The notes under the pieces were generated by a model. It did not search any database, was not told the DNA's origin, and saw nothing but the letters and a program-made list of their open reading frames with translations. From positions 10,044,001 through 10,108,000 of the forward strand of contig OX638160.1 of the NCBI GenBank assembly GCA_951804945.1: a stretch of 64,000 nucleotides of DNA. Reading direction: 5' to 3'. Shown here piece after piece: positions 1-64,000 of the stretch; the stretch's first letter is position 1; every line of letters begins with the position of its first letter. The DNA is from Podarcis cretensis (lineage: Eukaryota). The translations under genes and the position numbers were made by a program.

Positions 1-3000
1 CAAACTTTCTAAGGCACATAATCTTTCTGATCTTGTGTTCTCCTTTTCTTGAACGTTGACACCTTGCGCTGTCTTCTTTCCTCTTTTTGCACCCTGGTTC
101 ACCAATGGAAGGGAGTCCAGTACAAGATATTGTGAATTACCTAGTGTGAATTTGCTGTGTTAAATTCATTTAACATGTTAGGTGGGTGATACAAAGAGAT
201 TTCTTTTGTGGTTCTTGTGCATGCCTGCATGACGTTCTTCACTTTCTTTTGTTACCTGTTTAATTTGCCCTGAGCTTTGGGAATGATTTGTTGAATGGTG
301 CAGGAATCTGAAGCTAGTGAGAGACCCAAAATCCCAACTGCGTTGAAGCTCAGTGCTTATCCCCTTGGATCCAGAGTGTAGAATTTTGAAACATTTCAAA
401 AATTCCAAAAGCATGCTTTCTTTTGAGCTTGCCTATTCTTTTAAAATAAACACTTTTTAAAAGATCCATTGGTGCAAGGCGACGGTGTATAGCTCCATCA
501 AAAAAGAGTCTCGCTCTCTACAGGGCTAAAAGAATGTCTCCAAGGAAGAGCCAAAGAGGAGCCTTCCCAACTCTGCTTACTCAGGTTACAGTTTTCCCCA
601 GGAGAATGTGCAAAACCGCATTAGCCACTTTCAGCATCTAAACAAACACTCACTCTTCCCTCCCTTTCTCAACACACACCCCACAGACAAATGACTCTCT
701 CTCTCTCAAACTGAGCTCTGACACCGTGGAGAAGAAATTGCTCAAAGAAAAAATGGTAAAAAGGTTGCAGCAACAATGAATGGGATTTTTCTCATCGTTG
801 GGAGACACTGGGATGAAATTGGTGTCCATTTGGACTTAAGTAAAGCCTAGAGACCTCATTTAGAAAGCCAGGAAAAACATGTAAGTCTCTTTTGTGGTTT
901 ATAATTTCCCTCCTTTCCCCAAGAGGGAGAAGGGATGTTTAGCACCAAGAACATTTTCGCATCTTGGTGCATTTTTGATAACCAAAGCTCTTTTTAGATT
1001 CATCTGGGGTGAAGTCTTTATCTTCTTTTTAAAAAACTCCACCAACTGTAAAAACTTCTTTGTTTCATGGAGGAAAAGAGGGAGAATCATAATTTGCTTT
1101 TGAATATAGTGTTATTGATTTCCAGTTCCTTGGGGTTGAATTAAGGATTGGAATGAATGTAATTTACTTTATGGGTGAGAGGTAATCAACTAAATTAATT
1201 AACTTATGGCTAGAATTTGGAAATCTGATACTACCGGGTCAATAAATGGATTGATCTAACAACCCAGAAAATGTTCATTATACATACCTATCAAACAGTA
1301 GATTATTATTAATATTATTAAAATGGGTTTATTTCAGGAGACAATGAGATTGAAAGGCAGGGTGAAAGTTTAGAATCTTATTTAAATGTGTAACTCATAA
1401 AGTATACTGTGAATTTAATTGGATGTGGTTCTAGTATTAACAAGAGTAAGAATGAATTTTTGCATGCTCTCTAGCTCTTCAAAGCATCTTTTCTTCTAAA
1501 AAAGAAATGAAACAATCACAACTTCATAGTATTCCATGTGTAGTTGCACCATAGATAAGCTATTATGACAATTGCACTTACATTTTCATCAGTTGTCTAA
1601 TAATTCCTAGCATAGAGTATGGTTTTTCTATTGCCAGTATTTATTGGGTGACATTATCTATGAGCCTCTACTATGAACCCAATGTATTGATCGTAGATGG
1701 CTACAATCAGTTCCAACCTAACTGATGTATGTGTGAACTTAGATATTCTCTTCCAGAGTTATGCAATCTCTTTCAGTGAATCTTCTTTGCTGTTTGGTTG
1801 TACGGTCACACTGTTTGGAGAGATTCTTTTGGGACTCTTCATAGTATTCTTGGGCTTACACCAAATTGAATGGTATTATCTGTAAAACTGGCTAACTCGT
1901 GGGTGAACTCTCAACTCCAAATTGTTTAGGAATATGTTTTATATCACCATGCCTCATATAAAATCTTTTGCTTCTCTCCACTGTGAACAATCTGTTTAAC
2001 CACATTTTCTGCTTCGAGCTTTGTAACCAGTTATTGATCCCTAAGAGAAGAGGATCTCGTATGCTATGACTGTTAAATTTTCTTAAGAATTTTTGCAAGG
2101 GATTTTTTTTTTATTTTTTTACATTTCCCTCCCCAAAATCAAAGTGTATGCTGTCTGTTGGAGCACACATAGAATTCTAGGTTGATGAGGCAGGATTTCC
2201 TTTTAATTTACTTAAAAACACACTGGAAGGAGACTATACCAGCAGAACACATAACCAGCAGAATGAAACAGCAATGCAGTTGTTTGCCGATGCCCCATTG
2301 ATCCTTTTTGGCAAGGATTTAATTAACACATTTTTTTATATGTGTTATGAGCAGTGGCACATGAGACATCCTGGCAATGGCGGCGCTGAGTTTATCTGGA
2401 AAGGTATGGTGTCAGGTGAGATGGTGGCATAGGAGTTCTGGGGTGGTGGCCCCCAGGTCACCACTACCAGCCCTGCTGGGAAGATGCCTCTACCTCTGCC
2501 CACCCCCTCCCAAAGCCACTGCTGGTTACAGCCTTAACAATGCTTCCTATTGCTTTGAGATAATGCACAATTGGCTGTGAACTTTGGATATGCTGTTTGA
2601 GCACAATGGCTTAACCAGGGCTTTTGTAAATGAGAATGCTGGCGAGAAATATAAATTTGATAAAGAGGTGTCTATAGCCAAAAATAACAATACTAGAAAA
2701 GCCATTAATCTTAACAGCAAAGAAGAAATAAGAATAAGGCATCAACGTTCACGATCTGTTTACCGAATGACAATGAGACATTCCTAAATTTCAGGGAGTC
2801 AGCATCTAATGCCTTCTGGGTCAAATTCAGACAGCAGATGGTACCAAGTCCAACAACTGTTAACTTATGTTCCCTCTTTTCCTTGACCTTTTGCACGAAT
2901 CAGGCAGCAAGAGAGGGGCAAAGGAATTATAGGTGTAAAATGTACTCGCTGAAGGGCATTGCCAGCACACTTCACTGTGATAATTTGAGTTTGGGGCTCT

Positions 3001-6000
3001 TGGCTTATCAGCCTTAACAGCTTCTTCATAACGTTCTTTATCAGCAAGATAGTTGTGAAACAATGTGCAACTGCCACATGAATGATGGAACAAGAATTGT
3101 TAAAATTTCAACTGCTGAGAGTTGAGTAAGCTAGAGATGATAGTAGATCAGCTGTTCTATGCCATGTTATCCCATATTTTTTAGACAGTCAACTTTGTTC
3201 TGATCTCTGGTTTATTCTCCTGAGCTGCCAAATAATTCATTAGTAAATATTCTACACATTCCACTTTAGAATCCGAAAGTCCCAAACAGCCACACAATTT
3301 CATCTTCTGTGTCTATGGTTCACTTTAGAGGATGACAAATGCTTAGCCTGCAATGGGTTTTCAGAGGGAAAAGCTCTTAGAAGAGGCTGGCAGATGAGAT
3401 GATTGTTTCGTAATTTAGCATCAGGTTTCCCGGAAGGTTTCCGTGCTGGTGGTGGCTCTGGGAGATGGCAATCTAATTTCGTTATGGTGAATCAGCATGG
3501 AACAAGCAATTGCATTTGTATTTCATCCTACCTCCCTCCAAGAAGTACTACAGAGTGGGGGAGCCTGTGGCCCTTCAGATGTTGCTGAACTCTCCCGTCA
3601 CCCCTCACCATGGGGCAAGCTGACTGTGGCTTATGGGGGTTGGAGTCCAACACCATCTGGAGGGCCTACCAGAATTCTTTGGGCCTTGCTCAAAAGCAAT
3701 TCAATTAAAGTGATTGCAGCTGGATAGGGAAAACAGGGTCTTCTCTTTTTTTCTGATAAGGCTATAGGATGATGCTCCAGAAGACATTCCATACCATACT
3801 TCCCTTCTAACTTGTCAAAACACTTATGAAACGTTTTGGAGGCTATTTGAGATTAGGCTACAGTATTTGGTTTTATGGTTTGGCTTTCGAATGAGATAAT
3901 GCTGATGTTCACTGCCATTTTTCTGGCTTGTCAGGAGCACGTGGTTTTAAGGATGTAAATACGGATAGGCAACTCAGTCTATTTCTGGTCCATGTTATTT
4001 TTGCATGTGTTCATGAATAAGTATGTTCCACCCCAGTTCTACATTAATTTGTGATAAAAAAATCTTCATGAAAATTCATTTATAGAAACACATTTTAAAA
4101 TGATTTTCTCCCAAAATATGCATTTTTGAACATTATATCTTTTGAGTTGAGAACTAATTTAGGACATTCAGGAAGTATGAAAGCCGGTGGATAATTGAGT
4201 TCTGAGCTCCACATTAGTTTGGGAGGTGCAGACTGAGAACATACCTCTCAAGAAAATCTGGTTTCTGCACCCTGCATAAATTAGGTATGGCAAGAATGAC
4301 TGCTGATGTGTGCTTTTTTAGTGTAAACTCCATTGTCTTCCATATTTAAAATACTCCCGCCACCGCAATAACTCTTACATGGAACCACCTCTTTCATCCT
4401 GAAAACCCACCCATAGTTTGCAAACTTTATCCTTTAATCCCTTCAGTTCTCAACTTCAACCAAAACAAAAAATTTTTTAAAAACTGTATTGCTCACTCAT
4501 AATCCTTGCCACTTCCATTCCAGTCCTCCTCCTCCTGTTTTGTTAATGATGCTTTCACCTACTTCCTTTGCATTTCCCTGTTGCATCCTCTCCCACTATC
4601 TAAATATAGCCAGATATAATTATTTTTTTAGTTACTGTAATAGTAAACCCCAGCACACCTCACAGAACTCTGTATGAATGGGGTCCCTGCTGTACCAGGG
4701 ACCTACACACCCTTCTCTCCCTTCCTCTACTTTTAGTTCTGAGCTGGTAAGTGCTGATCAGCACTGGCAGAGGTTGGAAGGGAGATATGGTAGGAGATAG
4801 GAAATACGGAAGAGAGTGCCCAGACTGGGGTTGGAAAGAAACTTCACAAGTGAAACAGCCCTTCAATGGACAGAGAAGATTGAGTGCTATCTCAAGACAA
4901 TTAAACAATTGTATTAACATTAAAGACAGCAAGAAGTGCTTAACTGTATGGATTAAACCACTCAGATTTCACATGGGGTAGAGTGAAAACAACAGTGTCC
5001 AAAAATTGAAAATCTAGTGGGTTTCCCCATTTTGCTACTCAAAAATTGTGCAGAATTTGTATCTTGTAAGTGAGGTTTTACTGCAATGTTTCATGTACAA
5101 GTGCTTTTAGCTTTATGGACTTTTTCTTGATTATTTTGGCAGGCATGAAACATTAAGTCTCTGAGCTGCCAAATACTGTCAAATAATAAATCCCACTGTA
5201 TACAGACTATCTAATGCTGTCAGACGCTAAATGCCGCTGCACGTGAGTTATTAACTGCTGTCAAATAATGTATAGGATTACATACCCACTATCAATTACT
5301 GTCAGACATGAAATAGGGAACTCAAATACAACAGAAGATCCAATGTAGATATCAACTACTTGGAGCATATGCAGCAAATATTCAATCTCTCGGGGGATAT
5401 CTAGAAAATATTTAACATAGGAAAAATGTCGGGGAGTGAATTTATATCATACCAAAAAAAACGATCATCATGCTTTGTACTGAACCCAGGTGCCCCAGTC
5501 TAAAGATTTAAGGGGAACAGTACCTTCAGAGCACTTCCTTCCACTTGTCAACAAATCACTGAATTCATTTTTAAATTCTATTGAAATTATGTTATAAATT
5601 TTTTTATACTGTATTTTATTTTTGTGAGCCTCCTAGAGAACCTCTGTTATTGGGTGGCTGCATAAATGAAGCAAGTAAATTAATAAATTATTGGTGAGGC
5701 TTCGGAAGAGATCCTGAAACATGAAAACGCAGGAAGCTGGAACAGACCTTTAGCCCAGCATCGTCTTCTCTTTAGTGGCCAGAAAGTTCAAGGAAGCCCA
5801 CCATCAGGCCATGAAGCTGGCAGGCCTCACCTGGTGTTGAGTTGCTTCCCAAGAACTACATCTTTCTCTAAAGGCACAGTGCTGATGAACATGGAAGTAC
5901 CATAGAACTATGAGGCTTAGTAGACCTCTCCTCCTCCATGACATTCTAACTTCCTCTTTCAAGTAATTTAAGCAACTGGCCATTACCACATCATGCAACA

Positions 6001-6249
6001 GCAAACTGATTATGTGATGCATTAAGAAGCATTTCCTTTTGTTTGTCAAGAATTTCCTACCAGTCAGTTTCAATGGATGATCCCTTCCACCCTACGTTCC
6101 AGTATTATGGGATAGGGCATGTGTATCCACATCCTCCGGAAAGCTGCCCAGAAGGAAAAGATGGTTCCTCACTTCTCCTGTGGCGTACAGAGAGAATTCC
6201 GTCTCTTAGACCCTCTTGTATATTTAGCAGAGAATATCATGTGTGTCAT

Positions 6250-6604
6250 GGGATGCGGGTGGCGCTGTGGGTTAAACCACAGAGCCTAGGGCTTGCCGAT
6301 CAGAAGGTCGAGGGTTCGAATCCCCTCGATGGGGTGAGTTCCCGTTGCTCGGTCCCTGTTCCTGCCAACCTAGCAGTTCGAAAGCACGTCAAAGTGCAAG
6401 TAGATAAATAGGTACTGCTCCGGCGGGAAGGTAAACGGCATTTCTGTGTGCTGCTCTGGTTTGCCAGAAGCGGCTTAGTCATGCTGGCCACATGACCCGG
6501 AAGCTGTACACCGGCTCCCTTGGCCAATAAAGCGAGATGAGCGCCGCAACCCCAGAGTCGGCCACGACTGGACCTAATGGTCAGGGGTCCCTTTACCTTT
6601 ACCT
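6250..6604 (+). mobile_element. Sauria SINE (lacertid type), full length
   Basis: GGGATGCGGGTGGCGCTGTGGGTTAAACC head with A/B boxes; (ACCTTT)n tail. Confidence 0.92.
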
Positions 6605-7534
6605 ATTATGTGTGTAGAAACTTATTTCCCTCATCTCTAACAGCAGGCTCAAGGACCAAATGTTTCCTATTTTTTAAATAGGCATTCATTGTCTTCTTCC
6701 CCCACTTGACTAGAAGCTATCTTTGTCTCCATTACTTTTTCAGACCAAGGGCCACATTCCCATCTGAGCAACCTTCCATGCCAGTGGTAGTTGTGTCGGC
6801 GGGGGGGAGGGAGGAAGGGAGGGAGGGATAACAATCACCCATATTTATTGTGTAGCGTTATTTACAGATCAAGTATTTCTAGGGAGTACCTGATCTCAGA
6901 CAAATCCACCACAGGAAAGATGCATCCTGGTTACTATGAAAAAAAGAAGGGCAAACTATGGAGATTCCAATGACTAGAAAATGAGAAAGATGCAGGAAAA
7001 GTGCACTAAAGGAGATGATAAAACAGAAGCTCGTTAGAGTCACAGAGATTCCTATTACTTGGTGTCTAAACAACTCATCTGTCAATCAGAGCTTCACTCA
7101 TTGGTGAAAACACTTAAAGATGGATCATCTCACAGAGATCTGCACATTTTGCTCCATAGCTTCCTTTGTAGGAGAGCTAAAGGCATACTTAACACACATA
7201 CACACGAAGACTGAGAGTCTGGGCCTCTGCTGGCAGTGGGCCTGGTACATTAGTACATTAGTACCCCCTGTATCTACCTCTCAGTGATCCTGCTTGGCAT
7301 AAAATGAGAAATTCCCCGGATAACTTAAATAGCAGCCCTGCTCTCCCTGTATAGCCTTTGAGTGCATATGGTCACTTGGCTGAAATGAGATGTTCTTCCA
7401 CCCATCCCATAGGTGATTCTAGCAGCTTTTAAGTCATCCAGCACTAAGTACAGAGGCTACTCATGCTCTGCAAGAGATTACGCTACACACATACTCTTGA
7501 GATCAGCACAGCTATTGGTTCCTTCCATGGGAAG

Positions 7535-8071
7535 GTTTTTTTAAAAAATAATATTTATTAAATTTTTAACAAAAAAGAGTTACAAAATAATAACACACAA
7601 GAGAAAAAAATACAAAGATACAAAAACAAAAAATTTAACATAAAAAGAAAAAAGTAAAAAACCAAAAATTCCTCTTTTATAATATCTCACATTCATTTAC
7701 TTATTTTCGTGACTTCCTCACACCTCCCTTTTTTGTATTCCATTTAAAAATTTATTCAGCAAATTCATAACCTCATATTTTACCCTTAATTATTTATCTT
7801 CACATATTCTAACTTCAAATTTTCATCTAGTATCCATCCCTTCTTGCATATTCTTATTTTACCTTATTACTAGAACCACTTCATTTTATTCCAATGTCTT
7901 TAACATTCAATAATTTTACAGTGTTTCTGTAGATAGATTTTAAATTTCTTCCAATCTTCTTCCACCGACTCTTCTCCCTGGTCTCGGATTCTGCCGGTCA
8001 TTTCAGCCAATTCCATATAGTCCATTACTTGCATCTGCCATTCTTCCAGGGTGGGTAGGTCTTGTGTCTTC
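7535..8071 (-). mobile_element. 5'-truncated L1-clade LINE 3' end
   Basis: Matches the 3' end of the 18579 copy; TSD ccttccatgggaag at 7521-7534 and 8072-8085. Confidence 0.88.
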
Positions 8072-9902
8072 CCTTCCATGGGAAGTTAAAAAGGCTCCCA
8101 TTCCAGGTAACACCCAGGTATGCTGGGGAAGGGTAAGAGCTCTTTAAGCTGTAAACCTGGTCACATAATAATGACTAGGACTGGCATTATACACAACCCT
8201 ACATCACTTCGCAGCACTGGGCATGAGGCTGTAAGTCTGCTAAATATTTTGGAAAGTTGTTTGTTCACTATATATTTGGACACTGCTGAAGATATCGTAA
8301 CCTAATTTTACATTATGGTTCCTGAGATACAGTTTGGATACAGTTGGATACCATTTTGATACAGTTGGGTACGGTTGGATACCATTTTAAATTAAGATGG
8401 TGGATGGAAACTTTCAAAACCGCCCTGGTTATTTGGTTTCTTAGAAATCCCGAGCAATGCTGGGTACAAGGCTCCTAGCGTTTGTTATAATAGTGTATAA
8501 CATGTTGCCTGACAGGACTCTTTGCATTAGACAAAAATGCACACTAAGGTTCTCAGGAATGCTAAATTCTGCATCCAGTATTAAATGTCTAGTTCCGTGT
8601 GGCAACTGGGAGGATTCTCAGGGCAAAATGACATAGTTGTGCATATGGTTAGGTTTTCAAAACCAAATTGTGATCCTTTTATGCTGGGCATGCTTTGACA
8701 GAAGAGCCGCAGCTGCTAACAAGCTACTATTGGGCAGGTGCCTGCAACATTTGGCAAAGGGTGCAGAGCAGCAATTATACTATTCCCTCTGTGCTCTGCG
8801 GAGGAGTGCTATCAATCCATACATAATTCAAACTAGCTTTTCTTTGCCCCGCTATCATTTGTCTCGAACAATGCGAACTGCAGTAAATCTCAACAGATTT
8901 CCTTGGTGGTTGTATCTGGAATCAGGGCTGATGTAATATGCACTTGAAGAAATATCAAAACAATGTGCCAAGGAAACCCAAATTTTGCATCCAGAGAACA
9001 ACATCTCTAGGAAACTGTAGTCATTTTTTTCTTTTTTGAGGGTGTGTGCAATTATTTCCCAAACTTCCACAATTCTTTGCCTTTTTGTTTCCTGACTGAT
9101 AGTTGCTTTGATACCATTTTTAATTGGTCTATATCTTAGGAACTTTATTCCTAGCCAATCAGAAATCCCATAATGAACATGATGTCATGGTTAGCCTTTA
9201 ATGCATGACAAAGTCAGTCAAGAATGAGGGCAATCTTCTTCGATCAGTATACAGTAATCCTGGGATTCAGTAGTATACTGCTTCTAAAGAGGGAAATCCC
9301 ATTGAGAGCTCTTGATAGAACTACAATGACTTTGTTTAGTCACTTTTTAAAGCTATCTAAGTCACTGGATATAACTTTTGGCAGTGTGTTCAGTGGGACT
9401 TATTTGCACCTAAGTGTGCACAGTGGTTGCACCATTAATTATACCTCATTTTATCTGTTCTGACTCTGTGCAGTTGAGGCTGGATCATATGCAACTGAGT
9501 CATTGTCTTTTACTGAGATCAATGGGGATCTTCCAAGAATACCTCTGGGGTATGAAAGTTAATTTGTGTGGCCATTTCTTTCTTTCTGACCTTTTTACAC
9601 TTTACGGGAATTGTCTATAGTCCGGATAATATTCGAGGCTTCCTCTTTCTGCAATGAAAAGTTTCCTTTATTTTATTAAATTGTAAGCAAATGTGCACTT
9701 AACGAGAAATGAGTTGCCACATTAGCAACACTAAACCACTTTTTATGACTTTAAGATTTCAGTTGGTGTCCTTATCTAGTCATCTCCTGCTTTGCTTTGC
9801 TGTTCAGAAAGTGTTTCCCAACCGTGTGGCCAAACACAGATAATAGCTCCACAGTGAATTTTGCAACGAGGAGTAAGTTCTGCTTATGAGAAGAATGCAA
9901 AA

Positions 9903-10145
9903 ATGGCTGACTTGACGTTGCTAGGAGCTAACAACTTCCGCCGATTCACTCCCGAATCCTTGGTTGCCATTGAGAAATGCATTGCGGCCAAGAAAGCATG
10001 CGGAGACCCACCCCCTGCAGAGAAGCCACGCCCTCAGCTTGACCTACAGGTATTCCAGAAGCTGCCTGCCCTGTATGGAAACCCTCCTCTGGAGCTCATT
10101 GGAGAACCTCTTGAGGATCTTGACCCCTACTATCATGATCATAAG
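9903..10145 (+). CDS. SCN10A: Coding exon 1 (N-terminus MADLTLLG...DPYYHDHK)
   Basis: FRRFTPESL and PLEDLDPYY motifs; donor gtgaat at 10146; probable acceptor ttcag ending 9807. Confidence 0.93.
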
Positions 10146-13100
10146 GTGAATAAATTTTTTGTGACCCATAGGCTTTGGTAATATAATTAGAAATGGGGGG
10201 GAGGGCTGCATTATTTGAAAGAAACAAGGTGATCGTAGGAAGGTGGAGAGTTGTGTGCCTTTTAAATAATTCTAATAGGGCTTCATTAACATTGCAGATT
10301 TCCTTCTGACAGTGTATTATCCTTGATTTCTAGGACAGCGTTGAGCAGACTTTAGCCTTAGCTGATAACTACAATCCTGGAGAGAGACTGAGAAGAACCC
10401 CCTATTGGCTGACAGGACTGTAGCATCACAATTCAGCTTCTCCAGTTAGCGCTGATAAATCTGCAGTTATTCTACTAGGTTTTCATTATCTTTCCTGTGC
10501 TTTTTGACAGTTTCACCCCATCATTTTTTATATGTTGTAAGCCGCCGTGTACATGGTTTGAACTTTGGAAAGACGGCATACAAATGAATGATTGATTGTC
10601 ACATATCAGCCCCTAGAATCCTGCTAGCCCTTTAAGGTGAGCAAGTTAAGAAGACAGGGGAACCTGTTCCTCCAGCAGCTTTCACAGTCTCTCTCCTGCC
10701 TTTCATGAACACTCCTGACACCTTTTTTGTAGCCTACTTTTTAAAAAAAAACCATCTCCCAAATTCATTCCCCTTAATTGATATACTTAGGGACGGAGCG
10801 CATAGTGTGATATTAGCATTAACTGTCATAGAACAATGTTTCCAGTTAATGTATTTCCACCCACAGACATTTATGGTGTTGAACAAAGGGAAGGCCATCT
10901 TCCGATTTACAGCCACACGTGCTTTGTACATCTTTAGCCCTTTTCATCCAATCAGACGAATGGTAATTAAGCTTTTGGTACATTCATATCCTTTACGTGA
11001 AGAAGTGCAAGAGCAACAGACCTCTCCTGTTCACTGTTCCTCAGCAAGTGCAATTCAGAGAATGCAGCCTCTGACCAGGAAACATCCATTTATCTCTCAT
11101 GGCTACTGGCTATTCATGAACCAATCCTCCATTCATTTATCTCTTTTATAGCCTTCTGATTCAGAGGCGCCACCTGCACATCACATGGCAATGGATTCCA
11201 TTATGGTAGGGTTAACCAACAAGGTGGCCTACAGATGTTTTGGACTTCAGGTCCCATCCGTCTCAGACAGCATGGCTAATGATCAATATTGATGTGTACT
11301 GTAGTCCATCTGGAGAGCATAACATTGGCTAATCCTGCATTAAGTTGATGGTGATTTTTTGTTTATGTGTGTGTTTGTGTGTCTATGTGTGTGTGTGTGT
11401 GTAAAGAATCCCTCTTTGTTGTTGTTGTTGTTGTTGTTGTTGTTCAGGACAAATGTGCATCTAACCAATTTCACTGGGTGGCCTTGAGTTTCAGTATTGA
11501 GAGAAATATCTTCTCTCCCAATGTCACACTGCTGCCATTCAGTCAAATTCTGTTGTAATTCAGGAAGAGAGATATGAGGTGTATCCACACCTGGAACACA
11601 ACTCCTTGTAAGGCAGTCTTCCCTAGGATGGTACCCTCCAGATTCTTCAGAGTAGACTACAACTTCAATAATCCCCAGGGCCTTGGCTATGCTGGTGGGG
11701 CTGATGAAAACATCTGGATGGTACCATGTTGTGGAAGGCTGTCATAAGGTGTGTGAAAAGTTGTGCTACTTCTACAAACCTAATATTTTTATGGGGATAA
11801 TATTAGCAGTTTGTGGATGCTCAACATTACATCAAGGGAAGGGTAGGGGACCCCTCCACACACATTTGAAGCTGAGAATCCACAGCAAATGCTAGTGTAA
11901 AGTTTTTCAATTGTCATTTTCCTTAACTCCTGTTACTTACATTGTTCACTATGTTTATTATGGTCACTATTTTCACCAATTGTGTCTTCATGGCTCTTGC
12001 GGACGTGCAGTCAAATAGCAGCGAGACTTCCTCCACGAAGTATGTTGAGTAAGTAACTTTGGTGATATCGTTTCTTCTATTTCTACTATATTCTCCTAAT
12101 ACAGGACCTAAAAATGCAGAACACACTGTGGAAAAAGGTGTCTTATGCAAGGATTAAATCATATGCCCCTCGTTTGAGTTTATTTCAAGTTTGGATGCCT
12201 TTATCTAGGGACTATTACACACAGCTAGGGATGTCAGAGAATGCTGAAGAAAATGGAAACAGGAGCAGAAATGGGTAATGTTCGCTTATTCAATGCAGTG
12301 AATATGGTCAGTATTGAGTGCTGTTGCTGTTTTCAGTCCACAAACAATATGTAATGGAAAAGCAACTTCAACACTGATTTTAAATTCATAATCTAAAATC
12401 CAACAAAGTAATATTCAGAATGCCCTCTGACCAAGCTGCTATCACTTTTTTTTTGTAGCAAATTGGTTTACTCTTAGTATGCCTTTGTTAAGGTCAACCC
12501 ACAGTCTTTTCCTATACTTAAAAAAAAAAAAAAGAGTTATTACAGTTCATTTGTCCCTTATGACGCCTCAGGACAGAAAAGGACCAAATATCACATGAAT
12601 ACTCACTTTCCATTACTCTATGGGGAGTTGGCAAATCGGCATACATTTAAAACTGAAAACATTGGGGTAAGCCAGAGGAATATATCTTATGATTGTTACC
12701 TTACTTTCTGTGTTAACCTTGTTTCCCTGTATACTTTCACTCCTCAGGTATACTTTCACGGCCATTTATTCCTTCGAATGTCTAATCAAGATATTGGCAA
12801 GAGGCTTTTGCTTGAATGAATTCACCTTCCTTCGAGACCCATGGAACTGGCTGGATTTCAGTGTTATCGTGATGGCGTAAGCATCAGAGTTTGCTGCAAT
12901 TAAATAATTTCCTTTCAAGAAATTGAACAGTGGTGGCTAAAAGGGACATTTAAAAACAACAACATAGCATGCACTTAAAAAAAGGAGGTCGTCTTATACA
13001 CGCAATGTTGCAATTAATTATTTCTTAATTTTGGGCTCAAAAAATAGGGGTCGTCTTATACATGGGGGCATCTTATACATGGAAAAATGTTTGGTCTCAG

Positions 13101-16100
13101 AGCCTAAAAGAAGTTTGAATTAATTTCTGGGTAGAAAGCACATATAAAAGCGATTAGAGGAAGGAGAGAAAGCTCTTATCGAGGCAGCTGTCATTCATAT
13201 CATCACGAAATGCTTTCTAGTCCTCTGGATCTCGCTCATAAAGATTTTGTTGCGCTACTGTAAAACTTGGGATTCCCCCCAAATACTGAAATAGTTATTC
13301 ATCAGCTTCTCCCGCCTAATATTTTTGCAGGCATTAGGACCAGAGATTGACTTTCTCAGGAAGTTGAATTCTGTTCCCCATTACTACATTCTGCACTCTC
13401 TGTATATTATGCCCAATCCTTCTCCATGCAGCTCCGGTACTAAAAGGCCAGTGCTTTGAGAGCCTTGCCTGCAGGCAGCACTAACACACCATTAATTGCA
13501 AATGGCTCCTAATAGAGGATTGCAGGTCCCTGGAGGAAGTGTGTGTCTCGCTTCCATCCTGTTTGGGACTCAGCAGGCAGAGAGCTGATCCAATCCCCTA
13601 GTCCACTCTCCTCTGAAGATAAGATACTTCTTCGCTGAGGGTTTTTGACTCCCATGTCGCTTGAGGTGTTAGTGTAGCCTTATGAGGCTTTGCCCTCAGG
13701 TGGGAAAAAGTATTGCACCCGGGAAAGGGAAAATGGGAGTCAAACAGACACTCAAGGAATAGTTTCAGAGAAAAAGCTTTATTTCTACTATCCATGAACT
13801 GATAGAAGGAGCAAGTGTGTGATAACTCACAAACAAGCATGAGTTCGCAGCCATTTGCACAGAGCATATATTCCCCTTCCAGTTCCCTCCCCTTTCTCCT
13901 CCTCTTCAAGAGTCCTGCCCCATGAGTTCCCCTGAGCATGAACAGAAAGCTCCTGTCTTGGGACTCTTTTGGACTTTTGAATGAGATAAAAGTCAGTTCT
14001 CAGGCTTGCTCTGACAGAGCCTATTCATTAGCTTTTTGGAGCTCTCTCGTACTGATAAAAGTAACATTTTGCCGATGCACAGCATCTTGTGAGAATCCAC
14101 AGAAAAGCTCTAGCTGTGGGTTTTTAGGAGAGAGAAAGGGAATTTTGGACAGTTTTGAGGCCTGGGGTGATTATTGGGGGGGGGTGACTTTGGGCCTAGG
14201 TGGGGTCACCTGTCCTCACCTCCTTCATTAGAACTACCGTATTTTTCGCCCCATAGGACGCACTTTTTCCCCCTCCAAAAATGAAGGGGAAACGTGTGTG
14301 CATCCTATGGGGCGAATGCAGGCTTTCGCTGAAGCCTGGAGAGCGAGAGGCATCGGTGCGCACCGACCCCTCTCGCTCTCCAGGCTCCAGGAAGCTATCC
14401 GCAAGCCTTGCAAGCCCGGCGGGAGTTCCCGCGGGCTCACAAGGCTTGCGGGCAGCAGCCTGCAGCCCCGGCGAGTGTCCGCAAGCCTTACGCGCCCGGC
14501 GGGAGGTCCTGCCGGGCGCGCAAGGCTTGGGGCGGCAGCCTGTTGCCCGAAGCACAGGGAGCCCTCCGGAGGGTGCCCCGTGATTTGGGCAGCTGTACGC
14601 AAGGCTTGGGGCGGCAGCTGCGGCTGGGGGGGGAATAATTTTTTTTAATTCATTTCCCCCCCCCAAAAAAATGCAAGCTCCGGGGACAGCTGGGAGGCGC
14701 AGCGCGTCTTCCCGCTGTCCCCGGACCTGGTCTGAAGGCAGGCGGCAGGGAGAAGAGCGCTTCTCCCCGCTGCCGGCCCCACAAGTGCCTGGGGGGGAAA
14801 TAAATTTTTTTCCCTTTATTTCCCCCCAAAAAAACTTGGTGCGTCCTATGGGCCGGTGCGTCCTATGGGGCGAAAAATACGGTAGTCGTTCTACCACATA
14901 TTTTGCAATGGTTGCCCCCAAAATGTGTGGTAAAATTACCCTCCTCACCATTGCCTTGCTGAGGTGATGCAAGTGATCACGCTACCCTGCAGTAGGGGAT
15001 TGGCGAATCTGTCAATTTTAGCTTCTCTCAAAATGCCAGGATATTGGGAACTTTCCCCAGAGCTGTGCTTTTGTGCTGAAAAACTGTTTCATGTTCAAAC
15101 TTCTGACTGTGGAACCATATTGTAGTTTAAGCCCAGAAGCTCTGCTGAGCATGAGCAATTTACAGGCCTCAGCAAAATCTGCTCATAGTCCCTCAGCCTG
15201 AGGTAAAGTTCTGAGCCTGACTAATACCTAGACGGAGCCATGATTGGCCAGGAAGTGCCCAGAAATCTTTGGAAAGAGATGTGAAAGTAGCAGCATTCCT
15301 TTATAAATCTGAGGTAAAAGGCCACCATCTGAGCCTAATACCTAAAATAGAAGACTGCCCAGGAAATGTCCCAAGCTCTTGGGAGGAACACTGGGGTAGA
15401 AAAGTAAAAAATACATCTGTAAAATAGTCACATGTCACTTGAATACACCGAGATAAAGGCCATGGATAGGCCTGAAGGAAAGCCAAAGTTCTGGTCTTGA
15501 CTAATACATACATGGAAGATTGCCTAGATGTCTTCTTTTGAAGGAAGGGGTGGCCATGGGGAGAGAGAAATATGAAACAAAAACAAAACCAGGCCCCAAA
15601 GTCTACCTCCTGCTATAGGCCTCAGCCTGAAGTAAGAGCCCCTCAAAAAAAAAAAAAAAAAAAAGGCTCATGTAATGATTACAGTGGTACCTTGGTTTGC
15701 ATACGTCTTGGTTTGCATACGCTTTGGATTACAAAAACATCAAACCCGGAAGTGTGGATCCTGGTTTGCAACCTTTTTGTTTTGGATTACAACCCATTTG
15801 TTTGGATTATGAACAATTTTGGGGGGGAGGCCCCACTGGCGAAAGCGCGCCTTGGGTTACAACCTGTTTTGGTTTACAAACAAACCTCCGGAACGGATTA
15901 TGGTTGTAAACCAAGGTAACCGCAGTATTTATAATAATTTATTATTTATACCCCGCCCATCTGGCTGGGCTTCCCAGTTTGTATTTACAAACAATTAGCA
16001 GAAATGAAACTAGCCCTGGCTAGGCCGAGTCAGATCTTTCCTACCACCCTTCTCACTATATTTGCACCTCCAAACTGATTGTTGCTAATTAATATTAATT

Positions 16101-16758
16101 TTAAATTAAAATTTATTTTAATTTTAAATATTAATTTTAAATTAATATTAATTAATATAATATAATATATATACTGTTGTATATACAAGAAAGGTCCTTC
16201 CGGATCTTACTTGCATATATAATGCTTTGCACGGTAGAGACACTAAGGCCGTAGACAAGCTCCCGGCTTTTAAGCATTGCAGGGGGTTGGACTAGATGAC
16301 CCTGAGAGCCCTTTCCAACACTACAGTTCCATGATTCTAAGGGCTGTCCCTCTGCTTCTGCCAGGCCATTGGTTTTCTGGACAGTGAGAAAGAACTTAAT
16401 GCCCCCCCACCCCACTTGCTGATACCATGACTGCATCGGACTCCATGGGGGGCGTCCCTGTGCCAGCTCTTTAGAGGGTATTTTAGCCCTGGGCAGCGCC
16501 ACTTCTGAATGGCAGCAAATTGTACCTGCAGTGGCCATTTGATTGACTGCGATGTTCATTTACCCAGAATGTAAGGCCTCCCCAAGTTATACACCTATAG
16601 GCCAGTTTGGGGGTAAATGGAAGATGCCAAGCAGCCACTGTAAACTGGAAGCCAGGCTCTGCTTCCATTCAAGAGCAGCATAGCTGTCCATTGCCACTAA
16701 AAGGCCTTTCATGGGCACAGCGAGGAGTATGTTGACTAGAGCTACAGTTGGGTCAGGC

Positions 16759-16798
<40 letters not shown>

Positions 16799-19700
16799 TT
16801 ATTTATACCCTGCCCATCTGGCTGGGCTTCCCCAGCCACTCTGGGCGGCTTCCAACAAAATATTAAAATACAGTAATGCATCAAACATTAAAAGCTTACC
16901 TAAACAGGGCTGCCTTCAGATGTATTCTAAAAGTCTGGTAGTTGTTGTTCTCTTTGACATCTGGTGGGAGGGTGTTCCACAGGGCGGGTGCCACCACCGA
17001 GAAGGCTGGTTAGGGGACCAGTGTTGCTGCTGTAACCCCTCCCCAAAGTTTGTATTTTTTAAAAAACTTATTTCACATTTTTATTTTACAGACTTTTGGG
17101 AGAGTTTATTGATATGGGTGGTGTTTCCGTCCTTCGGATGTTCCGGGTGCTGAGAGCTTTAAAAACCGTTTCCATTATCCCAGGTATGAAAAATCTCTGA
17201 ATTGTTTCTGACAGCAATCAGGTTGCATTTGCCCTTGCAAAGTTCAAATCTATGTGTCAATGGCACATCAGATGCATATATTTCAATGGTATTCATTTAT
17301 CAGAGACAATCGTGTTGCAGCTGTTCCTTTGGGGGGCACATATAGGAAGGCTTGCTAGCTTTTTGCCTGGATGAGTTGCTATAGCTGCCATTTTCCAGGT
17401 TTGAGCCCCATGCCCAGTTCTCTAGAAGTGAATCTCTAGGTTAGGAATGATGCATCTTAAGGCTCGTGCATATGCATCAATGCACCTAAATGCATTTTTG
17501 TTATTGTAATGCATTTCAAACTGCTTTTATTGTTGTGTTTTAAATGGTTGTAACCTGCCCTGGGACCTAAGGGTGAAGGACAACTAAATATTATATTATA
17601 TTATAATAATATAATAATATTATTGTAATGCAGCCTGTGACCTCTTGGTGATGGGCAGGTAAGAAATGTTGGGCATGCACAGTCATTTCACATGCTTCAC
17701 CTGCCGATGTTTATTTCGAACTATTCATATATTAAAATAATAGTGTTACCCTAGAATATCAATAATGAAAAGAAAAAAAACACTCTCTTTACTTTTAAAT
17801 TAGTGTAGCAAGAGAGGCAATCTGAATGTTTAATACAGGAAGCATTGTGTAATAGTGGGGGACGAAACTGGACTTGACATGATTCTTTGTATAATAGACA
17901 TATATTATGTTCACAAGTGTACCTATTTTTATCTGTGAAATACTAGAATACCGTACATAAATATACATGTACAGTGGTACCTCGGGTTAAGTACTTAATT
18001 CGTTCCGGAGGTCCGTCCTTAACCTGAAACTGTTCTTAACCTGAAGCATCTCTTTAGCTAATGGGGCCTCCTGCTGCTGCCGTGCCGCCACTGCATGATT
18101 TCTGTTCTCATCCTGAAGCAAAGTTCTTAACCTGAGGCACTATTTCTGGGTTAGCGGAGTCTGTAACCTAAAGCATCTGTAACCTGAAGCTCATGTAACC
18201 CGAGGTACCACTGTATTCTGTACTGTGTTGCAAGTTGCTGGTAAACTGAGGTGCTTCCAAACAGGGGCTTAATCGGCAAATGGGGTACTGGCAACTGTTT
18301 GTTGTTGGGTTGCTGTTTTTCGCTTACTGGATTTTTCTTAGAAAGGGAAAATCTGAAATAAATGGGAGAATTATGGGTTAGCCAATGACATTATGCAGAC
18401 ATTGGGGAAAAAAACACCCCTGTGTGTATGAGGAGAATGCTGGGGGACAGAGAAGAACCTGAAACTTTCATGAGGGCAAAACAAAAAAACCTATCATATT
18501 TTTTTTTCACCTCAATATGGTGAGGGAGCTGATTTTGAAAACACCCCAAAAATGTTGTTCTGAAAACTTCCAAATGCAATTTATCAAGAATGTATAACTT
18601 GCTGTTGAAGTGGAATACAATAGATGAGACAGTGAAGCCAGCTATGGTTAAATGGGCACAGGACATAGGTCATGTCATTATGTTTGCTGACTGGGAGCAG
18701 TTATGGACCACAGGTATTAAATTCACGGCATGTAATGCCTTACGAGAAAACATTATGAAAATGATTTACAGGTGGTACATGACCCCAGTCAAGCTTGCGA
18801 AGATTTATCATTTGCCCAATAACAAATGTTGGAAATGTAAAGAGACTGAAGGTACCTTCTTCCACCTTTGGTGGACCTGCCCGAAGATTAAGGCCTTCTG
18901 GGAAATGATTTATAATGAGATTAAGAAAGTGCTTAAGTGCACATTTCACAAGAAACCAGAGGCATTTCTCTTGGGTATGGTCGGCCAGCTGGTGTCGAAG
19001 AAGGATAAGAATTTCTTTTTGTACGCTACTACGGCAGCAAGGATTCTCCTAGCAAAGTATTGGAAGACACAAGAGCTACCCACGCTGGAGGAATGGCAGG
19101 CGAAAGTGATCGACTTTATGGGACTGGCAGAAATGATCGGCAGAATCCGCGACCAAGAGAAAGAGACTGTGGAAGAAGATTGGAAGAAGTTTAAGATGTA
19201 TCTTAAGAGTTACTATAAAATTGAGGAGTGCTAAAATGCTGAGGGAGAGGAAGACGTAGAATTGCAGCGGTAAATTGTGTTTAATTTAGGGTGAAATTGA
19301 AAAGGAGAATGAATTTATATTTAATTGACTAAGAAGGGTTGCTGAATAATTGTTTAAAATAAAGGATGCAAAAAGGGGAAGGTATGGGGAAGTCCGGGAA
19401 AAGAGGTTTATGGAAATAAGGTAAAGAAAATATGATCTTTTGTGTTTGTTTTTATGTTGTTTTTGTGCTTGTTAAAAATTTGGAAATTAATAAAAAAAAT
19501 TATTAAATAAAAAAAGAAAACTTCCAAATGCAGATGTCCCGTAGGTTATCTTCCCTAAGCGGATGAAATACTTTCATTACTTGAAGGTGTTTTTTTTTTA
19601 ATGTTAGCTTGCTGTACCACCTGTAGAGAAAATCAATTGCTTCATGTCCTGTTGCAAACAGTTATGGTTAGTGATTGTTCATTTGATATTATTTTTATAC

Positions 19701-22700
19701 AAAGCAAAACATGTTGGCTGGCTGCCCATTTACAAATCATACAAACTGTGCTGAAAATTCAAACCCACTGATTACAGATCCGAATGCTGTATAGGTTTGC
19801 TACCAACAATGAACAGATTTTCTCTGTTCCATCCATCTGTTGTTTTTATTTATTAAATGGAGCACATAAAACAATTTACTAAGTGCTGTACACAGAATAT
19901 TTAGGAAAGCATGGGTTTATTTGCACTACATTCCACTATGTTTCACTTTGAGTTTACCTCAGATAAGTTCTAAAATTAGTATCAGAACTGGTGTATGCTT
20001 GTATCATGCATTGGTGTTTGACACAGTTTTCACTTAACAATGAATGTTAAGTGAACTCTAGGTCCATTTGGACACTCCAAATTGTTCTGCAGGTACTTTG
20101 ATTTTGGAATTCATATGTCATTCATTCCCCCCCTCTACAGGTCTGAAAGTCATTGTAGGTGCCTTAATCCAGTCTGTTAAGAAACTCGCAGATGTTATGA
20201 TCCTGACTGTTTTCTGCCTGAGTGTGTTTGCCCTCATTGGTCTTCAACTCTTTAAAGGACATTTGAGACACAAATGTGTCAAGAACTACACGGAATATAT
20301 CAGCCAGAGCATATCCAATGAAACATCCTTTTCATCTAAACAGAACTTGACTACGTATGAGAATTTTACTAATAGCCCAGGTAAATGCTGTCCTCAGATC
20401 TTTGCAAAACAATGGATTTATTCCATCTTCTGTCTCCAGGTTTGAAATGGGCCCTAGCAAACAAAACACACGAGTCTGCCACTTCAGACTGTTACTCCTA
20501 AGAATAGTGAGAATTATAAGTATCAGATAAGTGCTTTGGTAGATTTGCCATGTGGGTAGCATTGGGATAAATCCTTTTTGGATTATTGCAATCTTACTTT
20601 CAAACTCCCAAGTGTTCTTCCATGAGTGGTGCGATTGTAACTGAACCCCATGCCTGAACTTGCACAGGATGGGAGTCCAAGGAATTGAGGTGGTAACTGA
20701 TCGAGTGCTAAATCATACTGACAAATTAAAAATGAACAAATCACCAAGTCCTGGTTGCATCCACCGAAGAGTTCTTTAACAATTCCTATGTAAAAAAGCT
20801 ATTGTCTAACAAAAATAAGAACATAAGAAGGAGGCCCCTGCTCAATGGAGAATGTTGGGCTTTCAAATTTCAGTGGCGATGCTGAAATTCAGCAGCCCCC
20901 GCCTCTTGCCTTCCGTTCTAAATCATTATTGCAGCACCCTCTCAGCTCAGTAGCCAGTGTGGGTGAAGCTGTCATGCTCCCCTAAATTTGCCTCTGCCAT
21001 GCTGGATCGGGCAAAAGGGCCATCAAGTCCAACACTCCGTTCTCACAGTGGCTCAGTGTAACTCTGATACCCAGCAACTAGTATTTACAGGCACAGTGTG
21101 CCTCCAACAGTGGAGGAGGTAGAACATGACCTCATGGCGAGTAGCCATCAAAAGCCTTAACCTCCATGATTTGATCTGATTCTCTGTTAAAGTCATCCAA
21201 GTTGGTGGTCATCACTACATCTAGTGGGTGGGAATACCATAAGTTAACTATGTGTGAAGAAGTATTTGTTTTGCCCTGCCTAATATAATGTTCAGCTTCA
21301 CTGGACAGGATGCTAGTCATCCAAATGTGCAGCAGTTGTGTAAAAGGCAAAATCCAGTATCATAATGCCATTATTCAAATCTGTGGCGTGACCACACTGG
21401 TAACCATATTGTGCACAAATGATGCCGTCCCCTTTCTTGCCCCCACTGAAGCCTTGCTTACTGGGGTTGCATGGCTGCAGCTTCCAAGTTCAAACAATAC
21501 TGCATGGAGGCAGTGTTGTTGTTGCCAATTTTCCTTAAAATTAGCTCCAAAATGTCCCTGTGATTTTGCCGAAGCTCAACAACTTAACAACTTTGGTGAA
21601 GAAAGTTCAACAACTTTTGTGTCCAGATTTTCACTTTTTGAAATATGGCAACCCTAATTTAGTTTAGTGCATGAGCAACAGGAAATCTTGGGCTCATGCA
21701 CTCTTCCTTCCCCTCCCCTCCTTTAGCACAGATGTGATTAGAAGCACCCACTTCTGGTTTTAAACCGTTTCACATTATATCAGAACTGGAGGAACAGTGA
21801 TTAGTTTATTTTTTATTTTTATTTTTTCAAATAATATTTATTCAAGTTTTAAAAGATTACAAAAAGGAACACAGTATATAAAAGCAAAACATATCCAAGA
21901 GAAAAATAAAAATAAAAAAAATAAAAAAGCAAAAACAGCTAAAAAGAAAAAAAGATACAATCAAAAAAGACAAAAGAACAAGTTAAACCTTGATATAACT
22001 CCCTTTCTTAACTTATCTCCTTGACCTCCTCACACCTCCCCTCTTTGTATTCTAATTCAAATAGATATTTCAGCAAATCCTTCATCTTTTTTTTTATCCT
22101 TATAACTTATCTTAATATACTGTAATTTTCCATTCTCTCATTCGCCAAATAGCCATCCACTTTTACTTTATTTAATCTTATTTCTCCTTAGAACTTATAT
22201 ATCTGAACTTATTCTCTTAAGACGTTTTCCCTAGGGTCACAAAAATTCCATTCCACGATTTTCCCATCTCTCATTAAAAGAAAAAAAAAAATTATATCAC
22301 AATATATACACTTTAAATTCCCAATTTTTCTTTCACCATCTCCCCTCCCCGGTCTCGGCTCCTGCCAACAGTTCTCCAAAAGTCCATCAACCCGGAGATC
22401 TTAAGTCCGAGGCTCTTAACTCTCTTTCATGTCCCCTCTGCCGATCTTTTTGATAGTCTTTGGTGTTAAAGAACAGATCCCGGGGGAGCTCCAGACTTGC
22501 TAAGAAGGAACAGTGATTAGTTTAAACCATGGTTTGTTGATGAGCCAGGTCGATAACCATGGGTTTTGACAAAACGACTGGCTGTTTTAGAACCTCTACT
22601 TATCTGGAACCATATTTATCCTTGACTCTTTTGTTGCAGTGAATTACATACATAAGAATGACACTGAAGATTATTTATTGTGCAGCAATGCTTCAGATGG

Positions 22701-25700
22701 TGGGTAAGTTTACATAATACCTGTTATGAGTGTGTTTAATATCTGTTATTCACTCCGAATATTTATTTACTTTCTGCTTACTTACCTCCCCTCCTCCCAA
22801 AACTGTGGCCCACATTCTCAAATTCAATTTTTGTGTGTTCAAAGTCAAATGTGACCTTCTCATTATTTTTGCATGTGAAACATTGTGAATGTGCCCCTGT
22901 GTGGTAAGATCTGAGATCTACCATTTTCAGTTTGAAGCTGCAGTTCTGTTGCAAGGGTGGGGAACGATTTCCAGCCGAGGGCCACAAATTCCACTCTGGC
23001 CAACCTACTGGGAGCCATAGCTCTGCTGAATGTAGGAGCCATGTTTTTGAAAGAAAAAAAATTCACATATTTTCAAGTCTCTCCATATACAATGGTACCT
23101 CGGGTTAAGTACTTAATTCGTTCCGGAGGTCAGTTCTTAACCTGAAGCACCACTTTAGCTAATGGGGCCTCCTGCTGCCACTGTGCCAGTACTGCACAAT
23201 TTCTGTTCTCATCCTGAAGCAAAGTTCTTAACCCGAGGTACTATTTCTGGGTTCGCGGAGTCTGTAACCTGAAGCGTATGTAACCTGAAGCTTATGTAAC
23301 CCGAGGTACCACTGTATTGGCAGAACTTTCTCTTCATAATTAAATGCTGGAGAATTTTATCACTGAAACAAAGTTGTTATTTGCAGTTCCTGCCCGCCGA
23401 AATACGTATGTCTGAAGGTTGGAGAAAATCCTGACTTTGGGTACACAAGCTTTGATACGTTTGGCTGGGCCTTCCTTTCCCTGTTCCGCCTCATGACGCA
23501 GGATTACTGGGAACGCCTCTATCAACAGGTATATGCTTCAATTCTTTTGAAACAAATTGCATGGGGAAATTGCCATAGAAATTTGAAGCGGCTTGCTCTG
23601 CCTACCTTTTACAGCTCCCTTCTTAGCTATATAAGTAGTAGAATGATATGCTACAGTCTACCAAGTGGAATCCTGGGGTGATAATATGAGATGAAAATGT
23701 TGTCACAGGGTCCTGAGCTGGTAGAATGAACTGTGCCACCTCAGAGCACAGAAGGGGGATCACAGTTATGAATGTTCCTTCATGTAAAAACATGTAAAAA
23801 TATTGTTAGCCATCTAAGGGTTCTCTTGGGCCCAAAAGGCAGGAGACTGACAGGAGATATGATAGCCACCTTCAAATATCTCAAAGGCTGCCACTGAAGA
23901 TGGAGCAAGCTTGTTTTGTCTTGTTCTGGAGGGTAGGACCCAAACCAGGGGATTAAATTTACAAGAAAGGAGATTCTGAATGAACATCAGGAAGAACTTT
24001 CCGACAGTAAGAGCTGTTGAACAGTGGAACAGACCACTTTGGGAGGTGGTGGACTCTCCTTCCTTGGCGGTTTTTAAGCAAAGCTTGGATCATCCATAAC
24101 ATAGAATTTCATGTGTCATTTTTAGATTTAATGTTGTTTCTTTCATCATCTTTATTTTGGTTAATGAATTACTGTATTATTATTTTTTTAGTGTGGTTCA
24201 TTGTTTTCTATATGGTTCCAAAGGCCTTTTCCCCTTTAACATATGGGAAACTGGTGATGAAAACCTTAACATTTTGTAAACATCACAACCAAAAGAATGA
24301 TTGCTATATTCTTTCTGACTACAGACTCTCAGAGCATCTGGGAAGATCTATATGCTGTTTTTCATGCTGGTCATATTTCTGGGATCATTCTACCTGGTCA
24401 ACTTAATCTTGGCTGTGGTCACGATGGCCTACGAAGAACAGAGCACAGCCACTATTGCTGAAACAGAAGCAAAAGAAAGGAAATTTCGTGAAGCCATGGA
24501 GATGCTGAAGAAAGAGCAAGAGGTTCATATATTGCCCCATTGCTAATCAACAACTACCTCCATTTCCCCAGAAACATAATTTATAGCAGTAGTTATATAT
24601 AGTATGTATACAATAAAACATAAAACACCATTAAAAACAATACAAAACGATAATTAAAATGGCCGACTAATGAAATATTTTTTTAACAGCTGCATAGGTC
24701 TGCTGGCATAAAAAAAGGTCTTTAGAATGGGGGAAGCAGAAATTGAACATGGGATGGATCTAACATGGTCAAAGCAAGATTAAGCACCAGCTTCCATGTT
24801 TCATGTGTCCAAAAACTAGGAACTCAGACTTGAAACATAGCTAACACCACCTGCTGGGCAAGAAAAATCTGTCAAGACAAAAATCCTTTTAGAAAAACAC
24901 CGTGATTAACTTTAAAATCATGAAGGTTGTGAGTAATTTGGATATCCAATGCAAACTGTTATCTGTGAATGGGAAGTTGACATACCAAAAAGTATTTATT
25001 ATTATTATTATTATTATTATCTCATATGAAGACATAATGGTACAATGCCCACTTCTCTTTTTCTTCATTCTAGGAATTAGCTGCGAAAGAAAATGACAGC
25101 ATGTCTCATAGCTCATTTGAAGTGTCACCTATAGGTTCTAAAGAGGTCAAAGAACGAAGCAACAGAATGAAAAAGTTGTCTTTGGGGATGGAAGATTATG
25201 GGGAAGATCCCAAAACCCCAAAATCACAGTCTAGTGACAGCTATCGGAAACCGGTAGTTATTTCATAAGGCTTTTGTTGTTGTTTAGTCATTTAGTCGTG
25301 TCTGACTCTTTGTGACCCCATGGACCAGAGCACGCCAGGCACTCCTGTCTTCCATTGCCTCCCACAGTTTGGTCAAACTCATTTTAGTAGCTTCAAGAAC
25401 ACTGTCCAACCATCTCATCCTCTGTCATCCCCTTCTCCTTGTGCCCTCAATCTTTCCCAGCATCAGGGTCTTTTCCAGGGAGTCTTCTCTTCCCATGAGG
25501 TGGCCAAAGTACTGGAGCCTCAGCTTCAGGATCTGTCCTTCCAGTGAGCACTCAGGGATGATTTCCTTAAGAATGGATAGGTTCGATCTTCTTTGCAGTC
25601 CATGGGACTCTCAAGAGTCTCCTCCAGCACCATAATTCAAAAGCATCAATTCTTTGGCAATCAGCCTTCTTTACTGTACAGCTCTCACTTCCATACATCA

Positions 25701-27551
25701 CTACTGGGGAAACCATAGCTTTAACCAACCATTATTTCTTTTCACTTTTAATTGCACTCTAACTTGTCTTCATAGATGGAGGAGCTTAAATGAAGGGAGA
25801 AAAAAGGTTTTAACTGAAACACTTAATTTTTAATCAGCATTTGCCAACCCCAAATCTACATGAATGTTTTTAGAAAATTTACATTTTAGAAAGTATATAT
25901 ATTCTACAACAGTAGGAAACCAATCTATGCATAAAGGTTTATATGTGATGTATTTGTTTTCTTCTACTCTTAGCAGTTCTCAGAATAGGCCACTAGTAGG
26001 CCACAACAATAAAAAATAGCAAACCCTGTCCATAAATCAACTAACAGCCATAGAATAAATCAGTTGCATTGTCATCTGTCTGAATAAAGGTGTTACAAAA
26101 TGGTAATCCTTCCTGGTGGCCTTACATGGTGGTAAGTATAAGAATTAACAGAGGCTTATAAATAGCAAGTTCCTTGGTTCCTGTGACTGGTAAGGAAGCC
26201 ATAAGTGATTAACAGACTTATGTACCGTTACTAGTGGAAAATTTTGTGGAGTAGTTAACTGGGAGACAGGAGTGTATGTGCAAGACTGAGTTAATGAGAA
26301 GCAGGCTATCACTCCTAACAAGCTGCCACTTCTGAACGCAGAGTGCTCTTTATTAACAGGAAGGCACAAGGCCAATCATAAAGTTTTCTGCTGCACTTGG
26401 TAGGATTTCTGTAAGTGACTCTTACACCCAACATTAAATGTATTTAGTACAGAGCATGTCAAAGTCTGCATCACTCTTGCTATTTTTTCCTTCTTTTGAT
26501 CCCTGCAGTCTCTCATTAGCCACAATTATGGTCCTAGTTCAAACCCAACCAAACGCCGACCAAGTCATGGAAGTGTATTCAATTTCCATGTACCCGGCCG
26601 AGATGCTGGTTCAAGGGCTGAGTTTGCGGAGGATGAATCTAGCAGCATTGGGGAGACGGAGATCCAGCACAGCACACTGCTGGCTGCACGAATGGGAAGG
26701 CGTCCAAGCATCCAAAGTCAAACCAGCTACAGTCCTCACCTGACAGCTCCAAACTACGTGCAGCCCGGCAGATGGGCCACTGGAGACGATTGCAATGGGA
26801 TGGTTTCATTGATGGGGGGCAGTGGAACAAGGCCGTTTAACATGGATCCCATTTCCAATGAAGGGTCATTGCTTCCTCCAGTTATGGAAAATCCTGGGAA
26901 AGGAGATCTGGTGAGTTGAGAATGTAATCAGACAGATGCAATTTTCTAATTGGTGGCTTCCCTCCAGTTGTCTAGGATGCAGTAATCAATTTTTGCTATG
27001 TGTTTTTTGTACCTAGAGGAAAAATGAATCCACCCCTAAAAAATATCCTCAAATTACTTCCCTACAGATGATGATGATTTAAATTTCTTCCCCAGCCTTC
27101 ATCATTAGTCCCAGGGCAATTTGCAACTCTCTCTATATATATATGTTGTTGTTGTTGTTTAGTCGTTTACTCATGTCCAACTCTTCGTGACCCCATGGAC
27201 CAGAGCACGCCAGGCACTTCTGTCTTCCACTGTCTCCCGCAGTTTGGTCAGACTCATGTTTGTAGCTTTGAGAACACTGTCCAACCATCTCGTCCTCTGT
27301 CGTCCCCTTCTCCTTGTGCCCTCCATCTTTCCCAACATCAGGGTCTTTTCCAGGGAGTCTTCTCTTCTCATGAAGTGGCCAAAGTACTGGAGCCTCAGCT
27401 TCATGATCTGTCCTTCCAGTGAGCACTCAGGGCTAATTTCCTTAAGAATGGATAGGTTTGATCTTCTTGCAGTCCATGGGACTCTCAAGAGTCTCCTCCA
27501 GCACCATAATTCAAAAGCATCAATTCTTCGGCGATCAGCCTTCTTTATGGT

Positions 27552-27589
<38 letters not shown>

Positions 27590-30500
27590 TCTCTCTATAT
27601 ATATCTATACAAACAACAACAACAACAATTAAGATTATTATCCTCTAACCACTTCTCTGGGAGTAAACCTCATTGAACTCAGTGGGATTTACTTCAAAGT
27701 AGGCATTCATAGAATCTCACTGTAAATGTATTTGTGAATAGTGGGCATGGAGGGTGGTGAGCGTTACCAAAATGTTTGGGGGCAGGGGCAGACTTAAGGA
27801 AGAAGGAGTAGTAAGAGCTAAGAGGTGAGAGCCCTGTGGTATGAATAAATAGCAAATATTTCCTTTCTGCACCATAGTGCATGCATTCTCTTTTAGCTAA
27901 GGACTGCTGTGCAGCTCTAAAGCTAAGATTCCAAAGGCACACCCATATTGAAGACTAACAAATGCATTATGACAGAAGCTTCCATGGAACTACAGCCTGC
28001 TTCATCAAATGCATGAAGTGTTGTCCCGAGTTACATGTAAACTGGGTGAGGAAGGAACTAATAAATAGTGAAGTGAGAGGAAAATGAAACTTAGAACGAC
28101 TGAACAATAATACTCATTGTCACTCGACATTTCCCCCGAATGTATTAAGACTGTGTGATCCACCGAATTTTGCAATAAGCATATTTACGTTCATATCTGT
28201 TTCTCTTCCTGCCTGAAATCGAAGCACATAAAGCTTCCATAACTAGACATGTTGTTTACATCTTTAAACAGACTACTTCTTGTGATGAAGCCAACAAGAG
28301 GTTCCAAACTCAGCGTCTCTCAGTAGATTATTATAATCACCCACTTCAAAGACAAAGGGCAGCAAGTGCAGTCAGTATCATTACCAGTGCGCTGGAAGGT
28401 ATGTTGTTGCATATTCATGGGCGCAAATATAGTGGTTGGATACCAAGGTTAAGGACATGCTTTAAATGCCATAAATGGGCGGATTTAGCACTTGCACTTG
28501 GGTCTATGTATTGTTCCTGTGTTGCATATCACCTTTAAATAGGGATTCAGTCCTGGCTCATCCTTGAGGCAAGATGAGACAACTGCTTCAGGTGGCAGGA
28601 ATCACAGGGCTAGCCGATCCGAATGTAGACCTTTACTGTCCCTTTGTTCCTGATGTGGGAGTTGGGGCTACGGGTTTGTTTTGTTCTGGTTTTTCATATG
28701 AATTTTGTGTTTTTACTTTGTATGTTTATGCTGTAAACCACCCTGAGATTTTCAGATAAAGGGCAGTATACAAATTTAATAAATAAAAATAATAAAATAA
28801 ATGTAGATCTTCTCTCACCCTTTCCTCACCGGTAGGGTGGGAGGTGCCATTTAGGGATTTTCAAGGTAACTAGCTAGCACTTTGGGATCAGAAACAGATA
28901 GGAAGCCAGTGAAATTGGAATAGCAATATAGTCCCATGAGCTGTAGCTCAGTGGTCAAAGAAACATGCCCTCTATGTGGAGACCCCCAGGTTCGTCCCAG
29001 GTGTCTTCATGAAGAGCTAGACAAGATTCCTGAAAGCCACTGAACCTGCTGGACAAAGCTTCTGACATAAAATAGTTTCCTATGGTCTTACAAAGAACTG
29101 GCCTATGGGATTGTTAGGAGTTTGGCCTACACTCGAGTAGGACCCTGGCAGAGACACATGCCCGACTGGCATGTTCTCTCCCTCCTGGTCGATCGTTCAG
29201 GAGCTTCCAAAGCTTTCTTCAGCCTTAACATCACAGCGACCGATGCCAACCGACACCGGCACACTTAGGGATCCGCAGAGTTTGCGCAGTTGCATAACAG
29301 ACCTCAGCAACTCAGCATTTTGGCTAATCTACTTTATTTACATATAAACACACACGGAGCACTGTAACATGGCTCCCTCTCTCTCTAGCATCAGACAGCA
29401 AAGAGAAAAAGAACAAAGGACAATAGTCCCACTTCACGGAACACAGTAACACAAAAAGCCTGTCTTCGTCACTTCCCACTCTGTGGAGTCAAAACATATA
29501 CCGTCATGTGAAAGACAACAATCCCATGACTGCAATCACGGAGCAGGAATTCTAACAGAGATATCAATTACAATAGACCTTGATCATACATTTTTAAAAA
29601 GAATTCTGCTGGAGCATCAAGAGATTCAGTAGGAGTTGTTCTCACAAATCCTTATTGATCCCACTTCCTGACCATAGGCGCGTGTTTCTAAATATTTTTT
29701 TTACGGGTGGGGGGGACCTTACTTTATTGTATTTACTGTTTAGAACTTGAAGAATCTAATCAGAAATGCCCCCGCTTCTTGAAGAACTTGGCTGCAAAGT
29801 ATCTTGTGTGGAACTTTTGCCCACTGTGGTTGAAGATAAAGAAGAATGTGGGCGTTTTTGTTATGGATCCATTTACGGACCTCACAATCACAGTTTGCAT
29901 TGTGATGAATACTCTTTTTATGGCGCTAGAACACTATAAAATGTCCCCTGATTTCGAGGCCATGCTTGGGATAGGCAACAAGGTAAGCGAATTCTGGCAA
30001 GCAGGATGTTCTGCATCAGCATGTAATAAGCTTTTATGCATTTGTTATTATTATCATATTGATTTCTGACAGCACTCATCCTTCCCCAAAGGGTATAAGG
30101 TTCAATGACTCTCACCTATCACTATCTCAAGAAAATTCTTTATTAATTTATTTCTGTTAACTATGACAAACGGTTATATCTCTTGGTATTAGCATACCTA
30201 GATATTTAATAGATTCGGAACAAATCTGGAATTTATATTCCTTGGATGAATGTGTAAACAGGTTTTGACTTATTGGCATCAGTTCTGATTTGGAGCAATT
30301 AACAGAGTAACCAGATACAGTGGTGCCCCGCAAGACAAATGCCTCGCAAGACGAAAAACTCGCTAGACGAAAGGGTTTTCCATTTTTCGAGGTGCTTCGC
30401 AAGACAAATTTCCCTATGGGCTTGCTTCGCAAGACGAAAACGTCTTGCGGGTTTGCTTCTTTTTTCGTAAAACCGTTAATACCCGGGGAATCCGCGCTCC

Positions 30501-33500
30501 GCAAGACAAAAAAATCGCAAGACGAAGCAACTCGCAGAACGAATTAATTTCGTCTTGCGAGGCACCACTGTACTTTACCAAAAGCATCTGTTGTTTGCAT
30601 CAAGATGGGAATACTAGCCTGAACAATACAAAATAAACAAAAGAATATCGTCTGCAAATGACACTAATTTATATTCAATATTATAAATCCTACAATGTTG
30701 TCTAATAGCGCAAGCCAAAGGAAAGGTGGCAGACATACTGCCATTTACTTTGATTCTAGGAGTGGCTGCCAGGACAAGCCACATGCTCTTCTTATATGCC
30801 ATGGGAGTGGACTGAGCCTGCATCCCAGGAGTGGCCCACCCCCTTGCCCACTCACAATTGGCTGATTGAGCGAGCTTGCAGGATCTGTTGCCTGGGCAGC
30901 AAGCTCAGCCCAGGGACCTCCTTTGCTGCCCGGGACACAGCCCACGGGGCCTCCCTCATCTGATTGTGAAGGGTGATGGAGGGAGTGCCAGACCGCAATG
31001 GAGCCCCCCAGGAAGGGTTTGCGGACTTCTCAATGTGCCTGTTTGTCATGTGAACTGTCCCTAACGCCGGCATGAGGAGAGAGGATTCTGGAACATACAG
31101 ATTTGACGTCTCCACTTCTATTTTGCAGATTTTCACCGGAATTTTCACTGCAGAAGTGATCCTGAAAATCATTGCGCTGGATCCCTATTATTATTTTCAG
31201 CAGCGCTCAAATATCTTTGACAGTGTGATTGTCTTCATAAGCATCATTGAACTGAGCAGTGAACCCAAAGAGAATAAGGCATCAGGGAAAAAAGGCAGCA
31301 GGAAAGGAAATTTTACAGTTTTACGGACCTTGAGGCTGGTAATCCCTTGCTCTCTTTTTTTCTCTTCCTTCCTTTCTTTTTGGACATATAGGACAGGATT
31401 TCCCACAAGCTACATCTCTTGCAGAAGATCACTATTGATTATACATTTGTGGAGCACTGTGAAAGATTTAACTTGCTAATCTCCAGATGTGCCCTGTGAG
31501 GGATGTTATTTTCAGATAGAGGAAATTGAGGGCAAGAAGCAGCAACTTCCCCAAGGCCACCCGGTGCTTTCAGGACCAGGAAGGGAGTTGAAAATATGTG
31601 TCCAAGGCCAGCTCCTGTGCTGTGCTGCTTGGGAGAGACATGAAGGAGACAAGCTATCAGTGGCCACTAGACACGATGGCCAACTATTACTTCCAGCATC
31701 GCAGACAGCATGCCTCTAAATACCGGTTGCTAGGGAAAAATGAATGGGAGCGTGTTACTGCATTCAAGTTCTGCTTTGGGGCTTCCCCATAGGCACTTGT
31801 TTGGCTGCTGAGGGTCGGACATAATAAATAACAATATGTTCAAAAGAGAACAAAAGGCAAGATGAAGCTGAAAAGAAGGATAAACAGAGTTAGAACTAAG
31901 GCTACAAAGAATAGAAACTGCCAAACTGTTCTGTTCTTTGGTTATCTAACAATACAATACTTTCCTCCCCAACAGATGCGAGTCTTCAAGTTGGCGAAGT
32001 CTTGGCCAACCTTAAACACCCTTATTAAGATAATTTTAAACTCAGTGGATGCTCTGGGCAACCTCACCCTCGTTCTGGCCATTATCGTCTTTATCTTCGC
32101 TGTATTTGGAATGCAGCTATTTGGGGGCAACTATAAGACTCATTGCAAGAAATTGGCCGATGACTGCAAACTACGATGGCATATGCAAGATTTTTTCCAC
32201 TCCTTCCTTGTTATTTTCCGAATTTTGTGTGGAGAATGGATTGAAACCATGTGGGGTTGCATGGTGGTCAATGAGCAATCTATGTGCTTGCTTGTCTTCT
32301 TGCTGGTCATGGTGATTGGAAATTTAGTGGTGAGTTTACAGATACCTTTTGGTTTCCCCTCCCCTTTTTATCAAAATTTTGCTTTGCTATTAATGAAAAG
32401 GGGAAATGTGTTTGAAAAGGCCATCCTCATGCTGTATCTTTAAAATAAGACAAGACTAGTATGTGGAATGGTAGCATTCCAGAAAATCTGTCCTGGGCTG
32501 CTTCTGCCAGGTTCTTGGAATCACAAGTGGGGAGGGTGCTGTTGTACTCAGGTCCTGCTTGCAGGTATCCCATGGGCATCTGGTTGGTTACTGTGCAAAC
32601 AGGAGGCTAGACTAGATGGGCCATTGACCTGATCTAGAAGGGCCCTTCTACTATTCTTATAGGGACGTGGGTGACACTGTGGTATAAACCAGAGAGCCTA
32701 GGGCTTGCCGATCAGAAGGTCACCAGTTTGAATCCCCGCAACAGGGTGAGCCCCCGTTCTTCAGTCCCAGCTCCTGCCCACCTAGCACTTCGAAAGCACA
32801 TCAAAGTGCAAGTAGATAAATAGGTACCGCTCCGGCGGGAAGGTAAATGGCGTTTCTGTGTGCTGCTCTGGTTTCGCCAGAAGCAGCTTAGTCATGCTGG
32901 CCACATGACCCGGAAGCTGTACGCCGGCTCCCTCGGCCAGTAAAGCGAGATGAGCGCCACAACCCCAGAGTCAGTCACGACTGGACCTAATGGTCAGGGG
33001 TACCGTTACATTTTACTGTTCTTACGTTCTCACATCTTTCAGTCTTTTCTCAAGCTATTGGGAAATGAAATGAAATTCCATAATAAGGAGTCAGGAGAAG
33101 GAAGTAAAGCATCTTACCTGCCTCTCACTCTTACCTGGCTTTGTAGGCAGATTTTCTGCTCTAATTTGTCGATATTTATTCATTCCACCTATGCTCTAAA
33201 ACTAGTTTGCAAAGAATTAATAAGAATGAAAACAGATGTATCATTTTAAGAGTAGACAATGCATACAACTAGGGTAAAATGTGCATTAAAAAGCATATAT
33301 TAATTAAGCCAACATAAAAATGCATTATATTACAGAAAATCATTTTCCAGAAATGCGTATATTAGGCAAAATTGCATACAAAGTGTGTGTATCACAATAA
33401 ATTTGCACTAAATTGCTGGTGAATTTTCATGGGTTTTTTTAAAAAAATAAAAAACCCCACACATGTCAATTGATGTGGAGAACTGAACTTGAGGTTGACA

Positions 33501-36500
33501 AAATGAGAAACTGGGAAAAACCAAAATTGACAAATTTTGCCTATCCCTGGCTGTTGGTTGGTTTCCTTGTCCTGGTCATGCCAGAATTGGGTGTTTCCAT
33601 CTCTCTTCAGAAAAAACCAAAACAATTATGCTAGAAATGTTGTTAAACATTTGCTCTTCCCGTTCCTTTGAGGTGCTCAATTTGTTCATTGCCCTGCTGC
33701 TGAACTCGTTCAGCACTGACAACCTCCTCCAACTCCCGGAAGACGACCGAGAAACGAACAACCTTAAAATTGCCTTCGCTCGGATCCACCGAGGGCTGCA
33801 TGCAGCAAAACAGGCAATGTTGGCTTTTTGTTTCAAAGCTCTTGGGTACAAGCGGAAGGCAGCTCAGAAGAAAATAAAATGTGAATCTGAGAAGAACGGG
33901 TTGGAGCTTCGAAAAGTTCTCCCGAACTTCAAGGAGGGCCATGGTAACAGAGAGATCGAGAAGAACGGGGAGAGGTGCTCAGTTCATATCCCGGATGATT
34001 TCATCAGCAACCCCAATGTGTTTGTCTGTGTTCCCATTGCTGCCCCCGAGTCCGATAGCGAGGGTTCTGAAGATGCTGATGAGAAGCAGGGGGCAGCCAT
34101 GGAGACAGAATATACTGAGAAGGTAAGGAGTCAGCTGAAGGCCACATTTCCATGTTCAAGGAAAGGCGGGCAAATATTGCAGCGGACAGAAATGGAGACA
34201 GCAATATTAATGTCAGCCCTCAATATTCTGTCCCAGTTTCTGAACATTCTGTCACACTGTAGAATTAATGAGAAGCAGAAGCAATGATGTGATTGTGCTG
34301 ATAGAAGGTCACCTCATGAGGAACAAGATTAGCTTCTGCCCTAACAGTGTTAGTAGCTGTATTCCCTCACCTTTGCTCATAGGCTGTTTCAATGCAGTCC
34401 TGTGTGTCGTTTTCCTCTTTCTCCTCCTCCTCCTATCATCATCATCATCCCCACATTTCCTTCAATAAGCTCAATATGGAATACACTCTTTTTTGCTCTT
34501 AATTGTTCACCTCATTTCCTAGCACAGCTTCCCTCCACCCCCTGCCCATTCGCGTGAAATTTGACTGATCACATCCTGAAGCATCATGACGCTAATCTAA
34601 CCGGGAAACATTTGTAAACAAAACCACATGGGTGGCTGCAGCCAATCAGATTAAGAGGCAGTGTTGGGCAAGTGAGGCTGAGGATCAGGGCGGAGAAGGA
34701 AAATGGCACTGAGAAGAAGCAATAACCAGGGAAACAAAAGTGCATTTCCCTTGTGTGCTGTAGCTACTCCACCTAGAGAGCTGGTACAAGCTACTCATAC
34801 ACATCGTGATCCAATAGGCCCACCACAGCTCACCAACAATGAACCGTGGTTCAGGAAGCACTTGATAAAGCTGTTGGTATTGCTGCCTGCCGGAAGGCCA
34901 AACTATATGTGATGCTGGGAGATCAGGGGCTGTAGGGATTCTGATAAGGAATGTAGTAGGAGTGGAAGAGACCTTATCTTTTTCCTGAATGCTTGCATGA
35001 AAATGCCCTCTTCCAGTGCTATTTGCCCTGCGAGGCACAACATACAACTACATTATGGATACCTGTATGTTTCCCTCTGCGAGGCAAATACCAGCTTGGG
35101 CAAGAGATTTTCACTGGGAAATGGTGCAGGGGGAAATTCTGCCACTGTCCCAATTAGAATCCACTCCCCTACAGATGACAGTAATTTTGTTTGAGTCACA
35201 GAAATACATCTCCCTTTAGCTCCCATGGCTTTAACTAACAGTAGGAGGGAAAGGGTTCCCCCCGAAAAAACACAAATACAGTGCAGATGAATGTGGCTTC
35301 TCTTCAGCAGGAAAACCAGCTGCGATTGAGAGGAGAGCGGAGCAAGAGTTCTGATGCCTGGAGCCGAACATCTGAAATCTCCTCTCCTGGGGAAATAAGT
35401 ATGCATTGGAAAGCTGGGTCCTCATCACCAAAACAAAAAGAGGTAAAAGTTATTCACCAATAAAGAAAAGCAAAAGCTGATAATGATAATCCAGATGATA
35501 AAATGCCCTGATTGCAGAACTGGGTAAGAAAAAAAAAGGTTGCATTGAAATCGGGACGAAACAAACAAACAAAGTCACAACTCTAATTGAAACGTCACCA
35601 TTCAATGTGTTGAACTGAAACCCAAGCAGGTTGTTTTGAGTATCTTTCTTTGACTGTTTGTGTGCCTCTGATGGTTGGTTGGTTGGTTGGTTGGTTGGTT
35701 GGTTGGTTAGTTAGTTAGTTAGTTAGTTAGTTTGCTTGCCTGTCTGCCTGCTTGTTTTGAGGGGTAAGGCATGCTGATTCAGAGCCTTTGAACCTCTCTT
35801 TTGGTGCCGAAATGGATATTGTAGACCAGAAATTTATATGTGTTACATTAATCACACAGCAAGTGTGTCACCGATTTGATTTCATTTGATTTAATTTAAT
35901 ACCAGGCACCAAAACCATACCATGTGGGGAGATGAGGTTTAACACTTTAACCCTCATGGCAAAAATACATCCCTCCCAGCGCAAATATTAGCCTTAGGAA
36001 AAAATCCTCCTATTGACTCCGGTGACTAATTGTTGCACTGTGGTGCAGGGAGGTTGGGTTTTGTCAGGATTTCACCTAGGAATTGAAAGGTTAAATCTCC
36101 CATTCCCATGCGCCATGGTCCTGATGTGAAAATCACTCCTCCCAATATGCCTAGCATTAAATTTCTTAAAATCCACATGTGGCTGCTAATGACATTAATA
36201 TAAAATTCTAGCTGCACTCCTGTTAGGCAAAACCGACAGACAATGCCTGGTAAAAAAGAAAACTCAAGGCTCTATTTTTCTTTTGCAGAGAGCTGACATT
36301 ATTAGCTGCTCAGAAGGCAGCACCGTGGACCTAGCAAACTCAGAAGAATTCCTGAAGCAGATCCCTGAACTAGCTGAGGACTCGGAGCCAGATAATTGTT
36401 TTCCTGAAAGTAAGGATGCACTTCATCAATTTATTCTATGCAGGGCTACATAATTTCAGAAACATGGGGCTGCAACCCAAAATGGCTAGCCTGTGCTTCT

Positions 36501-39500
36501 TGTCTTCTTTTTCATGCTTCCACCTGCTGACAATGATGTAAGCGAGAGCAGTGATGGGAAGGGGGATCACCAGCTTCCATTAATTGCAGGATGCATGCTA
36601 AAAGTCAGTTGCCAGTACTATTTAACTTGTACAAGGGTTCTAAAGGTAAAGGTAAAGGTAAAGGGACCCCTGAAAATTAGGTCCAGTCGTGACCGACTCT
36701 GGGGTTGCGGCGCTCATCTCGCTTTATTGGCCAAGGGAGCCGGTGTACAGCTTCCGGGTCATGTGGCCAGCATGACTAAGCCGCTTCTGGTGAACCAGAG
36801 CATCGCACGGAAACGCCGTTTACCTTCCCACCGGAGTGGTACCTATTTATCTACTTGCACTTTGATGTTCTTTGGAACTGCTAGGTTGGCAGGAGCAGGG
36901 ACCGAACAACGGGAGCTCATCCCGTCGCGGGGATTCGAACCACTGACCTTCTGATCGGCAAGTCCTAGGCTCTGTGGTTTAACCCACAGCACCACCCGTG
37001 TCCCTTACAAGGGTTGTACCAACCCCATAATGTGGATTATTATTTATTGTGTGTCTCTTTCAGAATTTGCTCAGCGTTATCCTTGGTGTATGGTGAACAC
37101 TGAAAAGTTTCCAGGCAGATTATGGTGGAACCTAAGAAAGACATGCTACCGAATTGTAGAGCACAACTGGTTTGAAAGCTTCATTGTGTTCATGATTCTG
37201 CTGAGCAGTGGAGCTCTGGTATGTTAATCTGATTCTCACACGCAAAACTCTGTGGCTTAAGTGGCACACTGGACAGAGCAGAGAAAAGAAAGATTATATT
37301 TCTAAACCACCACTCCATTCCAAGATGAAATAATGCTGGCAAACAAAGGGGGCACATTTTGCTGATTTGGGAATTGGAGCTCTAGCCAGATGGTATTAAG
37401 CACCATTGATCAGTACAATCCTATGTATGTCTGCTCTGATATAAATCCCATTGAGTTCAATGGGAACTCACTTCCCAGTAAGAGTGCATAGGATTGCAGT
37501 GAGAATGAAGCCTGACTGGGTGCTTGGATCAGGTTTTCAGTTTGGGGAAATACTCGTGCACCTCTATCACCACCACCAATGGATATATATTTAATCTGGG
37601 AACACTGTTTGGAAGGCCAAATTTCTCTGAGATTATGGTGGACCCGTTATTCTTTTACCAGCATGGCACGTGCCACCATATCAAGATTCCTTTCTGTACT
37701 GTATTTCACCAGTCAAGTGTTTTAGTAGTTTTAATGTGCTCATTAGTTTAATGAATTGTATAATCATGTCACCTGCTGGTTAGTTGTTGTATGTAGGGTT
37801 GCCTATACATCTGGGTTTTCCTGGACATAGAAGGGACTGGGCCCTCAAAAATTGTGTCTAGGGAAAATTTCCGATAAGGGTTAAAATGACTGGGGAAACC
37901 CAGACGTATGGCAACCCGATGCAGCCTCCCCAACAGCTCCAGTCACAGAGGCAGCAGCAAAAGGAAGGCAGAAAAGGAAGCAAATGCCTGAGTGGGATAG
38001 GGGATGGACAGACACACGCCTGGCTAGAGCCTGGCTGGGCAGGTGCCCCTCACTTCTGTCGAGGCAGGCGGAATAAGTCCTTGAGGGGACCCACGCCTCC
38101 AATCTGGCCCTTCCCTTGCCCTTGCAGAGTGCTGAGACAGACAGGGAGCTCCTGGGTGGGCCTTAGGGTCCCTGCGGCTCCTGGGAATGTTGCCTCAACA
38201 TTCTCTGAGAGGGGTCGGTGCTGGGACACCTCACTATGGGGAAACTAGGAGACTCCAAGTGTGCGCACACCAGCCTTCAGGGAAAAAGGAGTCCAGCTGC
38301 AGGGCCACGCTCCGCTTCGCCCACCGAGCTGGGGCGGATGGGCCTTCTTTGCTGGCTGCCTCACTGGCCCAGGACGGCCTCACCCCGGCAGGCAGCCCGA
38401 GGTGCCCGTTGAGCCTCCCTGTGGGATCGCTGAGACACACCCTGTCTGTCCTTCCTGTGTCTGGTGCACTACAAAGTGCATCTGGCCGGAGGAGACACGA
38501 CGCCTGCTGTGTGCCAGACTCAGCCGCATGCCTGGTGGGAAGAGCAGCAAGGCAACCCGGGGAGGAATGCAGAGGCTTGGGATTGGCTGGAAATTGTGCC
38601 TCCCACCTCGCCAAACCCCAAACAGCTGGAGGCTTTGGGGAGCAGTGCTCACCCCAAGCCATGCTTGCACCAGCTGCATGCTGGGGCAGCCTTGGAGCAA
38701 AGAGGGCAACACAGTCTTGGTGCCTCGGCTGAGCCCAGTGCACCAGTGGCTGCAGCGGATTGCCTCACCACAGGATGCAAGTCAAAAGCCAGGCAGGCCC
38801 TGCCAACACATTTACCATCAATTTATTTATGGCAAATCCCCACCCCCCAAAAAAAGCTCATCAACTTTGGTGTCTGGATTTTCACCTTTTGAAATATGGC
38901 AACCCTATTGTATATGCCACTCTGTAATCTTCAGTGAAGAAGAGCAGCTAATAAATACAATAACTAAATAAATATTGATGAATACATGTGCACATTCTCC
39001 TTCTGCAGAGGAGGGAGGCATTACATCATAGAAATGTAGAATTGGATGGGACCATAAGGGTCATCTAGTCCAACCCCCTGCACTGCAGGAATCTTTCGTC
39101 CAACGTAGGGCTCGAACCCACGACACTCAGATTAAGAGGCTCATGCTCTACCGACTGAGCTGTCCTATTTAATGGTTGGAAAAAACTGAAAACCATCACA
39201 AAATGTCACATTGACAGTGGTCCAGGTGAAATCTGGAAATCAGCAAGTTTTTGCTAATAGATTGGTACTGTTCCACAAGCTGGGTAAGATAGTTTGGAAC
39301 AAACAAAATCCAGGAAAAATTCAGGTGCAGAGAATTTTAAGCGTCCCTACTTTATTGTAAGCCACCCTGAGTATTTTATGTTATGGGTTGCCAGTGTTGT
39401 AACATCACTGCATTTAGTACGTGATTGCCTGGGATCATTCATTTGCCGTATCCTGTGCCCTCCAGTTCTCATGGAGATATATATATGTTTGGCACAGCTC

Positions 39501-42500
39501 CAGTATTTTGGTTATGCAGCAGGACTGGAAAATTGCAGTACATTCATACAATTAAGGAAAGATTGTAAAGAAGTCTGCAAATTAAAAATTCTGCTTGATC
39601 AGTAGCAAGATACATCTTAACTTTCTTATTCCAGGCATTTGAAGATATACACTTGAGTGAGAGACCAAATGTTAAAATCATGCTGGATTATGCCGACAAA
39701 TTGTTCACTTACATCTTTATCCTGGAGATGCTGTTGAAGTGGGTGGCTTACGGATTCTACAAATATTTCACAAATGTTTGGTGCTGGCTTGATTTCATAA
39801 TTGTAGATGTAAGTGTTGCCTTTGAACCATTCTGTGGAGTGGGTGCTGTTAGCTTCCAAGGTATAGCGACTGGGCTTTCTTGCACTCTCCTTGCTTAAGG
39901 GGAAGCCCTGCAATTTGTGCAAAATGGTTTTATGCTTTCGTTTTGAAGTGGTGCTTTAGCATGTATGAAAAACGTTTGTGCATGGCAAGGAGGCAGATTA
40001 AGGTTCATAGTGAAATTGTTCCTTTGTGTTTTTTGCTACTATAATCTCCCCTCGCTACTTTTTTCTGCAGGTCTCCTTAGTAACCCTCGTAGCAACTTTG
40101 GCTAAACAATCTGACATGGGTCCCATAAAGTCTCTCAGAACCCTAAGAGCTTTGAGGCCATTAAGAGCCCTGTCACGATTTGAAGGGATGAGGGTAAGTT
40201 GAATGAACGCCATCACTGAACATTATCCCTATGAAAATGCCTTTGGTTTGTAAATAGTTTCTTTTGAAGTCTACTGTGATGAGGGGGTGGTAGAGGGGAT
40301 TGGAACAGGGATTCCCATTTGGCACATCAAAGATTTCTGCGGGTCTTGAGAGGTTTATGAACATGTTCTATATTGTTGGCAACAGACAGGCCTTTTTTCA
40401 GCCAGAACTCACCAAAACTCAGTTCCAGCTCCTCTCAGGTGGGTGCCATTGCCATTCTTAGAGAACAAGGGAAGCACTTGTGGTGAGTTCCAGCACCTCT
40501 TTTTCTAGAAAAATAGCAGTGGCAATAGATGTCCAGGAGACATCTTTGTTACCCACAACACAGTAGTTAACTTTGACGGTAAATAGTATGGAAACATTAG
40601 AGTATGAGGACCATGGGAGTGGATTTAAGGCTGCAGAGATCAAACCATGTTCTTCAAATTACTTTGAAAATCAGATTTACTTCAAGGGCAAGAGCAGCCT
40701 GTTGCTGTGATACAGAAGACATTCATGCTAGCACATGTTTCAAAATGGCACCAGGTTATCTCCATGGAACATAGCACCATCACATTCTTGAAATAAGTCA
40801 CCTCTTTACTGAGGTGTCCCATCACCTGCAACAGCTCCCTGCTGTGTTCTGTGTGCAACACAGGGTGCTATTTCTCATCTCTAAAGCATTTTACCGCTTG
40901 GTTGAAATATACCTAAGAGACCACCCCTTCTCTATGCCCCATCATGATCTCTAACACTGCATGAGAACACCGACTTGAATCTATCATGCTTGGACTGAGT
41001 CTAGACGGCAGTGGCAAGGACTAGTAAACTTATTAAGGTGCCTTTTCAACATGAACATGCTTTGTTGAGATTAACTATACTTCTGCTGATCCGATCTGAC
41101 ATAGCTTTCCTATGAATGGGTTTGAGGGGCATTCAGTATGCAGTCTGAACCCATGATTTATATTTGGAGGTGCGTGTGGGAGGAGAGAGGTTGAAAGGCA
41201 CAGTTTATTGCCTTGGAATCTTTTTTCCTTCTTGTTATTTAGATATATTATGGTGAAGTTCATGGATTTATTTTTTTACAAAAATAATTTTATAAGTGGT
41301 GTGTCTTTGTTTAGTATGTATTGTGGTATTTTATGCATTGTGACTTGCTGATATTTTTATGGATTATAATTTGGTAGTTATTTATTATAATTGTTAAAAG
41401 TAAATCTCTGTTTAAATATTGTTTGCTGATATTTAATTTCATTGTGTACTATTATATTCTGGTGGGTTATTGAATATTAATTTATTTGAGTTAAGATGTT
41501 TTTATTATGACTTTTAAAAAATCCTTTCATTCCCTTTCTTTCCCCCCTCTTCCCCACCTTTCAAAGGTGGTGGTCAATGCCTTGGTGGGCGCCATCCCAT
41601 CTATTATGAACGTTCTTCTAGTCTGCCTCATTTTCTGGCTCATCTTCAGCATTGTGGGAGTCAACTTGTTTGCAGGAAAGTTTGGAAAATGCGTTAACAT
41701 GACTGAAGCAAATGCCAGCATAAATGAGACCATAATTACTAACTTCAGTGACTGTAAGGAGCACAACAGGACCGACGGGATGTTATACTGGATTACAGTT
41801 AAAGTGAATTTTGATAATGTTGGCTCTGGCTACCTGGCTCTTCTCCAAGTGGTAGGTCTTATAGCACAATGCACCTGTCTCCGCATTCTCATTCTCTCTT
41901 TCCTGTCTACCTTCACTGTTGCCGCTGTTGCCTTTAGTAAAGGTAAAGGTACCCCTGCCCGTATGGGCCAGTCTTGACAGACTCTGGGGTTGTGTGCCCA
42001 TCTCACTTAAGAGGCCAGGGGCCAGCGCTGTCCGGAGACACTTCCGGGTCACGTGGCCAGCGTGACATCGCTGCTCTGGCGAGCCAGAGCCGCACACGGA
42101 AACGCCGTTTACCTTCCCGCTGGTAAGCGGTCCCTATTTATCTACTTGCACCCGGAGGTGCTTTCGAACTGCTAGGTTGGGAGGTGCTGGGATCGAGCAG
42201 CGGGAGCGCACCCCGCCGCAGGGATTCGAACCGCCGACCTTTCGATCGGCAAGTCCTAGGCGCTGAGGCTTTAACCCACAGCGCCACCTGCGTCCCTTCG
42301 CTGTTGCCTTTAGTGATACCTAAAAGCAAGACTTTTATGATAGTTGCTGTTGCTGCAATAACTCCCTCAGTGCATCCTTGCTTCAAAAGCCATTCTCTTT
42401 CTTTCTCAGTAACACTTGTTCTTCTGAGTCTATAATAACTATAGCCATAAGTTAATTATGTACATTGTATAGAGAATTTTGTCACTGAATGGTCTATAAA

Positions 42501-43509
42501 TCTTTATAGCTACAAACAAACAAACACAGCTACTTTCTAATCCTTTGTTTTGTGGCAAGTTGTTTAAAAATACATGTTAAATATTGAACGTTCTCTGCTC
42601 AAAACATTAGTAATATCCTCTAAGGACTCCAGGATCTGGTGGCTTGTTACTTTGCCTGTTAGCTCTCAAACACCACCTTTTGCCAACTCTGCTTGATTTA
42701 GCCAAACTCATTTGGAGTTTGGCTAAATCAATTTAGTTTACCAACTAAAGATGTCAGGGACTGAATCGAAGAGTCTTGTGTGCAAAGCATGCTTTCTACC
42801 ACTGAGGTTTGGCTAGCTCATCAATGCTGGTGCCTCACAGCCTGAGCTGAGCAGGACTGGTGTCATATCTAAGAAACCAGCATCCTTTGGGTCACTGGCC
42901 TATATTTACTCAAAGACAGGTGTGGATATTTGCACAATATATTCTGAGTGAAGACTGATGCAAAGAAGTCAAAAAGATTCACTAGGTTTTTCCCACCCTC
43001 TTTCAGCACATCTATTGACGTACCTTAATCATATTTATATTAGTCTGTTTTTTCTCTAGGCAACTTTCAAAGGTTGGATGGAGATAATGTATGCAGCAGC
43101 AGATTCAACTGATGTAAGTCACAGAAATGCACGTGCTCATTCTTCTCTTCTTTTCACCTGCTCAGTGGTGTAATAGTAACGTAAGGGAACCCGCTCAAGA
43201 GTCAAACTAAATTAATATCAGTGTGTATGGCATGTTGCTCTGAGAGGCCTTCTGCCATTTCCCTCACAGTGAGAAGTGAAGTTACAGGGAACCAGGCAGA
43301 GGGCCTTCTTGGTAGTGGTGCCCTCCCTGTGGAACGCCCTCCCATCAGATGTCAAGGAGATAAATAACTATACAACTTTTAGAAGACATCTGAAGGCAGC
43401 CTTGTATAGGGAAGCTTTTTAATGTTTCATGCTTTGTTTTTGTATATGCTGGAAGTATATACAACCCAGTGAGACGGGCAACCCTGTCAGAGGAGTGGGG
43501 TACAAACAA

Positions 43510-43545
<36 letters not shown>

Positions 43546-46500
43546 GGCTGCCACTGAAAATGACAGTTGTGTGTCGAACTCAGGCTTATCCAGTCTAATG
43601 TCCTCCATTTCTCTCAGTAACATCTGGTAGAATTCACCCTTGTTTTGCCATCAAAGTGTTCTTTATTTCCCAGAACCACCCACCACGGCAGCCAGTGATT
43701 TGGAGCAAGGCAGGGTAACATTTAGCACAACATGATCTAATGTAGCCCTCAGAGAGCCTAAGTGTGATCATTTTCATAGAACAAAGCTGTAAATAAAGGG
43801 GTTAAATTAGGCAGACAGCCTGGGAGGTCAGCTTTCTACATAGCAGTCTTGCTCCTGTGGTGTCAATTAACTGTAATTATCAAACACTTGCCTTTTCAAG
43901 ACCCAGCAAAAGGTCTCGCTAAGTCACCCTGGGTGATCTAGCCTGCCTTCAGCACAGGCAAAAAACCGAAAACAGTCTTTCAAGTATTGTTAAGGAAATC
44001 CCAAACAGGAGACAAATCAATTTTGCACCACGCAGTACGAGATCCTGAAGGGCCAATTCAAAACAGGCATAATGGAGCTGTAAAGTTCTCAGACAGGGGT
44101 TGTACTTTTATGTGGGGCACCACTGTTTCCTTAAATTCTAGTATAATATGGTTAGGCTTTCCCACAGTGATCGGTTTTATACAGGGGTGGGCTTTCCGAC
44201 AAACGTGTTGTGCGAAGACAGGGAACCAAACTAGGCATAGCACAGGAGCTCTGTGAACAGTCTCTCTTGGAAGTTGTGACTGAGAGTGACAGCAGCTGCT
44301 TAAAGCTCCTTCCCACAGATTTCCCATCTGGAGTGGGGAAACTGGGAAATCTATATAACATTTCCTCCACAGGAAAAAAATAGGTCCGGGAGAGGAATAC
44401 AACACAGATATATATTAGGAGGGTAATGGGTAGCCAGGGCTGAAAATGTAAGTTGCAGTTTCTCTTAGTTTCTCAGTTTTCCAATCTTAAGTTCTGTTCT
44501 TCATATTTCCACATAAGTTTCCGTTTTTTGCAAAAATCCTCCTGAAAATTCATCAGCAAATTTCTCCTAATGTACACACGTTTGTGTGCAAGTTTGCCTA
44601 AGATATACAGTTTTGCAAAGCAATTTCCCCAAATATAATGCATGTTTGTTTGTTATTTTAATGAATATAAGCATTTTTATATTCCCAGTTTAACCTAGCA
44701 TGTGCATATTGTTTTTACACGTGTTGGAGATCTGTATTGCCAAATTTGGAGAAGCGTGAATTTTGAAGGATGGCTGTGTTTCAGTTTGCATATTGTTTTG
44801 GAAACTGCAAATTACAAAGGTTTGCCTTTAAATGCAAACTGAACCAACCTTTCCCCCCATCCGCAGTAACATGTTAAGCTTTCCTTGCCCCATGAAAGGT
44901 ACATGGCACAGTTCTACTGCTGCAGCAAAAGAGGTTTGCTCCTGTAAGCAGTCTGGATGGGACCCTATCTGGGCCTCTCCATATATAAACTGCTCTGACT
45001 GTCTTGGTGAAAGAATGAGCTATAAGCAGATTCATCATAAGTGACTTACTGTGGCAATGGGAAGAGATTTATAAATGAGCCAGAGGGCAACTTCAGTGAT
45101 CCCATGATAAATGTCTACTTCCCTCTTGCAAACCTCTCTGGATAATTGCTCAGAGACAGCGCTGTAGCTGCTTAGCTCCAAAGGCAGCCACCGTCTCTTG
45201 GTACGGCAACCAATGAGAAAAATGTTAACAAGGGGTCGCCACAAACCTACCCACTTTAATTGCCTTTCTCTCCTTTTTCCCTTTTCTTTTCTCAGTCATG
45301 TTTCAATGTGCTTTTCGTATTTGCAGGTGGAATACCAGCCCAAATGGGAAGCTAACAAATATATGTACATCTATTTTGTGGTTTTTATCATCTGTGGCTC
45401 CTTCTTCACTCTGAACCTTTTCGTTGGCGTCATTATTGATAATTTTAATCAACAAAAGAAAAAGGTAAGTATCAAGAAAGTGTTTCTCTTTCCTTACGCC
45501 TGCTGAAAGTGAACCCTTGAAGAATCAGACCAGTTAGATGGGTACCTTCTACTGGACCAGCCTCCATTAGTGAAAGAAAATTCATGCTTTTGATGGGGAA
45601 ACTCTGACCTTTATTAGGCTTAATTAGACTCAGCAGGCCTTTCTGTTGGGCCCACAGGCTGTATCGGGAGAACCACGCCCACCTGCCAGTCACCTGACAT
45701 CATATAACAGCTAAAAAGATCCCTTATCTCTGACTGAAGCACTGAAGCATTAAGTTAAGATATAAACCTCTTTGAGGAAAAAAGGCAGCAGAAAGATTAG
45801 GGATGTAAGAAGGCAGAGATTTCCACTCCAACCTGTATCCTTCACAGTCTGTGCCATTTCTGTTCTACTGCAGTTCAGTTTCTTCAGAATTCTATGTTAT
45901 TCCCCTTGCTGCCCACTCACGTTCATTTCAGTGGAAAGGAAATGAAACAATGTTTGTTGTTGTTTAGTCGTTTAGTTGTGTCCGACTCTCCCGCAGTTTG
46001 GTCAAACTCATGCTGGTAGCTTCGAGAACACTGTCCAACCATCTCGTCCTCTGTCGTCCCCTTCTCCTTGTGCCCTCCATCTTTCCCAACATCAGGGTCT
46101 TTTCCAGGGAGTCTTCTCTTCTCATGAGGTGGCCAAAGTATTGGAGCCTCAGCTTCAGGATCTGTCCTTCCAGTGAGCACTCAGGGCTGATTTCCTTCAG
46201 AATGGATAGGTTTGATCTTCTTGCAGTCCATGGGACTCTCAAGAGTCTCCTCCAGCACCATAATTCAAAAGCATCAATTCTTTGGCGATCAGCCTTCTTT
46301 ATGGTCCAGCTCTCACTTCCATACATCACTACTGGGAAAACCATAGCTTTAACTATACGGACCTTTGTTGGCAAGGTGATGTCTCTGCTTTTTAAGATGC
46401 TGTCTAGGTTTGTCATTGCTTTTCTCCCAATTTGCAGGCATCTTTTAATTTCAGTGTTTAGGGAATGTTTAGGGAAGTTTTTAATGTCTGAGGTTTTTGT

Positions 46501-49500
46501 GTGCTTTTAATTCTGTTAGGAGTTGCCCAGAGTGGCTGAGGTATAAATTTATTATTATTATTATTATTATTAACAAAAATGCAAACAGATACCAACTGAA
46601 TTCATTGACTGATTTCTGTTTCTGATCCCAGGTGAATGCATGAAACTCAGCCCTTTACATTTCTTCGTCCTTTTTTGTTGGAATTCTCCAACATCCCTAA
46701 AGCATCTCTTATCCCAAATGGGAAATCAGCCCTGTGCTTGCTCTTTTGTGGCAAAAGGCAGCATTAGAACAGGAGGTGCAGTTGTGCAGGAAACTGCAGG
46801 AGGGGAGAGTGCTCTGGTGCTCAGGCCCCTCTTGTGGCCAAACAATATATAATCTGAACCCAACAATGTTAGTTTTCTTATCTCTTTGCAGTTTGGTGGA
46901 GAAGACATCTTCATGACGGAGGAACAAAAAAAATATTATAATGCCATGAAAAAACTGGGGTCCAAGAAACCTCAAAAACCCATCCCACGGCCACTGGTGA
47001 GTACATGTCAACTGTTCTAGACAAAAGACTTCCAATAGGTGAACAGAAATGTAAAAAGGAATAAGGCTGCTAATGTATGATTAAGATGCAGAGCAAACTT
47101 AGTTGGCGAATACAAAGTTTAATCTTGGGGCTGAGAATTAAGAGCACTCTGGTATGTTACTGCAATAGGGAATTAAATGGAAATATTAAAGGCAGTGAGT
47201 GAATGCTTCTGTAGGATAAGTTGTAAGTAATCTCACATTTCCTTCAGTATATTGGAAGAAGTGACGGGGCTCAGGGTGCTTCCAGATGTGAGTTTATTGT
47301 GGAAGCAATGCAGCTCAGGCATGCAAGGATTTTCATGGCATCAGCACAGCATCATTCTCATCGAAATGCCAGAATATCCTCTCTCTTTTTTACATTTAAC
47401 TCAAAATTCCACTTGCTGTGGGAAGGCCCCCAATAACAAATGAAAGACACCTCTTTCCACTTGAAAGGGATATTTGATCCTTCCTTCCTTCCTTTCTTTC
47501 TTTCTTTTTTTTTTTTTTGGTTTAAGCAATTTTTGATATGTTGTTGTCTGACTAAATTATTGAAGGATAACAGGTAGCTATGTGTAATGGTTCTAGGGGG
47601 TTGCTCGTGCGTAAGTCGTCGCCACACCTGGCTGAGTCACCTGGGTGAACCCTTTCTGTCCGGACAGCCACCCATCCGTGGCTGTCTCAGTCGCTGGCAG
47701 AATCCGTCAGTGAGCGTTTCTTGAACTTCTTCCAGCAAAGAAGTTCTTTGACGCCCAGTCGCCTCCTACTCTCCCTGCGCTGAAGTCTTCTGCGCAGGGA
47801 GGGTGTGGGCAGCGGAGGACCCGTGCTCTCCCCGCTGGTCTCCGGCGAGGAGTCCAGGAGCCTTCTCTCCGATTCCCCCATCTGCCCCCCTTCTCCACTG
47901 GTGCTACGCTGATTTCCTTCCCCACCAGATGGGCTGCCTCTCTCCCTACTGGGACCCTCTCTGGCATCCCTCTGGAGCCTTCCCTCCACCTCTGGCTCCG
48001 ATGGCAGTTCCCTGACACTATGAATTGATTCTACACAAATCCTGGGAAATCTTTCTCCCCTTGCCTTTAGAACAAATACCAAGGATTCCTCTTCGACATC
48101 GTAACTCGCCAAGCTTTCGATGTTGCCATCATGGCCCTCATCTGCCTTAATATGGTCACGATGATGGTGGAGTCAGATGACCAGTCCGAAGGGAAGACAT
48201 TTGTTCTTAACAAAATAAACATCCTCTTTATCGTCGTCTTCACAATAGAGTGTGTCATGAAGCTGGTGGCTCTGAGATACTATTACTTCACCAATGGATG
48301 GAACATTTTTGACCTGGTGGTCGTGATCATGTCAATTGTTGGTAAGTCGCTACAGAATAATGTGCTCTTGACTAGCTCTTAGCAACCCAACCAGAGTTGA
48401 AGCATTTTAAACCTCATCACATACACCACACATTTGAATTACTGTATTTTTCGCTCTATAACACGCACCTGACCATAACACGCACATAGTTTTTAGAGGA
48501 GGAAAACAAGAAAAAAAAATGCTGAATGAAACAGTGGATGTATCATTTTGGTGCTTCATGCTGTGGCCACAGACATGTGATCTGACGGTGAGTTTGGGGT
48601 AGGCCAATGCAAAAATCCCGAGAATCCATGTGGATCTGTACTTTGTAACCACAGCAACCAAAAACAGCTTTTACAACTTTGTAAACAAAGCAACCGAAAA
48701 CAGAAGAGAGTGGGCAATAAGACCCTGAGGCAGAATGCAGGAAAGCAGCAGCCTCCTCTCTGCAGCGCGCGATCTGATTTTTGCCTGATTTTTGCCCCTG
48801 CACTCAGGCCAGTCGGCTCCAGGGACCACACATTCGCTCAATAACACGCACAGACATTTCCCCTTACTTTTTAGGAGAAAAAAATGTGAGTGTTATAGAG
48901 AGAAAAATACGGTACATGACTTCCTCCAAAGAATCCAATAAATGGTAATTTGTTAAGGGTGCTGGAATTGTAGCTCTACCAGGGGGCAAACAACAGTTCT
49001 GATAATTCTTTAGGTACAGCCACATATGTCAAATATGATGTAAATGTCTGGTGTCCCAGGAACACCTGGGAGCTGTGGCCAAAGATGGATTGTGTCCCCT
49101 GAGGTTGCCATATGGAGTCTGCCAGAGAGGAATCCCTGAGAAATTGGATTTTTAAAGTGCTCAACTCTAGCTGAACTGTGCCCAAAATTAAATACATGGC
49201 ATTTTAGAACTATGACTCCCACTTCCAAAACTATGTTTTAAAAGCCCCCAGGAAGGAATCAGACACCAGCAACAACATTTTATTAGGAATACAATAGAAA
49301 ATGCAGAAGTGACCCCTTGCTGGACTTCTTTTAACTTTAAACAATTAAGGGTTAGCCTGCTGAGCAGCCATTTAGCTTTTCGTTGCTTATTTCTCCCCTT
49401 CAGGCAGCCTGCTTTCCGGCATTGTGGTTTCATTTTCGCCTACACTTTTCCGGGTGATACGTCTGGTGCGAATAGGGCGAATACTCCGCCTGATCCGATC

Positions 49501-50635
49501 CGCCAGAGGGATCAGGACTCTTCTCTTTGCCTTGATGATGTCCCTCCCTGCCTTGTTCAACATTGGCCTCCTGCTTTTCCTAGTCATGTTCATTTACGCC
49601 ATTTTTGGCATGGCCAACTTTGCCTACGTCAAAAAGGAGGCTGGGATTGATGACATGTTCAACTTTGAGACCTTTGCCAACAGCATGCTCTGCCTCTTCG
49701 AAATCACCACGTCTGCTGGCTGGGATGGACTCCTCAGCCCCATATTGAACACTGGGCCTCCATTCTGCGACCCGAACCTCGGCATGACGTCAACTTTCTC
49801 CAAGGGTGACTGTGGGAGCCCAGCTGTAGGCATCCTGTTCTTTGTTACTTACATAATTATATCCTTTCTCATAGTTGTAAATATGTACATTGCAGTTATT
49901 CTGGAGAACTTCAACGTTGCCACAGAAGAGAGCACTGAACCTTTAGGTGACGATGACTTTGAAATGTTTTATGAGGTGTGGGAGAAGTTTGACCCTAAAG
50001 CTACCCAGTTTATTTCATTCTCCGAACTTTCTAACTTCGCTCATGCGCTGGCAGAGCCCTTGCGCATACAGAAGCCAAACGTGCTTGAGCTCATGGCCAT
50101 GGATCTTCCCATGGTAACTGGGGATAGGATCCACTGCTTGGACATCCTCTTTGCTTTCACCAAAAGGGTTCTTGGAGACTCGGGAGAGATGGACACCCTT
50201 AAGCAACAAATGGAGGAGAAATTCATGGCAGCAAACCCGTCCAAGGCTTCTTACGAACCAATCACCACCACGCTCAGGTGGAAATACGAGGAGGCGTCTG
50301 CTGCTGTTATACAGAAGGCCTTCCGGAGTCATTTGCTCCAGCGTTCCATGAAGCAGGCCTCTTTCTTACACCGACACAAAACCAGCGATGGAGATATCCT
50401 TGACGAAGATGCTCCGGAACAAGAAGGTCTCCTTGCACAGCTAATGAATGAAAACTATATCACAGACACAGACAAGTCCCACACAACATCCTTGGAATCT
50501 ATTCCTCCATCCTACCGCAGTGTTACTGGAGAACTTGATGATGCTTTTGAGGGGGAAGCAGCAGTGTCTCCTGAAAACGACAAAGCTAGAGATGGCCAGC
50601 TGTTTACAGGCAAAGGCAAGAGGTCTAACGTGTAG
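9903..50635 (+). CDS. SCN10A: Voltage-gated sodium channel alpha subunit Nav1.8; 27 coding exons, 6090 nt, 2029 aa
   Basis: Exons join in frame. DEKA filter present (QDYWE, CGEWIE, FKGWME, SAGWDG), plus four S4 segments, IFM gate, IQ and PY motifs. Nav1.8-type residues: [44 protein letters not shown]. Nav family is certain; paralogue call is by recalled motifs. Confidence 0.88.
10867..10985 (+). CDS. SCN10A: Coding exon 2 (TFMVLNKGK...LVHS), 119 nt
   Basis: cag acceptor; followed by U12 donor ATATCCTTT. Confidence 0.95.
10986..11940 (+). other. U12-type (minor spliceosome) AT-AC intron
   Basis: 5' ATATCCTTT; branch point TTCCTTAAC 11919-11927; terminal AC 11939-11940. Conserved position in vertebrate SCN genes. 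Confidence 0.95.
11365..11443. repeat. (GT)n and (GTT)n microsatellites
   Basis: Direct reading. Confidence 0.9.
11941..12048 (+). CDS. SCN10A: Coding exon 3 (DI S1), 108 nt
   Basis: [18 protein letters not shown]...KYVE; donor gtaagt. Not shown in the ORF track. Confidence 0.93.
12748..12876 (+). CDS. SCN10A: Coding exon 4 (DI S2-S3), 129 nt
   Basis: [10 protein letters not shown]...[17 protein letters not shown]; ag/gt boundaries. Confidence 0.95.
14237..14882. mobile_element. Tc1/mariner-type non-autonomous element with GC-rich interior
   Basis: TIR ccgtatttttcgccccataggacgcac and its reverse complement; TA TSDs. Confidence 0.9.
15682..15925. mobile_element. Tigger/pogo-like MITE
   Basis: ta|cagtggtaccttggttt ... 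aaaccaaggtaaccgcag|ta (degenerate TIR). Confidence 0.8.
16270..16340 (+). mobile_element. CR1-type 3' tail fragment
   Basis: gcagggggttggactagatgacc...ttccaac...tgattcta. Confidence 0.7.
16760..17008 (-). mobile_element. L2-like LINE 3' end with (AAT)n tail
   Basis: Reverse-complement match to the 43255-43543 copy. Confidence 0.7.
17092..17183 (+). CDS. SCN10A: Coding exon 5 (DI S3-S4), 92 nt
   Basis: [31 protein letters not shown]; tacag/gtatga. Confidence 0.93.
17972..18213. mobile_element. Tigger/pogo-like MITE
   Basis: TIR cagtggtacctcgggtta; TA TSDs; sister copy at 23090. Confidence 0.9.
18579..19515 (+). mobile_element. 5'-truncated L1-clade LINE (ORF2 C-terminus, 3' UTR, A tail)
   Basis: ORF 18590-19234 has the CCHC knuckle CWKC...HLWWTC; TSD gaaaacttccaaatgca at 18562-18578 and 19516-19532. 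Confidence 0.93.
20141..20380 (+). CDS. SCN10A: Coding exon 6 (DI S5 and turret), 240 nt
   Basis: [18 protein letters not shown]...[14 protein letters not shown]; ag/gt boundaries. Confidence 0.95.
21809..22505 (-). mobile_element. L1-like non-LTR retroelement 3' fragment
   Basis: T-rich tail and UTR similar to the other L1 copies; 19-bp TSD aggaacagtgattagttta at 21790-21808 and 22506-22524. Confidence 0.82.
22640..22703 (+). CDS. SCN10A: Coding exon 7, 64 nt
   Basis: [21 protein letters not shown]; canonical size; ttgcag/gtaagt. Confidence 0.92.
23090..23314. mobile_element. Tigger/pogo-like MITE (same family as 17972)
   Basis: TIRs and TA TSDs; near-identical to 17972-18213. Confidence 0.9.
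23387..23528 (+). CDS. SCN10A: Coding exon 8 (DI P-loop), 142 nt
   Basis: [46 protein letters not shown]. Confidence 0.96.
23850..24090 (+). mobile_element. CR1 LINE 3' fragment
   Basis: ggagatatgatagcc...aggaagaactttccgacagtaagagctgtt...gtggactctccttccttgg. Confidence 0.75.
24325..24522 (+). CDS. SCN10A: Coding exon 9 (DI S6), 198 nt
   Basis: [10 protein letters not shown]...[22 protein letters not shown]...KKEQE. Confidence 0.95.
25074..25253 (+). CDS. SCN10A: Coding exon 10 (loop L1), 180 nt
   Basis: Pyrimidine tract plus tag; open frame [19 protein letters not shown]...YRKP; donor gtagtt. Confidence 0.85.
25275..25723 (-). mobile_element. BovB (RTE) LINE 3' fragment
   Basis: (CAA)n tail on the minus strand; homologous to the other two copies. 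Confidence 0.9.
26509..26910 (+). CDS. SCN10A: Coding exon 11 (loop L1), 402 nt
   Basis: [30 protein letters not shown] motifs; ctgcag/gtgagt. Confidence 0.88.
27144..27553 (-). mobile_element. BovB (RTE) LINE 3' fragment
   Basis: Minus [13 protein letters not shown]...LEKTLMLGK...[10 protein letters not shown]. Confidence 0.93.
27554..27587. repeat. (TA)n microsatellite
   Basis: Direct reading. Confidence 0.9.
28272..28398 (+). CDS. SCN10A: Coding exon 12 (loop L1), 127 nt
   Basis: [17 protein letters not shown]; acag/gtatgt. Confidence 0.9.
29112..29557 (-). mobile_element. Probable solo LTR
   Basis: TGTTAGGA...TTCTAACA inverted termini; near-TSD gggat/gagat; AATAAA on the minus strand near 29333. 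Confidence 0.7.
29744..29982 (+). CDS. SCN10A: Coding exon 13 (DII S1), 239 nt
   Basis: [10 protein letters not shown]...[25 protein letters not shown]. Confidence 0.95.
30165..30690 (-). mobile_element. Decayed L1-clade reverse transcriptase fragment interrupted by a MITE
   Basis: Minus-strand [11 protein letters not shown], then [10 protein letters not shown]...IKYLG, lying on either side of the MITE. Confidence 0.7.
30318..30570. mobile_element. Tigger/pogo-like MITE
   Basis: cagtggtgccccgcaagac...gtcttgcgaggcaccactg; TA TSDs. Confidence 0.9.
31129..31338 (+). CDS. SCN10A: Coding exon 14 (DII S2-S4), 210 nt
   Basis: [10 protein letters not shown]...VLRTLRL; tgcag/gtaatc; 36 nt longer than the usual 174 nt. 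Confidence 0.93.
31976..32329 (+). CDS. SCN10A: Coding exon 15 (DII S4-S6), 354 nt
   Basis: [14 protein letters not shown]...[11 protein letters not shown]...CGEWIETMW...VMVIGNLV. Confidence 0.96.
32662..33010 (+). mobile_element. Sauria SINE
   Basis: Colinear with 6250-6604. Confidence 0.9.
33673..34122 (+). CDS. SCN10A: Coding exon 16 (DII S6 end, loop L2), 450 nt
   Basis: [14 protein letters not shown]; ankyrin-G-type motif VPIAAPESD; donor gtaagg. Confidence 0.93.
34240..34985. promoter_or_regulatory. Candidate intronic cardiac enhancer/promoter
   Basis: Clustered T-box, GATA, NKX2-5, CCAAT and GC-box motifs in a TE-free intron. Confidence 0.45.
35308..35442 (+). CDS. SCN10A: Coding exon 17 (loop L2), 135 nt (132 nt via the alternative CAG)
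   Basis: CAGCAG tandem acceptor; QENQLRL...[14 protein letters not shown]; donor gtaaaa; phase 0/0 fits both neighbours. Confidence 0.82.
35672..35732. repeat. Compound (TGGT)n(TAGT)n microsatellite
   Basis: Direct reading. Confidence 0.9.
36289..36409 (+). CDS. SCN10A: Coding exon 18, 121 nt
   Basis: SCSEGSTVD...[10 protein letters not shown]...CFPE. Confidence 0.93.
36641..37004 (-). mobile_element. Sauria SINE
   Basis: (AAAGGT)n tail; TSD tacaagggtt at 36630-36639 and 37006-37015. Confidence 0.92.
37064..37218 (+). CDS. SCN10A: Coding exon 19 (DIII S1), 155 nt
   Basis: [32 protein letters not shown]. Confidence 0.96.
37794..38907. mobile_element. hAT-like non-autonomous DNA transposon
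   Basis: TIR tagggttgcc/ggcaacccta; near-TSD ttgtatg/ttgtata; right end shared with 21600-21657 and 51530-51824. Confidence 0.75.
39026..39165 (-). mobile_element. tRNA-Lys(CTT)-derived SINE with CR1 3' tail
   Basis: Minus strand AGCTCAGTCGGTAGAGCATGAGCCTCTTAATC...GGTTCGAGCCC fused directly to a CR1 tail. Confidence 0.85.
39635..39808 (+). CDS. SCN10A: Coding exon 20 (DIII S2-S3), 174 nt
   Basis: AFEDIHL...[12 protein letters not shown]...[10 protein letters not shown]. Confidence 0.96.
40071..40193 (+). CDS. SCN10A: Coding exon 21 (DIII S4), 123 nt
   Basis: [23 protein letters not shown]. Confidence 0.96.
41567..41851 (+). CDS. SCN10A: Coding exon 22 (DIII S5 and turret), 285 nt
   Basis: [16 protein letters not shown]...[16 protein letters not shown]. 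Confidence 0.96.
41939..42296 (-). mobile_element. Sauria SINE, second subfamily, young
   Basis: 16-bp TSD cgctgttgcctttagt at 41923-41938 and 42299-42314; CpGs largely intact. Confidence 0.92.
43060..43113 (+). CDS. SCN10A: Coding exon 23 (DIII P-loop), 54 nt
   Basis: [18 protein letters not shown]; ctag/gtaagt. Confidence 0.95.
43255..43543 (+). mobile_element. L2-like LINE 3' end with (ATT)n tail
   Basis: agggccttcttggtagtgg...tggaacgccctccc...gaagacatctgaaggcagcc. Confidence 0.7.
45327..45464 (+). CDS. SCN10A: Coding exon 24 (DIII S6), 138 nt
   Basis: [35 protein letters not shown]. Confidence 0.96.
45954..46452 (-). mobile_element. BovB (RTE) LINE 3' fragment
   Basis: [40 protein letters not shown]...[10 protein letters not shown]. 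Confidence 0.95.
46892..46996 (+). CDS. SCN10A: Coding exon 25 (inactivation gate), 105 nt
   Basis: [35 protein letters not shown]. Confidence 0.96.
47583..48017. mobile_element. Probable solo LTR (435 bp)
   Basis: TG...CA termini; exact 5-bp TSD ctatg at 47578-47582 and 48018-48022. Confidence 0.8.
48071..48341 (+). CDS. SCN10A: Coding exon 26 (DIV S1-S3), 271 nt
   Basis: NKYQGFLFD...[12 protein letters not shown]...[15 protein letters not shown]. Confidence 0.96.
48442..48912. mobile_element. Tc1/mariner-type non-autonomous element
   Basis: ctgtatttttcgctctataacac...gtgttatagagagaaaaatacgg; TA TSDs. Confidence 0.85.
49404..50635 (+). CDS. SCN10A: Coding exon 27 (DIV S4-S6 and C-terminus)
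   Basis: [22 protein letters not shown] motif VIQKAFR, PY motif PPSY at 50504-50515; stop TAG. Confidence 0.97.
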
Positions 50636-51529
50636 ATGCTGGTCAAGCACACCTTTAAACAGACACAGTGCCACTCAGACACCAAGCAATGGTTCTCTTA
50701 TTGCGGAATCCAAGAAGACTCCACCCCTCAGATTATGAACACCTGCCTTTTTTTTTTTTTACCATACTACCTTTAGCACTGCTCATTTTTTTCTAGCTGC
50801 ATGAAAAGGGAAGGATCTGTGAAAAGCTATCATAATCTTTATGTTAGAATCATCTCTCGGACATGGGTATCATTGCTGTGATGACTGTGATTCTTTCCTT
50901 ACTGCACCGAAGTGAGCTTAAGCCCACGGAGAATATAACTTGCTGGCCCCTATGGGACCAGAGTACGGCTCTTTCTGGTCTGGAAATAGAGGACTCCTTT
51001 GATGCACCAGCCAAGAAGTTTGGCAAGCGTTTACCTTTCCTCCGTGTTGGTGGTCCACACAGGTTCTTATTGTTTCAGATTTTTAATTTGGTGGGGAGTC
51101 TTCTATACATCTCATGGAACCTGGGGGTGCAAGCGAGGGCAGGGAGTGCTCATTGCCAGCAGGAAGCACGAGAAATGCACTTACCCATGCATTCTGGGTC
51201 AGTGGATTGAGCCAGAGGAAATTAAGAACTGCATTCTTCCTGTCTGCAGTGGAAGAGCATCCAGACTTTAAGGCTGAGCCCTCTGCTGCCAGAAGACTTC
51301 CTTCCCGTCCAATTAAGTCTGGAAAGTGGGATTCTTTGGGGGGGGGTGGAGTTGGGGCCTGGAAGGCCTTTAGGCCCCACCCTGCTGCTGATTGGGCTGC
51401 AGCTGTGTGCAGTGGGTCTGAGTTTAAATTGTTTGATTCAAGCCCAGTCCCCAATGGATCCCAGTTATCCTAATTTGAGGTAGGCCTGTTCTAAATTGAG
51501 GCAGAAGGGTAGGGAGCTACTTGCTCATC

Positions 51530-51824
51530 TAGGGTTGCTGTACGTCCCAAATTTCCCAGACATAGCTGAAATATAGCAGCCGGTATCAGTGTCCGGGTGG
51601 AAATCACTAAAATGTCTAGGGAAATGTTGGAAGTCTACATTTTGGCGAATCTCCTTAAAAATAGCTCAAAAACTTGATTATTTCTTCTTCCTTTTCCTTT
51701 TCCTTTTTTTTTTTTTTTTTTTTTTTGATTTTGCAAAAGCAGCTCAAGAACTTTTGGGCAAAACTTTAAAAAGCTCAACAACTTTTGTGTCCGGATTTTC
51801 ACTTTTTGAAACATGGCAGCCCTA
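51530..51824. mobile_element. hAT-like MITE
   Basis: tagggttgc...gcagcccta termini; 7-bp TSD gctcatc. Confidence 0.8.
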
Positions 51825-52174
51825 GCTCATCACTTACCTACAGGCAGAAAGAATGCTTATACAAAGTCATAACTCAATTGCTCATCTGGAAACAACACAT
51901 GAAAGCAGAAACAACTGGATAGAAAGCTGTTCTATTCACCACTGTTATTCTTTATGTAACATATTTCATGTACATGGCACTTTGCAGAATAACAGGCATA
52001 AAACCACTGGTTGCTGCCCAAACTGGAACTTAACACTTTCGACCTCCCTGTCTGACCAATATAGCCGCTGCATGTTTTGTTGATAGAGCATCTTCTGGAA
52101 TATGATAAACATATCAAGAATCACCATGATGTGTATATATTATTGTAGCCATGTTGCTGCCATTGTTATAATAC

Positions 52175-52180
52175 AATAAA
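52175..52180 (+). terminator. Candidate polyadenylation signal of SCN10A
   Basis: First AATAAA I find after the stop codon; implies a 3' UTR of about 1.55 kb. Confidence 0.45.
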
Positions 52181-52320
52181 CAGACCAAGAAGCAATCCAG
52201 AAATATGGATGAAATGAGGAAAGAGCATGGGTTATGTTTACAGCACTGATGGGTTTATGCATATTTCCCTGGGGAAGGAATTCCAAAGATGTGGAGTCAC
52301 CACTAAAAAGCCCCATCTCT

Positions 52321-53541
52321 TTCTTTTTAAAAATAATATTTATTAAAATTTTAAAGGTTACAGAAAGAAAAAGTAAAAATACCACATTAAACAAAAACAA
52401 AACAACACATCACAATATAAAAAATGGAGAAATAAAACCCATTAAACAAAAACAAAAACGCAAAGAAAAATACATCAGATCTCCTCATTACTAATCTTTC
52501 ATTAGCTTATTTCCTTGACCTCCTCACACCTCCCTTTTTTGTATTCTAGATCAGTTATCCATTTCAGCAAATCCTTTCCCTCTTTTAAGATTTTTGTCCT
52601 GTAAATTGTCTTAATATAATGTAACTTTACTTTTCCTCCTTTCACCAGTTAACAGTCAGTTATTCCCAAATCCTTTATATCATTCCTGCTAAAATCATAT
52701 AATATTATTCCAACATCCTTCTAACAGTTATTAATTTTACAATGTTTCTGTAAATAGTCTTTAAGTTTCCTCCAATCTTCCTCCACCGACTCTTCTCCCT
52801 GGTCTCAGATTCTGCTAGTCATTTCCGCCAGTTCCATGTAGTCCATCACCTTCATCTGCCATTCTTCCCGGGTGGGTAAATCTTGTGTCTTCCAGTACTT
52901 TGCAATAAGTATTCTTGCTGCTGTTGTAGCATACATAAAGTTCTGTCCTTCTTTGGCACCAATTGGCCGACCATGCCCAGGAGAAAGGCCTCTGGTTTCT
53001 TCAGAAAGGTATATTTAAATACCTTTTTCATTTCATTATAGATCATCTCCCAGAAGGTCTTAATCTTTGGGCATGTCCACCAGAGGTGAAAGAATGTACC
53101 TTCAGTCTCTTTACATTTCCAACATTTATTATCGGGCAGATGATAGATTTTTGCAAGCTTGACTGGTGTCATGTACCACCTGTATATCATTTTCATTATA
53201 TTCTCTCTTAAGGCATTACATGCCGTGAACTTGATACCTGTGGTCCATAACTGTTCCCAGTCAGCCATCATAATATTATGTCCAACATCTTGTGCCCATT
53301 TAATCATAACAGATTTCACCGTTTCATCCTGAGTATTCCATTTCAACAGCAAGTTATACATTCTTGACAAGTTCTTAATTTTAGGATCTAGCAGTTCTAT
53401 TTCCAATTTTGATTTTTCCACCTGGAAGCCATTTTTTTTGTCCAAATTATATGCCTCCATTATCTGGTAATAGTGAAGCACTCTATTTTTGCACTCTATT
53501 TTTTAATTTTTCACAACTCTGCAATTTTAGTCTGTCTCCCT
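52321..53541 (-). mobile_element. 5'-truncated L1-clade LINE
   Basis: Minus ORF 52852-53481 nearly matches 18590-19234; TSD taaaaagccccatctct at 52304-52320 and 53542-53558. Confidence 0.93.
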
Positions 53542-55209
53542 TAAAAAGCCCCATCTCTGGTTGCTGCCCATCAAAGATATTGTATTGGTGGTCTAGAAAA
53601 CAGGGTCTCCGAAAGTCCATTTTACAACCCAGGCAGGTTCATAGGGATGCAGCTGCTCCTTAAGATGACCTGCTCTCAAATTGTTTAGGGTGCTAAAGGT
53701 GAAAATGAATACCTAAAGGAAAAGGGCAACCTTAGACTGCTTGTAATGTGTGAAATGGCCCTTAGTCAGAGTTGCAAGATTTAAGGAACAAGGAGGATGC
53801 TTTGAACCAGGGAATTAAGGTGGCAATTCTCTTCTGTTTAATTTGCCTGGGCAATTTTTCTAGCCACGATTTCCAAGAAGCTGCTGGAGAGATGACTCTT
53901 CGCAAAGTCTGATGATGTAACAGTAATTTAATCCTAATTGTACCAACCCCAAATATATCAAGGGCTGATATACAGACGATCTATTGCTTTAGCAGACTCT
54001 GGGGAGGAGAACGCCAAGGATGCTTTCCACAAATCACTTACGCTGTAGACGTCGTATGGGATTTAATAGGGCTACTCCAGAATAAATGCAGGTGGCTGTG
54101 CCCACTCTTACCCTAGAGACCCCTGTTCAAGGTAGACTTTGCCGTTGCAATTCTCAAAGCTTTTATACATTAAAGAGCTGATCACTGCTTTGAGTCAGCA
54201 GTTGCAAATGGCTTCAACGTAGCCGAATCTGTTCTTGTTGCGTGCTTAGCTTTCCGTGTTTTTACTGCGAATTGACTTGGAGAAGATCTAATTCCTTTTA
54301 AACCTGTAATCTTTTGGAATTGCTCAGAAGACTAACCTTTCCCTTACCACTCAGCCATTGCCGTACCAAGGCCTGATTCGCATGCACTTGCTTTGCACAT
54401 GGTTTCCAAATGTGCACAGTTGTATTTGTGCTGGTCTCTCTGTGCGCTGTTCCACAGGGGGAGCCTGTGGACCCAATGCTGCAACCTCATGCCCATTCAT
54501 TCTGCATGTGAAGGAGACCTGAGGGGAGGCCTTGCTGACACACACCCAAACGTTGAACTGACTCCATCTAAGTGTGCCGCAACGTGTTGTCTGGGGAGTG
54601 AAAACCCCCACCTCCCACTGCCACTGGTGCACTTGGGGGCAATGACACCCCCGGCTGGAGATACACGAGAAGCCTCTTGCGAGGGGCAATGCCCAACCTG
54701 ATAACATGGGCATGCATGGCTCCATCTCTATGGCAGCAGAGATGCAGCTACCAGCTGGGACGACAAGGATTTCTCTCAATGGCTTGGAGGCCTTTGGCAT
54801 TTAGCTGTGGCTTGCAATGCTTTCCTTAAAGAAAGCAGGAAGGAGGTCAAGGTAGAGATGGCTCCTTCATCACACTCCACGTCTAGCAGCCGGATTGGAG
54901 CTGGAGGATGAGGACTAGAGTGGAAGCAGCACTTAAGAACATAAGAACAGCTTGCTGGATCAGGCCAATGACCCTTCCAGTGGCCAACCAGATGGTGCCT
55001 GTGGGAAACCAGCGAGCAGGATTTGAGCACAAGAGCATTCTCCCTTCCGGTGCTTTTTAGCAACCAGAACTCAGAAGCATTGCTGCTTCCAGCTCTATAG
55101 CTAGCCACAGGTAGCTCTCTCCTCTTTGAGTTTGTCTATTCTTCTTTTAAAGCCTCCTCGGTTGGTGGCTAGCATTGCCTACTGTTGTAGCGAGTTCCAC
55201 AGTTTAGCT

Positions 55210-55563
55210 AGGTAAAGGTAAAGGGACCCCTGACCATTAGGTCCAGTCGCGGCTGACTCTGGGGCTGCAGCACTCATCCCGCTTTATTGGCCGAGTAAGC
55301 CGGCGTACAGCTTCCGGGTCATGTGGCCAACATGACTAAGCCGCTTCTGGCAAACCAGAGCAGCGCATGGAAACACCATTTACCTTCCCGCCAGAGCGGT
55401 ACCTATTTATCTACTTGCACTTTGACATGCTTTTGAACTGCTAGGTTGCTAGGAGCAGGGACCAAGCAACAGGAGCTCACCCTGTCGTGGGGATTCGAAC
55501 CGCCGACCTTCTGATCGGCAAGTCCTAGGCTCTGTGGTTTAACCCACAATGCCAGCCGTGTCC
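55210..55563 (-). mobile_element. Sauria SINE
   Basis: Reverse complement of the 6250-type element. Confidence 0.9.
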
Positions 55564-56619
55564 AATAAATCTTGAATCTTCCAATATTTTGCTTTCATCT
55601 CTCCTCTGTGGGGAAGAAGACCCCTCCCTGCCTGTAAAACGTTGGTGGAGCTAGCCTAGCCTTGTAAATACGGAGGTATTACAAAGGTTGCACACCACCC
55701 CCAACCTCTGCTGATCAGTAGCGAGATTCCAGGGGTGTTTCAGTTGGGGATGCAGGCACATCAGAGAGTGTAGTGTTTTAAGATGTATGGTTTATTTTAC
55801 AACTATATACACGTGGATCTAGGTGGAGGAAGAAAGTTCACAGCGTTACATCCCAAGGGGGGCTTGTTCCCCAAAGCAGTGCAGCACTGGAGTCCAAGAT
55901 CCTGCACACCATGTCCGTGCCTCTGTCCCAGCCTGCCAAGATGGTTCTGCCCCACATGGCCTCTGCCTCCAATTCTGGCACCTCCTTTTTCCTCCCCAAG
56001 AACATTTGCTAGGGGATGCATTTTTCCTGTAGGACACCATGCCCCCCGGTAACCTTGGCAACCCTATTTTGCACAGATCCATGGATTTTTCTTTGATGTG
56101 TCACCATCGTTTTGTAATGGCTTGTACTCAACTAGCCCAGACAGGCCAGCTGGCATAGGCTAAACGCAGGAATTCCCATGCTGCAGCCTGCATTTTCCCT
56201 TCAGTATCCCAAATATGATCTAAATTTTACCATTTTACTGATTTTCTAATGTTCACTGACTCTAGCAGTTATGGGTGCCTTTGCACCCCTAAACAATGTT
56301 GTCAAGATCCTGTCTGACTCTGGCCCTGGAGGGAAGAGGCTTGGGGGCCTGTGGAGCTGAAGACTTGGAGGGCTGAGGAATCATGTGTCAGGGTTTCCTC
56401 AACTGTTTCCCCAAGAACAACTTCAACCCGCATATTGAGTCCATTCTGGATCCCCAGTTATCTTATCCCCCCTGCCCCAGGCCTTGGGAAAGAAGGCTGC
56501 AGTCGTCCCACCAGGTTGAATGGCCATATGCCATGGATGCCTAAGTTAAGATTCCTGCATGGCAAGGGGTTGGACTAGATGACCCTCGGGGTCCCTTCCA
56601 ACTCTATGATCCTATAAGA

Positions 56620-56757
56620 CAGGCATAGGCAAACTCCGGCCCTCCAGATGTTCTGAGACTACAGTTCCTATCATCCCTGACCACTGGTCCTGTTAGCTAG
56701 GGATGATGGGAATTGTAGTCTCAGAACATCTGGAGGGCCGGAGTTTGCCTATGCCTG
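56620..56757. mobile_element. Palindromic hAT MITE
   Basis: Long near-perfect inverted arms; 8-bp TSD ctataaga at 56612-56619 and 56758-56765. Confidence 0.93.
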
Positions 56758-57859
56758 CTATAAGATGTAGGGTTTACGGTAAAATCATTAGCAAAGGCGA
56801 GGGATCAGGCTTCTCTCATAACGAATGCCCGCATTTGAAACATTGTCCCAAAGACAAGGTATTTCTGCTGAAATTCTGAAAGCATGTGGTCACAACGAGC
56901 ATGCCATGCATTTTTGGCACAGTGTCCCAGAGATGGGAGCTGTAGTTCAGGAAGGTCCTCTGGAATAAGCTATAATGGGCAGTGGGGTGTAGTGGTTAAA
57001 GTCTCTTATGAGTCCTGGGGAGACCCAGGTTCAAGCTCACAAGGCAGCCCGTCTCCATAGGCCAGTCTAATCCAGCCTTCGCCACAACCCTCTCCAGTGG
57101 GGATAGGGCAGGACTGGGGACTCGAAGGAAGCCTGGGAGATAAATGGAAGAACGGAGCCATAGGGACTATATGTGTACAGAACACTTGAAAGAACTTGCA
57201 ATGAGTTCTGAGTTGAAACGATATAAATGTGGGGTGGGGGAGGAATCCATTATAAAGAAAAAACAAGGGAAGGAGTAATGTAATTGGAGCAAGTGCTCTC
57301 AGGTGCATAGGTCCCAGGGCTTCATTAGCCTTTGAAGCATCAAATGAAAAAATAAAGTTGGACTTAATGCCGCGAGTTACTAATTAAATGTCACTGTCCA
57401 CCAACCTACTCGCTGCAATATCCTCTTCGACCAGCAGAGGGTGGTGTTGCCTAAACTGTGAAGATTACGCAACGATCTTCTAGTCTTTTGCTGTTCAGCA
57501 AATATCTGGAAGGTTACCCAGAAAGTTCAGCTCTTTCTTTCTTTCCAAAGAATTCTGGGAGCTGTGGTTTGATAAGAGTGCCGAGGGTTGTTAGGAGACC
57601 CCTATTCCCTTCACAGAACTGTAAGAGCAAGAGTTCCAGCGCCTCTTTTTTTAAAAAAGAAAAAGAGCACTGGTTAAACCAGTCTGGGAATTGTAGCTCC
57701 AGAAGCTGCACAAAGAGGTCTTCCGTCAGCTCCCATCACCTTTAGCAAAGCACAGCTCCCAGAATTCTCTGTGAGAAGCCATGACTGTTTAAAGTGGTTG
57801 TCACAGTGCATGAATGTGGCCTGGTTCAGGTCAGGTCTTCATCCTGCAAGGACTACATA

Positions 57860-58190
57860 CAGGGGTGGGCAACCTAAGGCCCGGGCGGGCTGGATATGGC
57901 CCAATCACCTTCCCAATCCAGCCCATGGACAGTCCGGGAATCAGCATGTTTTTACATGAGTAGAATATGTCCTTTTATTTAAAATGCATCTCTGGGTCAT
58001 TTGTGGGGCCTGCCTGCCTGGTGTTTTTACATGAGTAGATTGTGTGGTTTTATTTAAAATGCATCTCTGGGTTATTTGTGGGGCATAGGAATTCATTCGC
58101 ATATTTTTTTCCAAAATATAGTCCGGCCCCCTGGTTCAGGTCTGAGGGATGGTGGACCGGCCCACGGCTGAAAGAGGTTGCTGACCCCTG
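57860..58190. mobile_element. hAT (Charlie-like) MITE
   Basis: caggggtgggcaacct...aggttgctgacccctg; imperfect TSD; internal duplication. Confidence 0.78.
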
Positions 58191-58706
58191 GACTACAATA
58201 ACTGAGCACATGACGGTTCTGTGCCAATCCCAAAATTCGGCACATGCACAGAGTACGTGGCGGCACTGATCCGCCGCACTTGCCAGTGGTGTGCCCCGTG
58301 CTCTGCAATCTCATGATGAGAGTCTAGGGATTAATCTGCTGGGTTTTAATTAACTGAATAAAGCTTAAGTAAATTTCCTCAAAACTCCGCAGAGGTGCCT
58401 TGAAGGAAGAATGTGCTTTCTTTTGTCAGTATCAAAACCACTGAAAGCAATGACTTGGGAAGGGGGGGTCACCTTTATTTTCCTCATCACTTTTAATTTT
58501 ATTGCATGGCTTTTCTCTACAAAGTGCGCTCCGAGCGGGGTGCAACGGAAATATTACCCAGGACTGTTAAGTCACCCAGAGCTTTCTGCGTGCTTACTCA
58601 GCAGAGTGTCCTGCTGAGTTCAATGGCGCTTACTCCCAGGTAAGCGCTTGTGGTCTGCAGTCTAACACAGGATCCTAGAATTGTAGAGTTGGAAGGCTCC
58701 CAAGGG

Positions 58707-59185
58707 CAGTGTCGGATTTACGTATAAGCTAAACAAGCTATAGCTTAGGGCCCCACTCTCTTGCCCCCCCCCCAAAAAAAACCTAAAGGAAAAAAATATG
58801 GATGTACATTTCCAAAATATAAGATAAAAAACAAATAAAATAAAACCTACATACAGCAACAGTGTTTGTATTGTGTTGTGGGCCCCCAATCATTTTAAGT
58901 TAGAGCTTAATAATTATTTCACTATTAAGATACTTCTTCTTAATTGTATTTCACTGTTAATATACTTCTTCTTAACTGTATTTCAGTTCAACAATTACTT
59001 TGATAAAATACATATGTTGTTATGTGCAAATGGCTTGAGATACCCATTAGGTCCATAAATTACCATATAGCATATATTCAACACACAAAAAACCCGCGAC
59101 AATTTGTTGTTGACAAAGGACAGCTGGACATCTAAAGTAGCATCTTCAGTAGCTTAGGGCCTCATCAAACCTAAATCCGGCCCTG
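58707..59185. mobile_element. hAT-like element inserted in a CR1-type tail
   Basis: TIR cagtgtcggattta/taaatccggccctg; the CR1 tail (minus) resumes on both sides. Confidence 0.72.
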
Positions 59186-59636
59186 CCCAGACCCCAAGGG
59201 TCATCTAGTCCAACCCCCTGCAATGCCGAAATCTTTTGAACCCACCACCTTAACATGAAAAATTTGCACCCTGAGCAAGAAGTCGTGGTAGCGACGAAAG
59301 CAAAGCCGTCCACACTGGAGGGGGTACCCAATCAGCCACTGCAATAAAACCCCTGCGAGGAGCCTCCAGCTCAAAACTGCTTTGAAAGCGCAACAAATTT
59401 GGCCCCCGCCGGTTCCCTTCCTGCCTGGAACGCTGCGAGGTGCCTGCCAGCCCGTGCCGCCCACACTGGCTCAGACGGACTGAGGGCCTGACTCGCGCGT
59501 AAGGCCGGTTCCCACGTTCCTGCTGAGGAAGAGGCAAGAAGAGCGCCTCTCCGCCGGAAGTCCAACTGCAGTCTCGGAAGCCGAAAGGGACCCCATTCCC
59601 TTCTCCTCCCTGAACTCCCAAAGTTTCTGGAAAGTT

Positions 59637-60307
59637 TTTTTTATATATGTAAGATATTTATTAAGGTTTTCAAAGATAATACATTGTAAAACAAAAAGAA
59701 AGGAAAAACAAAAATACAAAAATACAAAAATACGAAAAATAAAAACAATTTAAAAACACTTAAAGTTTCCATTTACTTATTTCCATTTAACTTATTTTCC
59801 AGACCTCCTCATACCTCCCTTTCTTATATTCTAATTCAATTTGTTTGTTTAGCAAATCCTCACCACTGATTCTTTTAATTATTTCAAAACCTTATTTTCC
59901 ATCTCTTTTATACATTACAGCTGAAAACCACTTAATTTCTATCCAATATCATTCTAACATTCCTTAATTTTACAATATTTCTGCAAATAGTCTTTAAATT
60001 TCTTCCAATCTTCTTCCGCCGCCTCTTCTCCCTGGTCTCGGATTCTGCCGGTCATTTCTGCCAGTCAGTGGCGTAGCATGGGTTGTCAGCACCGGGGGCA
60101 AGGCAAGTAATTTGCGCCCCCTAACCCGTGGATTTGCGCCCCCTAACCCGTGGATTTGCCTAACCCCAGATGTTGCGCCTGGTGCGGCCAGCCCCCCCTG
60201 CACCCCCCACGCTACGCCACTGCTGCCAGTCCCATATAATCGATCATCTTCATCTGCCATTCTTCCAGGGTGGGTAGATCTTGCGTCTTCCAATATTTTG
60301 CGATGAG
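59637..60307 (-). mobile_element. 5'-truncated L1-clade LINE with nested hAT MITE
   Basis: TSD aaagtttctggaaagtt at 59620-59636 and 60308-60324; minus frame [16 protein letters not shown]. Confidence 0.9.
60066..60222. mobile_element. hAT MITE nested in L1
   Basis: TIR cagtggcgtagc/gctacgccactg; 8-bp TSD ctgccagt; internal 22-bp tandem duplication. Confidence 0.92.
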
Positions 60308-60324
60308 AAAGTTTCTGGAAAGTT

Positions 60325-60934
60325 CTCTCGGCGCTCCCCACCCCCCAGCGCCGCCCCCCCCCCCCCCCGCGCCTTGCCCCCCTCTGGGGTTATTCTTTTT
60401 CCCTCCCCCAGCGCCTCTGGCGGCTCCGCGCGTGGACAGCAGGGGTCGCTGCCCCACAGCTCTGGCGCCTCGGCAAGCGCTGCCAGCGCCAGGCGAGCGG
60501 AATGGAGGGCGAGGGCGCAGCAAGAGTGCAGCCAGCGAGCGCCGGGGAGAGAGGGAGAGAGAGAGGCGGCGCGTGCGAAGCTACCGCCTCCCTCGCCTGG
60601 ACCGGCCAGCCTGCCTGCTTTGCCTGCCTGCCTGCCTTGCCAGCCGATCTCTTGGCATCCGCGCGCGCGGAGGCGCTGGCACCACTTCCAGCATGGCCCG
60701 CCGGCAGCTGCAGCCGCCTAGGATGGAGAAGGGTCGCCCCAGGGGCCGAGGGGCGCGGCGATGAAGGGAAGGGGCTTCTCCCCGGCGCTCGGGAGCTATT
60801 AAAGCGGGACTTAAAACTTCACTCTGGAATGACCCTGGAAGTCTGCCTGGGCAAAGCAGCGGGGAAGTCCTGCTGAAGAAAAAAACAACCAAAACCACAC
60901 ACACACACACACACAACAAAAAACAAAAGCCACA
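60325..60934 (+). promoter_or_regulatory. CpG island: probable promoter and non-coding first exon of the downstream gene (likely SCN5A)
   Basis: Dense CpG/GC content; donor-like ACA|GTAAGT at 60935. Gene identity inferred only from the conserved SCN10A-SCN5A tandem order. Confidence 0.6.
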
Positions 60935-61676
60935 GTAAGTTTCCTTTCTTTATCATCATGGGGGTTTGATTTGGGAAGACGGGGGAAGAGGTTTAAAGAA
61001 AAGGGAAAAGAAGTAATTCCTGGGAATGGATCTAAGGAGGAGAAAAGCTTGCGTGGACCCGGGATCTTCTCCTTCCCGCGGATTCTAAAGTTTGCTCTGT
61101 AGGTAACCTAATTATATTTTGCAAGTTAATCCCTCCGTTCTCACGCTGGCGTCATGGTGGGTTTAAGTGGAAAGGGAAGAAATAAGGATTTATTTGTTTT
61201 TTAAAAGATCAAGTCTGAAGCTGAAGTGCTAGAATCAGACTATCCTGATGGGGGTGGGGGCAAAGGGGGCTTAATAAGAATAATAATAAGAGCTGGTTTT
61301 AAACCAGAAATTAAATGAACTGCAAAGTTTGACTTCTGAGCCCAGTGGGCTAAAAAATGAAGCTGTCTGCTTTAAAAAAGAAGAGTTGAGGATTTTAGGA
61401 TGGTTTTAGTGAGACGTCTGTTGGAGGAGGGAACAAGGAACCCGGTTTTCCTCTTGCTGGAATGAGAATGGATGCCTCAATTACCACCGAAAACCTCATG
61501 TTTTATACGTATATTGTTCTAGCTTCCATTTTCCAAAGATCTTTCTTAAAATTTATGGATCAAAAGTTTGGTGATTGTTCACTATTTTTATTCATTTATT
61601 ACACACAAGCACCCCAATTTTCCTATGAAGTAAAGAATGAAAACTATGATGGTGCACTTATGATTACAGTCTTACC

Positions 61677-61680
<4 letters not shown>

Positions 61681-61713
<33 letters not shown>
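61681..61713. repeat. (GT)n microsatellite
   Basis: Direct reading. Confidence 0.9.
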
Positions 61714-61715
<2 letters not shown>

Positions 61716-64000
61716 GAGGGGGGAGGTGAGTAGAGGAGAAGTAAACAGCGGTGGGAATAAAAAACACTTTCAGCTTCCAAAAAGAGTGATGGGGAACCAG
61801 GACTGAAAGTGAACGGTGAAGAACTTATCTTTATAAAACCCAGGCAACAAGTTTGCCTTTGTCCAAAAGGTGTAAGGCAAAAAGGGCTTCTAGTTTATGT
61901 TGACAGAACTTATGAATTTCCTGGGGTATCTTCTTCCTTGCCCTTTATCCCCCCCCCCACCTCTCAGTCATGCTAAAAAAAGAAATCCCTCAAATTCTGG
62001 GGGACCCAGTTTGGCTCACCACAAGAGTGATGAGTAACCGTTCTGAAAGACCGGGCATCCAATGGAATAAACACTGCGTGGTCCAAAGGGAATTTGTCAA
62101 TACTAAAAATAAACAGCCCCCGTGAATGTCTTCAACAGGCTCCTGTCCAGTTTCAACAATATTTCAAGAATGATTAACAGGCTGTGTTGGCGCCTTTGTT
62201 TTTTAAGCACTAGCTCTGTCCAGGGTCCTGAAGTTAGTGGCGCAGACCCGCTCTTCCTTTCCGTAGCATCTGAGTGTGCATTTCTTGATGAGTTCTGGAT
62301 TCTCCTGCTTCGCTTTCCAAGGTGGTGTGACTGACATGGGAAGGGATGGGGCGGGGAGAGAGAGAATGGGGATGTGTTTTCCAACACGTATAGCTGATCC
62401 TTGGTTTTGGCCTGCGAAACCAGGGCAGGTGGAGCTGCAGATGGAACAGGCAGATCCCATAAGCTTTTGGGAGCTAAAAGGTCAGCCCAGCGAGAAAGCC
62501 AGAATGCCTCCATTTTATTCCGAGAGGACAGTGGAGTTTGGCAGGGGGCAGAGGAACTGGGATGTTGAGGATATTTTGCAATTTCTGGGGAACTTATGCT
62601 GGACAGTCATTGGTTGAGATGGGAGGGGAGCAAAACAGAGCTGGCCTTTCCCCTGGCATATTAAGAACGACCTTTGCACCCCTACGTGGTTCCTTCCTTT
62701 ACATTGCTCTCAGCATGCCGCATTTCTTTAGGCAACAGGCTTGACCACGAAGCAGATTTTAAATGCTGGCTTGTGGCAGGAGCCGTGATGTTTTTACATT
62801 TGCACATCAAAAGGTTTCACGTTAAGAAGTTTTGAGTTTATGTAATTCGTTCAACGTGACCGGTCAAAGATAATGCTATGATTAATATTTACACACATGA
62901 CACTGAAGTAAAAGAGACGATTAAATGTGCGCATGGAAAAGCTGCTCTGCTTTTCTGCCTTACTCGCCCTTCCTTTCTGATGCCTGATATTTAGCAAATT
63001 ATTAACAAAGTTGAGTGTCTTCTCCTGGAAGATCTAACGAGCATTTGGGTGAAATTATGGGCAGTGCCAGAACAAGCTGACAGTGAGAAGGACCACCCAA
63101 GGCACCAAGCAGTGCTGAATTTGCTGAGCAAGTGTGCATATATTTGCACGATCCCTTCTGCTCCTGCTAGCAATGGGGAGTGAAAGAAAGTCAGTGAGGT
63201 AGTCAGTGGTAAGGGATTTGCACCAGGGAAGCCTGGGATTATCGGCACCACGCTCTAACCAGCTGAGCTCAAAGCCACACAATGGCCCCTAGTGCTCACC
63301 AGCTTAACATTGGGCCAATACTCATGCCTATTTTCCATTGGGACTGGCAGAGCGGATGGGAGGGAGGCTCAGCCAGAGTCAACTAAATTTAGTTTTGTCC
63401 CCATCTTCCTGTCTCTCGAGTTTTACAAAAGCAGCACTGAGGCTACTAAGGAAGAAGAAGCTGACGGGCAAATCCATCCCCTGAACTGACTGCGAGTAAC
63501 AAGGCAGGCAGGTGACAGCTAGCTGAGGAGAGGCTGAGAAATGTGGGGCAGTGCCCCCCATCCTCCCTAATCGACCAGCCGCTACTGCATAGGGCTCATC
63601 ATACACACACACACACTCAACCAACCTCATGTGCCAGTTGTGAGGATAAAAGGAAGTGGCCCCCTCTGTCTATGTGGGGGGAGGGTGGGGTATGAGCAAT
63701 GTAGAATAAATATATATGGGAAGGGGGCAGCTGCTTCTTTTGGGGAATTGGCACTTATTTCCATCTGTATCTCAGCCCTTGCAAAGAGTTTGCCAAGAGC
63801 ACTAGCAATTTCTGGGTGGGAAGAGTACGATAAACAAGAGAGCTGATTTCTAAATAGCTGTTTGCTGTTTGGCTATGGCGAGACAAAAATCGTCTCCAGG
63901 TGGGGACACTGCCGAAAGAGGTGTTCCTCTTTTTTGTCTTTGAGCCTTTCAGAGACTAATGGGCATGCACGAGCTGGCAGGCTTGTAAATTTGTTTCTGG

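What the first reader, a model, noticed from the sequence alone, without database searches (positions are those of the whole stretch)
32024..32056. DII S4-S5 linker has Asp at the Nav1.7 G856 position and a second Gly>Leu
Seen: [13 protein letters not shown] versus the family consensus IKIIGNSVGALGN (TTA 32036-32038, GAT 32048-32050). Known: human Nav1.7 G856D is a gain-of-function pain variant that hyperpolarises activation, and the adjacent residue corresponds to the insect super-kdr site. Inference: a disease-equivalent residue present in the reference sequence may lower the activation threshold (an ectotherm adaptation?) or be compensated by the Leu.
Basis: partly seen in the sequence, partly recalled or inferred. 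Interest (0 to 1): 0.72.

Follow-up and report, generated by a model that had tools for sequence, protein, structure and literature searches.

The report
Ancient lizard-snake pain-channel linker change
A lizard's pain-nerve sodium channel carries two unusual residues that most lizards and snakes sampled share; the site is not the human pain mutation first named but a neighbouring one with milder known effects, so this is an old, untested retuning of the channel rather than a disease-like oddity.

Summary
The letters are as described, but the numbering is three residues off. The gene (9903-50635, +) is a lacertid SCN10A (Nav1.8), not Nav1.7. The Asp sits at Nav1.7 G853 and the Leu at G849; G856 is still Gly (32057-59) and the super-kdr site is still Ile. 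The Asp site equals Nav1.9 G699 and Nav1.2 G879, where Gly>Arg shifts activation negative (about -10 and -4 mV), though G699R shows no significant pain association in UK Biobank. Neither change is an error or recent: Leu is in 32 of 32 squamate Nav1.8 records (26 species), Asp in 26 of 32 (all 21 non-iguanian species); tuatara has Gly/Gly and five iguanians lack the Asp. The pair belongs to a cluster of squamate changes in domain II (S3 Trp>Ser, S4 Phe>Leu, S5 Val>Phe; 5 of 22, uncorrected P=0.011). Ectothermy does not explain the distribution, and Leu is not tied to Asp. Best reading: an old, retained retuning of domain II coupling with a probably modest gating effect; no recording exists in what I searched. 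Main rival: relaxed constraint, since all three linker glycines vary in reptile and bird Nav1.8/1.9.

The parts
9903..50635 (+). SCN10A (Nav1.8) coding span, start codon to stop
   Evidence: 27 tblastn pieces cover 2028 of 2028 residues of the Zootoca orthologue P0122; four filter motifs and IFM present; paralogy
31976..32329 (+). Exon for DII end of S4, S4-S5 linker, S5, pore loop, S6
   Evidence: open frame, AG/GT ends; 100% to P0005, 98% to P0004
32033..32035 (+). Ile at the super-kdr site (Nav1.7 I848, Nav1.2 I874); unchanged
32036..32038 (+). Leu replacing Gly at Nav1.7 G849 (Nav1.8 G781)
   Evidence: 32 of 32 squamate records
32048..32050 (+). Asp replacing Gly at Nav1.7 G853 (= Nav1.9 G699, Nav1.2 G879, Nav1.8 G785, housefly G923)
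   Evidence: 26 of 32 squamate records
32057..32059 (+). Gly at the true Nav1.7 G856 position; unchanged
32105..32107 (+). Phe replacing Val in DII S5 (Nav1.7 V872 site)
   Evidence: 18 of 24 aligned squamates; geckos keep Val, skinks Cys
31207..31209 (+). Ser replacing the Trp at the start of DII S3 (Nav1.7 W797)
   Evidence: no Trp in 24 of 24 squamates, Trp in 23 of 23 others
31255..31308 (+). Long basic DII S3-S4 loop (net +4), shared by reptile and bird Nav1.8
31330..31332 (+). Leu replacing Phe in DII S4 (Nav1.7 F826 site)
   Evidence: 23 of 23 squamates with a residue there, Phe in 23 of 23 others

Best explanation
The gene is the squamate Nav1.8. On the branch between tuatara and crown squamates its domain II voltage-sensor-to-pore coupling path was remodelled: S3 Trp>Ser, S4 Phe>Leu, linker Gly>Leu (G849 site) and Gly>Asp (G853 site), later S5 Val>Phe. 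Shown: identity, numbering, distribution. Inferred: the Asp puts a side chain at the linker/S5 junction, as Arg does in human Nav1.9 G699R and Nav1.2 G879R, and so most likely eases opening by a few mV up to about 10 mV and adds some persistent current, on a channel whose basic S3-S4 loop should push activation positive. It is a retained isoform setting, not a disease state; Iguania lost the Asp while keeping the Leu.
For: Paralogy: trees put the gene with tuatara, turtle, alligator and bird copies apart from SCN5A and SCN11A (AU test against grouping with SCN5A p=1e-42); pore loops match the Nav1.8 rows of PMC6110522 Table S7; a fused king cobra model has a Nav1.9-type part directly before this gene. 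Distribution. Retention: Asp invariant in 19 of 19 non-iguanian rows although one transition returns Gly, versus 4 of 21 Asp sites invariant in cytoplasmic loops. Cluster: 5 of 22 squamate changes at conserved sites lie in 64 of 978 eligible sites (P=0.011). Site sensitivity: G699R -10.1 mV; G879R hyperpolarised activation and larger persistent current. Tolerance: the other three repeats of human Nav1.7 have Ile/Ile/Met and Lys/Pro/Pro at these two places. Loop charge effect: PMC13532856.
Against: No recording of any squamate Nav1.8 was found. Human data are for Arg, the opposite charge, in other isoforms; the G879R shift appears only in the adult splice form (my reading of the columns) and G699R has 295 UK Biobank carriers without significant pain association. 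All three linker glycines vary in reptile and bird Nav1.8/1.9 (bird Nav1.8 has Ser at G856 in 112 of 112 records). 59% of DII membrane positions are invariant in the same 19 rows, so the Asp is no more conserved than its neighbours. The cluster P is post hoc, about 0.045 after four domains. Overlap with Nav1.7 erythromelalgia sites is not beyond chance (2 of 4, P=0.10). Iguanians do without the Asp.
Confidence: 0.55

Rival explanations
1. Relaxed constraint: the linker glycines matter little in reptile and bird Nav1.8/1.9, and Leu and Asp were fixed with no real gating effect.
For:: G849 is Cys/Tyr/Arg/Val in 75 of 112 bird Nav1.8 records and non-Gly in all 58 reptile and bird Nav1.9 records; G853 is Ser in 11 of 19 records of one turtle copy; G856 is Ser in 112 of 112 bird Nav1.8. 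Other repeats carry side chains here.
Against: Asp held in all 21 non-iguanian species though Gly is one transition away; the site is gating-sensitive in two human paralogues; clustering in DII.
Confidence: 0.3
2. Compensated pair: Asp alone is harmful gain of function and the Leu one helical turn away cancels or permits it.
For: Both changes map to the same branch and lie four residues apart; every squamate with Asp has Leu (26 of 26 records); order Leu then Asp is possible.
Against: Leu persists without Asp in 6 iguanian records and in 43 Nav1.9 records; the turtle Emydura (P0178) has Asp with Gly at 849.
Confidence: 0.12
3. One reading: a G856D-equivalent that lowers threshold as an adaptation to ectothermy.
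For: G856D is a real gain-of-function variant in this linker; the true site also lowers threshold in human paralogues.
Against: G856 is intact. Ectothermic tuatara (3 of 3 records), alligator (1 of 1), turtles (40 of 41) and iguanians (6 of 6) lack the Asp.
Confidence: 0.03
4. Sequencing error, private allele or decaying pseudogene.
For: Two changes at near-invariant glycines.
Against: Same residues in 21 species; full-length coverage with all filter motifs; a contig of run X1 spans 31000-32566 with 2 differences, both listed outside these codons (X1 may not be independent of the window).
Confidence: 0.01

Closest known systems
Human Nav1.9 G699R (painful neuropathy variant; Han et al. 2015, seen only through PMC7351857, PMC5445024, PMC13684400)
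   Same: Same position (Nav1.7 G864/G853); Gly replaced by a charged residue; nociceptor channel of the same gene cluster
   Different: Arg versus Asp; rare human variant versus fixed ancestral state; Nav1.9 versus Nav1.8; population pain link not significant
Human Nav1.2 G879R (PMC10424433)
   Same: Same position, confirmed by the mutagenesis primer
   Different: Arg; brain isoform; small shift that depends on splice form
Human Nav1.7 G856D (PMC5102167, PMC5324268)
   Same: Gly>Asp in the same linker/S5 junction
   Different: Three residues further on; this gene keeps Gly there
Reptile Nav1.8 as annotated by Perry et al. 2018 (PMC6110522)
   Same: Same gene; pore loops match
   Different: In the parts I read the paper treats toxin-binding pore sites only, not the linker
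Mosquito G923V/G923S (PMC12522378)
   Same: Same position by count from M918 = I874; natural variation
   Different: Insect channel, pyrethroid context; the table gives no functional confirmation for G923V

Membership tests
SCN10A / Nav1.8 orthologue | Groups apart from SCN5A and SCN11A with other reptile and bird copies | tested here: met
   (support 99-100; AU p=1e-42 against SCN5A grouping); tree rows were orthologues 94-99% alike in most pieces (P0004, P0122), not the window itself
SCN10A / Nav1.8 orthologue | Pore-loop signatures of reptile Nav1.8 | tested here: met
   DI Tyr plus Arg and DII loop ending GCMV match the Nav1.8 rows of Table S7; Thamnophis orthologue has the DIII Thr described for Nav1.8
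SCN10A / Nav1.8 orthologue | Order SCN11A-SCN10A-SCN5A | tested here: inconclusive
   No neighbouring channel exon in the window; king cobra fused model P0144 puts Nav1.9 upstream; CpG island at 60-61 kb could be the SCN5A promoter (inference)
SCN10A / Nav1.8 orthologue | Direct grouping with full-length mammalian SCN10A | not tested
   Only one mammal-type exon (P0236) was retrieved; identity rests on the reptile rows of PMC6110522
SCN10A / Nav1.8 orthologue | Mammalian DII S5 residues K806 and L809 tied to depolarised activation | tested here: not met
   Window has Met and Phe there by the 7we4 offset; mammalian gating cannot be assumed
SCN10A / Nav1.8 orthologue | Expression in small sensory neurons; slow, high-threshold current | not testable with these tools
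   Needs tissue RNA and recordings
Functional Nav channel gene | Full-length frame, DEKA filter, IFM motif | tested here: met
   2028 of 2028 residues covered, motifs present; three pieces hold one stop each, taken to be overrun into introns, exons not spliced to check
Nav1.7 G856D-equivalent | Asp at the column of G856 | tested here: not met
   Gly at 32057-59
Disease-site residue fixed in another species (G699/G879 site) | Same column as a human functional variant | tested here: met
Disease-site residue fixed in another species (G699/G879 site) | Same substituted residue as the human variant | tested here: not met
   Asp here, Arg in both human variants
super-kdr-type change | Substitution at M918 / I874 | tested here: not met
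   Ile kept at 32033-35

The most novel reading that the evidence does not exclude
Stem squamates rebuilt the domain II activation machinery of Nav1.8 (S3 Trp, S4 Phe and two linker glycines, three of the five sites being human gain-of-function sites), turning it into a lower-threshold, persistent-current nociceptor channel unlike mammalian Nav1.8, with partial reversal in Iguania and a parallel Asp in a side-necked turtle: a natural series for dissecting sensor-to-gate coupling.
Probability: 0.25. Interest if true: 0.58.

Novelty: new variant of a known kind. Interest (0 to 1): 0.32.

Why it matters
Isoform- and lineage-specific changes at human channelopathy sites are a known kind of finding, and the headline match to G856D fails. 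What remains is a clean natural experiment: tuatara (Gly/Gly), iguanians (Leu/Gly), Emydura (Gly/Asp) and other squamates (Leu/Asp) supply all four states of a double-mutant cycle at a site where human variants have disputed effects. It would bear on how Nav1.8 sets its threshold and on reptile nociception, for which my searches found no channel recordings.

Tried and rejected
AlphaFold2 on the isolated exon (29 rows, pLDDT 88.9) gave one unbroken helix 11-55 and says nothing on the linker/S5 bend. Cluster look-up could not be made. Sequencing runs: no RNA holder listed; of 24 runs I laid 4; contigs of X15 (RNA only a guess) cover 31975-32125 and 32155-32332, edges near exon ends, which I do not count as evidence of expression; X14 did not cover the codons; 104 difference rows were not shown. 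Enrichment for Nav1.7 erythromelalgia sites: not significant. Iguania-specific partners of the Asp loss: five other positions found, none in DII S4-S6 membrane parts except S3 Val>Ile; not pursued. The first tree run timed out. Earlier scan findings: three look-ups, all empty. Gene conversion from SCN11A as source of the Leu: flanking residues differ, not testable without DNA. A recalled resemblance (Asp at this place in T-type calcium channel domain II) was not tested.

Full report
Observation. Window 32024-32062 translates as [13 protein letters not shown], with TTA at 32036-38 and GAT at 32048-50, in an open exon 31976-32329 bounded by AG and GT. The five best solved chains shown (Nav1.6, Nav1.1, three Nav1.7) have Gly at both places. 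The letters are real.

Numbering. The exon aligns without gaps over this stretch from residue 829 of Nav1.7 isoform 3 (7xm9) and 840 of the 1988-residue form. That gives I848, L at 849, D at 853, G at 856, L858. Passages of PMC5324268 name L844, I845, I848, S851, V852, A854 and L858 in that frame. Table passages of PMC5445024 list G867D and map Nav1.9 G699R to G864, two different positions. So the Asp is three residues before G856, and G856 is intact (GGC, 32057-59). The super-kdr site, M918 = mammalian I874 (PMC4261604 passages), is the Ile just before the Leu and is unchanged.

What the true site is. It equals Nav1.9 G699 (also derived from P0260 and literature residue numbers) and Nav1.2 G879 (offset assuming a 43-residue tag; confirmed by the G879R primer). 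G699R shifts activation by -10.1 mV (passages of PMC7351857 and PMC13684400; original paper not read). G879R is listed among hyperpolarised variants with larger persistent current (PMC10424433 passages); supplement rows read as about -4.4 mV, P=0.023 in the adult form and +1.7 mV, not significant, in the neonatal form (column labels only partly visible). Against a strong disease reading, G699R has 295 UK Biobank carriers and no association surviving correction. By count the site is also housefly G923, where G923V/S are listed in Aedes (PMC12522378 passages).

Which gene. The exon is 100% identical to a Podarcis muralis protein and 98% to Lacerta agilis: a lacertid. Twenty-seven pieces from 9903 to 50632 cover 2028 of 2028 residues of the Zootoca orthologue, with all four filter motifs and IFM (three pieces hold a stop, taken as overrun into introns). 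A 46-row FastTree and an 18-row IQ-TREE put the squamate copies with tuatara, turtles, alligator and birds, apart from SCN5A (2 rows, one half-length) and SCN11A; forcing them with SCN5A is rejected (p-AU 1e-42). No full-length mammalian SCN10A was in the trees. Pore loops match the Nav1.8 rows of PMC6110522 Table S7 (supplement part 184; main-text passages), and a fused king cobra model has a Nav1.9-type part directly upstream. It is SCN10A.

Distribution. All 278 proteins from the three homologue searches were classed by best match; these are top-120 lists, not a census. Squamate Nav1.8: Leu 32 of 32 records, Asp 26 of 32. By the names this is 26 species; all 21 non-iguanians (geckos, skinks, a cordylid, lacertids, an amphisbaenian, anguimorphs, snakes) have Asp, and the five iguanians have Gly (4) or Asn (1). 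Tuatara 3 of 3 records, alligator 1 of 1 and 30 of 30 other Navs have Gly/Gly. One of 41 turtle records (Emydura) has Asp without Leu. Both changes therefore map to the squamate stem (roughly 200-240 million years ago, recalled dates), with loss of Asp in Iguania. Error and private allele are excluded; ectothermy does not predict the state. Contigs of X1 and X5 span the codons; the listed differences nearest are a synonymous change at 32047 in X5 (some rows not shown).

Context. In a 47-row alignment, 22 of 978 conserved sites changed in squamates; five lie in DII S3-S5 (64 sites; P=0.011, post hoc; other domains 1, 2, 2): Trp>Ser at the start of S3 (Nav1.7 W797), Phe>Leu in S4 (F826, a site of Nav1.7, 1.4 and 1.6 disease variants), the two glycines, and Val>Phe in S5 (V872 site; geckos keep Val). 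Overlap with erythromelalgia sites is not beyond chance (P=0.10). Reptile and bird Nav1.8 also have a long basic S3-S4 loop (net +4 here; +3 to +6 in all 15 non-squamate rows); PMC13532856 (abstract and passages) shows that positive charge there shifts activation positive in Nav1.7, while removing it from Nav1.8 alone did little. The mammalian Nav1.8 residues K806 and L809 are absent.

Results against a special role. All three glycines vary in this gene branch: bird Nav1.8 has Ser at G856 in 112 of 112 records and non-Gly at G849 in 75; all 58 reptile and bird Nav1.9 records lack Gly at 849, 43 having Leu. The other three repeats of human Nav1.7 have Ile/Ile/Met and Lys/Pro/Pro at the two places, so side chains fit. 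The Asp is invariant in 19 of 19 non-iguanian rows, above loop background (4 of 21 loop Asp sites) but like 59% of DII membrane positions.

Mechanism. Shown: gene, positions, ancestry, tolerance. Inferred: a side chain at the linker/S5 junction biases DII coupling towards opening, giving a modest negative shift and some persistent current, within a jointly retuned domain (0.55). Rivals: relaxed constraint 0.30, Leu-compensated pair 0.12, thermal G856D story 0.03, error 0.01.

Novelty. Searches for squamate SCN10A evolution, linker changes or recordings returned nothing on these residues in their listings; only PMC6110522 was read further. The library lacks most subscription papers, so absence is weak. 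PMC5102167 and PMC4880298 were seen as passages only. Verdict: new variant of a known kind; headline claim wrong, corrected finding real and testable; interest 0.32.

Noticed in passing
window 31207-31209: The Trp at the start of DII S3, present in all four repeats of the human chains shown, is Ser/Ala/Pro in 24 of 24 squamate Nav1.8 rows; arguably more radical than the Asp.
   Followed up: partly
P0350-P0426 (Nav1.9 set): Reptile and bird Nav1.9 also lack Gly at the G849 site (mostly Leu), and squamate Nav1.9 has Pro right after the G853 site; shared Leu could be convergence or an old conversion between neighbours.
   Followed up: partly
bird Nav1.8 records (e.g. P0014, P0199): Ser at the true G856 site in 112 of 112 records and Cys at G849 in 71, mostly perching birds.
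   Followed up: partly
P0145/P0169 versus P0040/P0153/P0070: Turtles carry two SCN10A-like copies forming sister groups.
   Followed up: partly
P0178 (Emydura): Independent Asp at the G853 site with Gly at 849 and Asn at 856.
   Followed up: partly
window 60001-61000: CpG island (GC 0.61-0.63, obs/exp about 0.7) 10 kb after the stop; may be the promoter of the next gene, expected to be SCN5A.
   Followed up: no
window 32665-33013: Very high-copy repeat in the intron after the exon, SINE-like by depth and length; a similar copy near 42066-42263.
   Followed up: no
window 18539-19231 and 52852-53502: Related open frames that look like LINE retrotransposon ends by recall.
   Followed up: no
window 45324-45488 and 49376-50635: DIII S6 has Cys in place of a usual Phe (recalled consensus); the window has Glu in the DIV pore helix where Lacerta P0004 has Gln, as some Nav1.8 rows of Table S7 do.
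   Followed up: no
P0231 (Euleptes Nav1.9 model): Gene model includes a reverse-transcriptase insert (PF00078), probably a mis-annotated retroelement.
   Followed up: no
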